From a virus: 48,767 nucleotides of DNA. Location: positions 1-48,767 of the IMG/VR virus record IMGVR_UViG_2716884425_000003. The stretch is one strand, 5' to 3'. The notes beneath the pieces were generated by a model that ran no database searches, had not been told where the DNA came from, and was given only the letters and a program-made list of their open reading frames with translations. Of this stretch, positions 1 through 48,767 are shown one piece after another. The translations under genes were made by a program, and so were the position numbers. Each line of letters opens with the position of its first letter. Position 1 is the first letter of the stretch.

Positions 1-96
1 ACCTGTATGACTAACGGTTGGCGTACCAGTAACAGTGGGCGTACCTGTATGACTAACGGTTGGCGTACCTGTGTGACTAACGGTTGGCGTACCTGT
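1..96 (-). repeat. Coding tandem repeat, 24-bp unit (TPTVSHTG) with one 18-bp variant
   Basis: acctgtatgactaacggttggcgt at 1-24 and 43-66, a one-mismatch copy at 67-90, and an 18-bp variant at 25-42. Confidence 0.95.
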
Positions 97-1113
97 AGAG
101 GTAACGCTTTGTGTAACGCTGGCGGTCGCTGTGCCCGTGCAGGTAACCGAAGTCTTATGATGCGATAAAGTGAAAGTTCCTGTGCTAGTGGTACGCTGGT
201 TGGTTACGACGATATAGTAATCTCCAGACGCCAAACAGCTTGCTACTAAATGAGAGCCTTCATCAAGTTCGTCGTCATCACAAAAGCTGCCTGTTCCTAC
301 ATCGTTTTCAGCAACTAAATTGTGACTAGAATCATAAAGACACAGGTACGAATTAAGAGTATCGTGATCAGCACCAGTAGTAGACTCACTCGATCCGTCA
401 TCATTACAAGTTGAGAATGAAAAAGTCTTATCATTATCAGCTAGATTAACTGTAAATTTCCAGATTTTACTTTCTTCTGCTGGTAGGGATACTTCGTCTT
501 GTGGATACCACGTGTCATCGGTCCAGCTAGATGTATCTGCATCTGATCCACCACTTGTACTAGGAAGAGTCTCCGCATTACAAAAGCTTATAAGTTTACT
601 GGCGCAACCAACTATAAACGTACATGTTGCTGTCGGGCTAGCGGTAATACTGGGCGTGGCGCTAACTGTTGTCGTGGCAGTTGCGGTGGCACTGGCTGTT
701 GCGGTGGCACTGACTGTTGAAGTGCCGGTGACCGTTGGGGTAGCGCTAGCAGTAGTGGTCCAGCAATGAACGTGAGTACCCGCGATCTGCGAGGAACTGT
801 TTACATAAACTGCGTGCCCGCCATGAGCGTGAACTACATAATACCACTTATTACCCGTTAGTCTATGGCTTGTGCTATCGCTGGGATTGCCACAAACGGC
901 CACTGTCCCATTATCAGTAGTTGTTACATTTCCGTTTACTGCTAAGGTGTTAGCATTGAGACTTAACCCATGCGCAGATCCGGGCCCTCCTGAGCAAGCC
1001 GCAGAACTACTGTCCCAACCAACATACAAGTTCTTATAGTCGCCTTCATCGGCGTACGGATCCGTACAACCGTTAGACGTAACGCTAGCAGCATAAAAGG
1101 TGTATGTTGGCAT
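1..1113 (-). CDS. Partial (runs off left edge) Cys-containing, Thr/Pro-linker-rich probable virion surface protein with a PPC-like beta-sandwich domain
   Basis: Not in the ORF track. ATG at 1113 (MPTYTFYAASVTSNGCTDPY...), and my manual translation stays open to position 1. Contains TATASATATATTT and TPTVSHTG linkers and 'NSYLCLYDSSHNLVAENDVG...LASGDYYIVV', which resembles a pre-peptidase C-terminal (PPC) domain. Confidence 0.85.
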   Translation of the reverse strand, partial: MPTYTFYAASVTSNGCTDPYADEGDYKNLYVGWDSSSAACSGGPGSAHGLSLNANTLAVNGNVTTTDNGTVAVCGNPSDSTSHRLTGNKWYYVVHAHGGHAVYVNSSSQIAGTHVHCWTTTASATPTVTGTSTVSATATASATATATTTVSATPSITASPTATCTFIVGCASKLISFCNAETLPSTSGGSDADTSSWTDDTWYPQDEVSLPAEESKIWKFTVNLADNDKTFSFSTCNDDGSSESTTGADHDTLNSYLCLYDSSHNLVAENDVGTGSFCDDDELDEGSHLVASCLASGDYYIVVTNQRTTSTGTFTLSHHKTSVTCTGTATASVTQSVTSTGTPTVSHTGTPTVSHTGTPTVTGTPTVSHTG

Positions 1114-1139
1114 TTAAAAAACTACTTTTTCCCCACTAA

Positions 1140-1556
1140 TTATATTAATTTTATTCCGTTTTTTACAATAAATTCTTCAGATAATTTATCTACTTCATCT
1201 TCTTCTATCTCTATTAGGGTATATCCATTCTTTTCAAGCCACTCTCGCTTTTCTACGTCTCTTTTTATTGAGGCTAAATAGTTTAATCTGGAGTTATTGT
1301 GAAAAAAGGAATTAAAGCTAGAATGCTGCCGACCGTTGACTTCTACGGCGATTTTCTTAGTGGCATTTAATATGTCCACTTTCATTCGAGAGCCATACAC
1401 GGGAAACTCTTCGTAGACTACGTGGTTTTCCCAATAAGACTTAAGAAATTGTTTGACTTTAAACTGAATTTTGGAACGAGATTTCTTGTTCCATTCGATA
1501 AGGTACTTGGTAACGAGCTTGGACTGTAGTTTTCCTTTAATATTGTAAAGCCTCAC
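1140..1556 (-). CDS. Vsr/DUF559-like PD-(D/E)xK endonuclease
   Basis: 'YEEFPV...KVDIL...IAVEVNGRQH...RDVEKREWLEKNGYTLIEI' matches the very-short-patch/DUF559 pattern. Confidence 0.75.
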   Translation of the reverse strand: MRLYNIKGKLQSKLVTKYLIEWNKKSRSKIQFKVKQFLKSYWENHVVYEEFPVYGSRMKVDILNATKKIAVEVNGRQHSSFNSFFHNNSRLNYLASIKRDVEKREWLEKNGYTLIEIEEDEVDKLSEEFIVKNGIKLI

Positions 1557-1562
1557 GGCTTT

Positions 1563-1591
1563 AACTTACCATGAAATGGGAAAAAAATCAA
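1563..1591 (-). promoter_or_regulatory. sigma70-type promoter, probably giving a leaderless transcript of the endonuclease gene
   Basis: TTGATT-N17-TAAGTT with TG extension; GTG start 6 nt after the -10 element. Confidence 0.55.
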
Positions 1592-1658
1592 AAGACCCTG
1601 ACGAAACGGGAGTGTTTGAGTCCCGCCTATTTTTACGCAATTTAACGTCAGAGCCTCT
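1591..1658 (-). ncRNA. Candidate small structured RNA or structured leader/terminator
   Basis: 13-bp stem AGAGGCUCUGACG/CGUCAGGGUCUUU enclosing a 7-bp stem GGCGGGA/UCCCGUU. The G-U pairs work only on the minus strand. A U-rich tract follows, and a GTGTAT motif lies at 1674-1669. Confidence 0.5.
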
Positions 1659-1679
1659 AATATAGAATATACACTGTAT

Positions 1680-2777
1680 TTAAGCTTTTTTCAAGACGTC
1701 CTTGAATTTTGCAAATAAGTATTGACAGATTTCTTTGTTTTCTTCAAAGTACTTACGTAAATTATCCATACCTTGGTGCTGCTTTTTAAGCTCTAATTTA
1801 GTTTCTTTCTCGACCTCTTCGATTAACTCATCAGAAATGGTGACCCATGCTCCTTTAGCTGTTGCCATGTCCCAAGCTATAAGCATGTCAACAACTTCGT
1901 ATTCAATCCAGATGCTATTGCCGGGTTGTGCTCGGTATCTAATTGGGTAACGAACTTCTACACCAGTTTTTTCATTCGTAGATTTTCTAAAAACTATTCT
2001 GCACCAGTGGCCGAGTTGGTCTCCTTTACCGTTTGGTTGCGTTGTAATTAAATCCTTGTTCCATCTTTGCTGAAACTCAAGAATCCAATCACTGTAGTGC
2101 AACATTGCGTTGCCACCAGATGCATTGGTCAGACGTGGGTCAGTCTTTTCGTACGGGTTGATTTGTACCTTGGTTCTGACCTGTGAAATCATATAGCAGA
2201 TGTGCCCTCTAGTAGCTAAGCCTAGAGCCATGCGCTTTAAAAAATCTGAACTTAGTAATGATCCTCCAGCTACTTTTATTGCTTCGTTTGCGCCCTTCTC
2301 TAGATCACCTTTAGGTACAAGAGCATCCATAGAATCAATAATAAACATGTATCTTGTGTCAGAGGCGTTGTCCTTAACCATCTGACGCATGAAATCAATA
2401 ACAGTCTCATAGACGTTACATTTAAAAACAAACCATTTACTTTCATCTGTATTTACCCCTGACCTTTCTATCATGTCTGCTGATAGTCTACCTTCAGATT
2501 TAATATAGATAACCATGGAGTTATCCATTTCTTGGAAGTTGCGAGCGAACGCAAGCGCGCACGAGGTTTTGCCGCCCTCAGAAACTCCTGAGGCACGTAT
2601 GATTCCCGGTTTGATTCCTCCACCCATCTCAATATCAAGCAACAAGCTTCCACTGGAAACGCTATAAGTTCTTTCTTCTTCGAAGTTATAGTGATCACCC
2701 TTGTTCTGTTCAAGGTATGCTTGGATTTGTTGTTGAGGAGATATGGCTGGTCCGCTACTAGCTTTCTTTTTTGCCAT
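1680..2777 (-). CDS. recA: RecA/UvsX-like recombinase
   Basis: 'SSGSLLLDIEMGGGI', Walker A variant GVSEGGKT, Walker B 'IIDSMDAL', 'ISQVR', 'ASGGNAMLHYS'. Confidence 0.9.
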   Translation of the reverse strand: MAKKKASSGPAISPQQQIQAYLEQNKGDHYNFEEERTYSVSSGSLLLDIEMGGGIKPGIIRASGVSEGGKTSCALAFARNFQEMDNSMVIYIKSEGRLSADMIERSGVNTDESKWFVFKCNVYETVIDFMRQMVKDNASDTRYMFIIDSMDALVPKGDLEKGANEAIKVAGGSLLSSDFLKRMALGLATRGHICYMISQVRTKVQINPYEKTDPRLTNASGGNAMLHYSDWILEFQQRWNKDLITTQPNGKGDQLGHWCRIVFRKSTNEKTGVEVRYPIRYRAQPGNSIWIEYEVVDMLIAWDMATAKGAWVTISDELIEEVEKETKLELKKQHQGMDNLRKYFEENKEICQYLFAKFKDVLKKA

Positions 2778-3129
2778 CTCTTATAAAGTCCAAAAGGTTT
2801 TTCTTTTTATTAATTTTTTTATCTGTACCTAATTTACCATACATCTCTACAGATGTCAAGGTATCTTTATGGTTCATCTTCATCAGTTTCTTTTTACTCT
2901 GGAGTAACTCGAGGCCTTCGGTACTGGTAAAGTATGATGGGCATTGTACTTTAAAGTTGCAATTAATAAACATCCAGTCCCAGAATTCAGGATCAGGGTG
3001 AACATTATAGGCCTTTATAGCCTCGTTGCACTTAGCTCCATAAGTTCCCTTTTCGAAGTCACAAAACTGACTAACGATTAATCTATGGTAATCTGTAGGA
3101 CTCTTCTCTTTGTTTGTTTTTAACATCAT
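2758..3129 (-). CDS. Hypothetical protein
   Basis: 123-aa ORF filling the gap between gmd and recA and overlapping both; start uncertain. Confidence 0.7.
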   Translation of the reverse strand: MMLKTNKEKSPTDYHRLIVSQFCDFEKGTYGAKCNEAIKAYNVHPDPEFWDWMFINCNFKVQCPSYFTSTEGLELLQSKKKLMKMNHKDTLTSVEMYGKLGTDKKINKKKNLLDFIRDGKKES

Positions 3130-4174
3130 ATTTTACCATCTTCTCTACAAGAGTATCAAAGTTCCCCTCCGGAGTCCAGCCTAATTCTTCCAGAGCTTCC
3201 GTTGGGTCACCCATTAACTGCTCTACTTCAGCTGGCCTATAGAACTCTGGGTTAATTTTTACTAATGTATATTTGTGTCGTCCAGCGTGCTTGACGTATT
3301 TTTCATCTAACCCCTCGCCTTCCCATTGGCCTTTTAAATCTGCGGCTTCAAACGCTTTTTCTACAAACTCTCTAATTGAGTGCATTTCTCCACTGGCGAG
3401 TAAGTAGTCTTTAGGGTCGTTTTGATTTAGCATTAACCAGATACCTTTAACAAAATCTTCGCTATCGCTCCAATCTCTTTTAGCATCTAAATTTCCTAAT
3501 TCAATGGGCGTGTGCTTTTTGGGTTGGTCATGCCTGTCGCTCCAAGACTCATGCCTGCGGATTTGATGAGATAACTTGGCTACACCCATTGTAATTTTTC
3601 TAGTCACAAACTCTTCGCCTCGCTTGGTGCCCTCGTGGTTGAATAATAGTCCATGTACTGCGTACATGTCGTAGGACTCACGGTAGACTTTAACTATATG
3701 ATGCGCTGCGCACTTAGAGGCTCCATAAGGGCTTCTAGGCTTCATTGGGTGCTTCATGTCCTGCGGAGAATAGTCTACGTCTCCAAATTCTTCACTGCTG
3801 CCTGCGCTATAAAACCGACACTCCGGAGCGTAGTTTCTTATTGCTTCTAGGCATCTAATAACACCAACTGCATTTACGTCAAACACGTGCGCTGGCATGT
3901 TCCAACTGACACCCACAAAGCTATTAGCGGCAAAATTAACAAAATAATCTGGCTTGATATCTTTTACTAATTCATTGATGCTTACTTCATCGGTTAGGTC
4001 TCCCACTACCAGTTTAAAGTTCTTATTTTTCTTGAACTTAGATATATTATCGTAATTTGGGTTGGCGACTCTCCTCATCATGCCATAGACATGATTAGAC
4101 TTGTCTCGCAAAAGGTACTCGGCCATATTAGCACCGTCTTGACCCAAGATGCCCGTGATAATTATTTTTCTCAT
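3083..4174 (-). CDS. gmd: GDP-mannose 4,6-dehydratase
   Basis: 'ITGILGQDG', 'SSEEFG', 'PRSPYGASK', 'LFNHE', 'FVTRKIT', 'LGNLDAKRDW', 'YRPAEVEQLMGD'. Confidence 0.95.
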   Translation of the reverse strand: MRKIIITGILGQDGANMAEYLLRDKSNHVYGMMRRVANPNYDNISKFKKNKNFKLVVGDLTDEVSINELVKDIKPDYFVNFAANSFVGVSWNMPAHVFDVNAVGVIRCLEAIRNYAPECRFYSAGSSEEFGDVDYSPQDMKHPMKPRSPYGASKCAAHHIVKVYRESYDMYAVHGLLFNHEGTKRGEEFVTRKITMGVAKLSHQIRRHESWSDRHDQPKKHTPIELGNLDAKRDWSDSEDFVKGIWLMLNQNDPKDYLLASGEMHSIREFVEKAFEAADLKGQWEGEGLDEKYVKHAGRHKYTLVKINPEFYRPAEVEQLMGDPTEALEELGWTPEGNFDTLVEKMVKYDVKNKQREESYRLP

Positions 4175-4175
4175 A

Positions 4176-5201
4176 TTAAAAATCGTCTTCTAGCATACCT
4201 GAATTTTGGTAATCCTTCACCTTTCTTTCAAAGAAATTGGTCATCGCTCCGGTATCAACAACTTCAGATAACCATGGAAACGGGTTGTTGTCACTGTCGA
4301 ACCGGAAGTCGATGCCAATTCCTTCGAGGCGCCTGTTGCCGATATACTGCATGTAATCGACAAACATATCAGCGTTTAGTCCCAATATACCCCTTGGGAG
4401 TACGTCATGAGCGTATTCTACTTCAAGCTCTACAGCTTTTTTAATATGCTCAATGGTTTCTTCCTCGAATTTCTTTGTCCACACCGATGGGTATTGCTCT
4501 TTAATTGTATTAATTAAATAAGTTCCAAATTGAATATGTAAACTTTCGTCACGCAGAGTATATCTAACTTGATCTGAAAGGCCCGGAAGTTTATTTTGTC
4601 TGCCAAGAGCTAGAAGCATAGCGAAACCACTAAAGAAGAATGTTCCCTCGCACACTATATAATAAGTAATTAGATTGCGAAGAAACTCCCTTTTGCCCTC
4701 TACAGTCTTAGTGCTAAATCCTTGTCGGTTTACGTCAGTCGTGATTTGCATTAAGAAATCATCCTTAGCTTTGATCGTGGGTACATTCAGGTACGCTTCA
4801 TAAACGTCTTTAACTTTTAAACCGTAGGAGTCGCAGCATGTTACTACTGTCCAATTATGTAGAGACTCTTCATAAGCTTGTCGAAGAATATACTGGCGAC
4901 ACTCTGGGTCTGTGATAAATCGATTAACGGTGAGTAGTAAGTTGTTTGCTACCAGCGATTCAGAACCAGCAAAAAAGCCCAAGCAGCGTTTTACCAACAG
5001 CCTTTCGTCGTCAGTTAGTGTGTCTGATTTCCACTGGTTAACGTCTTCGGTCATGTTGATCTCTGCTGGAGACCAATTGTTAGCCACGCCCTTGAGAAAA
5101 AGATCCCAAGCTGATTTATGCTTATGCGGTAAGATTTGATTTACACCCGCTATTTCTTCTCCCAAAAGGAGCCCATCCTTAGTTTGTCTTGTTCCGCTCA
5201 T
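4176..5201 (-). CDS. nrdB: Ribonucleotide reductase small subunit, class Ic-like (R2c signature)
   Basis: Ferritin-like ligands E81, E112-x-x-H115, 'VCEG', 'RDESLH'; C-terminal 'NFFERKVKDY'; Val119 at the radical-Tyr position. Confidence 0.95.
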   Translation of the reverse strand: MSGTRQTKDGLLLGEEIAGVNQILPHKHKSAWDLFLKGVANNWSPAEINMTEDVNQWKSDTLTDDERLLVKRCLGFFAGSESLVANNLLLTVNRFITDPECRQYILRQAYEESLHNWTVVTCCDSYGLKVKDVYEAYLNVPTIKAKDDFLMQITTDVNRQGFSTKTVEGKREFLRNLITYYIVCEGTFFFSGFAMLLALGRQNKLPGLSDQVRYTLRDESLHIQFGTYLINTIKEQYPSVWTKKFEEETIEHIKKAVELEVEYAHDVLPRGILGLNADMFVDYMQYIGNRRLEGIGIDFRFDSDNNPFPWLSEVVDTGAMTNFFERKVKDYQNSGMLEDDF

Positions 5202-5427
5202 GGTAAGTATAAAAATCTGGTACTGGTATTTCTTTATCGTACTCTATTTCCAGTATTTGTTCAAGTATATTTTTTATTAAAATGTCTTCTTGTGCTAGAT
5301 TGGATGTTTCAGATAATCTATTTAAGTCTTGCCAAATTTGTAACACTAGGTCAAATTCACTTGCCTCATTATCCATAGAGTCTTTCAAGACTTTTTCTTC
5401 TGATAGCTTTACTTTATATTCTTTCAT
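5179..5427 (-). CDS. Small acidic hypothetical protein between nrdA and nrdB
   Basis: Track ORF 5179..5445; ATG at 5427 directly follows the nrdA stop and is the likelier start. Confidence 0.7.
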   Translation of the reverse strand: MKEYKVKLSEEKVLKDSMDNEASEFDLVLQIWQDLNRLSETSNLAQEDILIKNILEQILEIEYDKEIPVPDFYTYHERNKTN

Positions 5428-5428
5428 A

Positions 5429-7906
5429 TTATTGACAACTTTCACAGTCAGGGTCTAAGATGCTGCAAGCTTTGACGCCAGATAGACTATCATTATTGTT
5501 ATCTGTGTCGCTATTATCCACGTTACTTTCTTCTTTAGCTGATCCTGTTGATTTTTCAATTTCACTTGCGCTTTTGTTCCTTAAATAATAAGTGCTCTTT
5601 AGTCCGCAGTTTCTAGCGTGCATGTAAAGGTCATTTAAGTATTTTAGCGAGCTTTTGTTATTAAATAAATTTAAACTTTGGCCCATATCGATCCACTTTT
5701 GTTTAGCTGCTGCGCAATTAACCAAGTTGAACTGATCATGGTCAAAGGCCGTGCGATATCTATCTTTGATATCCTGTGGTAATTCACCGTTAAGGGCATT
5801 AACATCACCGTTTACTGTCTTAAGCATTTCGATAAGTGTTGGATTCCAAACTCCAAGCTCTTTGCATTCTTTTACGAACCACTCGTTCGTGATGAAGAGG
5901 TTTCCGCTTTTATTTTCATATACGAAAAGAGTCGAAAAATCGGGCTCAATAGTAGGTGAACAGCCTTGAATATAAGATATAGTAGCAGTAGGAGCGATAG
6001 CCATAGTATTAGAGTTGCGCATACCGTGGCTAGCAATATGTTCACGAACAATCTTCCAATCGCATTTTGGTGAGTATTTTCTGTCACGGTGATTAATTGG
6101 TTTCTGGTCTAAGTATTTCATTAGACTCTTGTAGGTGTCTATCGGTAGAATGTCTTGACTCCATAACGAGCCGTCATAGGTGCTGTAAGAACCTTTTTCC
6201 TTAGCAATCTTGCTAGAGTTTAGTATACAATTATAAGAGATAAACTCGTAAAGTTCATCAGAAAATTTAACAGCCTCCGGAGACGAAAAATCTATCTTGT
6301 AAGAATGAAAAACGTCAGCCCAACCCATTGATCCTGCGCCTACGGGTCGATGTTTGAGGTTTGAGTTCTCCGCCTCTTTGGTCGGGTAAAAATTGAGATC
6401 GATAACGTTATCAAGCATTCTCATTTGAATGCAGATACTTTTAGCTAACTTGTTAAAGTCAAGCTTTCCGTTATCTTTCAGGTGCTCTTTGAGGTTAATG
6501 GAGCTAAGGTTACACACCGCTGTTTCGCCTACCTCACTTTTTTGACCACCCTCATATTTAGAAGGTTTAGTGTGTAGGAAGATTTCGGTGCATAGGTTTG
6601 AGCTATGAATTACGCCTTCATGACTGTTAGAGTAACGCATGTTCGCGTTATCCTTAAAGGTCATCCAAGGGTGCCCTGTCTCAAACAGAACTCTAAGCAT
6701 CTTCTTCCATAAGTCTTTAGCTTTAATGACTTTGAAGTTCTTTATCTTGCCTGAGTCTGCTTTTTTGCAATACTTTGTGTATGCTTTATCAAAATTTTCT
6801 CCGTAGAGCTCGTGGAGATCACGGACGTCTGACGGGCTAAACAGATACCAGTCTCCATCTGATTGAACTCTACGAAGAAATAAATCGGGTAGCCAATTGG
6901 CTGTATTTAAATCGTGACAACGACGACGTTCATCGCCAGTGTTCTTTTTTAACTCAAGAAAATCCTCGATGTCTAAGTGCCAAGGTTCAAGGTATGCGCA
7001 TCCCGCACCGGGACGCTTGCCTCCTTGATTTACGGCGACGAGTAAGTCGTTGTAAATTTTGAGCCATGGAACTAGGCCGCTAGAGTTACCATTGGTACCC
7101 TTAATGTAAGCGCCAGACGACCTAAAGTTCGTAACGTCAAAACCTAATCCTCCCGCGAACTTCGATTTTCTCGCTTCCTGCCATGCGCCTTCAAAGATTC
7201 CGTCAATTGAATCGTCAAATGTGTTTAGATAGCAAGAGCTAAGTTGACTACGAACGCTTCCGCTATTAAATAATGTTGGTGTCGAGGGGCAGATTCTAAA
7301 TGAAGAAATCGCATGATAAAATTCAATAGCTTTTTGTTCTTTGTCTTCTTCGTGTAAGGCTAGACCCATAGCTACGCGCATCCAGAACGATTGTGGAGCT
7401 TCCATTCTGACTCCGTCAATATGCAAGAAGTAACGATCGAAAAGGATTTGCAATCCGAGATACTTAAACTTATAATCCCTATCTAAGACCATAGCTTCAG
7501 ATAGTTTTTTTAAATCAAAAGATAATAAATCCTTCCTTAAGAGGCCTTCTTTAACTAGCTTCTTAGTGTTACGAATAAAACTCAGTTTATACTGGTGGTC
7601 AAAGCCATCTCCATCGCGGCTTTCACCGAAAACCTCTTTGTGGATATTACCTAGTAAAAGTCTAGAAGCTACATAAGTATAGTTAGGCTCTTTTTCGATC
7701 TTGGTCCTAGCGGACATAATCAAAGCTTGGTCTATTTCTTTAGTGGTAATTTTATCGTAGAACTGAACTTGAGCATCTAGAACAACTTCGCTAGCTGAGA
7801 CGTCATCTATTTCCTCACAAGACCTTGCTGCGCAAAGGTTTATTTTATTGATATCTAGATTTTCTAACCGACCGTTTCGTTTTTTTACATGGACAACTTC
7901 ACTCAT
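5429..7906 (-). CDS. nrdA: Class I ribonucleotide reductase large subunit with N-terminal ATP cone
   Basis: ATP cone 'VKKRNG', 'PSTPTLFN', 'LSSCYL', 'SNLCTEI', 'VCNL', 'APTATIS', 'KSTYYLR', C-terminal CESC. No intein or intron apparent. Confidence 0.97.
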   Translation of the reverse strand: MSEVVHVKKRNGRLENLDINKINLCAARSCEEIDDVSASEVVLDAQVQFYDKITTKEIDQALIMSARTKIEKEPNYTYVASRLLLGNIHKEVFGESRDGDGFDHQYKLSFIRNTKKLVKEGLLRKDLLSFDLKKLSEAMVLDRDYKFKYLGLQILFDRYFLHIDGVRMEAPQSFWMRVAMGLALHEEDKEQKAIEFYHAISSFRICPSTPTLFNSGSVRSQLSSCYLNTFDDSIDGIFEGAWQEARKSKFAGGLGFDVTNFRSSGAYIKGTNGNSSGLVPWLKIYNDLLVAVNQGGKRPGAGCAYLEPWHLDIEDFLELKKNTGDERRRCHDLNTANWLPDLFLRRVQSDGDWYLFSPSDVRDLHELYGENFDKAYTKYCKKADSGKIKNFKVIKAKDLWKKMLRVLFETGHPWMTFKDNANMRYSNSHEGVIHSSNLCTEIFLHTKPSKYEGGQKSEVGETAVCNLSSINLKEHLKDNGKLDFNKLAKSICIQMRMLDNVIDLNFYPTKEAENSNLKHRPVGAGSMGWADVFHSYKIDFSSPEAVKFSDELYEFISYNCILNSSKIAKEKGSYSTYDGSLWSQDILPIDTYKSLMKYLDQKPINHRDRKYSPKCDWKIVREHIASHGMRNSNTMAIAPTATISYIQGCSPTIEPDFSTLFVYENKSGNLFITNEWFVKECKELGVWNPTLIEMLKTVNGDVNALNGELPQDIKDRYRTAFDHDQFNLVNCAAAKQKWIDMGQSLNLFNNKSSLKYLNDLYMHARNCGLKSTYYLRNKSASEIEKSTGSAKEESNVDNSDTDNNNDSLSGVKACSILDPDCESCQ

Positions 7907-7980
7907 TCTTTATAACCCGTTTCTGTATATTACTTTACAACCTTTCCGGACAAAAGGAAAGAAAAATGTATTCTGAAGTT

Positions 7981-8013
7981 AAAAAAAGATGCAACCAAAT
8001 TATAAGGTGTATC
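7981..8013 (-). terminator. Possible weak intrinsic terminator
   Basis: Imperfect hairpin GAUACACC/GGUUGCAUC followed by U7, at the stop of the 8012-8356 gene. Confidence 0.4.
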
Positions 8014-8356
8014 AGTTTTTATTTTTTTTGTTACTTGGCTTACGAGAATCTATCTTTTTTTGCCTGTTCTTTTCGTGCGCTTCGCCAATATGATCGTACC
8101 CTCTTTTACTTTTTCTTTTTTCACTCATCTCTTTAGAGTAGTCCCACATGTCGCCTGTGGTCCACCCTTTGGTTTTGTCAACGAATTGTTGATGCGAGTC
8201 CGCATCGTTTTGTAGTCCAATACTGGTAGTAGGCGCAGTCCAAACTCTTTCCCACTCAACGCCTCTGTCATCAATGAATACGTGTTTCTCAGTCATCTTT
8301 TGATGAACCTCTACATACTCTTCCCTCTCTGGGTTTTTAAAAAGATATATTGGCAT
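8012..8356 (-). CDS. FmdB-like small protein with a degenerate, Cys-less zinc ribbon
   Basis: N-terminus 'MPIYLFKNPEREEYVEVHQKM' resembles FmdB-family MPxYxYxC starts but has no CxxC. Confidence 0.55.
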   Translation of the reverse strand: MPIYLFKNPEREEYVEVHQKMTEKHVFIDDRGVEWERVWTAPTTSIGLQNDADSHQQFVDKTKGWTTGDMWDYSKEMSEKRKSKRGYDHIGEAHEKNRQKKIDSRKPSNKKNKN

Positions 8357-9456
8357 TACTCATTTAAAATATTTAAAATATTATCGTAGCACTTTTCGTA
8401 AGAAAAATCATCAGCCAACTTTAACCCTGCTTCGTTTATTGGGTTAGCTTGATGTCTCTTGATTGCCTCCTCGCATGCAGAAATAAAATCGTCCTCATTG
8501 AAATCAAAAATTTTACCTTGATTTTGAGCATCACCCTTCTTGAAAAAGATACCGTCAACGCAGTCCACCATACCAGTGGAGCCAACTAGGACACTGTTTT
8601 CTCTGTTAGCCCACCCTTTGTAGCCGTGAGCATCCATAATTACGGCATGCTTACCTACAGCTACAGATTGAAACTCTGGCAAGCCCCAGCCTTCACCTCC
8701 GGACATTCCGATAACTATATTACACGAATTCAAATAGTCGTTATAGGTTTCATTGGTTTGCATTAGGGGTAGGAAACTAATATTGAAATACCTCTCGTTA
8801 TCAAGAGCGTTAGAAATTGTTTGGTTATTGACTTGGTCTGATAAGAATGGATTAAACACGGCACATTGCAAGGCGTAACGCTTGTCGTTGCCGTATTTTT
8901 TTGCCCAAGCTTTAAGTATTTTTGCGTGATGTTTTCTAAACTCAAACTTGCCACTCAGGTTAAATACAATCCTGTTATCAGTGTGGTATTGTTTACCCAC
9001 AACATTAAAAGAGTGCTTGTCGAATCCTAGCGGGACATAATGAGCGTCTACGCCACTCGATGCAAAAACTTCTTGGGTGTACTTCGAGGTAACTATTAGT
9101 TTTGAGTTGTTTTTAGCTATATTTACCTCTAGGGGGGTAAGGCTATCCAACTCATGAAATGTCATTAACGATTGGTTGTCGCTTATTTTGTTGAAACCGT
9201 TGACTATCTCAAGATGCCAGAGTTTAAAGGTCGGCCTAGATGATGTGTGCTCTAAACCGAATCGCTCAACACCCTGATCTACCCATTTTATGAACTCAGC
9301 GTTATCTTTGTTTGGGGACTCAATTGAAGAAACGTCTGGTTGAGAAATGGGTAAAGAGATTACATCATGCTGTTTGGCATGAGCCTCTCTTAATAGAGCT
9401 ATTGAGACTTGCCCAAAAGAAACTCTATTGATCGGAGTGTTGAAGGATACCTTCAT
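8356..9456 (-). CDS. GT-B fold glycosyltransferase (GT4-like)
   Basis: 'VPLGFD', 'GKFEFRKH', 'GEGWGLPEFQSVAVGK' (ExxGL motif). Confidence 0.85.
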   Translation of the reverse strand: MKVSFNTPINRVSFGQVSIALLREAHAKQHDVISLPISQPDVSSIESPNKDNAEFIKWVDQGVERFGLEHTSSRPTFKLWHLEIVNGFNKISDNQSLMTFHELDSLTPLEVNIAKNNSKLIVTSKYTQEVFASSGVDAHYVPLGFDKHSFNVVGKQYHTDNRIVFNLSGKFEFRKHHAKILKAWAKKYGNDKRYALQCAVFNPFLSDQVNNQTISNALDNERYFNISFLPLMQTNETYNDYLNSCNIVIGMSGGEGWGLPEFQSVAVGKHAVIMDAHGYKGWANRENSVLVGSTGMVDCVDGIFFKKGDAQNQGKIFDFNEDDFISACEEAIKRHQANPINEAGLKLADDFSYEKCYDNILNILNE

Positions 9457-9714
9457 TTACAGAAGGTCCTCTTGCTCTTGCGCAGTAGAGGCAGTGGTTT
9501 CCGTAGATTCACGTGGCTCAGATTTGTAGACACGAAAATCTGGTTGGTTGTCCTTGGTTTTGTTCTTGTTAGAGAACACTACCACTTGTTGTTCTGTACC
9601 GTCTCCGTTTTTAATTTTGCCGGTTAGGTACTTTTGGTTCTTGCCTTCGCGCTTCCAGAAAGCTCCGATCTCGCGCTCAGACCATTCGTTGTTATTTTTT
9701 TGTGTATCACTCAT
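9457..9714 (-). CDS. DUF736-like small protein, putative ssDNA-binding protein
   Basis: 'IGAFWKR...KYLTGKI...NQPDFRVY' plus an acidic/hydrophobic tail 'QEQEDLL'. Confidence 0.6.
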   Translation of the reverse strand: MSDTQKNNNEWSEREIGAFWKREGKNQKYLTGKIKNGDGTEQQVVVFSNKNKTKDNQPDFRVYKSEPRESTETTASTAQEQEDLL

Positions 9715-9723
9715 ACTTCCAAA

Positions 9724-9752
9724 ACGATACTAGATATCCATTCCTTTGTCAA
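9724..9752 (-). promoter_or_regulatory. sigma70-type promoter with near-leaderless start
   Basis: TTGACA-N17-TATCGT, ATG 9 nt downstream; the -35 lies inside the end of the sigma factor gene. Confidence 0.7.
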
Positions 9753-10353
9753 GAGAAAAATCCTTTTTCATTTTTCTTTTTAATGCTCGGCGTCCTTTAG
9801 AGTGAAGATTGATTATGGTTTGGGGTGTTAGGTTAAATTTTTTTGCTATCTGTTTCCATGTTAACTTGGGTCCAGCGTCAAGATACCTAAGCTTAAAGAT
9901 TTTATATATTCTTGGGTCTGCCATTTTCTTTAGGACTAGTACCGCGTGATCTAAATCATTCTTTAGTTCTTTTCTTTCATCATATTCTGAAAGAGACTTG
10001 GCATTAAAGAAGTGAGTTATCTTTTCGCTATCATCAATAATATATTTATAATTATTTTTTATATAATTTAAGCAGTGAAATCTAGCATAGTTTGCTAACC
10101 AAGTAGAAAATTTAGCGCCCTTCGTTGAGTCGTATGTTGTTATAGCTTTGTAAACAACGAAGTCTCTGTCCTTGTATATTTCGTTTAGGTCCAGCTTGGA
10201 GCCGAACTTGTTGCACATAGAATAAAATAAATTACCGTGTTTGTCTATAATCTTTGTAAAACTATCACTACAATTGTTATTTTTAATTAATTTAATTAAT
10301 TTTATGTCTTCTTCATTGCTGTTTTTCAGTTTCGCCATTGTACCAATCCGCAA
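9730..10353 (-). CDS. Phage sigma70-family RNA polymerase sigma factor (regions 2 and 4)
   Basis: 'YDSTKGAKFSTWLANY' (region 2) and 'LTWKQIAKKFNLTPQTI...RRALK' (region 4 HTH). Likely start is MAKLK, a few codons in. Confidence 0.85.
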   Translation of the reverse strand: MRIGTMAKLKNSNEEDIKLIKLIKNNNCSDSFTKIIDKHGNLFYSMCNKFGSKLDLNEIYKDRDFVVYKAITTYDSTKGAKFSTWLANYARFHCLNYIKNNYKYIIDDSEKITHFFNAKSLSEYDERKELKNDLDHAVLVLKKMADPRIYKIFKLRYLDAGPKLTWKQIAKKFNLTPQTIINLHSKGRRALKRKMKKDFSLDKGMDI

Positions 10354-10930
10354 ATTCCTTTACCTTTTGATTAAGATACTCGCTTTCTTCCGGATTGTCA
10401 CATTTTATTTTTTCCCACTCGATAGAAAAGTCGGCGTGATTCTTTAAAATCGGATCTTGGCGCTCCTCTTCAGAGTTGGCTGGCGCTTTCCAGACACGCT
10501 TTCCATCTTTGTTTACGTACTGAGAAATGTGAACAAGTACGCCGTCTAACTCGTTCTTTAACCAGTAGACTTCATCTTTCTCATATTCTTGATACCGAAT
10601 GTCTGTGACTACTGGAATGTCGTTAGTCTGCGCGTTAATTAAAAACTGCTTTACCTTTGGGGTTAACTTGTCCACCCAATACCTGCCGTTAGTGAGTTTA
10701 CGCTTAAACACTCCGTGAAAAACTAGAAACTCTCGGATTTGCTCCTTTTCTTCTCTACTGCAGCCGATGGGTTCAATGTCGTATTGATCGTAACACCACT
10801 GGTTGCAGTCATATTTAAGTTGGTCGGCTAGAGCAAATCGTCTAACACCCATACGCTTACAAAGTAAAGAAAAAAATAAATCCTTACCCGCACCTGCAAC
10901 TCCACTAATACCAATCGGCTTACGCATCAC
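10313..10930 (-). CDS. Deoxynucleoside monophosphate kinase (T4 gp1-like)
   Basis: P-loop 'IGISGVAGAGKD', 'FALADQLK', 'VVTDIRY'. Confidence 0.8.
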   Translation of the reverse strand: MMRKPIGISGVAGAGKDLFFSLLCKRMGVRRFALADQLKYDCNQWCYDQYDIEPIGCSREEKEQIREFLVFHGVFKRKLTNGRYWVDKLTPKVKQFLINAQTNDIPVVTDIRYQEYEKDEVYWLKNELDGVLVHISQYVNKDGKRVWKAPANSEEERQDPILKNHADFSIEWEKIKCDNPEESEYLNQKVKEFADWYNGETEKQQ

Positions 10931-10936
10931 AATAAT

Positions 10937-10965
10937 AATTTATAGTCTTTCCTGTAAAAAGTCAA
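10937..10965 (-). promoter_or_regulatory. sigma70-type promoter with leaderless start
   Basis: TTGACT-N17-TAAATT; GTG 6 nt and ATG 9 nt downstream. Confidence 0.65.
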
Positions 10966-10982
10966 GGTATTTTATTACTGCT

Positions 10983-10991
10983 GTGTAAATA
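10983..10991 (+). promoter_or_regulatory. Putative late promoter motif GTGTAAATA
   Basis: GTGTAA followed by 9 nt then ATG, the same spacing as at 41968. Confidence 0.55.
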
Positions 10992-10997
10992 TCTTAT

Positions 10998-11645
10998 ATG
11001 GATCATAATTATTTATTTATTCACATACCCAAAAGCGCTGGCACCTCTATTAGTCAGACCTTAGCAGGTATAAGGAATTTTAAATTTAAAATGAGAGAGT
11101 GGGGGAGGCCAGCGCGCTGGTCGTACCCGTTTTTTAATGAAGAAATATCTCCGCATTGGCCTATCTCTAAGTATGTAAGCAAGGGCTACAATGTTGAGTC
11201 TCTATTTAAGTTTTGCTTCGTTAGAGACCCCGTGGAAAGGTTCGTGTCAGCGTTTTACTACTTGAGGGATTATGAGCACAAGAAGCCGGGGGCCAATGAA
11301 AACACTCATAAATACTTAAGTGAATACGACGGTGATATAAATACCTTTATAGAAGAATGGCACAGCCACCCAGTCAACCCAATAGGTAGGCCCCACTTTA
11401 AAAAGCAGACATTTTTTATAAAAATAAACAACCAGATTAAAGTGGACTTTATAGGGCTGTTTGATAACTTAGAAAAAGATTTTAATTTTATTTTAGACAA
11501 GATAGGCTACCCTAAGGTTGAACTTAAAAAAACAAATCGAACGCCTAAGATAAATAGAACGCAACTGACCAGCAAGTCTATCAGGAAAATAGAGGAGCTT
11601 TACGCAGAAGATGTTGAATTATATCATGAATTACTGAAGCGTTAA
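10998..11645 (+). CDS. Sulfotransferase family protein (Sulfotransfer_2-like)
   Basis: PAPS-binding motifs 'FIHIPKSAGTSI' and 'FVRDPVERFVSAF'; C-terminal 'YAEDVELY'. Confidence 0.88.
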   Translation: MDHNYLFIHIPKSAGTSISQTLAGIRNFKFKMREWGRPARWSYPFFNEEISPHWPISKYVSKGYNVESLFKFCFVRDPVERFVSAFYYLRDYEHKKPGANENTHKYLSEYDGDINTFIEEWHSHPVNPIGRPHFKKQTFFIKINNQIKVDFIGLFDNLEKDFNFILDKIGYPKVELKKTNRTPKINRTQLTSKSIRKIEELYAEDVELYHELLKR

Positions 11646-11685
11646 CGTTTTCATATGGGAATTACATTTTTCTAGAACATAGGAC

Positions 11686-11712
11686 ACAAAACCCCCACTA
11701 GGAGGGTCTTGC
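11686..11712 (-). terminator. Intrinsic terminator-like hairpin closing the candidate ncRNA
   Basis: GCAAGACCCUC-CUAGU-GGGGGUUUUGU, an 11-bp stem whose G-U pairs form only on the minus strand. Confidence 0.7.
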
Positions 11713-12024
11713 GTTAGTATATGAGAAACATTTTTCTTAGACCCAGTGATTTAATTGATGGGACATTCAAGACATATACGCAACTCTTTCGAGAACCATC
11801 TCCCATATAGGGTGAGAAACTGTGCTTAAAAACTCATTACAATGGTCAACCACAACACGCCGGGGCATTGCAGCGGGAACTACCCACTAGTTTTTTTAGG
11901 ACGTATAAAATCCTAGGCATACCTTTGAATATAGACTTCTGCCAAAAGCCCTGATTCGGGAAATCTCATCTCGGGAAAACTCCACTGTTTACTCTCAGCG
12001 AGCTTAAAAGGAATTTCACCTTTT
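11686..12024 (-). ncRNA. Candidate large structured non-coding RNA (about 340 nt), family not recognised
   Basis: Largest ORF-free gap in the window. It has at least 8 hairpins plus nested long-range helices, a T-loop-like and a GAAA loop, an upstream promoter and a terminal hairpin. Confidence 0.7.
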
Positions 12025-12029
12025 GAATG

Positions 12030-12058
12030 AAGGTACTACGTCTCCGAATTATTGTCAA
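12030..12058 (-). promoter_or_regulatory. sigma70-type promoter for the candidate ncRNA
   Basis: TTGACA (12058-12053)-N17-TACCTT (12035-12030); the predicted +1 falls at the base of the first hairpin. Confidence 0.65.
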
Positions 12059-12467
12059 TATCTTTTTTTTCTGAAATTAAAAGGTTAGCAATATAAATTA
12101 AATTTTTTAAGTCTTTTTCTTCTATATTTGTTGGGTCACATTTTTCTTTATCATCTTCTATCCTATCACAAAAGCTATTAATTATGCTAGATATAGTTAC
12201 AGCTAAGTCGGGAGATACAGTAACGGACTGCTCGTAAGAACCTAGTGATTTATTGAGCACCCAGTACTGTCGGTGATCGTCGGGACTCCACTCGTCACTA
12301 ACCAGACCCATCTCTTTCATTTTCTTTAAGCCGCACAATACTGTAGCCTTGTCCTGATTCGGGTGCTCGGTGATTGTGATTAAACTCAAAAAATCTTTAT
12401 CAATGCAAAATGTGTCGTGTTCAATATACCAATTATATAGGTGGCCGGTCGCCTCGAGGATAGTCAT
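12036..12467 (-). CDS. Hypothetical protein, possibly winged-helix-like
   Basis: Track ORF 12036..12539; ATG at 12467 (MTILEATGH) lies 6 nt after a TATAAT and is the likelier start. Confidence 0.75.
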   Translation of the reverse strand: MTILEATGHLYNWYIEHDTFCIDKDFLSLITITEHPNQDKATVLCGLKKMKEMGLVSDEWSPDDHRQYWVLNKSLGSYEQSVTVSPDLAVTISSIINSFCDRIEDDKEKCDPTNIEEKDLKNLIYIANLLISEKKDIDNNSET

Positions 12468-12473
12468 GTCTAT

Positions 12474-12502
12474 ATTATACGTGCAGATCAAATAAATGTC
12501 GA
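12474..12502 (-). promoter_or_regulatory. sigma70-type promoter, leaderless (left member of a divergent pair)
   Basis: TCGACA-N17-TATAAT-N6-ATG. Confidence 0.75.
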
Positions 12503-12511
12503 AAAAAAAAC

Positions 12512-12539
12512 TTGCCAATAAATAGATACGTGGTATCAT
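12512..12539 (+). promoter_or_regulatory. sigma70-type promoter, near-leaderless (right member of a divergent pair)
   Basis: TTGCCA-N16-TATCAT with TG extension; ATG 8 nt downstream. Confidence 0.7.
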
Positions 12540-12547
12540 ATACCTAT

Positions 12548-12814
12548 ATGAATAACGAAGAAAATACTCAACAAGAAAACGCTCAAGTTACTCAGCCTTC
12601 AGTCTGCACTCCCCCTAGGCGCGGTAGACCACAAGTGAACGTAAATTGGCCCAACACCGAGTTTACCTTTGACAGCCTGACGGAATCTAACAAAGCGCTT
12701 TCTTCATCTTCCCTTCGAAAGAAGATGCGTACGGAGCTAGTTAATGGCAGCCTAAAAAAAGTAGGAACTGTTCCTACAACGTTTGGTAGACCAAAAAATG
12801 TTTACACTCGGTAA
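12548..12814 (+). CDS. Small DNA-binding protein (AT-hook-like RRGRP plus winged-helix-like end)
   Basis: 'PPRRGRP' and 'LRKKMRTELVNGSLKKVG...GRPKNVY'; start moved from 12512 to ATG 12548. Confidence 0.65.
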   Translation: MNNEENTQQENAQVTQPSVCTPPRRGRPQVNVNWPNTEFTFDSLTESNKALSSSSLRKKMRTELVNGSLKKVGTVPTTFGRPKNVYTR

Positions 12815-12816
12815 GT

Positions 12817-13287
12817 ATGAGTGACACACCCCAAAGACTAAGTTGGAAAGCTTACGCCTTAAAGCTTGCTTGCGTAGCAAGTGAAAGAAGCGAGGATACT
12901 TTTATGAAGGTCGGAGCCTGTGTTCTCAGGTACGACAACAGCATTGCGGGACTTGGGTACAATGGCGCACCTTCTGGTATTAGCCTAAATTGGGAAAATA
13001 GAGATCATAGGAGAGTTAGGGTAATTCACGCAGAAGTTAATGCGTTGAGGTACGCTCAGCCCGGTGAATCATACTTACTCGCGTGTACCCATATCCCCTG
13101 CAATGACTGTATGAAAACTGTGGCGGCGTACGGAATTAAAGAAGTAGTGTTTAATGACATCTACATAAGAGATATGTCTTCTCTGGACATTGCCAAAGAA
13201 TTCGGAATAAAGCTTTTTGCTACAAGTAATGTCGCAAGCCAAGTATCCGTAGAAAACAAAGATAAGTTTGAATTGATTGACTTCTAA
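12817..13287 (+). CDS. dCMP deaminase
   Basis: 'KVGAC', 'GYNGAPSG', 'HAEVNAL', 'PCNDC' zinc motifs. Confidence 0.92.
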   Translation: MSDTPQRLSWKAYALKLACVASERSEDTFMKVGACVLRYDNSIAGLGYNGAPSGISLNWENRDHRRVRVIHAEVNALRYAQPGESYLLACTHIPCNDCMKTVAAYGIKEVVFNDIYIRDMSSLDIAKEFGIKLFATSNVASQVSVENKDKFELIDF

Positions 13288-13637
13288 TGATTTTTGAAAC
13301 TATATTTCTAATTAGTTTAATCACATTAGTTATGCTAGTTTGGTTTAATAGCGATGCTTTTGTAGAGTACGCTAAACTAGTCGGTGGAGCCAAGTTTTTT
13401 GAGGTAACCGAATACGAAAAGCAGCAAGAGAAAACAGCAACCTTAGATTACCACGGGTATTTATTAGAAAATAAAAATTCATTTTTTATTAGATTAATTA
13501 CTTGCCCACTCTGTTTTTCTGTATGGATGTCTGCTGTCTTTACTTTTGTTTTAACGGACAGCTTATGGTTAGCTCCCATCTGTAATGTGTCAGCACTGAT
13601 TCTGTATAAGCTAACCTCGAACTTACTAGAGTCGTAA
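13287..13637 (+). CDS. Small membrane protein, DUF1360-like
   Basis: Hydrophobic segments and a 'LITCPLCFSVW' motif. Confidence 0.6.
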   Translation: MIFETIFLISLITLVMLVWFNSDAFVEYAKLVGGAKFFEVTEYEKQQEKTATLDYHGYLLENKNSFFIRLITCPLCFSVWMSAVFTFVLTDSLWLAPICNVSALILYKLTSNLLES

Positions 13638-13638
13638 C

Positions 13639-14841
13639 ATGCATATAGTAGAATCCTTCGCTCTTAACTCAGGCTCTAAGATTGATAAGCCTTATATTTA
13701 CGATTCCTATGTACCATTACAGTGGAGTACGGATAGGTATATAACTTTTCAACCATTTGGAACGGCAGCTTTCGAGTCTAGAAAATATTCCTACTGGGAA
13801 GAGGTGTTTGATATACTTCGCCCGATATTCAACAAAGAAAATATTCACATAGTTCAAATTGGTGCCAGTGGAGAACCTCAGATTAAAGGCACAATGGGGA
13901 TGATGGGGAAAACTACCCTAAACCAGTCCGCCTACTTGATTAAAAACGCCATGTTGCACTTGGGAATTGACAGCTTCGGAGTTCATGTAGCTTCAGGTTA
14001 CCAAAAAAAGATAGTCGCCCTCTACTCAAATATGATACCGGAAAATTCTGGTCCATACTGGAGTAAAGGAAAAGACGTAAAGCTAATTAGCTCACTAAAA
14101 GATAATGAGTGCCCTAGCTACGCCTTACAAGAGGACCCAAAAACAATCGACAGAATTAAACCGGAAAAAATAGCGAAGGCCGTTTGCGACTTACTCAATA
14201 TAGAATACGCATACGAGTTCGAAACCGTTTATACCGGTAAACAATACGCCCAGAAAAGGATAGAAGTTGTTCCAACTAATCACATAGGTAACTGGAAAGA
14301 CTTCGGCGTAGATTCATTAATTTTAAGAATGGATAAGCACTTCAACGAATCCGTGTGTGCCTCTCAGCTAGAAAAATGTGCCTGCTCACTAGTCACCGAC
14401 AAACCAATCAGGCTAGACCTAATAAAATATTTTAAAAAATCAATATCAGAACTGGTATTCATTATAAATGACTCTAGCCATATCGATTACTTGCACTCCC
14501 TTAAAGCTACAGGGGTAAACATGTTCTTGATGTCGCACCTTGATGATGAATCGTTTAACAAGCTAAAGCTTGATTACATAGATGTAGCCTCAATACTCAA
14601 TGTACCATTAATGACCAAAGATAAATTCCTAAAGGATCATAATGATATTGATTTTAATAATCTATATTTCAAAAGCGGAGTAACAGTTATTAGAAATAAG
14701 GCTATATACGGGACCTATTCACCAGAAGAAAAAACACCAATGAACTACAACGAAGGCTTTAAACCCCTCAAGTTCCTTGACTGCCAAGAGCTATGGAGTG
14801 ACTTGGATAGATTGTTAATTTTAAAGAAAAAGACTTCTTGA
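13639..14841 (+). CDS. GT9 (heptosyltransferase)-like glycosyltransferase domain protein
   Basis: 'IVQIG...GKTTLNQSAYLIKNAMLHLGIDSFGVHVASG' (DS-x-x-x-H motif). Confidence 0.7.
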   Translation: MHIVESFALNSGSKIDKPYIYDSYVPLQWSTDRYITFQPFGTAAFESRKYSYWEEVFDILRPIFNKENIHIVQIGASGEPQIKGTMGMMGKTTLNQSAYLIKNAMLHLGIDSFGVHVASGYQKKIVALYSNMIPENSGPYWSKGKDVKLISSLKDNECPSYALQEDPKTIDRIKPEKIAKAVCDLLNIEYAYEFETVYTGKQYAQKRIEVVPTNHIGNWKDFGVDSLILRMDKHFNESVCASQLEKCACSLVTDKPIRLDLIKYFKKSISELVFIINDSSHIDYLHSLKATGVNMFLMSHLDDESFNKLKLDYIDVASILNVPLMTKDKFLKDHNDIDFNNLYFKSGVTVIRNKAIYGTYSPEEKTPMNYNEGFKPLKFLDCQELWSDLDRLLILKKKTS

Positions 14842-14866
14842 CTCACAGCCGGAAGTCCCTTATAAT
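14838..14866 (+). promoter_or_regulatory. sigma70-type promoter, leaderless
   Basis: TTGACT-N17-TATAAT-N7-ATG. Confidence 0.8.
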
Positions 14867-14873
14867 ATAACTT

Positions 14874-15572
14874 ATGAAAAAAATCGACCGTAACGAAGAC
14901 GGGCTTATCAATGGCGTCGATTATCTCTTCACGGAGGACGGACTTATTGATTGGCGCAAAATGGTAAAACCAGAGCACCTAGTACCAAACAAAGATCGCA
15001 CAAGCGAAACAGACGTAACTAAACTAAAAGACTATCAGCTAATTATCCTCCTTGGGGGCATTAAGGAGCTAGCACAAATCAGAGGCTTTACTGATGTAAA
15101 ATACGAAATCGTATCTCCGCACCACGAATACGTCGCGGCAACGTGTAGCATTAGCTGGATCCCAAATTACGAAACAGAAGGTCGAGAAGTAACGTTCTCA
15201 GCAATCGGTGACGCATCACCCCGTAACACAAATAGTTTTGCTAGTAACTTCCTCGGACCAATCGCAGAAAACCGAGCCTTTGTTCGCTGCGTACGCAACT
15301 TCTTAAAGATTAACATTGTTGGTAAAGAAGAACTGGGAGGAGCAGACGCACCACCCACAGCCACAAACACATCAATGGCTACCTCCGACACGTCGATGGA
15401 TCCAAGAAGCATGCTTCAGGCAGTTATGAATGAAAAAGGAGTTTCATTTGAAAAGTTAAAAGCTAAGTTGGGCTCGGAAGGATTTGACACGGTAGAAAGC
15501 CTAAGCGATATCCCCAAGCTAAAAACTTTTGAGTTAATTGAAAGGCTTAAAAAAGTCAAAGCTAGAAGTTAA
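14874..15572 (+). CDS. Putative Rad52/Sak-superfamily single-strand annealing protein
   Basis: 'LGGIKELAQIRG...FSAIGDA...IAENRAFVRCVRNFL', then a flexible linker and a small helical C-terminal domain. Confidence 0.5.
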   Translation: MKKIDRNEDGLINGVDYLFTEDGLIDWRKMVKPEHLVPNKDRTSETDVTKLKDYQLIILLGGIKELAQIRGFTDVKYEIVSPHHEYVAATCSISWIPNYETEGREVTFSAIGDASPRNTNSFASNFLGPIAENRAFVRCVRNFLKINIVGKEELGGADAPPTATNTSMATSDTSMDPRSMLQAVMNEKGVSFEKLKAKLGSEGFDTVESLSDIPKLKTFELIERLKKVKARS

Positions 15573-16635
15573 GTGTCCCGCTATTGCAGGTGAAGACCGA
15601 GGAGCTTTGGCCCAAGGCTTCACCTGCCTTAGTGATTACTTTGACTGGAGCTACGTACCCGCTTAGCATTTCATTAGCCACGATAAGGTCGACCTCATAT
15701 AGCTCAGTTGTAGAGTTGTAAGATGGAGAACCCGATACTTCACATTCGTATTCTCCTATATAACCATGATCTACATCAAGTAAGTTATTGCCAGAAACCA
15801 TAATAGTAGAACCAACGCCCCCAGCGGATGGAGTTATACCAGAAACTGTGGGAGTCTCTCCCCCAATCGTGGCCTGTGCTATTTCATAACTAGAACTCGG
15901 TGTACTACCGACCTGCGCTGAAAAATCCTTAGAAGATAACTGTCCGTTTATGTAATAACTTTGAACGCTAGAATTATTTTTATCTTTTAAATTAATTTTA
16001 AAGGACTCCCTTTCGCCTGAGACCGGCAAAGACAAGTCGTAATCGTATAGACTAAAGCTAGCAGAAACCTTTTTCTGATTAGAGCTTACTCCCTGCACGT
16101 TAACACCGTCCGCGCTAAAGTTCTCCTCAATGACATATGCTGGTGAAAATGTAGTTTGATAACTATAACTTAAGTCCAATATGTTGTCAGACAATACTAT
16201 AGAACCATTTTCCAAACTTAAATCAGACGCATTTAAGGGAGGAGCGTCAGACAAAGACTGTTGGGATGTAGCAAAAGTTCCACCAACTTTTTCATAAAAA
16301 GAAAAATTAACATCAGCCTTGATTGAGCCGTGTGGCGCTAAAGACAGTGAGTAACTATCCAGATACCCAGATGACACAGTTAAACTATTAAAATTTATTG
16401 ATGTAGGTGTCCGCTCATCATGCATCCTATTAGAGATTGGATCTGAGCCAGTAAGGAAGTAAGTGATTTTGAAAGATCCATTCGGAGGTCTAGAAGCAAT
16501 ATACTCATCAGCATTTTTGCTGTTTATGGTATAATTTGGGGTAACATCGACACTGTAGGATATAGCGGCGCTGTCACAGAATAAATCATTTCCACCTATA
16601 CGCACTCTAACTTGATTTTGGGAGTAATTAACCAT
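15562..16635 (-). CDS. Tail-tube-like structural protein with a C-terminal IPT/TIG domain
   Basis: Ser-rich beta-strand pattern; 'PTVSGITPSAGGVGSTIMVSGNNL' is a typical IPT/TIG start. Confidence 0.55.
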   Translation of the reverse strand: MVNYSQNQVRVRIGGNDLFCDSAAISYSVDVTPNYTINSKNADEYIASRPPNGSFKITYFLTGSDPISNRMHDERTPTSINFNSLTVSSGYLDSYSLSLAPHGSIKADVNFSFYEKVGGTFATSQQSLSDAPPLNASDLSLENGSIVLSDNILDLSYSYQTTFSPAYVIEENFSADGVNVQGVSSNQKKVSASFSLYDYDLSLPVSGERESFKINLKDKNNSSVQSYYINGQLSSKDFSAQVGSTPSSSYEIAQATIGGETPTVSGITPSAGGVGSTIMVSGNNLLDVDHGYIGEYECEVSGSPSYNSTTELYEVDLIVANEMLSGYVAPVKVITKAGEALGQSSSVFTCNSGTLNF

Positions 16636-16660
16636 CTTTTTGCTTACATTCCACTAATAA

Positions 16661-16679
16661 TTACACTATTATAGTGTAA
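16661..16679. promoter_or_regulatory. Palindrome made of two back-to-back GTGTAA putative late promoters
   Basis: TTACACTAT-T-ATAGTGTAA between divergent structural genes. Confidence 0.65.
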
Positions 16680-16703
16680 ATAAGATAGAAAGGTATAAGG
16701 AAT

Positions 16704-17225
16704 ATGGCGTCAATATATAACATATCGTCTTGGATAGGTGGAACGGCCTACAAAAAGAATGACATAGTAAATAATAGTGATAAATTTTGGTATGCGTCTC
16801 AAGACAATAGTGACTCAAGCACACCCGCGGTGGGTTCATCTTATTGGAACGGTTACATAAATGTAACTATTGATTCAGTCTCTACAGTCGAGCCCTACTT
16901 TTTCTGGTCACCCTCTTACAATGTCTCGGTAAATCATGAACCTTCAATTCATTCTGTACAATTTGGTGACGGCTACGAACAAAGAATTAAAAAGGGGATA
17001 AATAACAATAGATTAAATTTATCATTAAGTTTTGAAAGTAGAAATGAGCGTGAAGCTGCCGCAATCCTTCACTTTTTACATACAAGAGAAGGGTATGGCC
17101 ATTTTTACTTTAAAGCCCCCAAGCCATACTCCTTGATTAAAAAATTCGTGTGCAAAAGCTTTAATAGCACATTTGTATTTGCTGACAACTATAATATACA
17201 GTGCGAATTTATGGAGGTCTCATAA
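16704..17225 (+). CDS. Lambda gpM-like distal tail protein with an N-terminal CBM5/12-like module
   Basis: 'VQFGDGYEQRIKKGIN'; N-terminal 'WIGGTAYKKNDIV...WYA...P...YW'. Confidence 0.85.
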   Translation: MASIYNISSWIGGTAYKKNDIVNNSDKFWYASQDNSDSSTPAVGSSYWNGYINVTIDSVSTVEPYFFWSPSYNVSVNHEPSIHSVQFGDGYEQRIKKGINNNRLNLSLSFESRNEREAAAILHFLHTREGYGHFYFKAPKPYSLIKKFVCKSFNSTFVFADNYNIQCEFMEVS

Positions 17226-17239
17226 GAGGCATATAAGGT

Positions 17240-18385
17240 ATGGCAAGCAAAATAACTACCACTACAGCGCAGAACACGCTTAAAAGTATATCTAAAGAGG
17301 TAATTTCTTTAGAGTCTAGCTCTATAGTGTCCTTGTACGAAATAGATTTGTCCAGTATTAAGTCTGCCTTAAACCTGCATTCTACTGCATTGCCTCATGA
17401 TGTATTAAGATTTCACAACGAAGAGTCTTTTAATCAAAAAAATATTCTCTTCAGAGGCGAGACTTATTACCCCATGCCCATAATTGCGGATGGTTTCGAA
17501 GTGAACTCTAACGGTTCCTTGCCTAGACCAACACTAACCCTGACGTCATTAAAAGGAGTGCTTGAAGAAAGCGTGTCTAGTAACTATTTTTTATCCCTAA
17601 AAAGAGCCATTCTTGAATTAGAAAATATGATCGGCGCCAAAGTTTCAAGGATTAGGACTTTTTACAAATTTTTAGATAGCGCTAATAACCTAGAGGGCGT
17701 AGGAGACTTTACTAGCGGATTTAACAATAACCCAGAGTTTCCAAAAGAAAGCTATTTCGTAGAGAGAAAGATTAGCGAAGATAAAGACGGCATACAGTTC
17801 GAACTATCCTCTGTTTTAGATATACAGAATTTTAAAGTGCCCGGTAGAGTTTGTTTAGCTAACCGCTGTCCATTTACCTATCGAGGAGAAGGGTGCTGCT
17901 ATGAATTTAAAAATCTAGGTTCTGTTTCTGAGCATGGAGCTACTGAACACCTACCAGACTTTGCCCCACCAATCGCAAATGACGAAAACAAAAACTTAAC
18001 GGGAATAATAACTGGGTCAGACGGCTCAAGCTCGTACGATCCGACAGCCGTAACTTCTAGCTCGGTAATAGATTATATCAGTGATTTACAAAGTAGACCA
18101 AATAATACCTTTACAGCAGGTCAAGTGGTTTACCTTTCGAAAGATGACGTAAACTATTACTACGTAGCTAAGAAAAGCGTACCGAGCGGAAATCCACCAC
18201 CCAATAGTGAATACTGGGAAGCGGATAGATGCTCTAAATCCATGGACGGCTGTAAACTTAGATGGGGCTCCTCGGGCGCGGGCAAAAAATTTACCAACCC
18301 ACCAGCAACAGACAAGGGGCCAGCAAACACGTATTTACCTTTCGGCGGTTTCCCCGGAACAAACACTAGAACAAGCGTCCAATAA
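17240..18385 (+). CDS. Lambda gpL-like minor tail (hub) protein
   Basis: 'LYEIDL', 'GFE...LPRPTL', 'CPFTYRGEGC...DRCSKSMDGCKLR...FGGFPG' (conserved cysteine pattern). Confidence 0.92.
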   Translation: MASKITTTTAQNTLKSISKEVISLESSSIVSLYEIDLSSIKSALNLHSTALPHDVLRFHNEESFNQKNILFRGETYYPMPIIADGFEVNSNGSLPRPTLTLTSLKGVLEESVSSNYFLSLKRAILELENMIGAKVSRIRTFYKFLDSANNLEGVGDFTSGFNNNPEFPKESYFVERKISEDKDGIQFELSSVLDIQNFKVPGRVCLANRCPFTYRGEGCCYEFKNLGSVSEHGATEHLPDFAPPIANDENKNLTGIITGSDGSSSYDPTAVTSSSVIDYISDLQSRPNNTFTAGQVVYLSKDDVNYYYVAKKSVPSGNPPPNSEYWEADRCSKSMDGCKLRWGSSGAGKKFTNPPATDKGPANTYLPFGGFPGTNTRTSVQ

Positions 18386-18720
18386 TGAGATACCTGACCG
18401 AACAAATTAAAAATGATATAACTGAGCACGCTCAGGCGGAATTGCCTAACGAATGTTGCGGCATCATATACAAGTCAGACAATCAATTCAAATCGAAAAG
18501 GTGCGCCAACACCGCTGGTGATAAAAAAAGTAACTTTAGAATAACCGCAAGCGAATATGTTAAAGTATCTAACTTAGGAAAAATAACGGCATACTATCAC
18601 TCGCACACAGAGGATAAGATCGGCGTATTCTCTGATGCAGATAAAAAAGTTAGTAGAGCGCATGGATTACCATTAATAATGTACTGTGTTAAGAATCAAA
18701 AATTTTTAGAATATATTTAA
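18385..18720 (+). CDS. Lambda gpK-like JAB/MPN metalloprotease (JAB domain only)
   Basis: 'PNECCG', 'YHSH...FSDAD' JAMM motif; 111 aa with no NlpC/P60 domain. Confidence 0.88.
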   Translation: MRYLTEQIKNDITEHAQAELPNECCGIIYKSDNQFKSKRCANTAGDKKSNFRITASEYVKVSNLGKITAYYHSHTEDKIGVFSDADKKVSRAHGLPLIMYCVKNQKFLEYI

Positions 18721-19338
18721 ATGGCTATTATTAATTTACATGGAAAGCTAGCAGAGGAAGTTGGTAAAGACCAATGGAATATAGACGTCACTAGTGTCAG
18801 CGAAGCTATCCACGCTATAAACTCGCAGTCAGACGACGCAATAAGAAAATTCTTTATAAGAAAAGAAAATTCATACGCTAGGTATGATGTACTGATTAAT
18901 GATCAAAAAACTACCCCTTCTGATGACAAGGCTTACAATGACCTTACATTAGAAAGAAATGACATAGAACAAATAGACATTGTTCCGTGTTTGGAAGGCT
19001 CATTCATGGGATGGTTTGGTATTCTTGTGGGTGGCGTTGGGTTGGCGACAGCTACGAATCAAATGGCAGCGTTAACCAGTATAGCCTTAATATCAAACGG
19101 TATTAGCACGCTACTATCAGAACCACCCGAGTACCCAGAGCAAAGACAAATAGTAAACCCGAGTTCGGACCCAACACAGTTAGCCAACTCATACTTATTT
19201 AGCGGCCCCGTCAACGTAATAAACGAAGGTGGACCCGTGCCTATAGGTTACGGTAGATTGATAGTGGGCAGTCAGGTAATCATGAGCACCTATGGCACTA
19301 GAAAACTACTAGTTAGAGAGGCTGGAAAACTTAGATAA
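18721..19338 (+). CDS. Lambda gpI-like tail assembly protein
   Basis: 'INLHGKL...EAIHAI...IDIVP' ubiquitin-like N-terminus; 'SYLFSG..N..NEGGPVPIGYGRLIVGS'. Confidence 0.9.
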   Translation: MAIINLHGKLAEEVGKDQWNIDVTSVSEAIHAINSQSDDAIRKFFIRKENSYARYDVLINDQKTTPSDDKAYNDLTLERNDIEQIDIVPCLEGSFMGWFGILVGGVGLATATNQMAALTSIALISNGISTLLSEPPEYPEQRQIVNPSSDPTQLANSYLFSGPVNVINEGGPVPIGYGRLIVGSQVIMSTYGTRKLLVREAGKLR

Positions 19339-19339
19339 A

Positions 19340-22300
19340 ATGTCAGTAATAAACAACATACTAGAACACCTAGGGCCTTCAAAAACAAATCTGCTTTTTG
19401 GTGTTAGTGTAGACGGCATAAACGCAAACAATAGCGGCACCTACGGCGAAGACAGAATTGTTTTAATTGACAACTCGGGCGAGGGCGTTATATCGGGAGT
19501 CTTCCCGCCGGGTCACGAGTACGAGGGAACCACTGGATATTTAACTAGTAGAAGCACCATAAGAACGGTTGATCTACTATCAGAAGGAGAAATTGAAGGT
19601 ATAGTTAGTGGAGAATGGATACCGACCGGAGATACGCAAGAAGGACAAATAGGCTGGACCACTGGCGAATTTAAACCGTATGCGTCAACCCAGCCAGAGT
19701 CATGGTTAAGATCAATTTATTTAAATGATACACCCGTTGTTAACACTAATGGCTATTACAATTTTCAAGCGGTAGAAGCAGCTATCGCACCCGGTACAGT
19801 GTCGGGTATAACAAGTGGGGAGGCTTGGTATGGAACAACTGATCCAGTAGAAAAAACTAGAACAATCAGCGAAAGGCTAAGGGGGCCGGATACCGGACAA
19901 AACGAAGCGCAAGACTTTCATTACTACCCCAAGACTTACAGATTTTTTAATGACAACCTACAGTCCGTAAGAGTAAACATAAAAATACCAGCGCTCACAT
20001 ATACCAAGGTAGCTAGCGATCCGAACTTAACACAAGGTACTTGGCCAGACGAAGAAGTAGGCCAAGTAAGGGGTAGTCAATTAGTTTTTAAATACAGATA
20101 CAGGCCGATTTACAAGGATAAACTTGGCAACTCTGACCTTAGCGTAAACAGACAATGGTATGGTGTTGGTGGCGCGGGTAATAATCAATCGACCGGCAAG
20201 CCACTAACCTCCGCAATCAGAGGCTTAATACGAAGCCCCTACATACATGACTACACAATCAACTTAGATCAAGATTTAGTTAATGATAAACTAACCGGCT
20301 GGGAAATAGAGGTAGTAAGAACAACTCTGGATTCAATAGAGAGTCATATAGTAAATCAAAGTTTTGTTGAAAATATAACAGAGATTTCAAACGATACTTT
20401 AGCCTACCCAAGCTCAGCTATAGCTTCGCTAAAGTTTGATGCGGAGTATTTTTCTCAAGTACCTAATAGAAGTTATGATTTAAAATTACTAAAAGTAAAA
20501 GTACCAACTGGATACGATCCAGATTCTCGACAGTACAATTTTGACGGAGCACTAGCGGGAGATATATGGGACGGAACTTTCCAAGATGACAAAAAATGGA
20601 CCGATAATCCAGCTTGGATATTTTATGATTTAATTACTAACAAAAGATATGGCGTAGGCAAATTCTTAGGCGATGTACAAGTTGACAAATGGACCCTGTA
20701 TGAGATTGCTAAATTTTGCGATCAACTAGTTTCAGATGGACAAGGAGGTTACGAACCTAGGTTTACCTGCAACGTTTTAATTAATACAAGAGAGGAAGCG
20801 TTTAAGGTAATAAAAGATTTTGCCAGCGTCTTTAGAGCCATAGCTTATTACGGATTTGGTAGAGTCAATATTTCTTGCGACAAGCCTCGTGATGAAATAG
20901 CTCTATATAATAACGCTAATGTCGTAGATGGCAACTTTACTTATTCTTCCACAACCAAGCAGAGTATTCCAACAGTTTGTTACGTTAGGTACAACGATAG
21001 AGATAACATGTACAAACCAGCAGTGGAGTACGTTGAAAACACCGAGGGCATAAGAAAGTATGGGGTTGTAGAAAAAGAAGTTACCGCCTTTGCTTGTACA
21101 AGTAGGTCTCAAGCAATCAGAATGGGAAGATGGATCCTGTCCACAGAGATAGAACAAACCGAAACGGTATCTTTTGCAACAGGGCCCGAAGCTATGCTGT
21201 TAAGACCCGGAGATATTATTAGGGTAACAGACCAAAATAGATCTGAAGAAAATTTAGCGGGCAGAACTGTTTCTGGAGCTAGTCAATCTATAATTTTAGA
21301 CAGATCAGTTAGTCTAGACTCTTCTTCAAACTACTCTCTGACTCTAACTACTCCAACTTACTTTTATGACGAGTCAATAGTTGACATTTCTGCACAGAGC
21401 GAACAAAGCTCATTTAGAAACTCTCACGTACAAACTTTTGACTTCTCTCCGTCTACCGCGGGCATAACAGTTTCAAACGTGGCTATTAGTGGATCTTCTG
21501 AAGTTAGCGGCACCAAGATATCTTATACGAGCGATATGTTTTCGTCTGTTGGAAAAGACATCGTAAACGAATCAACATGGAGCATAGTTAAACTAGATCA
21601 GAAAAGTAATAACTTATACTCAGTAGTATCCACCAAAGAAAATTCTAATAACTTAGTCTTTAACGTAGAAGCCATGCTTCACAATGAAGATAAGTATGGA
21701 TATCTAGAATCCGGAATAATTTACTCTTACGTTAAAAGCCCGCAGAATATAACTGCCGCCCCACCAGCGCCGTCCGCCGTAGTTACTAGCGTTTTAGATC
21801 ATCCCGACAGCCCATTCGGTGACACTAAAAGAATTAAAATCAAAGTAGACACGCCTAGCACCTTGGGCACCACGATAGGCTACAAAATTTTTGTTAAGTC
21901 AGGCACATCTTGGACTAGCAGTTTGATCGGTGCAACTAGCATACCTAAAAATGAACACCTATTTGACACGGTATATTTGACAGACGTAAACGAGAGCGGC
22001 GATCCATACACATTTTATATACCTGCAGATAACGGAGATTATATAGTTAGAGTTTTCGCAATAAACTCAGTAGGAACGCTATCTTCCAATTATGCGGATA
22101 GCGGAACTATAACCGTGTCTAACCACTTTCCAATTAAAGACGTACAAGTTCACTCCCTTAGGCTAGCTTCAAATTATGTATTTAACCAGACTAGGGAATC
22201 CACCAGCGTTACGAGTTCAAATAAAGAAATTTTCTCTTTCAACAATAGCAAAGATGGAGAGTTTCAGTGGAGCGTAGAGTTCTTGAACGAAGCGACCTTT

Positions 22301-24493
22301 ACATTGCCCATAACCTACAAAGTAAGTATACATGAACCCAGTAATACTTCCGCATTGCCGGGTACACAACTTGCATCGTACAGCGTCAACGATAAAATAT
22401 TTAACTTTACCTTTGCCAAAAACAGAGCTATGCCCGGTGGAGTTAAAAGAAGATATGACGTAGTGGTGCAAGCTGTAGATTCTAACGGTGTTAGCTCTTC
22501 GGGAGTAAACGCTGGAACATATTTTGGCTGGGACATAATGGAAGTTTTAAATCCTAAACCTACCGGATATTATTTGACGCCAAGAGTAAACAATTATAGT
22601 ACTGTCGGACCGCAACAAGCTTGCGATGCGATATTTACTGATCAGTACCTAGACAGCGATGGTTTTGTAAATTTAGATTTTATCGGTAACACCTTACCAG
22701 ATATAGCGGGTGGATACGCTTATATATCTAAACAGCCATTCTCTGGTGCAGACTTTAACAATGACGGCACCGCAAAATCTTTTAGCCAACGCACTGGGGA
22801 TGGAAGATTAACTATAAGCTCTGGAGAATTATTTAAGAGCGGCGAGTACGAAATATCAGAAACTAATTTTGAAGTAGACGCAGGAGGCCTTTTAAATTCA
22901 TCTGACTCAAAAATTACATTTAAACCGTCATTAACTGGAGAATTTTCTCCTCCGTATTATATGGCGCTCAAGCTGTACGACTCATTTGATAAAGAAATAA
23001 AAGATAACAACCTAAACGCTAGCTGGAACAGTGGGTTACTAAACATAGAAAGTGAAGCTAACAAAGTTTCGAGCGGGCTGTGGCTAGGTTTTGCTAGAGA
23101 TACAACGGGTTCTGCGGGTACGATACATAATTCATTTTACCAACTAAGCGTAGGGACTAGTGGTCAATACTTGGGAGACCCAGATCAAGGATCACCCAAA
23201 TGCAACACTTCTGGTACTTTCTCCACACCCATCTACCCAACAAAATATTACGGTGCGAACCAAGGCGGGTTTAAATACTGGCTAAGAATTAACGTCAATG
23301 GACAATGGGAAGGTCAAGGCATTTCTCACGTAAAAGTGCTTACTCAAAAAGACGTTATGACTCTATATGATTATAGAGGTTTTTATGAATATGCATGCAA
23401 AATTAAAGATTACGCGTTGATGCAAGTAGCCAGTACGGATGATCAGCAGTATTTATATAACCCAACCGATCCTCAATACACAGCTTACCCAAATCACCCA
23501 GAGAGTTTCGCGCAGTGTAAATTTAGAACCGCGCAGGCCGACATGATAGACTACGATGGCAGCAATATAAACGATATTATTATAGACTACGATACCATTT
23601 TCAACAGGTCTGGTTCAAGCGTGGCAACTCAAAAGTTTTTTGGCGGTGTCACAACGGGTGCTTCATATCCTCTATTTGAAGTGCAGGGAGCCACGCTGCA
23701 TAATGATTTAACAGGGCTTGGTCTGATGGATGCCGGTGGTGGGGCCGTTGTTTTAGACTCAGAGTTAAGAAAAGCGGGTATCGCAAAAGACTACACACAG
23801 CTAATGGATCTGGGTAGCGCTGACGGAGACGATTATGATGGAAAACAGTCATACAATGAAAGGGGTCAAGCTATAGCGGGCAAGACAAGACCTCTAAGAG
23901 GATTTAGAAGATTTAGAGTTTATTTTGACGAAAACAACTTGCCCCAACCAAACGATGAATCAGGATTAGCTTCCTATGCGGTTATGGGTGTGAACTGCTG
24001 GAATGGAGAGTACGAAAGCTGGCCCGCTCCCAGAGCCGCAGATTCTTTCCAAACTGACGGCGGAGGTACGATTACAGACTACAGACCTGCCGCTAGTCAC
24101 TTCTCAGAGAGCTTACTGTTCGCTAAAGATGGTTACGGAATATTTCCGTCTTCTGTTTTATCATACTTGGATTCAGGAGATCTGTTTGAAAACATACCCG
24201 GAGTTTGGAATCATCATCCGGCAGGATTTGGTCAGGGCTTTGGCGGGCTAGTAAAAACTCAAAAGTACTTTGATATCCATTTAGGTAGAATGATTGACGA
24301 TAGCTATTTAAATGAAGGATTCTTTGGTGTAGTAACGACAAACAATTATGGCATCTCTAGTCAGAACGCATACCTGCCATCACACCCGAGTATCGTAAAC
24401 ATAGATAAAGCGGTATTCTACAACCAACCGTATGTTACTAAAACTGTAGCGGATGGGGGTGACGGATCCGGAGAGTGGAAGGACTTTGTATAA
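19340..24493 (+). CDS. Lambda gpJ-like central tail fibre / host specificity protein
   Basis: 'LLSEGEIEG', 'WDGTF...WTDNPAWIFYDL', 'EPRFTCN', 'CTSRSQAIRMGRW', FN3-like segments and a long divergent C-terminus. Confidence 0.93.
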   Translation: MSVINNILEHLGPSKTNLLFGVSVDGINANNSGTYGEDRIVLIDNSGEGVISGVFPPGHEYEGTTGYLTSRSTIRTVDLLSEGEIEGIVSGEWIPTGDTQEGQIGWTTGEFKPYASTQPESWLRSIYLNDTPVVNTNGYYNFQAVEAAIAPGTVSGITSGEAWYGTTDPVEKTRTISERLRGPDTGQNEAQDFHYYPKTYRFFNDNLQSVRVNIKIPALTYTKVASDPNLTQGTWPDEEVGQVRGSQLVFKYRYRPIYKDKLGNSDLSVNRQWYGVGGAGNNQSTGKPLTSAIRGLIRSPYIHDYTINLDQDLVNDKLTGWEIEVVRTTLDSIESHIVNQSFVENITEISNDTLAYPSSAIASLKFDAEYFSQVPNRSYDLKLLKVKVPTGYDPDSRQYNFDGALAGDIWDGTFQDDKKWTDNPAWIFYDLITNKRYGVGKFLGDVQVDKWTLYEIAKFCDQLVSDGQGGYEPRFTCNVLINTREEAFKVIKDFASVFRAIAYYGFGRVNISCDKPRDEIALYNNANVVDGNFTYSSTTKQSIPTVCYVRYNDRDNMYKPAVEYVENTEGIRKYGVVEKEVTAFACTSRSQAIRMGRWILSTEIEQTETVSFATGPEAMLLRPGDIIRVTDQNRSEENLAGRTVSGASQSIILDRSVSLDSSSNYSLTLTTPTYFYDESIVDISAQSEQSSFRNSHVQTFDFSPSTAGITVSNVAISGSSEVSGTKISYTSDMFSSVGKDIVNESTWSIVKLDQKSNNLYSVVSTKENSNNLVFNVEAMLHNEDKYGYLESGIIYSYVKSPQNITAAPPAPSAVVTSVLDHPDSPFGDTKRIKIKVDTPSTLGTTIGYKIFVKSGTSWTSSLIGATSIPKNEHLFDTVYLTDVNESGDPYTFYIPADNGDYIVRVFAINSVGTLSSNYADSGTITVSNHFPIKDVQVHSLRLASNYVFNQTRESTSVTSSNKEIFSFNNSKDGEFQWSVEFLNEATFTLPITYKVSIHEPSNTSALPGTQLASYSVNDKIFNFTFAKNRAMPGGVKRRYDVVVQAVDSNGVSSSGVNAGTYFGWDIMEVLNPKPTGYYLTPRVNNYSTVGPQQACDAIFTDQYLDSDGFVNLDFIGNTLPDIAGGYAYISKQPFSGADFNNDGTAKSFSQRTGDGRLTISSGELFKSGEYEISETNFEVDAGGLLNSSDSKITFKPSLTGEFSPPYYMALKLYDSFDKEIKDNNLNASWNSGLLNIESEANKVSSGLWLGFARDTTGSAGTIHNSFYQLSVGTSGQYLGDPDQGSPKCNTSGTFSTPIYPTKYYGANQGGFKYWLRINVNGQWEGQGISHVKVLTQKDVMTLYDYRGFYEYACKIKDYALMQVASTDDQQYLYNPTDPQYTAYPNHPESFAQCKFRTAQADMIDYDGSNINDIIIDYDTIFNRSGSSVATQKFFGGVTTGASYPLFEVQGATLHNDLTGLGLMDAGGGAVVLDSELRKAGIAKDYTQLMDLGSADGDDYDGKQSYNERGQAIAGKTRPLRGFRRFRVYFDENNLPQPNDESGLASYAVMGVNCWNGEYESWPAPRAADSFQTDGGGTITDYRPAASHFSESLLFAKDGYGIFPSSVLSYLDSGDLFENIPGVWNHHPAGFGQGFGGLVKTQKYFDIHLGRMIDDSYLNEGFFGVVTTNNYGISSQNAYLPSHPSIVNIDKAVFYNQPYVTKTVADGGDGSGEWKDFV

Positions 24494-24494
24494 A

Positions 24495-25220
24495 ATGAAA
24501 AATGCAACTCAAAATTTATTATTAATTATTTTTAAGGATAAAACTCGAGTTACTTATTCTGTACCTGACGGCAAAAGCTACACTGAGATATATAACTACT
24601 CAGCAAAAAACAGAGAGTTCCTGCATCAAGATGTGGCGCACATCAAATTCTTTAAGAACTCCCCATACAACATAGAACAAATTCAATATTACTATGATGA
24701 AGAGTTAGACATTTTTGATGAAAAGTCTTTGTCTATAGACTTTAAAATAGACGAATTCAGAAAACAAAGAAATACTTTACTATATAGCCTAGACGCAGAA
24801 TTCATGAAATCCATGGAAAGTGACTGCGAAGAATGTACTAAACATATAGTAGAAATCAAGAATCACCTAAGAAATATGCCCGATCTCCTAGGTGAAGAAC
24901 TAAAAAAATACAATATAGCAGAAATTCCTACATTCGATTGCTTTAATAATGTATATAATATTAATGTAGTTAATGGCGGAAGCGGATATACAGAGGCTCC
25001 AGAAGTGCTCATAAGCGCCCCAGATCGCTCTGTAAGAGGCTTTGAGATGAAAGCTGAGGCTGTATTGGTAGACGGCACCATAAGTGAAATAAAGGTTACG
25101 CAGGTGGGTAGCGGATACGCCAAAACACCCTCTGTGAGCGTAGCTAAATCTCAAGCTGGAAACACTGCGATAGCTATTGCATCTAAGCCAGAAAATGATA
25201 TATTTAATACAGTAAAATAA
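24495..25220 (+). CDS. Tail fibre assembly-like domain fused to GGSGY-repeat beta domain
   Basis: 'RKQRNTLLYSLD...HLRNMP' plus 'VVNGGSGYTEAPEV' and 'QVGSGYAKTPSV'; ATG 24495 follows the gpJ stop. Confidence 0.6.
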   Translation: MKNATQNLLLIIFKDKTRVTYSVPDGKSYTEIYNYSAKNREFLHQDVAHIKFFKNSPYNIEQIQYYYDEELDIFDEKSLSIDFKIDEFRKQRNTLLYSLDAEFMKSMESDCEECTKHIVEIKNHLRNMPDLLGEELKKYNIAEIPTFDCFNNVYNINVVNGGSGYTEAPEVLISAPDRSVRGFEMKAEAVLVDGTISEIKVTQVGSGYAKTPSVSVAKSQAGNTAIAIASKPENDIFNTVK

Positions 25221-25224
25221 AATT

Positions 25225-26082
25225 ATGCCAATTAAAGTTAACAAAAAGTATGGATTTACAGCTTCTGTAAATGAAGGCTCCAATAAAGTAATCGCTTGCT
25301 CCAAAGCTAACTGGGAACCGGTCAGAACGGGCAGCTTCATTTTACTTGATAAAGACGATACCTTTTATAGAGTTATTGATAAAAGAAAATTTATCTACCA
25401 AAAGAATGTAACAGTCTTAAACACATCCCAACTTAAAATTGCGGAAAATTTAGGCACAATGGTTTCGGTTGATGATGATGTAGCTTTTATGTATTCCGAA
25501 CACAGCGTAACTTCAGTTTCCGTCGCTAGCGGAGGTGAAGGATATCAGGTCGGAGACATTATAACACCAGAGGGAGGAGTGTGTAAGTACAATTCAATTG
25601 ATCAAATCGATGTGCCCGCGCAAATCCAAGTAACTGAGGTGGATAGTGACGGTGCGGTTGTTGCGGTAGAGTTAATCAATGGCGGGCTGTACAGTACTCC
25701 ACCAGCAGACTCTTGCAATGGTAATTCAAATCTAGGGACTGGCGTAACTCTTTCTTTGGCTTCAAGCGTTTCTGATGTAAGCTCGATCGAAGAAAGAACT
25801 GTTAGCTCGATTGATTACACTAGCGACTCGACAGTATTGCACCTCAATCATAACCTTCCGCCCCGAATACAAGAGGGCAGCATAAGAGTTGAGAAGTGGG
25901 AATTAACCATTGACGGAAATTACGTGGGTCAATCTAAGTATAGTGCTAATTACAATATCGTAAAAGACTTTACGCCTCACAATGACATTCCATTAATTCA
26001 CGGCGATCTCGCTAGCAGTCACGTAGTGTTCAACGAGGCGATGGCAATCATCGATCAACGCTTGAAAGATTTAGAATCTTAA
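25225..26082 (+). CDS. Tail-associated structural protein
   Basis: 'ASGGEGYQVGD', 'NGGLY' repeats; last gene of the tail tip operon. Confidence 0.55.
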   Translation: MPIKVNKKYGFTASVNEGSNKVIACSKANWEPVRTGSFILLDKDDTFYRVIDKRKFIYQKNVTVLNTSQLKIAENLGTMVSVDDDVAFMYSEHSVTSVSVASGGEGYQVGDIITPEGGVCKYNSIDQIDVPAQIQVTEVDSDGAVVAVELINGGLYSTPPADSCNGNSNLGTGVTLSLASSVSDVSSIEERTVSSIDYTSDSTVLHLNHNLPPRIQEGSIRVEKWELTIDGNYVGQSKYSANYNIVKDFTPHNDIPLIHGDLASSHVVFNEAMAIIDQRLKDLES

Positions 26083-27074
26083 TTGTGAAGTATTCCGCCT
26101 TGACGTTTCTCTTTTACTAGAGTTGTGGTGATTTGATTTTCTATCAGCGCTGCGAGTTGTTGCGCTCTTTCTGGACTCATTGAGTTATCGCTGGTTACAT
26201 CGCCATTCTGATCAATGCTCACGTTGATTGTGATATTGTTGTTCATTGCTGCTGATCCAGTCTCTCCAACGGCAGCGTTAACTGATTCTGATCCAACGTA
26301 ACCACCATTTGCCATCTTACGAAGTCTACCAGAGTTTAGGTGATGGAAGAAGTCCACGCCATACTTCCTGACTGAATCAGAATTAATAACATATTCACCG
26401 CCCATCAGCATGGAGGGAACGGTATCTTTTTTGTAGCCGCCCTGAGCATCGCTGTCCCAAGCGTTCATCGGATCGTTTGCGAAACGTCGCTCTTGCCTCC
26501 AGTTATTAAACTTATTCTTACCTTTACTCCACAGGTTATTTTCGCTTTTGCCATCAAAAGTACTGCCGTAGCCGCCACCAAACAGTGAACCAGCGAGAGC
26601 CATACCTCCAAACATCCACAAAGAGTTCTGCATTTTCTTTCTCTTTTGAGTTCTCCATGTATCCACGGCTTCTTTCCAATCAGTTATTTCTTGCCTTCTT
26701 TGCGCCCAATAGTCATACAAGTTAGCAACTTTATCCATGCGGAATTGATTTCGTGGATTATCTGGATCAGTAAGGGCCTGCCTAGAAAGCCTTGAGTCAA
26801 TAGCATAACGACTACCCGCGCCGGGCTTGTCGCTGTCATATACAAAAGCGTTTCTTAAGTTGAATTTAGCGTAAGCACCCCTGTTACTCTCGACACTTGA
26901 AACTAAAGAGTTGAGATTAGCTTGAGGATCAGGAGAATCAGAGGCAGGCACCTCACCAGAATTAAGGCTGTTTAAGAAGCTCATTCCGTATTTATTTACT
27001 GAGCTTTTCTTGATTACATATTCGCCCTTAGACAATAGGGCAGGAACGTCATCTTTAACTCCACTTCCCCCCAA
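26079..27074 (-). CDS. C-terminal part of the tape measure protein (separate reading frame)
   Basis: Begins mid-motif with 'GGSGVKDDVPALLSKGEYVI' and ends 'KEKRQGGIL', typical of lambda gpH-like C-termini. Confidence 0.85.
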   Translation of the reverse strand: MGGSGVKDDVPALLSKGEYVIKKSSVNKYGMSFLNSLNSGEVPASDSPDPQANLNSLVSSVESNRGAYAKFNLRNAFVYDSDKPGAGSRYAIDSRLSRQALTDPDNPRNQFRMDKVANLYDYWAQRRQEITDWKEAVDTWRTQKRKKMQNSLWMFGGMALAGSLFGGGYGSTFDGKSENNLWSKGKNKFNNWRQERRFANDPMNAWDSDAQGGYKKDTVPSMLMGGEYVINSDSVRKYGVDFFHHLNSGRLRKMANGGYVGSESVNAAVGETGSAAMNNNITINVSIDQNGDVTSDNSMSPERAQQLAALIENQITTTLVKEKRQGGILHN

Positions 27075-30000
27075 TCACCGCTCCACCAATAGAGAATCGT
27101 TTTATGCCGTCATTGCCAACGACTCCGCCGCTTTTACCGCCAAACATATTTCCTATGGGATTAAATACATATCTATTGACGGCCATCTCAATGATCTTTT
27201 CTTGAGCCATGTTCCCAATGGAATTAAACAAGTCTCCGAAAGCTTCTTTAGAGCTCTTAGTTCCATCGATCAAAGCCTTAAACGCGCTAGTTGCCTCGCT
27301 TCTAAATGTTTGACCCAATCCCTGTAGAGCTATATCACCATCCGCAGCCATTTGATCTGCGCTATATTTAAATGAATTTGCTAAATCAGTTAAGCTGTCA
27401 TCAAGACTTCCGTCTCCACGGTTATACTTCGCAACAGTCTTTTTCCTTTGAAGGTCTGTTAAATTCTTTTCTTCTGTAATAGATAGTTTTTCTAACTTTT
27501 GTCTGTCTTTAAGAAACTGAATTTGCCTAGTAAGCCTATCAATGTTTTCCTTGTGATCCGAGCTTGCCTTGTCATTTGCCTCCCTTGCAGTAACTTCTTT
27601 ATTTTGGAACAATGCAGCCAATACCTTATTATCTTTTACTGCTTTTTCTAACTCCACCTTCGCTTTGACCATCTCTTGACTCATCTTGGAGTTTTTATCT
27701 ATAAAATCTATAGTTTTGAGGAAGGTAGATAACTCCGCTTTTAATTGCTCAATTTTTTGAGGTTCGACGCCCATAGTTTGTAGAGCTAAGTCATCAGCGG
27801 ATAGCATCATTTTGGCCAAGTCTCTATTTTCTTTCAAAACTTCCGGAACAACTTGACCATCTTGATTAAATATTCTGGTATTGAAGCCAAAGTCATTTGC
27901 GCCCATCACGTATTTTTCTTTATCGCCCATAAACAATTGAGCGTTTGCTCTGCTTTGAGGATCACCAAGTAACTTACTAATGTTTTGCTCGTATCTTGTA
28001 GACAAGAGCTCTTGCATGTTAGTTTCATATGGGCTAGCTCCCATTGCTAGATTTTCTAGCTTGTCTTTAATTTGAAGTCTTAGGTCTGTTTTTTCTCTAT
28101 CCTTTAATTTGTCATAATTTTCTCCCAGAATCTGTTCCAATACGCTGTCGGGATCGTTTACCGCCAAGGCAGCATCGCTTATGCTTTGGTAGCCATACGC
28201 AGCTGCAAAAGGATTAAAGGCGCCACTACCTCCGCGCGGGAAAGCGGTGGTCCGAACAGAACTACCGTACGTTGTCGTGCGTTGTGAGGGCGGCGTTTTT
28301 GCGCTAAATTCACTTCGACCGCGCAGCATCTCAAGAAAGTCCATTGCTGGACCGGCATGCCTAAACTGTGGGTCATGACTAAGATCTATCTGCTTTTGAT
28401 AATCGCCTCTGGGACCCTCTACGGTCCTTGTGCTAAGTAGTCTTGCTACTCCTACAAATCTTTCTAGTCTATTTCTCTGGCGGCTAATATCATGTCCCCG
28501 CCCCTTGAGTGTTTCACTTTCGCCCTTGTCCCCTCGATCAAAAGCAGCTTGATTAGCCATTAAATTTTCCGCTTCTGCTCTTAAAAGCTTAATCACTTGA
28601 CCCTCTTGTTTTGGGTCCATCAACATTTTTTCAACTTCGTCGATACTTTGCTTACCAAAGAAACTCATCATATCTTTTTGATTTAGTTGGTCGGCGTAAG
28701 CGCCGGTAGAAGTCTGGACCCTCAGAGGAAGACCACCGGCCCCCGCCCTTCTGAGCATATCTTTACCCATGTCATTCATCCTTTGGGTATAGCGGTTCGC
28801 GGTGGCACCTCGCTCGTTCGCATTAAGCATCGAAGTGATTTCGCCCAAGGGTCTCATTGGTTTTCCCGTCCCTATGTCTACTCTATCGTTATCGGCGTTC
28901 CGCGGATCAAGGAACTCACCAATCCCCGCTTGTCTAGCAAGCTCTTTTTCTATGATTTTTTCAGCGCCGGCAACTAACTTGTTATCTTTTATAAGGCTCG
29001 TTATAGGAATATTTCCAATTTTAAAATTACTTAGTCCCGATATCGTACCGTCTGGAGCGATGCCCAAACCGCCCCCTCGGCCTTCATTTACACTTTTAGC
29101 AACTTGGGTGGCAATATCTTTGTCTTTGGCTGCGATCCTAATACTTTTTTGATAAGACAGAAGGGCATCTAAATTACCAGCGACCAAGCCAAAACCAGTT
29201 TTATTGGTTTCATTTATTCCATGTGTATTTAGATTTTGAGTTTGACCAAGAGTATCTACAATGTGCTGAAGTCTTTCTCTGCTGTTTATTTGCCTGATGT
29301 CAGATATTCTAATATTATCTCTATTTGCATCAGAGACTTTTTTCTGCACTCCTTGTTGCAGTTGTGCATTTATCCTTGCATTTTCCATCGCAGCGTTTGC
29401 GACTGCGTCTCTTTCCTTTATGCTGTCGATTTGAGTGCTATCGATTAAATCCTTGGTAACCTCTGCCCCAACTTCTGCGCTACCTTTTATGGCGTGAGAG
29501 ATGTTACTTATATTTAAGCCTGCACCCTTTAAGGCTTCTGAAAAAGCTCTTGCGTTTTTGTCAACCAGACTGCTGCTTTGTGATCTTAAAATTTCCACCG
29601 CAACCGCTTGCTGTTGTCTCATAACCCGAACGTTTTCGGGTAGGTCTTGCATTTTTAATTGCGAAGCAATTTGTTCTAAAGCTATATCGTCCGCTTGTCC
29701 CCTAGCGGCCTCGAAAGAGTCTTTTAAGTCTTGGGGTAACTGCCCGCCCATTTGTATTCTGGTTATATCTTCCGCTTCTGTTAGTTGCTGTTGAATATCT
29801 AGGGTTCTACCAGCATAAGCCCTACTTACTAAAGGCTGAAATGCTCCCGGTCCCAAGCGCTTGCCTCCTCCCACACCGCCCTCTCTTAGGTTCATATTAT
29901 TAATTAGAAAATCTAGAGTAGAAAATGCGGCACTACCTTGGTCAATCATGGCAGTATTGCGGTCTGTTCCGTATTGCGACAATGCAAATTTATCAAAGGA

Positions 30001-33000
30001 TTTTTGAAGTTTTTCTATGTTAGAAGAAAGCCCACTGATTCCTCTATCACCCATTCCTCCTTGAGGTCCGCCGAAGGAAGCTATTCTTTCTTGTAATCTT
30101 ATTCCTTGTTCAGCAAATTGACGTTGTTGCTCAAGCAGAAGTCTTTCCATTTGACCCTGCTCTATAATTTCTTGAAGCTTACCGGCCGTTTGAGAGTTTA
30201 AGCCCTCAAGTTCAGATGCTATTCTAGCGCCGATTAAATCAGCGTTATCTACTTGTGCATCTTTTAAAGCGTTTACTATATCTCTTGTTCTTTGCGGGTC
30301 ATTTCTAAACTCTTCCGGATTATCTTTTAGCTCTTTTAAGTGACGCTCCATAATTGGAGTAAGCATCGTTTGAAGCTGCTGATTTTTAGCTATATCGTCT
30401 AAAAGCTTTTGATTTTTTTGCTCGGTATCTACTGATCCGGATAAAATTGTTCCGAGCTTATTAGTCGCGTCAATAAGTTCTTTTTGTGTTATTTCAAATG
30501 CGTCTGCCGTAGCCTTGGTCATAACTTCACGCATTTTTTTCAACCGGTCGGCTTCTTGCTTTCTAGATTTTATATCAAAATCTAACCTGCTTTTTTCTAC
30601 TCCGCCCAAGAAGGGGTCAACGTTAGGTCTGAATGCTTCCATTGAGGACATCGCATAATTCACCCTACTTTCTTTTCTAAAAGATTTGGATTTAGTTAGT
30701 GTTGAAATTCTTTGCTTTTCAATCGCTAGGTTCTGCTTCAGAATTACATTTGTAATTTTTGTCTGAGCCGCCATTTTTTGCATCGTTTGGGAAAACCTGT
30801 TATTAATTGCCTGCAAGTTTGCCGTATGCTTAGCCATTTTGTTAAATTTATCAATGCTCTCTCTCGCATTCAATAACTCATCCGCTAAGTCTTTCGAAGC
30901 TTTGGCTCCGTCAAATTGATTTTTGTTAACTCTTTCTAACTGGTCTATATATTCGGGCGGTACGCCTAAGTCTTCTAAATGTTGACTAAGCACAAGTATG
31001 TCAGCACTGTTAGCCTTATCACCCATGTTATTTACTAACCGACTAATTGCGTTCAGTTTTTGTATTCCCTCTTCTCCCTTGAGTCCTTTCGTATCGACCT
31101 CTCTCATAATTGACCCAGTAAAGCTTTTAAGTCTTCTTTTACCTTCTTTACTATCGTCAAAAACATCGTCCGCTGACTGAAATCTTCCAGATTCTCTTCC
31201 TATTCCTGTAATTGCATTTCCTACGTCTCTAGATAAGTTGACGAACCAACCGCGCTCTTCATCCATTTCGCCTTCAAAAGCTTTTTGTCTTTCTGCTATC
31301 CTTTGCTGTTGCTGCAAGTCCTTTTGCATATCTGCGAAAGACTCTTTAATTTCTTCGACGCTCCCCGCGGCGTCTTTAAATTTAGCTCTTATATCTGAAG
31401 GCAAAGTCATGAACGCCTCTTCGACAGCCTCTTGTCTTTTCACTCTATCTTCAGCCTTCATATTTGGGTCAGTTAAAGATGCCTCAAAAGCGTCTAGTGC
31501 CGTAAGATATGACTGACTGCTATTATTAAAGTTAGTTAATTTTTCTGTAGCACTTTGTAAATTAGCTTCTAATTGTTTGGTGGGATCTTTAGCTCCTAGT
31601 GCAGCTTGCGCTATACCCATTACTCCACCAGCTACTGCACCAACCCCTGCTCCTATTGGTCCAAACATAGCGCCCATAGAGGCCATACTGGCTGCAGTTT
31701 CCAGTCCGCCTACTGCAGCTTGCGCGGTTTGGTTATCTCCAGCTAATTGTCTACCTATGCCACCTATCATTGGTGCGGCCATGAGCATCCCCGGACCCAT
31801 TCTTTGCATGGTTCTGCCTAGTCTGCCGCCCGCTCCACCTTTACTTCTTACGTCTGCGCCGCCTATTTGCCCTCTTGCTCCGGCTTGCTCTTTATTATAT
31901 TTTCTAGCTAAATCTCTTTGTGCGTTAGCTAATGACTTTTCAGTTTGGGCGGTAGCTTTAGCTGCTTTAGATGCGTTTCGGGTTGCTGTGATATTTTCGG
32001 CTTTGGCCCGCCTGCCTTTTTGCATGTCAGCTATTTCCTGCTGTAAGGCTTTTGTGTTTCTTTCTCTACTTTTTCTTTGATTTTTTAAAACTTTATCATA
32101 CTCTGCTCTTTGCTCTTTACCCATGGCACCACGACTAAGATTACCCTGAGCATCTAGCGCTCGATCCTTACCGCCTTTAGTTTTATCACCGTACTTTGCC
32201 CTAAAGGCTTCGTCAGCTTTTGCTTTTGCGTTCGCTTCGTTCTGCTGACGTTTTGCTTGTAGTTCAGATTGTTTACTTTGAATATCTCCTTTGCTGGCGG
32301 TTTTTTGTTGTGAAGCTTTTTGCGCCTCTTGTTCGGCTTTTTTAGCGGCGTCGATAGCTCTCTTTTCTGCTTCTACTCTTTCGTTCAGTTCCTTCTCTAA
32401 GGTTGCGCCCTCTTCTTTTAATTCTTTAAAATTGCTTCTAAGATCATTTGCCGCAAAAGCGAGAAGTCCTAAGGATCCAGTAATAACCGTTGCATCGAAT
32501 CCTGTTCCTTGAAAATTTGGAATGTGACCGTCGGCGGCCACTTTATCTTGCATTGATTTAGAGTTTTTAATTGCCGCATTTAAACCTTCGGGATGATCCC
32601 TCATTACATCGCCAAAGTCTTTTTGTGTTTTGCCATCTCTTACGTACAAACCAACTTTAGAATTGTAATCTAAAACGGGTTCTCCACCCATTGCGGCTTC
32701 AGTTTTTAATGCGTCTGTCAATGGCGAGAAGTTGGGTATGAATCCTGCACTAGCTCCTCTAGCAGTTTTTTTAGTCTTTTTATCTAAATTAGCATATTGA
32801 GGATAAAACTCAGTTTCTATCTTGTGAGCCATGCTTTCTAGATTAGCTCTAGAATCACTATTTTTATAATCACCAACAATTAGGCCCTCAGCGCCAAATT
32901 GATTCATAACTGCTATTGCATTTTTTACATTACCAGTTGTGGTATTAACATCCCAAGTAGCAGTTTGTTTATCAACACTTTTTTGAAAAGCTGCATCCAT

Positions 33001-36000
33001 CGCCGCTTCAAATACTGCGCCTGTAGCAGCACCCATAGCTCCAGCGTTAAAATATTTACTTACATCTGGATCTGTATTTAGTGGGTTGTTTCTAAATTGA
33101 TTAGCGTATTCAGTCGCTACCCTTTCCATTTCTTCCCTGACTTTATCCTCAAGACTGTCTATGACTTGATCAGGTATATTTGGTTCAAAAGCATTTATGC
33201 GATACTTTCTCATACCGCCCTTTTGACTGCGGCTACCTTTTACTGGAGCATCGTACTGTTTTTTACCTCTTTTCCCCGGTGGTAAAAGTAATCCAACCCT
33301 AGCTGTTTCATCCTTAAGTTTAGCTTTGTCAAAATTTGGAATAAAACCTCTAGAGAATACGTCTAGCCCGCGCTGCCTCTCCCTTAAAGCTTGAGCGGCG
33401 TTTCTCGAATCAAAACCAACTTCACTATTAAAGTCACTTAAAGTATTAACTCTCTTAGCGCTATATTCTGATATCTCTCCACCTCTTCGACGTGTCTGCT
33501 CGGTTATAACTGACTGAAGCTTGTCTAAGTGCGCACCCGCTACAGCATCTCCCGCGTCAGCTTTTGCTTTTAACCTACTTCTAAGTTGCCTAAGGGAACT
33601 GCTATTATTCTCGTATAAAGTCTTTAAAAATAAACTACCGATTTGTTTTGTTTTAAGCTCGGGCTTAGATTCGATTGGATAATTTCTTCCGGTCTTAGAC
33701 TTCGTCCCTAAATCAACAGGCATCTTGGCGAGCTCTCCCCTACCACTGGGAGCAGCGAACCTTTGCTTCCAAGAGAAGTTTCCCGGCCTTTTCGCAAGGG
33801 CTTCTTCCATTTGCGCTCCCTTTATATGAGCGTTCTCTCCTCTTCCTTCGAGGAACGGAGCTCTTTCCGCACCAGTAATTCCCGAAAGCTGACCCATTGT
33901 TCTAATTCGGACTTTTTCTCCCGGTCTCAAAGCAGAACCCAAAATAGGCTGAAGCCAAGTTGGAACCCCCTGACTTTTCATTAAGTCTTCTCTAGAAGCA
34001 GAAAGTATATTCGTCATACTTCCCGTAGACCCCTTGCCTTTCCTATCAAAGATAGTTCGCATCGAGGTAAGAACGTTTAATAAATTGGGCACAAAACCCC
34101 TGCTCGCGTATGGATCAAATCCGTGTTGACCTATAAAATCTTTTTTGTAATTTTTGCCAGCTTTACTATCTTCAGGCGGAATGATTGCCTGCTGAGACAT
34201 GCCCGGAAATTGCTTAACTTGTTCAGCGGTATTATAAGTTACAGTTCCGTAATTAGGTATAAAGGTTTTCTTTATGTCACCGGGTTTGTAGCCTCCAGCC
34301 AAAGCACCCATGTATTCGCTCATGTTTGCAAAGTTGGGAATGTGACCTAAAAACTTTCTTTTACCACCATAAGTAATTTCGCTTTCTCCACTAGACTTAT
34401 CTATTTTTGCACTAAAGCCTTGAGCTTGAGCTCTAAAGCCGGAGCCTTGAGCTAACTTGTCTATTTGCTGCCTTAATAAAATTTCCTGTTTAAGCGCGTC
34501 TAATATTCTTTTTTCTACCTGCTCTCGCGTCTGCTCTTTCCTTATAATGGAATCCACCAAGGCGGGATTTGCCGCTAAAGTATTTTTAATTTGCTCCTGT
34601 AAAACCTGTTGCTTTTGAGCGTTCCTATTTAAGTTTGCAAAGTCTTTAACTGACTGCCCCAAGAACTTCACAAAATCTAAAAACAATTTACCAATAATTG
34701 TACCCAAGGCGATAAAACCCGGTCCGGATAAAATATTACCAAAAGACTTTAATATATTTTGAGCTAGCTCTCCGCCAAACTTCTGACCATCCTCCTTACT
34801 AAATCCAAGTAGCTCACTAACGTCACCGAATAAAGTAAAGTCTTTCTTAAGAGCGTTAAAGCCTTCGAGTATTCTTCTAAACAGTGGCTCGAAACTTAAC
34901 TTGCCGATCTCAGCGCCGACTTGCGTTAGGTTCTGTATTGATTCATTTATTAACGCAGATAAAGTTTTATTTAATTCTGCATTTCTCTTGATAGCTTCAT
35001 CGGTAGATTTATTAGCGACATCTAAGGCATTCGAGTAGACGGAGTAATCACTCTTTAAATCTTTAAGGATAGCCTTTAAGATGTTCATCTGGTACACACC
35101 ACCAATTAACTCAGCGGTTGAAGCTTTAAGCTGGGGATTTAAAGTGTCATAAGTTTTAGCGAACTCCTGCAGTACTTGCATAGCGGGCTTCATGTTACCC
35201 TGCAGGTCTTTAACCTCGACGCCCAAGCGCTTCATTTGGTTAATTACTTCAGTACGCTGAATTCTAGTGAAAATAGTTTTAAGTGAGTTACCAATAACGT
35301 TACCACCACGAGCGGTAGTCTGCTGCACCGAGGTGACAATAGCCACCATCTCATTAAACGTAACATTAACACTATCCGCACTAGAGCCCACTCTTCGAAT
35401 AGCCTCGGCCAAGTCATTCGTGCTAACAGCAAACGCTGCGTCGACGTTCGCTAATCTATTAATAATCTGCGTTGAAGTTAAAGCTGAAGAGCTAAAAGAG
35501 TTAATCGCCGCGGTCAAAGCGTTCACGGAATCAGCCGCGTCCATACCAGAAAGCCTAGTTAATATCAAAGCATCTCTTGTGCGCAACAAAGTCTTCTCCA
35601 TGGAAAGACCTTGACGGGCAAACTCAGTCGCAGCCTTACCCACCTCAAAAAAGCTTTGGCCAGTCTGGGATGCTACATTAAAAAGTTCGGCTCCGAACTT
35701 TTGTAAATTACGGGTAGAAGCACCCATAATGACATTAATATCAGTAAGAGTCTTTTCTACTTCGACGGTAGCTCTAGCCATCTCTTGGAAAGCGCGAGTT
35801 ACACCCATTAAAATTCCAGCGGAAGCAGTAAACGCAATAACACGTGCGTTAGAAGCGTCTAACGATTTTTGAAACTCTGTGACAGAACCGGTAATCTTAC
35901 CCAAGGGCTGAGTAAATTTCCTGTGATCTATACCCTTAAGATTAAGTTGTGTTCGTTCTGCTTTTTTTACAAAGCGCGCGAGGTCTTTTTCGGCTTTATC

Positions 36001-36045
36001 AAGCCTAAGCCTCAAATCCATTACCATTTGGTCATCTCTAGCCAT
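27055..36045 (-). CDS. Tail tape measure protein (TP901-family N-terminal domain), 2996 aa; about 3321 aa if joined to 26079-27074
   Basis: 'ATEFARQG', 'TARGGNVIGNSLKTIF', long helical/coiled-coil character, a Gly/Ala hydrophobic segment, and position after the tube and chaperone genes. Confidence 0.93.
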   Translation of the reverse strand: MARDDQMVMDLRLRLDKAEKDLARFVKKAERTQLNLKGIDHRKFTQPLGKITGSVTEFQKSLDASNARVIAFTASAGILMGVTRAFQEMARATVEVEKTLTDINVIMGASTRNLQKFGAELFNVASQTGQSFFEVGKAATEFARQGLSMEKTLLRTRDALILTRLSGMDAADSVNALTAAINSFSSSALTSTQIINRLANVDAAFAVSTNDLAEAIRRVGSSADSVNVTFNEMVAIVTSVQQTTARGGNVIGNSLKTIFTRIQRTEVINQMKRLGVEVKDLQGNMKPAMQVLQEFAKTYDTLNPQLKASTAELIGGVYQMNILKAILKDLKSDYSVYSNALDVANKSTDEAIKRNAELNKTLSALINESIQNLTQVGAEIGKLSFEPLFRRILEGFNALKKDFTLFGDVSELLGFSKEDGQKFGGELAQNILKSFGNILSGPGFIALGTIIGKLFLDFVKFLGQSVKDFANLNRNAQKQQVLQEQIKNTLAANPALVDSIIRKEQTREQVEKRILDALKQEILLRQQIDKLAQGSGFRAQAQGFSAKIDKSSGESEITYGGKRKFLGHIPNFANMSEYMGALAGGYKPGDIKKTFIPNYGTVTYNTAEQVKQFPGMSQQAIIPPEDSKAGKNYKKDFIGQHGFDPYASRGFVPNLLNVLTSMRTIFDRKGKGSTGSMTNILSASREDLMKSQGVPTWLQPILGSALRPGEKVRIRTMGQLSGITGAERAPFLEGRGENAHIKGAQMEEALAKRPGNFSWKQRFAAPSGRGELAKMPVDLGTKSKTGRNYPIESKPELKTKQIGSLFLKTLYENNSSSLRQLRSRLKAKADAGDAVAGAHLDKLQSVITEQTRRRGGEISEYSAKRVNTLSDFNSEVGFDSRNAAQALRERQRGLDVFSRGFIPNFDKAKLKDETARVGLLLPPGKRGKKQYDAPVKGSRSQKGGMRKYRINAFEPNIPDQVIDSLEDKVREEMERVATEYANQFRNNPLNTDPDVSKYFNAGAMGAATGAVFEAAMDAAFQKSVDKQTATWDVNTTTGNVKNAIAVMNQFGAEGLIVGDYKNSDSRANLESMAHKIETEFYPQYANLDKKTKKTARGASAGFIPNFSPLTDALKTEAAMGGEPVLDYNSKVGLYVRDGKTQKDFGDVMRDHPEGLNAAIKNSKSMQDKVAADGHIPNFQGTGFDATVITGSLGLLAFAANDLRSNFKELKEEGATLEKELNERVEAEKRAIDAAKKAEQEAQKASQQKTASKGDIQSKQSELQAKRQQNEANAKAKADEAFRAKYGDKTKGGKDRALDAQGNLSRGAMGKEQRAEYDKVLKNQRKSRERNTKALQQEIADMQKGRRAKAENITATRNASKAAKATAQTEKSLANAQRDLARKYNKEQAGARGQIGGADVRSKGGAGGRLGRTMQRMGPGMLMAAPMIGGIGRQLAGDNQTAQAAVGGLETAASMASMGAMFGPIGAGVGAVAGGVMGIAQAALGAKDPTKQLEANLQSATEKLTNFNNSSQSYLTALDAFEASLTDPNMKAEDRVKRQEAVEEAFMTLPSDIRAKFKDAAGSVEEIKESFADMQKDLQQQQRIAERQKAFEGEMDEERGWFVNLSRDVGNAITGIGRESGRFQSADDVFDDSKEGKRRLKSFTGSIMREVDTKGLKGEEGIQKLNAISRLVNNMGDKANSADILVLSQHLEDLGVPPEYIDQLERVNKNQFDGAKASKDLADELLNARESIDKFNKMAKHTANLQAINNRFSQTMQKMAAQTKITNVILKQNLAIEKQRISTLTKSKSFRKESRVNYAMSSMEAFRPNVDPFLGGVEKSRLDFDIKSRKQEADRLKKMREVMTKATADAFEITQKELIDATNKLGTILSGSVDTEQKNQKLLDDIAKNQQLQTMLTPIMERHLKELKDNPEEFRNDPQRTRDIVNALKDAQVDNADLIGARIASELEGLNSQTAGKLQEIIEQGQMERLLLEQQRQFAEQGIRLQERIASFGGPQGGMGDRGISGLSSNIEKLQKSFDKFALSQYGTDRNTAMIDQGSAAFSTLDFLINNMNLREGGVGGGKRLGPGAFQPLVSRAYAGRTLDIQQQLTEAEDITRIQMGGQLPQDLKDSFEAARGQADDIALEQIASQLKMQDLPENVRVMRQQQAVAVEILRSQSSSLVDKNARAFSEALKGAGLNISNISHAIKGSAEVGAEVTKDLIDSTQIDSIKERDAVANAAMENARINAQLQQGVQKKVSDANRDNIRISDIRQINSRERLQHIVDTLGQTQNLNTHGINETNKTGFGLVAGNLDALLSYQKSIRIAAKDKDIATQVAKSVNEGRGGGLGIAPDGTISGLSNFKIGNIPITSLIKDNKLVAGAEKIIEKELARQAGIGEFLDPRNADNDRVDIGTGKPMRPLGEITSMLNANERGATANRYTQRMNDMGKDMLRRAGAGGLPLRVQTSTGAYADQLNQKDMMSFFGKQSIDEVEKMLMDPKQEGQVIKLLRAEAENLMANQAAFDRGDKGESETLKGRGHDISRQRNRLERFVGVARLLSTRTVEGPRGDYQKQIDLSHDPQFRHAGPAMDFLEMLRGRSEFSAKTPPSQRTTTYGSSVRTTAFPRGGSGAFNPFAAAYGYQSISDAALAVNDPDSVLEQILGENYDKLKDREKTDLRLQIKDKLENLAMGASPYETNMQELLSTRYEQNISKLLGDPQSRANAQLFMGDKEKYVMGANDFGFNTRIFNQDGQVVPEVLKENRDLAKMMLSADDLALQTMGVEPQKIEQLKAELSTFLKTIDFIDKNSKMSQEMVKAKVELEKAVKDNKVLAALFQNKEVTAREANDKASSDHKENIDRLTRQIQFLKDRQKLEKLSITEEKNLTDLQRKKTVAKYNRGDGSLDDSLTDLANSFKYSADQMAADGDIALQGLGQTFRSEATSAFKALIDGTKSSKEAFGDLFNSIGNMAQEKIIEMAVNRYVFNPIGNMFGGKSGGVVGNDGIKRFSIGGAVIGGKWS

Positions 36046-36063
36046 ATACCTTTTTCCTGTATA

Positions 36064-36072
36064 TAATTACAC
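36064..36072 (-). promoter_or_regulatory. Putative late promoter motif GTGTAATTA upstream of the tape measure gene
   Basis: GTGTAATTATATACAGGAAAAAGGTAT-ATG. Confidence 0.55.
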
Positions 36073-36086
36073 CATTTTTGAGTGTT

Positions 36087-37121
36087 TTAGTCGTGTAAAT
36101 CTATGAAATCGTCCATAGAAAGCTTACCGCCCTTTTGAGATGCCACATCCATTAAATCTATCGTATTTGCACCACCTTTTTTGTAGCCTATAGCCTCTAA
36201 GTCTTCCGACGTCGCGCCGACCAAAGTAGATGCGCCAGATTTATCTCCAGCCCTAGCCTCGACTTTTTCCATAAGTTCATCAGCGTTTTTGCGCATTTCG
36301 TAAAACTCAATCATTTTATCTGGATCATTTCTTATCTCATCGGGCGGTTGAGCTTTAGACTCTTGCGCTAAATTCTTGAAGTATCTACCAAAAGCAAATA
36401 ATTCTGCCTGAAAAAAGGACAAGTCAATTACAGGCTTACCATAGAAAGTTAGCGGGTTGTCATCACACAAGTAAAAGTAATTACAAAAAAACGGCATTAA
36501 TGATATTTTTTTAATTTCTTCTATTGTTAAAAACATTGTACTATCATTATAGTCTCTTGTTAATTGTCCTAGCTGCTTGTCTGTAACATGATTAAAAACT
36601 TCATCAGATATAGATAATTCTTTAAGAGTGGTATCTTTATATATAGCTTTTTGTATATAAAGTTCATTGGCGCGCTTGTGGGCATAAGCCTCTGCGGTAA
36701 AGCCCATCATCTCCATCTTTTTTATTTTTAAACCCTCAACTTCAGTCTCTGCCTCTTCTATTTGTTTTGCTAGTGCTTGTATTTGAGATTTTAAATACAT
36801 TTTGCTTTTTGTGGCTTTTAAGTTATCGGCAAATTGAATTTTTGTTTGTAACTCCTTGTCTTCTTCGCTTGTCCAAAGCTTTTCTTCATTTAAATATTCT
36901 ATTTGGTCTTTTTCGGTAGGCAGCCCCAGAGATTTAGCTTTCTTAAAGCAGCTGTCATACAGCTTGTCAGTTCTTACATTATCATAGAGACTAAGGTGCT
37001 TTACGTAGTGTACGCCCTCATCAAGAATATCGCTTGTAATTTCAGTGTACCCGTTGAGTACATCATTGAAGACGACTTTTAGATCGGTTTCTGTAGCTTT
37101 TTTTATAGGCTCTTCTGACAT
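36087..37121 (-). CDS. Putative tail assembly chaperone 2
   Basis: Helical protein immediately upstream of the tape measure gene; assigned by synteny only. Confidence 0.5.
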   Translation of the reverse strand: MSEEPIKKATETDLKVVFNDVLNGYTEITSDILDEGVHYVKHLSLYDNVRTDKLYDSCFKKAKSLGLPTEKDQIEYLNEEKLWTSEEDKELQTKIQFADNLKATKSKMYLKSQIQALAKQIEEAETEVEGLKIKKMEMMGFTAEAYAHKRANELYIQKAIYKDTTLKELSISDEVFNHVTDKQLGQLTRDYNDSTMFLTIEEIKKISLMPFFCNYFYLCDDNPLTFYGKPVIDLSFFQAELFAFGRYFKNLAQESKAQPPDEIRNDPDKMIEFYEMRKNADELMEKVEARAGDKSGASTLVGATSEDLEAIGYKKGGANTIDLMDVASQKGGKLSMDDFIDLHD

Positions 37122-37125
37122 AAGT

Positions 37126-37154
37126 AAAAAAGGGACCTACCTTGTAGGCCCCCT
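37126..37154 (-). terminator. Intrinsic terminator/attenuator between the two putative chaperone genes
   Basis: GGGGCCUAC-AAG-GUAGGUCCC followed by U6. Confidence 0.8.
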
Positions 37155-37180
37155 ATAAGGATTAAATGAGTAATTTTAAA

Positions 37181-38029
37181 TTAATCTTCAGAAGGTTTTT
37201 CTTCGCCTTCTTCCTTAACAGCTTCTTCTTTGGGAGCTTCTTCAGTTGGAGCTTCTGCGTCTTCAAACAAGACATCAGTGCCTTGCTCGTCTTGTTGTTC
37301 AGCAAACTTGATTAACTCCTTGAACTGTTCGGGGTCACTAGTTTTACTCACATACCAAAAACTCACGTAATAGAAGAATTTATTAATACACTCAGTTACC
37401 CAATCTTCCTCTTGCTCTTCCATTCTATCATAAACCGCAAGCCTTTCTTCATAGCTTCCTTCTCCGAAAAATGGAGTCTCTTGATCTTCATTAATCTGGT
37501 GGCCTAGATGTAGAACCCACCACAAGATAGTTCTATTACGAGCTCTATTTTCTGCCGTTTGATCGTACAAAGAAGACTGTTGCATTTCAAATTCTTGGAT
37601 TCTGTCTCGAGATTCTCTAATAAAATCTTGGCAATTTAAAAATCTAGCTTGCTCGTCGGGAGTTCTTTCGGCCTTGGTCTTTAGCGCTAGCTTTTGCAAC
37701 TCAACCTGTTTGTCAAAAATTTCATTATACAGAGTATTCCATTCATCTTTTTCTTTCTCTCCTAGTGTACCGCCATCGTTACTAAATCTTTTTTGTAGTA
37801 AGGCTCTAGTTAGCAGTCCTGCTTTTATCCCCTTGGAAAGTTCTACCCCGTAAAAAAGATCTGCTTCGTCAAACAGTTTTCTCGTTGGTTTGCGAAGAAA
37901 AAAGTTTTTATCAACGACTTTTTTAACTTCTTTGGTGGTTGTGACCTCTTCGCCTTTATCATTCTTGGCGGTCTCGGTCTCTTTGACCATCTCCTCTTTT
38001 GGGATAACAAATTCAAATAATTTTTTCAT
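37181..38029 (-). CDS. Putative tail assembly chaperone 1
   Basis: Acidic helical protein between the tube and tape measure genes; assigned by synteny. Confidence 0.5.
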   Translation of the reverse strand: MKKLFEFVIPKEEMVKETETAKNDKGEEVTTTKEVKKVVDKNFFLRKPTRKLFDEADLFYGVELSKGIKAGLLTRALLQKRFSNDGGTLGEKEKDEWNTLYNEIFDKQVELQKLALKTKAERTPDEQARFLNCQDFIRESRDRIQEFEMQQSSLYDQTAENRARNRTILWWVLHLGHQINEDQETPFFGEGSYEERLAVYDRMEEQEEDWVTECINKFFYYVSFWYVSKTSDPEQFKELIKFAEQQDEQGTDVLFEDAEAPTEEAPKEEAVKEEGEEKPSED

Positions 38030-38034
38030 TTCCT

Positions 38035-38262
38035 TTAGCCTTTTATTCTTATATTAAAATTGTCTAGGTGTTCGTCAAATTCTCTTATAGAATCATTGCC
38101 TATATCTAGAACTCTTTTTCTAATTTTTTGGTACTTTTCTTCAGTTATGGGAGCGCCCTTTAAGTCTTCTAATAAAAATAAAAAAGACTTACACAAGTTA
38201 ATAGTCTTGCGTTTATGATGAAATTCTATGAATTCCCTGCCTTTATCCGGAGATGCTTCCAT
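38035..38262 (-). CDS. Small hypothetical protein
   Basis: 75-aa ORF with a purine-rich AGGAAAAAGGAAA leader and TATAAT at 38285-38280. Confidence 0.75.
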   Translation of the reverse strand: MEASPDKGREFIEFHHKRKTINLCKSFLFLLEDLKGAPITEEKYQKIRKRVLDIGNDSIREFDEHLDNFNIRIKG

Positions 38263-38310
38263 TTTCCTTTTTCCTAATTATTATAGAAAAAAGCCAAGGG
38301 TATATAAAAT

Positions 38311-38337
38311 AAAAAACCCCCCATTTCTGGGGGGTTT
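38311..38337 (-). terminator. Intrinsic terminator after the major tail protein gene
   Basis: AAACCCCCC-AGAAAU-GGGGGGUUUUUU. Confidence 0.9.
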
Positions 38338-38361
38338 GGTTTAAGTTAATGTCGGTTAATG

Positions 38362-39486
38362 TTATTGAGAGTTACCGCTCAAGAATAAGCCAACGTCGGT
38401 AGCACCGGACGAACCAATCTGAGCACTCCAGTTAAGAGTCACAGTTTCGTTGTCACCGATACCTTGTGAGAAGCTTTGGCTGTCAAGCTTGGCCTTCTTC
38501 ATTACGATAGCCATGTGGGCGCCGCCGGCACCATTTTTCATGTTGACGATAATCTCTTGGTCAGCGTTGGTATCAACAATATCAACCAAGTTACCAGCGC
38601 TCATCTCACTCATGATTGCATCTACGCTCAGCGTAGTAGTAATCGGGAACGAGATAACACGAGCAAATGCAAATCTACTTCCAAGCTTATTGATCGGCTC
38701 TCTAGCGAGATCAACCGAGCAGTTGAAGCTTTGAATGTGCATATTGGTGTAGTTCGCTCCGCCCTGAGTAGCTGGAAGCGTAAGGGTAACGTCACCCGGC
38801 TTAACAACGCTTGTTCCGTCTAAGGACTCACCAGACGAGTTGTAACCGCTCAAGCGATACACCTCGGTCTTAGCTGTGCCAGCTGCAGCGTCAATTGCGG
38901 GGATTTTACCAGTGGCTGCACCATCATTGTTTCTGTCGAACTTGATGTTCAAGGCTTCTGCAGTCATGCTCGCAGTTGGGAATCCACCCACGGCTGCTTC
39001 GCAAGTCCAGTTGGACAAGAAGGCGTTACCGATACCGATAACAGCATTATCGCCCGTAGCAGCGGCAGTACCAGTAACAACGTCTTTCATATCGTCACCG
39101 TCTTTACCAACGCGAACATAATAGTTTCTCTCGTCAGCGCCATTGGTTAAAATGTCAGACAAAATTCCAGAGAAGTTAGCGCTACTGTGAGCAATGCCAC
39201 TAGTAACAGTAAGACCAATAACGTCTTCATTGTACCAGTTACATGCGTACCACGAACTGTCGAAGTTAACGGTTGGACTCTCCAGAATGATTCTGTCGAT
39301 AGCTGCCAATTCACCGAATTGGTTTACATCAGTACGAGCGACGTCAAACCCATAGTTTGCGCTCTGTACTCGTTTAAGTTGAGTAGGCTGCGTTGCTCCG
39401 GACTCATTACCATAGGCATCATCAGTGCCTTTGTCTGGTCCAGCGTACACGGCCTTACTTTGATAAATTACTCTATTTCGTGCCAT
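38362..39486 (-). CDS. Major tail tube protein
   Basis: 'LKRVQSANYGFDVARTDVNQFG' and a second similar strand pattern 'IQSFNCSVDLAREPINKLG'; Gly/Ala/Ser-rich; followed by a strong terminator; synteny. Confidence 0.75.
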   Translation of the reverse strand: MARNRVIYQSKAVYAGPDKGTDDAYGNESGATQPTQLKRVQSANYGFDVARTDVNQFGELAAIDRIILESPTVNFDSSWYACNWYNEDVIGLTVTSGIAHSSANFSGILSDILTNGADERNYYVRVGKDGDDMKDVVTGTAAATGDNAVIGIGNAFLSNWTCEAAVGGFPTASMTAEALNIKFDRNNDGAATGKIPAIDAAAGTAKTEVYRLSGYNSSGESLDGTSVVKPGDVTLTLPATQGGANYTNMHIQSFNCSVDLAREPINKLGSRFAFARVISFPITTTLSVDAIMSEMSAGNLVDIVDTNADQEIIVNMKNGAGGAHMAIVMKKAKLDSQSFSQGIGDNETVTLNWSAQIGSSGATDVGLFLSGNSQ

Positions 39487-39555
39487 AACTAGTTATTTCC
39501 TTATATTAATATTTTTTTGTTAGTTGTTAGTTTACGGACTGTTATTTAGTCTAGC

Positions 39556-40422
39556 TTAACTCGCGCGAGGAAAGCGGTACCCTTGTAATTCGAAATCAAT
39601 TATTGCCTTAAAAACATCAGGATTGCTGTTATTAAGATTTTCCATATACCCTAAACTAAACCGCGATACTTCGATTTTGTCTAAATAGACCTCATCTGAT
39701 ATCCCGTTCACTAGTCCCGTGTAATTATATACACCTGATTTCAGTCCACCTAGAGCATTAAATGGATATTTATTGTCCGGTAGAATTTTAACGATTTCCT
39801 TTTGAGTATCCTTAAATATTGAGCAAACCGCGTCTAAGTTAAATTGAGAGTCCGCTAGAACAATTGCCCTAACGTTGGTTTTGGTAACGTCTTGACCGCC
39901 AAAGGCCCAAGGTTCATTTTCTCCACCATTATTTTTAATAAAAATGGCTGGATAAGTAGAAACGTTCGAGGCCAAACCCGTCTCAGTCTGAGTGGTAGAT
40001 GGCCTTAGTTTTATAGCGTCCTCGAACAAAAGCTCCTGTTCTGCTTTGCTAGTAAGATAAACGTTAAAGTCTTTAATGGCATAATTACCGCTAACTACAG
40101 TATTACTAGCGACAGAGCCACTTAAGTAAATTTGCCCTTGATCATAATTAATGTCAACAACTGGGTGCTGACCAGTTAATTTTAAATCACTTGCGGATGT
40201 GCCGCTTACGTAAGCTCCGCTTGCTACCGTAGCGCTGTTTATTGAAGAATCTGTTACAAACTGCTTAAACGGCGCTCCGTAAGTCGTGTAACCAAAATAA
40301 GTTCCATCTACTGGGTAATACTTTGAACTATGATTCGTAAAAGCCTCTCCCTTGTCTAGCAGGGTATGGTCAAACCAAAGCATAAAGCTTGATAATACTC
40401 TATTTTCGTACTGAGTTTTCAT
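39556..40422 (-). CDS. Putative tail terminator/completion protein
   Basis: 'TYPAIFIK' motif and position just before the tube gene. Confidence 0.55.
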   Translation of the reverse strand: MKTQYENRVLSSFMLWFDHTLLDKGEAFTNHSSKYYPVDGTYFGYTTYGAPFKQFVTDSSINSATVASGAYVSGTSASDLKLTGQHPVVDINYDQGQIYLSGSVASNTVVSGNYAIKDFNVYLTSKAEQELLFEDAIKLRPSTTQTETGLASNVSTYPAIFIKNNGGENEPWAFGGQDVTKTNVRAIVLADSQFNLDAVCSIFKDTQKEIVKILPDNKYPFNALGGLKSGVYNYTGLVNGISDEVYLDKIEVSRFSLGYMENLNNSNPDVFKAIIDFELQGYRFPRAS

Positions 40423-41021
40423 TTAGTAAAATTCCTTTTAAACGTGTTTAAAATTGCAGACATGTACGACGTTTTCTTAAATACGCCCTGCCTAACTTTT
40501 CCATCGGCCTGTACACCGGTACCAGACCTACTACCTTGAATACCTTTTTGATATATATAGTAGCCCAGTCCTGATATACCTTGCTCTATCTTAAATAGCC
40601 AGCTACCCGGTTCCCAAGGCATTCGGGTCTGACTAGCTAATTGATTTACAGTCGGCATTACTACTCTAAATCCTAAATATACTCTATCTTTAGTTCTTCT
40701 AACAACCCTTGGGGTTCTACCACTAAGGTAAGTACCCATCTTTAATAAATTATAAACATCCCTAACGGGCCTATCCCCTTCGTGAAAACCTATAAAACTA
40801 AATAAATTTCCACCTCCAATTATAGTTCCGCTTATATTACTAGCGCTTGGGCCGGTGTTGATCTCCTGAGAAACAGGGTGACTGATAAAGTCATCCAACA
40901 TGCGTTTCTTTGATTGATCAAATATCTCTTTGCTTTTTCTATATACCTGCTGATGTATTTTTTTATCAGAGGCTAATTTATTCATAGCCTTAGTTCTTAA
41001 AATTTTTGTATACTTGGCCAT
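40419..41021 (-). CDS. Putative neck/tail completion protein (basic)
   Basis: Basic 200-aa protein in the HK97 gp10-like position; synteny. Confidence 0.5.
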   Translation of the reverse strand: MAKYTKILRTKAMNKLASDKKIHQQVYRKSKEIFDQSKKRMLDDFISHPVSQEINTGPSASNISGTIIGGGNLFSFIGFHEGDRPVRDVYNLLKMGTYLSGRTPRVVRRTKDRVYLGFRVVMPTVNQLASQTRMPWEPGSWLFKIEQGISGLGYYIYQKGIQGSRSGTGVQADGKVRQGVFKKTSYMSAILNTFKRNFTK

Positions 41022-41467
41022 TATTTAATTTCTTCTACCATATATACATACAAAGCGTAACCAAAGTGATCTTTCACTGCATCACTACTAGCTAGCTTAA
41101 AGTTCTTGCCATCAAGTACAATCTTTTCGGTTGTGCCGTCGTTTATATAATCTCTAGCTTCAGACTGAACTTTGATAGCAACCATACCCTTGGGAATCTT
41201 TGTTCCCGCAAAGCTGTCTGTCTCTACTTCTTGTTTGCCAGAGTAACGCACCATAGCTTTAAAGCTCTTAGACTTAGCCACGAACTCTACGTTTGTCGGA
41301 GAGGACTCGTGCCCATATCCCGGCAGTAAAGGTGTAGATGGATTTACTGAAGAAATTTTTTGCTGCGGTTCTTTATGAACAACGATGTCGCGCGAAAAAG
41401 TGTCAAACAAATCTATAATAGAATTCCTAAAAGATAACTTATCTGCGTCTGTAAGTAAGCTAGCCAT
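41021..41467 (-). CDS. Putative head closure protein
   Basis: Beta-rich 148 aa with 'KIVLDGKNFKL'; synteny. Confidence 0.55.
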   Translation of the reverse strand: MASLLTDADKLSFRNSIIDLFDTFSRDIVVHKEPQQKISSVNPSTPLLPGYGHESSPTNVEFVAKSKSFKAMVRYSGKQEVETDSFAGTKIPKGMVAIKVQSEARDYINDGTTEKIVLDGKNFKLASSDAVKDHFGYALYVYMVEEIK

Positions 41468-41470
41468 TTA

Positions 41471-41953
41471 TTACTCCTGTTCTCTTGCGTGGTTAGATGA
41501 TCTTGAATAGAGACCCTCGGTTGTGTCTGTACCTGCTACCTGTATTGGGGAAGAAGCGTCAACTTTATAAGCGTGTACTAATTTTTCTAGTTCTTCTAGC
41601 TCAATTTTTTTGGCTGTCTGATAGGTTTGACTTTGTTGTATTTTATTAACTCTTCGGACTGAGGTCCCATCAGACGAAATTTCAACCCACGTATCAGTTG
41701 AAGCTGCACCCAGAGAAGAGCGAAGTTGGGTGTCGTAATAGTGGACCATATACATCTTTTTAAGAATATCTTTTTCTTTTAGCCCAAGAGCCGGAGTCAC
41801 TTCAAAGTCAGTATCTATAGAATAAGTGCCATTTATTCTTGTATTTAAGGTGCCTATGTTGGTCCTAAGCCAAAAGGCAATGGCAGGAATAGAAAGGCTC
41901 GATAACTCGCCTAATTCCATATATACTTCATTTGCTATGTCGACTATCTTCAT
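41471..41953 (-). CDS. Putative head-tail adaptor
   Basis: Helical N-terminus then 'EISSDGTSVRR' hairpin; first gene of the neck cluster. Confidence 0.55.
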   Translation of the reverse strand: MKIVDIANEVYMELGELSSLSIPAIAFWLRTNIGTLNTRINGTYSIDTDFEVTPALGLKEKDILKKMYMVHYYDTQLRSSLGAASTDTWVEISSDGTSVRRVNKIQQSQTYQTAKKIELEELEKLVHAYKVDASSPIQVAGTDTTEGLYSRSSNHAREQE

Positions 41954-41959
41954 ACTAAT

Positions 41960-41968
41960 ATATTACAC
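41960..41968 (-). promoter_or_regulatory. Putative late promoter motif GTGTAATAT
   Basis: GTGTAA-N9-ATG, the same spacing as at 10983. Confidence 0.6.
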
Positions 41969-42013
41969 TAAGAGTTGATTTACTGGTGATTTTTATCATT
42001 TTTTTTAGTTAAT

Positions 42014-44242
42014 TTATAAGGTCAAATTTAAAGAGGTAACGTGGTCTCCAGCACTATTCTTCCAATCTGCTGCGCTTGGCAAAGGCGAACCTAAAACAAA
42101 TTCTCCTACGAATTGTTCGTCGTCTGTTGCTGGATTTTGAACGCCTTTCATGCTGTTGCCAATATTTTTCCACGGAATTGTTCTAATTTGGTATACTTTA
42201 TATATTGTATATAGCTTGCCATTACAGCGTGATTCTCCATTTTCTTGGACATAATATTTTCCAACATAAGTCTCATTAGGATCAAATGCGATTGGATCTA
42301 TATATTTAGAAGCGTTTCCATTTGGTTGAAGATTTGCCTGTTCTGGAGTCAGAATGCGAGACGGGTTCCTCTTCACCATGCTGTTAGCTTCTGTTTGGTC
42401 TAAACACCATATACGAACATACACCAGTCTAGTAGGTTCGTCGTCGTCATATAACTTATGCGGAATTCTGACTATTCTAATTGGGGCAGCTTTAGACCTG
42501 ACGGGTGTTCCGCCGCCATTACTTACCTCACAGTATACAAAATGATTAACATTTAGTCTCGCGCCATTAGGTGCCCCATGACCTTCTGATAGTAAGTAGT
42601 TTTTACTAAAAGTAACAGTGTCGGTGTTAGAGTTTAATTGTGTCACCCCATTTTGATGAGACCTAAACCATTTATACTGAAGATTATCACCGGGATTAGC
42701 GGGTGTAGCTTGAACCGTAAAAGTTAATGAGAACTGCTTACCGCTTCGCTCATCTTTGCTGGAAAGTTCTATTTCTACCGGCTCTGGGTGTTTAGTTATG
42801 GTTGGTGGGGGGTTACAATTTTTCTCATTAGTAGGTCCCACTGTTCCGTTTTGATCAAAACATTCGCATATTTGGTCATCATTGTAAAACACGCCCTGAG
42901 CGCCAAATACAATTTGGTTCGAAGTAATATAATGAGGGTCATCGCTGCGAACCGCCTGATTAGTTGATGCGTTATATTTCCAGTGAGTCCATTCGTCCAG
43001 CTTGCTGGATGTACAATCAGCTGGATTCGCTATATAAGCTCTACGACAAATACCATCTTGCCCCTTGTAAACAAATTCGTTGGGATTCTTTCTATTTCTA
43101 AGCTGTCCAACGAAAGCTCTATTAGCTGCGGCGACCGGATCACTAACCGGCCCACCCGGAAATTCTGGCGCTCCCTTCGCCATTCGATAAAAAGCCATAT
43201 TACCAGTACTAAGAGCGCCAGCTATGTTTAGTTGCTGCAATAAAACGTTATTGGGCGGGTCTTGGCCTTCAGCCAATCTTGGTATTTTTAGCGCAAACTC
43301 AGGAGCCCAAGTTAAAGATGCGGGTAGAGCAGCATCTACAGCAGAGACTGGAGATATAATAACTATCCAGTAGTCTTTTTTACACTCATCACAATTAAAA
43401 AATGTATCATATCCTTGATTTTGATTTCTAGGAAGAATGCCTTGTTGATTTTGCGGTTGAATTTGTGTCCAAGCGTAACAATCATTTGATTTATCTGGGT
43501 ACTCAATAATAGAGGCATTGTTAGTAACTATATGTTTGTTGCCGCCTTGTATTTCAAATATGAAACTCGATAGCTCTGGATCTGTTTCTCCATTACAATC
43601 TATGCAGGGATCTAACTGAAAATATTTTGGGCATACATCTTGCCCGAAGTCGATTACTTCAGGCGTGGGAATTTGACCTGCTCCATTTTCATCGTCTATA
43701 ACAACGCCATTTTCATTGTTTGGTTTTATAACCCTATTCCACTGGGGGTCTTTGGGGCATTCCCATATTTCATTACCATCTTCAGGCTCGTTTTCTCCAT
43801 ACAAATCTTCCTTACTAATTGTGTGCATTTCTACATGAATGTACTTTGCTATTTTAACATGCCCTCGGTTTGTTAAGTAGTTATGCTGTGGAGCAGCAAA
43901 CCATTGTCCGACAAACCCTTGATTCATTGCGTCTGCGTCAGTAAAATAATCCATCCAACCAGCGGATAATTTACCGACATAAGCTATAGCTATTGGGTTG
44001 CCAGCATAAGTAAAAGACATATCCCTAAATCCAACGCTGCCGTTCCATTCTCCATTTCCCCCCTCGGTGTAAGTTCCTATCTGTCCTATTGGGGATATAG
44101 TCGCGTTATTGTTTTGTTGCGCACCGCTACCTCTACACTCGTAAAACGCTACAAACTCATAAGCACAATAAGTAATGTACGGACCTTCCGGAAGTTCCGG
44201 TTCGCCGCAGTTATTTACAGTTGGTTGTTTAATTTCTGCCAT
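42014..44242 (-). CDS. Large Cys-containing protein with an Ig-like domain, probably virion-associated
   Basis: 'PPTITKHPEPV...LTFTVQAT...LQYKWF...VYCEVSN' Ig pattern; 'FFNCDEC' motif. Confidence 0.7.
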   Translation of the reverse strand: MAEIKQPTVNNCGEPELPEGPYITYCAYEFVAFYECRGSGAQQNNNATISPIGQIGTYTEGGNGEWNGSVGFRDMSFTYAGNPIAIAYVGKLSAGWMDYFTDADAMNQGFVGQWFAAPQHNYLTNRGHVKIAKYIHVEMHTISKEDLYGENEPEDGNEIWECPKDPQWNRVIKPNNENGVVIDDENGAGQIPTPEVIDFGQDVCPKYFQLDPCIDCNGETDPELSSFIFEIQGGNKHIVTNNASIIEYPDKSNDCYAWTQIQPQNQQGILPRNQNQGYDTFFNCDECKKDYWIVIISPVSAVDAALPASLTWAPEFALKIPRLAEGQDPPNNVLLQQLNIAGALSTGNMAFYRMAKGAPEFPGGPVSDPVAAANRAFVGQLRNRKNPNEFVYKGQDGICRRAYIANPADCTSSKLDEWTHWKYNASTNQAVRSDDPHYITSNQIVFGAQGVFYNDDQICECFDQNGTVGPTNEKNCNPPPTITKHPEPVEIELSSKDERSGKQFSLTFTVQATPANPGDNLQYKWFRSHQNGVTQLNSNTDTVTFSKNYLLSEGHGAPNGARLNVNHFVYCEVSNGGGTPVRSKAAPIRIVRIPHKLYDDDEPTRLVYVRIWCLDQTEANSMVKRNPSRILTPEQANLQPNGNASKYIDPIAFDPNETYVGKYYVQENGESRCNGKLYTIYKVYQIRTIPWKNIGNSMKGVQNPATDDEQFVGEFVLGSPLPSAADWKNSAGDHVTSLNLTL

Positions 44243-44251
44243 AATATTTCA

Positions 44252-47200
44252 TTAACAATTATCACAATCATTTTGGCATGCAGTGCAATCTGCGTAAGTA
44301 GTTGCAGTGCCACCGTTAGTAACCCCCTCAACAACTGAATCTGACAGGACGGTGGCCACCACCGTCGCTGGGTCGGGATTCGACCCGTAAATATCTTCAC
44401 CGGGATTATATGTATACCCGTCGACGGTATAAGATACAAATCTAGCACAGAATGGTTCACACAGTATACTTTCGTCAAGCGAACCGATTATTATATACGG
44501 AGAAGACGCACTATAGCTGTTGTCTTCTTGACTTTGATTTTCATTACCAAAAACAAGTATTGTATCGCTTGAACCACATGCTTGCATTGCGTAAATTGCG
44601 CTGTCGCAGTCGCAACAATCGCTGTCACCGCCGCCGCCTTCATCACCGGTTGCCTCTGTCGCTGTCGGCGTCGGGGTGTGAGTTGCTGTCGCTGTCTCGA
44701 CTGCTGTAACAGTTGGGGTAGCGCTAGGGGTTTCTGTCACAGTGGAAGTGGGAGTTGTCCCGCAGTCATTCCACGCTATTGTAAGGTTAGGATAACTTAC
44801 GTCGGACGGAAGATCTCCGCCCGTACTACTCGCCACAGAAAGTTCTTCGTCGCCCGGAAAACCATATCCGCCCTGATGCTTCCAGACTCGCCAATAATCT
44901 CCGCTATAAAATATATTAACACTAGTGCTATGCAGTGAAGACCATTCATAGATTCTATGCGGCCATTCTTTAATTCGATATCTCTGTACACCGTTATGTG
45001 TCATATAACCATCATCAGAATATATTATGTCTTCTAATGGAGACAAACTTAAACTTGAATTTAAACTAGTTCCTGCACTTTCTATAGTTAAACATTTTTC
45101 ACCTTCGGTCGTTGACGTTGGCGTTGATGATGGGGTAGGCGTATAGGTATTAGTCGGCGTTGCGCTAGCACTTTGAGTTGGGCAGTTACACCCAGCGATT
45201 TGATATAAGGTACCGCCAGTATAATCCGGTTGCGATCCTGCATTATATCCACCGTAATCCCAAGTTAAACCGTCTATAGTAAGAGAGCTACCTGCGCTAA
45301 TTCCCGTTCCGTTAATTTCTATATCATCTTGCCCCTTATTATCAATTACTATAGAACCACTAACCCAAGACGGAGCGGCAGCGCAATCACTATGTTGATT
45401 ATACCAAACCTTAAAGCCGCCATCGCTCTGCATGAAACCGTTAATTTGTTCTGGCGGGTCTGAAGTGCTGCTGGAGCATCCAGCATATATGTCATCTACA
45501 AACTGTAATTCCCAAGTTTCACAAAGTTCAGATCCCGTAGCTGATTGACTTGATTGGCCATAGTAAACAGCATCGCTAGCTTTATCATATTTTACATAAA
45601 GGTCTAGGTCTGGATAAGGATCGCCCGCTGGCCAATCTAATTTAAAGGTTATATCATAATCACAATCTGCTGGGCTGTCTGTCGAAGTTACTGTTGACGT
45701 CCCCCCATAAGGTTGCGTGGCTGTCACTGTGTGCGTAATTGTCGGCGTGTCTGTGGCGCTCTCGGTCGGTGTATCTGTGGCAGTTTCGGTCGGCGTGACT
45801 GTAGCCGTGGAAGTCGTACAATCTGGGCGAGCCGTAAGTATTTTCCCATGTCCCAAGGCGGTCAGGTGAAGATATACCCACCCCAAGCTCATATCAAAAG
45901 CTTTCCAAGTGGCATCACTGGGGCAATCATCTTCTCCATCTACCGACTCAAGAATTACTCCCAAGCCCGTACTGCCCCCGCAATAACTAGAAGTACCAAG
46001 TGTGCCTGTTAATCTCCAGCGCCTCGCAGAGCTACACCAGTAAATATGACCATTTGGATCAGATGCCCAACTATGTTTACTTTTCCAATATGGCCTACCA
46101 TTATGGTAACCCTCTTTTTCATACAGGCCATCCCCGCTATTTCCATAACTACCAGTACTCTTTACTTCTATACATTGAGGGCAAATATCTGTAACTGTAG
46201 CCGTGGCGGTAGATGTAGGTGTAAGCTGAGTAGCAGTTGCTGTGGAGGTAGGCGTATCTGTTTGAGTCGGCGTATCTGTTTGGGTCGGCGTATCCGTAGC
46301 GCTCTCGGTCGGCGTATCCGTAGCGCTCTCGGTCGGTGTATTAGTTGCCGTATCAGTCTGAGTTGCCGTATCAGTCTGAGTTGGAGTAGCGCTAACGCTA
46401 GCGGTTGCACTAGCGCTAGCGCTCTCCGTTGCACTCAACGTACTGGAGGGAGTAGCACTACCAGTATCAGTTGCAGTTGCAGAAATTGTGGGTGTTTCAG
46501 ATGCGGTGGGAGTTTCTGTAAATTCACAAGCCGGACAGTCAACAAAGATCTGCAGGTCCGGAAAAGCATCTTGCAAAGTAGCGTGAGTTGGACCACTAGC
46601 CCTATTATAAATATCCCGAGTTGTTCCGCCTACAGCCCTGCCTCTATATCTTGCTGGATTCCTACTATCGTTAGAATAAGTTGGTACGCCACTAGAATTT
46701 AGTTCTATCAAGGCTACGAAAGATGCCCTTCTATCTCCATACAAAACTCCACCAGTAAAACATCCGCCGCCAGTTTTGTAAGCCTGAGAAGAATTTAAAA
46801 AGTTACCCCCAGCGTGATTTTCATCTAAGAAAATTGCTATCAACCCCGGCATACCAGCATCTCTGTAGTCTTTTAAAGTTCCAGTAAAACTACAAGGCAT
46901 CAGGCCAATAACCACTCTTCTTTCTGCATATTCAGTAGCTGTAGGTGAGTCTATACTAGTTTCGGTTGGGGAAGCTGTCTGAGTTGGAGTTTCTGATTTG
47001 GTCGCGGTCGGTGTTTGCGTGGTCGTAACCGTACAAGTTGGCCCCTGCGTCGGCGTAGCATTTACAGCCCCCACTATCTCACCGCAGTCTTCAATTTCTA
47101 TAAAGCACTCTCCATTTTTACCTACGTTGGGGAAATCGCCAGTTAAGGTGCAACTTGTATTATCATTAGGAAAGCTTAAACCGTTAATAGAATTATAAAA

Positions 47201-48172
47201 ATCTGTATGACAATACTGAGTAAAAAAGATGTTTCCACTAGCTGGAGTACCCTCATGCGCATTACCCTTGGTATAATAACTAACTGTTAAAAGATCGGCC
47301 ATATGGCCAGCTTGCTGCGCGGCCTCACAATCAGAAGATCCCGCTTCAGCCACCGTACCGTCTTCAAGATAGCAACATCCATCCCTCTCTAATTTTATTT
47401 CAGCGTAAGCATAACCCGCGTTGCTATTATCGTCACATTCACAGGTAGCATCCACATCCGCTACGCCAGCATTTGGCACAGAATAATCCCTACTATAAAC
47501 AATCGCTTCGTGCAATCCTGAACCAGTATGAGGGGGAATACCACTTGTGCCCGTAGAAAAACCCAAACGATGGTCTACATGCGGGGTAGCATCTGCGTCT
47601 CCAAAGGTTTCAGTAAACCCTGTGTATCTCCAAATGACTTCATCTAAACCTACGCCTTGTGGCGTAATCCTAGACATTTTAAGGGCGTTTTGTATGTAAT
47701 TGAAGCCGTCTTTATCATACATAACAAAATTGTTCGCCTTATTACAGTCGCCCACACATAAATCTATACCTATAAATGAAATCTCTAAATCTCCCACTAA
47801 AGTAGCAACCATATCAAAAGAATCGTTTACTATTTTAAATGGACCAACTATCATTGGCACTAACAGCCCATTGTCATTTCCAAATGTGTGTCCCTTGCTT
47901 GAGTCCCCATCACTTCGGAACACGGTATTATCTCCATACGCAATAACTAAAGCTGCGTCAAAAAAGTAAGGTTCATCCCTGCCCTCTACATTTTCATTTA
48001 TGTAAATTGATGGAACATCATTAAGTGTGTAATTACCACTTTCATTCTTTTCTAATAAAGTGCCACCAGTATCTCTCAATTCAAACCCGGGAGCAGAAGA
48101 TAAATTAATATCCAATTGAACTGGATATTCAACTTCAGAAAACTCAAAGTCATATATTTTTTCTATAGCCAT
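44252..48172 (-). CDS. 1306-aa modular Cys-rich protein with five Thr/Pro/Ser linkers, probably a virion surface/adhesin protein
   Basis: TPT repeats separate domains; 'LDW...DLDLYV' (YfaP/DUF2135-like); two related 'HNG..Y...I.Y/W...WR' modules; 'DCxxC' motifs. Confidence 0.8.
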   Translation of the reverse strand: MAIEKIYDFEFSEVEYPVQLDINLSSAPGFELRDTGGTLLEKNESGNYTLNDVPSIYINENVEGRDEPYFFDAALVIAYGDNTVFRSDGDSSKGHTFGNDNGLLVPMIVGPFKIVNDSFDMVATLVGDLEISFIGIDLCVGDCNKANNFVMYDKDGFNYIQNALKMSRITPQGVGLDEVIWRYTGFTETFGDADATPHVDHRLGFSTGTSGIPPHTGSGLHEAIVYSRDYSVPNAGVADVDATCECDDNSNAGYAYAEIKLERDGCCYLEDGTVAEAGSSDCEAAQQAGHMADLLTVSYYTKGNAHEGTPASGNIFFTQYCHTDFYNSINGLSFPNDNTSCTLTGDFPNVGKNGECFIEIEDCGEIVGAVNATPTQGPTCTVTTTQTPTATKSETPTQTASPTETSIDSPTATEYAERRVVIGLMPCSFTGTLKDYRDAGMPGLIAIFLDENHAGGNFLNSSQAYKTGGGCFTGGVLYGDRRASFVALIELNSSGVPTYSNDSRNPARYRGRAVGGTTRDIYNRASGPTHATLQDAFPDLQIFVDCPACEFTETPTASETPTISATATDTGSATPSSTLSATESASASATASVSATPTQTDTATQTDTATNTPTESATDTPTESATDTPTQTDTPTQTDTPTSTATATQLTPTSTATATVTDICPQCIEVKSTGSYGNSGDGLYEKEGYHNGRPYWKSKHSWASDPNGHIYWCSSARRWRLTGTLGTSSYCGGSTGLGVILESVDGEDDCPSDATWKAFDMSLGWVYLHLTALGHGKILTARPDCTTSTATVTPTETATDTPTESATDTPTITHTVTATQPYGGTSTVTSTDSPADCDYDITFKLDWPAGDPYPDLDLYVKYDKASDAVYYGQSSQSATGSELCETWELQFVDDIYAGCSSSTSDPPEQINGFMQSDGGFKVWYNQHSDCAAAPSWVSGSIVIDNKGQDDIEINGTGISAGSSLTIDGLTWDYGGYNAGSQPDYTGGTLYQIAGCNCPTQSASATPTNTYTPTPSSTPTSTTEGEKCLTIESAGTSLNSSLSLSPLEDIIYSDDGYMTHNGVQRYRIKEWPHRIYEWSSLHSTSVNIFYSGDYWRVWKHQGGYGFPGDEELSVASSTGGDLPSDVSYPNLTIAWNDCGTTPTSTVTETPSATPTVTAVETATATHTPTPTATEATGDEGGGGDSDCCDCDSAIYAMQACGSSDTILVFGNENQSQEDNSYSASSPYIIIGSLDESILCEPFCARFVSYTVDGYTYNPGEDIYGSNPDPATVVATVLSDSVVEGVTNGGTATTYADCTACQNDCDNC
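46195..46400 (-). repeat. Coding tandem repeats (18- and 24-bp units: TPTQTD, TPTESATD, TATQTD)
   Basis: tatccgtagcgctctcggtcgg x2, tatcagtctgagttg x2, tatctgtttg(a/g)gtcggcg x2. Confidence 0.9.
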
Positions 48173-48767
48173 TAGTATCTCCTAACACCCGCTCCGCCGC
48201 GTATGCTCCTTCCTAAATTCATTCTTGGCGAGTAGCTATAGGAGTAAGGTCTCCTATAAACATAATATGCCCTACGCCAACTGCTATAATAATAAGGATT
48301 ATAATAGTAATAATATGGTCTAAACCAAGCATTTCGCTGCCACTGTCCGGTCCTACTAACTCTCCAACCACCCCACCAATACCAACCCCAATACCACCAA
48401 CCCCAACCGTAATTATGACTAACTATTTGAGGTAACACTTTATGATTCAATGTAAAAGTTAGCTCTGACTTAGTAAGCGCATCGTCCCAATTGAAATTAT
48501 CGTCTTTTGGATTAGAAGCGAACTCAACCTTAATTGTCCAAGTTTCGTTTGCTGCTGGTGTACCTTTCCAATCTAGGTATACTCGTTTTGCTCCCCCTCT
48601 GTACCAAGTGTAATAATGAAAAGAGTAATCATAAATTTGCAAAAAATGTATACCACTTGAGTGACTGGTCATCAACGTGTTCTGTGTTTGCCATCCAGAG
48701 CTAGAACCATTGACTGTTATTTTGTAAGCTCCGCATCGTCCAGTTTGATTGTAGATGTATCCATAGG
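48172..48767 (-). CDS. Partial (starts beyond right edge) protein with an extremely Trp/Tyr/Arg-rich C-terminus
   Basis: The frame of track ORF 48172..48675 has no stop up to 48767 (...YGYIYNQTGRCGAYKITVNG...). Confidence 0.85.
   Translation of the reverse strand, partial: YGYIYNQTGRCGAYKITVNGSSSGWQTQNTLMTSHSSGIHFLQIYDYSFHYYTWYRGGAKRVYLDWKGTPAANETWTIKVEFASNPKDDNFNWDDALTKSELTFTLNHKVLPQIVSHNYGWGWWYWGWYWWGGWRVSRTGQWQRNAWFRPYYYYYNPYYYSSWRRAYYVYRRPYSYSYSPRMNLGRSIRGGAGVRRY

Follow-up and report, generated by a model that had tools for sequence, protein, structure and literature searches.

The window analysed here is the first 48.8 kb (48,767 nucleotides) of G000, a 136.5-kb virus record estimated to be 79% complete. 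Its genes include tail genes and an operon that encodes RecA-like, RNR, sigma-factor, and dNMP-kinase proteins. Comparison with named phage records gave no DNA match, and the RecA-like protein shared less than 30% identity among the matches listed. Three sigma-70-family genes were present in G000 (window 9730-10353, L057:15206-15931, and L060:5379-6200), and its relatives were found to encode DnaB, primase, and DnaE. At the head of the operon with the dNMP kinase, RNR, and RecA-like genes lies an RNA element, in a gap (11646-12035) bounded upstream by a same-strand gene for a 143-aa protein and on the other side by a convergent sulfotransferase gene. The preliminary description had taken this gap for the only large ORF-free one in the window, which was wrong: at the left end, two further ORF-poor stretches of 370-510 nt (1-511 and 770-1139) likewise lack ORFs of at least 70 aa. 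Just beyond the element (10931-11652 in the window, with counterparts at homologous loci) lies an insertion hot spot, where the cargo genes encode sulfotransferases and glycosyltransferases and frequently run on the opposite strand; one related contig carries an additional 692-nt insert there. The features of the locus are collected in Table 1.

Table 1. Features of the RNA locus, in window coordinates
Feature	Position	Strand	Basis or remark
143-aa winged-helix protein gene	12036..12467	-	Predicted structure; usual upstream neighbour of the RNA
-35 hexamer TTGACA	12053..12058	-	Sequence; embedded in the 3' end of the 143-aa gene
-10 hexamer TACCTT	12030..12035	-	Sequence; 17-nt spacer to the -35 hexamer
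RNA gene, short form, ~340 nt	11686..12024	-	Covariation; predicted +1 near 12024
P1 hairpin	12006-12024	-	80% paired; variable, missing in some members
P2 hairpin	11978-12004	-	90% paired; pair 11997:11986 significant
Variable domain P3-P6	11897..11975	-	Partner-rank test; P6 absent in some members
PK1	11940-11943 with 11916-11919	-	Mean rank 0.30
PK2 (P6 loop)	11902-11906 with 11776-11780	-	Mean rank 0.25
Conserved core	11794..11893	-	Covariation; PK4, P7, P7b, P8, PK3, P9, P10, P11
PK4	11890-11893 with 11817-11820	-	Covariation
P7	11872-11888	-	Covariation
P8	within core 11794..11893	-	CC/GG
PK3	11854-11858 with 11822-11826	-
P9	11841-11847 with 11794-11800	-	Covariation
Dock strand	11773..11780	-	3' part pairs with the R1 3' box (helix P12)
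Hairpin before R1	11742..11770	-	Loop CCC pairs with GGG 11742-11744 (PK5); 85% and 93% paired
R1, internal copy of the downstream site	11719..11741	-	Triplet, extra base, purine box, 3' box
Terminal C-run/G-run hairpin	11686..11712	-	89% paired; moderate intrinsic terminator
Pre-R2	11677..11690	-	Resembles the dock strand; possible partner of either copy
R2, downstream copy beyond the terminal hairpin	11653..11676	-	Own-pair similarity, joint change

Homologues of the 143-aa protein led to 38 loci, and DNA patterns added more. A profile search then gave 91 matches, which came down to 46 distinct sequences, partial matches being dropped; the alignment held 44 sequences (mean identity 58%), two near-copies of the window being left out. 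A covariance model later added three members, bringing the total to 49 distinct homologues. The RNA followed the 143-aa gene directly in 37 of 46 sequences, lay across a cargo gene in one, and stood after a dUTPase gene in the other eight. Because the downstream genes differ in kind and strand, the RNA is not a leader. It was present as a single copy per genome in the genomes searched. The sole match in a bacterial genome, the MAG contig L061, was identical to the viral locus L040; it is probably a phage contig binned with a cell and is thus unusable as a host call. Measured against the more-than-one-phylum criterion of Weinberg, the RNA was seen in one phage group and in this one contig.

The 143-aa protein had been put forward as a candidate partner of the RNA. 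Its usual place directly upstream agrees with this proposal; the eight members behind a dUTPase gene speak against it, as do loci in which the gene stands beside an unrelated RNA, or none, in the same slot, and the partnership is unproven. The predicted structure (pLDDT 91.6) comprises a winged helix and a helical part. Its best structural match had a Z score of 9.1 over residues 4-73, the best Foldseek E value was 0.0085, and the ESM Atlas held no match above 0.87. The winged helix is a common fold, and the modelled one assigns no function to this protein.

Rfam 15 gave no match in the window at gathering thresholds, and a search of 11600-12150 at E values up to 10 returned chance matches only. 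Across eight homologous loci no match fell on the RNA, the hits being tRNAs outside it and one weak plastid match. ROOL, GOLLD, raiA, OLE, ARRPOF, Polynucleobacter-1, RNase P, and the group I and II introns are all Rfam families. This comparison, which the preliminary description had proposed, matched no family, so the RNA is not in Rfam. Its statement that tRNA, tmRNA, and RNase P signatures are lacking also holds, given that ARAGORN found neither of the first two in G000 and that RNase P had no Rfam match in the window. Readings of the element as a permuted RNase P or a group I intron were dropped after inspection and the Rfam searches; T-loop, anticodon-mimic, and tag-frame ideas were dropped as well, since the loops are variable and the distance between R1 and R2 falls in every frame. 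Phage tmRNA genes with unusual long tags coexist with the RNA in G001 and G003, and tRNAs are scattered in G001-G004, with none in G000. A description of the RNA was not found in the literature searched. A fragment may be catalogued in the supplements of Fremin 2023 (PMC10690425), which reports candidates of 29-151 nt from IMG/VR; six motifs of the RNA had no match in the supplements searched.

The promoter proposed earlier (TTGACA-N17-TACCTT, minus strand) was confirmed in place and is backed by the homologues: TTGAC was kept upstream in 37 of 44, and 27 of 44 had the full pattern, which occurs in 4.5% of random 75-nt windows. It was not among the 14 sites found by a consensus promoter scan, for which it is too weak. 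The terminal hairpin was likewise present as described, with an average of 5.25 U among the 8 nt that follow the G run, and transcription may possibly read through to about 11653. The claim that the fold favours the minus strand was borne out (z = -2.07, against z = -0.01 for the plus strand; 100 shuffles each), and the sense strand folded better than the antisense strand in 9 of 12 members, in a noisy comparison with 12 shuffles each. Six of the hairpins paired by hand in the preliminary description (12006-12024, 11977-12005, 11933-11951, 11897-11915, 11872-11888, and 11784-11793) are present in the sequence. The T-loop-like and GNRA loops assigned to them were, judged by eye, not conserved across the alignment.

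Covariation was assessed along the lines of R-scape, by a G-test to which an average-product correction was applied and whose null was tree-based. It was strong in the 44-sequence alignment; significant covariation was part of the outcome that had been named in advance as supporting the RNA. Sixteen pairs among 88,831 reached E values up to 0.5, and the 14 that were Watson-Crick compatible lay in P2, P7, P7b, P9, P10, and PK4 and in a neighbouring U-A pair. In the core (43 pairs, 32 sequences), 90.5% of cells were paired, with two-sided change in 26 of the 43, whereas slid controls gave 38-47%; the 5' helices and the terminal hairpin were 80% paired, with two-sided change in 29 of 42. PK1, PK2, and P12 were tested without column alignment, by ranking each element's own partner against those of other phages. 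The mean ranks of PK1 and PK2 (Table 1) and of P12 (0.17) fell between that of the P9 control, 0.05, and the 0.47-0.53 of the negative controls, and in the dock/R1 pairing that forms P12 the own partner ranked in the best 10% for 20 of 35 representatives. PK5 reached a rank of 0.46 because it hardly varies; compensated variants occur in L141, L145, L167, and L224. In 37 sequences of the alignment, 28 columns were invariant.

The RNA core carries about six pseudoknots, which replace the multiway-junction fold proposed earlier. The long-range helices drawn to close that junction (11917-11932 with 11763-11781, and AUGAGA/UCUCAU) were 61% paired and had a duplex mean rank of 0.47, like the negative controls; their covariation was 0.185 against 0.171 for shuffles, and 68 of 500 shuffles were as high. 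The junction is therefore not supported, and the hairpin drawn earlier at 11839-11871 conflicts with the covarying P9. The element displays the pseudoknots or multistem junctions and the several 97%-conserved bases by which large ornate RNAs are recognised. Covariation, promoter conservation, and the lack of an Rfam family together support the central earlier claim of an independent, structured minus-strand phage RNA with a host-type promoter, and we regard the reality of the RNA as practically certain.

Seven metatranscriptome runs, marine or unlabelled and from four studies, yielded 11 contig pieces in 10500-13300, and 10 of these fell within 11706-12057, two of them being partial matches from relatives. 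The eleventh lay in the sulfotransferase gene with 18 differences. One contig ended at 12024, the predicted start, and one extended to 12057; none passed 11706 or reached R2. One run of unknown kind covered the flanks of the RNA. The runs were picked by words from 11400-12500, and contigs give neither strand nor level, so this evidence is supportive rather than proof; uncovered flanks in the runs are not proof of silence. Presence in bulk metatranscriptomes is more like that of a stable RNA than of a primer.

The preliminary description had missed a pair of repeats, R1 inside the RNA and R2 beyond the terminal hairpin, which extends the element to 11653. Both copies have the same layout, in which a pyrimidine-led triplet leads into a purine box and then a 3' box. 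In the register chosen for maximal match, which places R1 on an invariant G, the triplet of R1 is always followed by one additional base, and the copies lie 56-73 nt apart. The similarity of R1 to its own R2 exceeded that of shuffles in 35 of 35 representatives and, when set beside other phages, placed in the top 10% for 31 of 35. At the 12 matched positions, 70 and 65 parsimony changes were counted in the two copies and 79 jointly, against about 135 if they were independent. For the triplet and the purine box, the best covarying partners were the identical positions of the other copy, and no Watson-Crick partner for either was found within the core. Three members found after the model had been built retain the repeat and the extra base. 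The DNA after R2 averaged 72% AT in 41 members. In five genomes, further R copies or trans targets of R1 did not exceed chance.

The same rule was found in an unrelated RNA. L009 is without the first RNA and has in the same slot a different noncoding insert of ~400 nt (L009:4460-4935), which had no Rfam match and whose fold score alone was weak (z -1.23). It belongs to a second family of 12 distinct members (the others being L264, L277, L282, L286, L289, L296, L298, L302, L348, L356, and L361), unrelated to the first RNA, with its own promoter, and located between the 143-aa gene and the dNMP kinase where the flanks are long enough. In every member, 197-203 nt separate an internal copy from a downstream one, and the extra base recurs; the triplet is CTC in both copies of 3 of the 12 and CCC in both copies of 9. 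The search seed lay inside the repeat, with the triplet and the extra base outside it. After the second copy, the DNA is 85-93% AT. The two families were not found together in five genomes and five fragments, one of the searches having been run without a positive control.

Direct repeats around hairpins are prone to slippage, and the pair could on that account be a functionless by-product of local duplication or conversion around the terminator. The one-base asymmetry, however, is fixed in 47 members of the first family and in the 12 of the second, and distinct linkers have been retained; the second family had already largely refuted this reading, which we consider very improbable. A self-processing ribozyme, its core cutting or splicing at R2 while the extra base makes R1 a pseudo-substrate that resists cleavage, would make use of the dense invariant core and of two sites that can dock in turn and differ by one fixed base. 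Against this, an unrelated scaffold obeys the same rule, the RNA contigs contain no joints, no Rfam ribozyme family was matched, and, according to PMC5737381, self-cleavage was not seen in other conserved motifs that have 3' terminators. A ribozyme of this kind therefore appears improbable.

Covariation of identity without a complement is what would be expected if the complement of R2 were the strand to which R1 has to pair, or if both copies were bound by a single outside reader. Both copies also fit RNA hairpins and share a partner strand, so their role may be confined to RNA; pre-R2 pairing with R1 had a rank of 0.33, and R2 pairs with the dock weakly (rank 0.41). The position of R2 beyond the main 3' end of the RNA, its joint movement with the RNA, and the AT-rich DNA that follows it favour a DNA target in cis. 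R2 accompanied the RNA between two loci and stayed with it where cargo genes separate it from the next promoter.

The strongest competitor to a DNA target, in our estimate still rather doubtful, is a scaffold role as a stable ornate RNA or RNP, comparable to ROOL, GOLLD, or ARRPOF, in which R1 and R2 would be equivalent modules for one co-evolving protein or for a multimer swap. Such a scaffold would suit the six or so pseudoknots around an invariant core, the occurrence of RNA contigs in four studies, and the ability of pre-R2 to pair with either copy; precedents exist in the domain-swapped dimers of ARRPOF (PMC12990946, available text) and the cages of ROOL and GOLLD (PMC12286853, available text). 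It is opposed by the RNA contigs, all of which stop at or above 11706 and none of which reaches R2, and by the weak pairing of R2 with the dock. It would also leave the skew breakpoints described below unexplained, and a dedicated RNA-binding partner was lacking among the core proteins scanned. G003 shares 65 proteins with at least two other genomes; 30 of these were scanned directly and most of the others through their G000 counterparts, and no known RNA-guided or RNA-binding partner was found in this set, to which DnaB, primase, and DnaE belong. Reverse transcriptase (PF00078) was present in 0 of 4 near-complete genomes and absent from G000, which does not fit a retron, DGR, or DRT RNA. Ro60/TROVE (PF05731) was also found in 0 of 4 near-complete genomes, which does not fit a bacterial Y RNA, although the host may possess the protein.

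TnpB and Cas12 guides follow a pseudoknot, as R1 does. The element could accordingly be imagined as a natural single-guide RNA, a scaffold with R1 as 3' guide that would steer a TnpB-like protein, a sigma factor, or the winged-helix protein to R2 and so regulate the downstream promoter. T-rich bases ahead of R2 and a promoter often seen by eye downstream of it would agree with this. However, TnpB exceeded the cut-off in just 2 of 5 genomes, at 19-25 kb from the RNA, unlike what a TnpB/Cas12 guide requires; the TnpB copy of G003 has its own upstream promoter and hairpin-rich leader; R1 had no other targets in the five genomes; and R2 remains with the RNA when the promoter is displaced. We rate a protein-guiding role as less probable than a ribozyme. 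The two TnpB-like proteins are ~500 aa long (L182:253-1761 in G003 and L183:1468-2946 in G002), and the hairpin-rich noncoding stretch of ~180 nt that lies with a promoter directly upstream of the G003 gene is possibly a 5'-encoded guide scaffold of its own.

Strand skew placed the element near a compositional boundary in several genomes. In the circular genome G003, the skew at fourfold sites flips between 89.8 and 90.4 kb, bracketing the RNA, and does so for the genes of either strand. A two-breakpoint fourfold-site model with a gene-strand term located a break at most 6 kb from the element in 8 of 12 fits (six genomes), five of the eight breakpoints lying within 1.2 kb. Third-position skew bins showed a flip in G003 only, the plain GC skew of G000 had no switch at the locus, and in gene-level pooling over 38 loci the flip was not tied to the RNA, the DUF1360-like genes downstream of the dUTPase-type RNAs being G+T rich in 10 of 10 cases. 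A divergent gene junction lies 0.5-1 kb away, so the breakpoints cannot separate the RNA from the junction, and minority-strand cargo genes may drive them.

The sign of the skew was the same in G000, G003, G004, and G005 and opposite in G001 and G002. As a rule the leading strand is G+T rich, under which the majority sign denotes a terminus, not an origin. An R1-R2 hybrid or a protein-bound R2 could thus mark a replication terminus or a partition anchor (a fork trap or a centromere-like site). Also in keeping with such a role are the winged helix predicted for the neighbouring protein, RTP of B. subtilis being a winged-helix protein, and a tubulin-like gene of G003 that is common to two relatives (the tubulin/FtsZ-like gene L194:16983-18146, beside the terminase region and shared with G002 and G004). 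The two genomes of opposite sign do not agree with it; the AT-rich DNA after R2 suits unwinding, and the repeats are direct rather than opposed. We consider a terminus or partition site unlikely, though it ranks above the ribozyme.

On the identity covariation and the evidence favouring a DNA target in cis, we chose the reading of a cis-acting RNA in which R1 pairs with the template strand at R2 and forms an R-loop at a replichore boundary, probably an origin. We put it forward tentatively, as the first in an order that continues with the scaffold, the terminus or partition site, the ribozyme, the protein guide, and the neutral repeat. Like the RNAs of R-loop origins of the ColE1 RNA II or T4 type, the element is noncoding, driven by a promoter, confined to one locus, and followed by AT-rich DNA. 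Also in favour of this reading are the concerted change of the two copies, the recurrence of the rule in the second family, the skew breakpoints near the element, its place at the head of the operon, and the DnaB, primase, and DnaE genes of relatives. Host RNA polymerase would start at the TTGAC promoter, and the core would fold with R1 held between PK5 and P12. Transcripts would mostly end at the terminal hairpin; on read-through, the hairpin would loop out the intervening 56-73 nt while the nascent R2 is captured by pre-R2, so that R1 could occupy the template strand in its place. The extra base of R1 would form a fixed bulge in the hybrid. The displaced strand and the adjacent AT-rich DNA might then serve as the loading site for DnaB helicase and primase of the phage; alternatively, synthesis might be primed by the 3' end of the RNA. 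The slots of five fragments (L028, L029, L032, L033, and L035) contained neither RNA family, which counts against an origin; that of L029 is a gene-poor, AT-rich kilobase with 27% GC and neither family detected (L029:3426-4432).

The analysis leaves a real, uncatalogued, multi-pseudoknot RNA with an unexpected co-evolving copy of downstream DNA: the family, its fold and promoter, the R1/R2 pair with its concerted change, and a second, unrelated RNA under the same rule are established. We further considered, as a doubtful generalisation, that large aquatic phages might start or organise replication with interchangeable, protein-independent RNA machines that invade an adjacent DNA site by strand exchange. 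Each machine would be an ornate scaffold with a built-in copy of its site, and at least two unrelated scaffolds would obey the bulged-triplet rule. To our knowledge, structures of large ornate bacterial and phage RNAs have been solved and almost no functions assigned. This RNA offers a built-in functional clue, the co-evolving copy of downstream DNA, which a second scaffold repeats independently; with compensatory R1/R2 mutations, the hypothesis of RNA-directed DNA opening can be tested directly in vitro, with no need to culture the phage. Should the hypothesis hold, an ornate RNA would gain a function, and nature would be seen to recognise DNA with a device made of RNA alone.

Among known systems, oriF and oriG of T4 are R-loop origins with a promoter-driven transcript and AT-rich downstream DNA, and the phage RNA resembles them in both respects; we know of no conserved ornate fold or internal target copy in T4 origin transcripts. 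A G-run/C-run direct-repeat detail marks the start of the ColE1 hybrid. ColE1 RNA II forms a persistent hybrid according to the available text of PMC5043065, and the phage RNA would be like it as a noncoding RNA made by host polymerase with a proposed cis hybrid near its 3' end. It differs from ColE1 in that no antisense RNA I was seen, in that helicase, primase, and DnaE are all supplied by phage genes, and in that the hybrid is here only predicted; sequence and fold were compared with RNA II through Rfam alone. In common with the TnpB omega RNA and the TldR and VIPR guides, as far as the available text of PMC10705468 and 10.64898/2026.04.26.720920 describes them, the RNA has a DNA-matching segment after a pseudoknot and a gapped match; unlike them, it has no linked effector gene, no repeat array, and a single, fixed, adjacent target.

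Like ROOL and GOLLD, the RNA is phage-borne, free-standing, and rich in pseudoknots, and it combines a conserved core with a variable periphery, but its 340 nt compare with about 580 and up to over 800 nt there (PMC12286853 and PMC5737381, available text). It also differs from them in having no Rfam match, in lying outside tRNA clusters in G000, and in carrying a copy of downstream DNA. ARRPOF is described in the available portions of PMC5737381 and PMC12990946 as an RNA of ~255 nt that has four pseudoknots and lies in a region on which plasmid replication depends. The pseudoknots and alternative pairings of the 3' domain are common to both RNAs, and the replication-region setting would be if the phage element is an origin; a downstream copy is not reported in those portions, the phage RNA has no match to ARRPOF in Rfam, and ARRPOF belongs to a Fusobacterium plasmid rather than to large aquatic phages. 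By Rfam, the phage RNA is a member of neither the ornate families nor ColE1 RNA II nor ARRPOF. Judged by analogy, it is like the ornate RNAs in form (PMC12968392, available text), and it may work like ColE1 RNA II or ARRPOF.

Follow-up and report, generated by a model that had tools for sequence, protein, structure and literature searches.

A tape measure protein cassette of exchangeable modules fenced by a repeated six-residue peptide, likely a cleavage signal, in an uncultured marine phage

The tape measure protein (TMP) of an uncultured marine phage (genome 136.5 kb; 136,548 bases) carries a cassette in which a fixed frame, motif-A-motif ... motif-B-motif, surrounds variable modules, and the cargo has moved between lineages with its boundaries at the motif. 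This arrangement was observed directly and we regard it as close to certain. To the whole chain, in which the motif of the exchangeable cassette would also act as a cutting signal that frees probable enzymes on ejection, we assign a probability of about 0.5. TMPs have so far been regarded as rulers and channel formers, carrying a cell-wall enzyme at the most. This one is a cargo-exchange hot spot with a fixed grammar; the profile of module A recovers 477 clusters at 50% identity, a lower bound for its spread. We analyzed a window of 48,767 nucleotides, the whole stretch of DNA under study, and all features described lie on its minus strand unless noted otherwise.

The main TMP open reading frame (27055..36045) encodes 2,996 aa as sequenced and matches PF10145, PHROG TMP families and TIGR01760. 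A TP901-type domain had been claimed in the original prediction, and indeed PF10145 (aa 125-312; 35110..35673; E=8e-29) and TIGR01760 agree on it, both exceeding the curated cut-offs (101 bits vs 33.2 and 115 vs 28.8, respectively). The gene is very long and follows a tail tube-like gene and genes in chaperone position, with lambda-like tip genes (M, L, K, I, J) nearby. Between tail tube-like gene and TMP lie two genes (36087..38029) whose position alone makes them candidate tail assembly chaperones; they are also candidate readers of the motif. Profile searches gave no family above cut-off for them, and tblastn matched them in 98 and 95 of the loci fetched (112, including duplicates). The original prediction had overlooked that a frameshift near nt 27070 interrupts the TMP frame and splits off the last ~330 aa. 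Here, an ordinary TMP Gly-Gly motif (FSIGG) is followed by a G-run one base longer than that of relatives (27066..27096). The C-terminal part, with two GG...GEYV modules and matches to PHROG TMP families, lies in another frame (26079..27074) and is continuous with the main frame in P0003-P0005 (3,325-3,336 aa), close relatives that are 86-98% identical to this phage over the cassette and give an intact length of about 3,330 aa. A programmed frameshift at 27070 is unlikely because the frame is open in these close relatives. The cassette found no match, and no cultured relative, among 50,697 phage records; loci of relatives were recovered by alignment-based searches after a single-sequence search had come back empty. 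Eight contig matches come from metagenome-assembled bins that mix taxa, and we did not count them as host evidence.

Five G-[FH]-[IV]-P-N-[FL] peptides are present in the TMP, at G567, G650, G900, G1101 and G1173, where its composition predicts 2e-4 copies of a pattern that was, admittedly, defined after the fact. Motif 1 (GHIPNF, aa 567-572, 34330..34347) is followed by motif 2 (GFVPNL, aa 650-655, 34081..34098), which forms the left exchange boundary, motif 3 (GFIPNF, aa 900-905, 33331..33348), motif 4 (GFIPNF, aa 1101-1106, 32728..32745), the right exchange boundary, and motif 5 (GHIPNF, aa 1173-1178, 32512..32529), where the cassette ends. These residues and nucleotides, as well as the module lengths of 77, 244, 195 and 66 aa, had been predicted exactly; a partial sixth copy, FIPNY (aa 595-599, 34249-34263), inside module A had been missed. 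Over the relatives the motif takes the form G-[FHY]-[IV]-P-N-[FYL], with at least four copies in 113 of the 120 proteins listed and motif 1 at aa 530-579 in 110 of the 116 tallied. Per junction class of 181-187, between 2 and 12 were scored as lacking it or carrying a degraded form, several of these being window-placement artefacts. No further copy was found in six frames of all 136,548 bases, and the motif is confined to the TMP in the 112 loci of relatives, too.

The frame itself consists of module A (77 aa, 34099..34329; A3 alignment) and module B (66 aa, 32530..32727), a conserved small folded module (pLDDT 74-90) in which E1116, G1120, G1132, D1150, P1152 and G1154 are invariant over 44 sequences. 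Both flank the cassette throughout and hold invariant acidic residues. The common E..A.GG-like start proposed for these outer modules survives in part: an E and a GG stand near the start of each, but the spacing differs and profile comparison detected no homology, HHalign giving a probability below 1% for A and B as paralogues. Comparison of the module A profile with T5 or with ordinary GG...GEYV modules likewise gave less than 1%, in a test of low power, as the control (ordinary vs T5) reached only 2%.

Relatives share the layout motif-A-motif-[variable cargo]-motif-B-motif, with one to many variable modules. At the exchange edges, two residues at the motif suffice for identity to drop from 1.0 to 0.15, and in 67 of 109 pairs (which are not independent) A and B are at least 90% identical while the middles are unrelated, with sharp edges at the motif. 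Cargo type requires 62 changes on a backbone tree of 126 rows against a minimum of 25, compared with 27/24, 19/17 and 33/33 (needed/minimum) for the flanks; downstream of the cassette the sequence agrees with the backbone tree, unlike the cargo. The same event can be seen close to this phage. In marine contigs from two runs of two studies module 3 is replaced between 32740 and 33321, and it is kept in a third; the match to this phage ends at 33331 in one marine contig and at 33321 in two others, and the joint at 32740 is present in two runs. The prediction of a swappable modular cassette was thus borne out: module number and identity differ among relatives, all of which retain the motif and the two flanking modules, and therefore the inter-motif segments are not invariant and collinear across relatives.

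The probable route of exchange is homologous recombination, with A, B and the 18 nt that encode the motif as the regions of homology. From known TMP biology, we infer that the cassette is delivered into the host with the DNA: the TMP chain would lie stretched out inside the tail tube and leave it before the DNA does. A protease would recognize the motif, most plausibly as its non-prime side, and cut after N or F, either while the tail is assembled or when the chain enters the cell. Once freed, the modules, in this phage two predicted nucleases, would regain their fold and target host nucleic acids or proteins before phage gene expression. More tentatively, the TMP of a large aquatic siphophage clade could be a programmable injection magazine, in which G-F-I-P-N-F-fenced proteins are packed unfolded, cut free by a step related to T5 pb2/lambda gpH maturation, and delivered before the DNA.

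The motif is likely a cleavage signal, judging from its likeness to the T5 cut context, and release of the modules by cuts at the motif would follow from the same likeness. T5 pb2 is cut after R1127 in SFVPR/AEGG (the slash marks the cut), which frees an enzymatic fragment (PMC10038345). The F-[VIT]-P before T5-type cuts is matched by G-F-[IV]-P of the motif, and GFIPR/AEGG occurs in 2 of 31 T5-like loci. The part kept across T5 relatives is R/AxGG or R/ASxG, and this P1 Arg with A-x-G-G is absent from the motif (Arg for Asn in 3 of 1,108 matches; AxGG after 11 of 1,074 copies). In 10 of 119 relatives the motif itself lies near the C-terminus, the region of the T5/lambda cut, and the ordinary GG...GEYV module is missing there. 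A search for a dedicated protease found none. Two enzymes had been suggested, and both turned out to be weak candidates. The JAB protein is gpK-like and adjoins a gpI-like protein with a ubiquitin-like N-terminal domain, its own substrate (18385..19338, plus strand; Prok-JAB E=1e-8; phrog_32; weak Urm1/MoaD-like matches). According to a conference report, gpK cleaves gpI (PMC12908700). The gpI-like tails read D-I-[VI]-P-x-[IVL]-x-G; the motif fits the first part only and is without the terminal Gly, which occupies the ubiquitin-like cut position in 83 of 1,074 copies. As for the prohead protease, the motif was found in no head protein.

The failure to find a protease would also suit a TMP that is never cut, an alternative that we consider possible but rather doubtful. 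In that case the motif would serve as a docking or clasp site by which the tail assembly chaperones, or the motif of sister TMP chains, keep the globular inserts unfolded and in register, and the cargo would be ejected and work tethered. The motif appears where the helical pattern breaks and has a hydrophobic F-I-P-x-F core, the two genes in chaperone position upstream are conserved and unusually large, and the N4 virion RNA polymerase and ArdC are described as polyvalent proteins delivered uncut (PMC5512222). Against this speaks, besides the resemblance to the T5 cut context, that one motif copy stands at every module edge over module lengths from 16 to more than 600 aa, which is easier to reconcile with a boundary signal than with chaperone sites at regular spacing.

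We also considered that the motif might be a recombination anchor only, a relic of module duplication whose 18-nt sequence is kept for in-frame insertion and whose peptide is a tolerated linker. Insertions and duplications do bring the motif along (L096 modules 3/9 and 4/10; L063 vs L064), third-position identity within genes (0.54/0.87/0.50/0.65/0.81/0.80) lies above background (0.35/0.71/0.43/0.40/0.75/0.71), and a UvsX/RecA-like recombinase is encoded in the window. However, the nine DNA columns that are invariant over the five copies are all codon position 1 or 2, no third position is invariant, and every synonymous codon is seen at each motif position among 158 copies. On this codon-position pattern and synonymous codon variety a DNA repeat or site-specific recombination site was rejected; the motif is conserved as protein and not as a DNA repeat. 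Moreover, Asn is kept in 1,040 of the 1,108 matches, and swaps of the middle module require homology in A and B only, so that we regard the anchor as improbable.

The nearly invariant Asn raises the question of self-cleavage, in which the Pro-Asn-Phe turn would break by Asn cyclization, possibly aided by A or B with their invariant acidic residues, and no separate protease would be needed. Asn-dependent autocleavage of FlhB/YscU offers an analogy. We judge this very improbable, since Ser replaces Asn in 34 copies where chance predicts 1.2, at real junctions and in several lineages, and since the predicted structure model places the motifs in low-confidence, unstructured linkers and not in strained turns.

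Modules 2 and 3 are the cargo of this phage. Module 3 (195 aa, 32746..33330) belongs to the commonest cargo family and module 2 (244 aa, 33349..34080) is a lineage-restricted extra cargo (11 members among 617 modules). The PD-(D/E)xK superfamily pattern comprises, in this order, an E in a helix, a D, (D/E)-x-K in a strand, and a further helix. This residue order is alike in both modules, with candidate residues E1013, D1032, D1059 and K1061 in module 3 and E747, D778, E792 and K794 in module 2, although neither has a profile or fold match. In module 3, E and K are invariant over 44 sequences and the two other positions hold D/N (36+8) and D/E (39+4); the module 2 residues are invariant in 10 close sequences. 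A PD-(D/E)xK-like pattern, derived from these same sequences, occurs in 117/117, 45/45 and 8/11 family members compared with 6-8% of shuffles. The residue pattern suggests that modules 2 and 3 are PD-(D/E)xK-like candidate nucleases. Structural analysis, called for in the original prediction, yielded confident cores for module 3 (pLDDT 70-90) and B and no fold match. The module 3 model has short strands only, at the D and DxK positions; the best VIA Z scores (4.6 and 4.3) concern helical parts only, and Foldseek gave no E <0.001. A first whole-cassette model from 9 sequences was poor (pLDDT 45.5) and its fold searches were empty; the better one (pLDDT 69.9) gave no structural match either, by which no fold is excluded. 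Module 2 matched nothing in Pfam, NCBIfam, Atlas or fold searches, the ESM Atlas held no usable match for either module, and a nuclease was never named by five fold searches or by Pfam, NCBIfam, PDB and Atlas searches. Short lectin matches from PDB profile searches were judged spurious.

Cargo in the relatives is enzyme-like, in line with the predicted effectors, for which this phage itself offers the residue pattern only. Between two motifs, SNase scores above the Pfam cut-off in 2 of 15 relatives' proteins and DUF7178 occurs in 1 of 15; HExxH is found in 8 of 232 relatives' modules against 0.5 in shuffles (and not in aa 567-1178 of this TMP), zincin-, GNAT- and ParB-like modules are present as well, and all 142 proteins examined have basic cargo. 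Kinase, P-loop and ART labels, seen by eye only in L022, L024, L032 and P0061, are not claimed because these signatures are not enriched over shuffles in the larger set of modules (16 vs 11.7, 6 vs 6.6 and 0 vs 1.3, respectively). That the inserts are inert or decoy spacers, which tune tail length or the surface seen by host defences and have enzyme-like residues by coincidence, would suit modules without fold or family match and TMP lengths of 1,826 to 5,198 aa among relatives, but it is hardly credible in view of SNase and HExxH, of E, D and K that stay invariant in module-3 relatives at only 12-29% identity, and of a post-cassette region that tracks the backbone tree when the cargo does not.

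We regard the TMP cassette as a kind of polyvalent protein carried in the tail. Polyvalent proteins (Iyer et al., 2017; PMC5512222) are described as combining many unrelated conflict domains in mosaic architectures within one virion-borne polypeptide; their zincin peptidase, GNAT, ParB and nuclease domains overlap with the cargo, and proteolytic release has been proposed. A mosaic of unrelated conflict domains was found here as well; of the enzymes, only the SNase of relatives is identified with confidence. The polyvalent-specific Pfam models gave no match except a sub-cut-off PGDYG, in whole-protein scans that can miss small domains. In contrast to polyvalent proteins, the carrier is a TMP (the word 'tape' occurs 0 times in the main text of PMC5512222), the modules lie between copies of a single fixed peptide and within a frame of two fixed modules, and the zincin peptidase is missing from most cassettes, including this one. 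T5 pb2 and lambda gpH are TMPs ejected on infection (PMC10038345, PMC12617516), and they share with this phage the lambda-like M, L, K, I, J tip genes and the C-terminal Gly-Gly motif family, but they are cut once near the C-terminus, whereas here five internal motifs without Arg/AxGG enclose exchangeable cargo. TMPs with embedded peptidoglycan hydrolases (PMC12617516) also hold enzyme domains; these act on the cell wall and lie near the C-terminus, while the cassette spans aa 567-1178 and its module types are basic and directed at nucleic acids or proteins. The TMP of one relative, P0013, has a glucosaminidase (PF01832). MuF-fused (PMC5512222, PMC9503650) and other polymorphic toxin cassettes likewise combine a conserved carrier with a variable effector exchanged by recombination. 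Unlike in MuF and polymorphic toxins, the cargo is internal and can be multiple, the carrier is a tail protein, and this genome has no orphan copy of the module-3 family. Neither the motif nor the cassette turned up in the literature covered, most subscription papers and bioRxiv supplements lying outside it.

If the modules are released, a changeable enzyme set would enter through the tail before gene expression, a route to early counter-defence or host takeover. PMC12617516 gives the lambda cut site, both proteases and the catalysis of TMP cleavage as unknown, and the repeated motif offers a testable handle on cut site and catalysis; were the injection magazine real, the motif would be a natural six-residue loading tag. 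Matches to proteins of similar length, one for module 2 and nine for the module-3 profile, were rejected as stand-alone copies: the eight sequences inspected look like TMP fragments, and five of these eight retain motif or frame sequence.

The five copies of the peptide motif G-[FH]-[IV]-P-N-[FL] that the original prediction had placed in the tape measure protein (TMP; 27055-36045, minus strand, siphophage tail region) are all present, residue and base (aa 567, 650, 900, 1101 and 1173), and the modules between them measure 77, 244, 195 and 66 aa, as claimed. The outer modules A and B form a conserved frame around the cargo modules 2 and 3, and we refer to the whole as the cassette. Composition predicts 2e-4 copies, for a pattern chosen after the fact. 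Searching six frames of the 136,548-base genome revealed no further copy, and relaxing the pattern added solely FIPNY, at aa 595-599 in this TMP. Across 112 loci of relatives, all 28 motif copies in open reading frames shorter than 1,500 aa lay within a truncated TMP. Two hydrophobic stretches (aa 438-463 and 1460-1479) flank the cassette. The likeness claimed for A and B was not borne out (HHalign probability below 1%).

A search with aa 545-1200 returned 402 proteins among 7,978 candidates. Among the 120 listed of these 402, including this TMP, there were 88 with four motifs, 16 with five, 9 with six to twelve and 7 with two or three. The usual layout is motif-A-motif-one module-motif-B-motif, and this phage has one module more. 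With a profile of the motif-A-motif unit, 477 clusters (50% identity) were retrieved. Of the 150 listed, 137 were new proteins, which carried 0-14 motifs each. The 183 unique cassettes yielded 617 modules, which fell into 68 BLAST clusters, two of them artefacts of internal FIPNY. Near the C-terminus of some TMPs (P0060, P0072, P0075, P0076, P0081, P0085, P0096, P0109 and P0111) a motif-A-motif unit replaces the ordinary Gly-Gly module, GG...GEYV. By the patterns used, 10 of 119 relatives had a motif at most 500 residues from the C-terminus and no ordinary module there, and 25 of 119 had neither.

The cassette is real and modular, and it is swapped at the motif. As originally predicted, number and identity of the inter-motif modules vary between relatives while the motif stays. 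Comparing four-motif cassettes that agree in the length of A and of B gave 109 pairs, which are not independent, with A and B each at least 90% identical; the middles were unrelated in 67 of these. Pair identity was 1.0 at the final residue of motif 2 and 0.39 and 0.15 at the two residues after it, and it reached 1.0 again at the closing motif's Gly. A FastTree backbone tree was built from 430 residues lying upstream; its 126 rows are the 130 four-motif cassettes of the 183 minus 4 duplicates. On this tree 26 cargo types required 62 changes, where the minimum is 25 and shuffling gives a mean of 96.5; changes and minimum were 27/24 for A, 19/17 for B and 33/33 for 250 residues downstream, with type thresholds that are not equal between regions. 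Contigs from metagenome runs X2 and X11 match the window on both flanks, but from 32740 to 33321, in the stretch from motif 4 to motif 3, their sequence is a different one that retains from module 3 only an 86-base patch over a conserved helix, while a contig from run X8 retains the window's version of module 3. Locus L063 differs from L064 by a whole-module insertion, and module order differs between relatives (P0090, P0092). Within single TMPs, modules were also duplicated along with the trailing motif, as two module pairs in L096 (10280-14986) and a tandem run of three paralogous modules in L024 (10325-12340).

We favor, with a probability of about one half, a mechanism in which the TMP chain would be packed extended inside the tail tube, a protease would cut it at the motif, and the cut-out enzymes would refold and be released ahead of the DNA. 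According to the available part of PMC12617516, TMP cleavage has been shown in T5 and lambda only, and the lambda site and the catalyst of cleavage are unknown. T5 pb2 is cleaved after R1127 (available text of PMC10038345), where its sequence reads SFVPR/AEGG (slash, cut). Two of 31 T5-like loci have GFIPR/AEGG, whereas two of four Vibrio phage records have YGR/AS.G. In lambda gpH, candidate cut positions are F733 and Y778, before A-T-G-G. Ordinary TMP tails of this family contain nine-residue doublets such as NAGGRIPGFSDGG, and by eye G-F-I-P-N-F therefore resembles what lies between two Gly-Gly units. The likeness to the T5 site suggests that the motif may be a cleavage site. In contrast to the T5 site, with Arg before and AxGG after the cut, the motif lacks the Arg and is followed by AxGG in 11 of 1,074 copies. 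The main rival is a docking or clasp site that is not cut, which we consider possible, if less probable. In a low-power test, the profile match of module A to T5 or the ordinary module was not significant, and none of the head proteins of the genome carries the motif. Candidate partners of the motif are the products of two genes at 36087-38029 in the chaperone position, a putative head protease (genome 70057-71568), a zincin-like module from a relative and, as a weak candidate, the JAB protein. The known kind of substrate of the JAB protein is the gpI ubiquitin-like domain (available text of PMC12908700), whose tail is similar to the motif but has a terminal Gly, found in 83 of 1,074 motif copies. 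In the gpI-like tail, D-I-[VI]-P-x-[IVL]-x-G (window 18721-19338; L016-L108), the first five positions match F-I-P-N-F and T5 F-V-P-R in register. By eye, the gpK-like protein consists of the JAB domain alone in the window (18385-18720), L005 and L013, and of JAB plus an NlpC/P60-like part in L019, L082 and L094.

Another explanation is that the motif would be a recombination anchor only. Judged from its coding sequence, the motif is conserved as peptide, not as DNA, and we regard this explanation as unlikely: all nine DNA columns that do not vary between this phage's five copies fall on first or second codon positions, and all synonymous codons are used across 158 copies. Third positions within one gene are somewhat more similar than codon bias predicts, and hence the coding sequence probably also acts as microhomology. 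The consensus drawn from 250 proteins reads [YG]-[AK]-[AS]-x-G-[FLYH]-[IV]-P-N-[FY]-[AS], with Asn at its position in 1,040 copies, Ser in 34 and other residues in 34; self-cleavage at the motif, which might draw on this Asn, is at odds with the Ser copies and appears quite improbable.

Module 3 belongs to the commonest cargo family. Members are 12-29% identical to module 3, yet among 44 family sequences G1009, F1012, E1013 and K1061 do not vary, position 1032 holds D or N, and position 1059 holds D or E in 43. In module 2, E747, D778, E792 and K794 are kept in 10 close sequences. We take both residue sets to be the PD-(D/E)xK pattern, and modules 2 and 3 are thus predicted enzymes, putatively nucleases. 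Structure and profile searches named no nuclease for them. A structure model from the 44 sequences (pLDDT 69.9) shows module 3 and B folded and all three motifs in low-confidence linkers. Among 15 proteins of relatives, Pfam cut-offs were exceeded by SNase in two and DUF7178 in one, each time between two motifs. Among 232 modules of relatives, the nuclease pattern occurred in 85 (14.5 in shuffles), HExxH in 8 (0.5) and a GNAT pattern in 9 (3.8; Pfam support sub-cut-off), and for kinase, ART and P-loop patterns there was no enrichment over shuffles. ParB_N and WYL_2 matches were weak, and 13 additional multi-motif proteins gave no domain above cut-off and a sub-cut-off PGDYG match alone. Modules resembling kinase, ADP-ribosyltransferase or P-loop domains by eye (L022:1457-2353, L024:12359-13741, L032:2215-2739, P0061) were confirmed by no family model. 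All 142 proteins examined had basic cargo, with a median of +4.7 per 100 aa inside it and of +0.7 and +0.6 outside. Inert spacers, which the unnamed folds would allow, are hardly credible beside the kept residues.

The available text on polyvalent proteins (PMC5512222) describes a similar mode of working, whereas here the domains are carried in a TMP with a fixed junction code. The cassette is not described in the available parts of PMC7824862 and PMC9503650, and our literature search found no description of motif or cassette.

The TMP is split by a frameshift at a G-run near 27070 (27066-27075), where its reading frame stops early. The run has one base more than its counterpart in a contig of 92% identity; in the three closest proteins, 3,325-3,336 aa long, the frame stays open past this site. 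The extra base is present in the deepest metagenome run, which may itself be the source sample, and may be either a mutation or an amplification error. At 0.15 nm per TMP residue, a tail length of about 500 nm would be expected.

The cassette region is matched by contigs from four marine metagenome runs of four studies and by no cultured phage among 50,697 phage records. The virus record is estimated to be 79% complete, with the window as its first 48,767 bases. The tail region includes lambda-like M, L, K (JAB), I and J genes; these tip genes lie on the plus strand (window 10998-26082), convergent with the minus-strand TMP operon (26079-48675), as also in relatives. A conserved-looking protein (window 14874-15572), without Pfam, PHROG or NCBIfam match, resembles Rad52/Sak-type annealing proteins and could help in short-homology exchange. 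By eye, two more genes (window 15562-16635 and genome 75051-76247) look like the tail tube-like gene at 38362-39486. Big Thr/Pro-rich proteins with PTxT repeats lie close to both window ends (44252-48172 and 1-60), and several genes at genome 54533-60677 have collagen-like GPTG repeats. Sugar-nucleotide, glycosyltransferase and sulfotransferase genes are numerous for a siphophage (window 3083-4174, 8356-9456, 10998-11645 and 13639-14841; genome 83517-96070).
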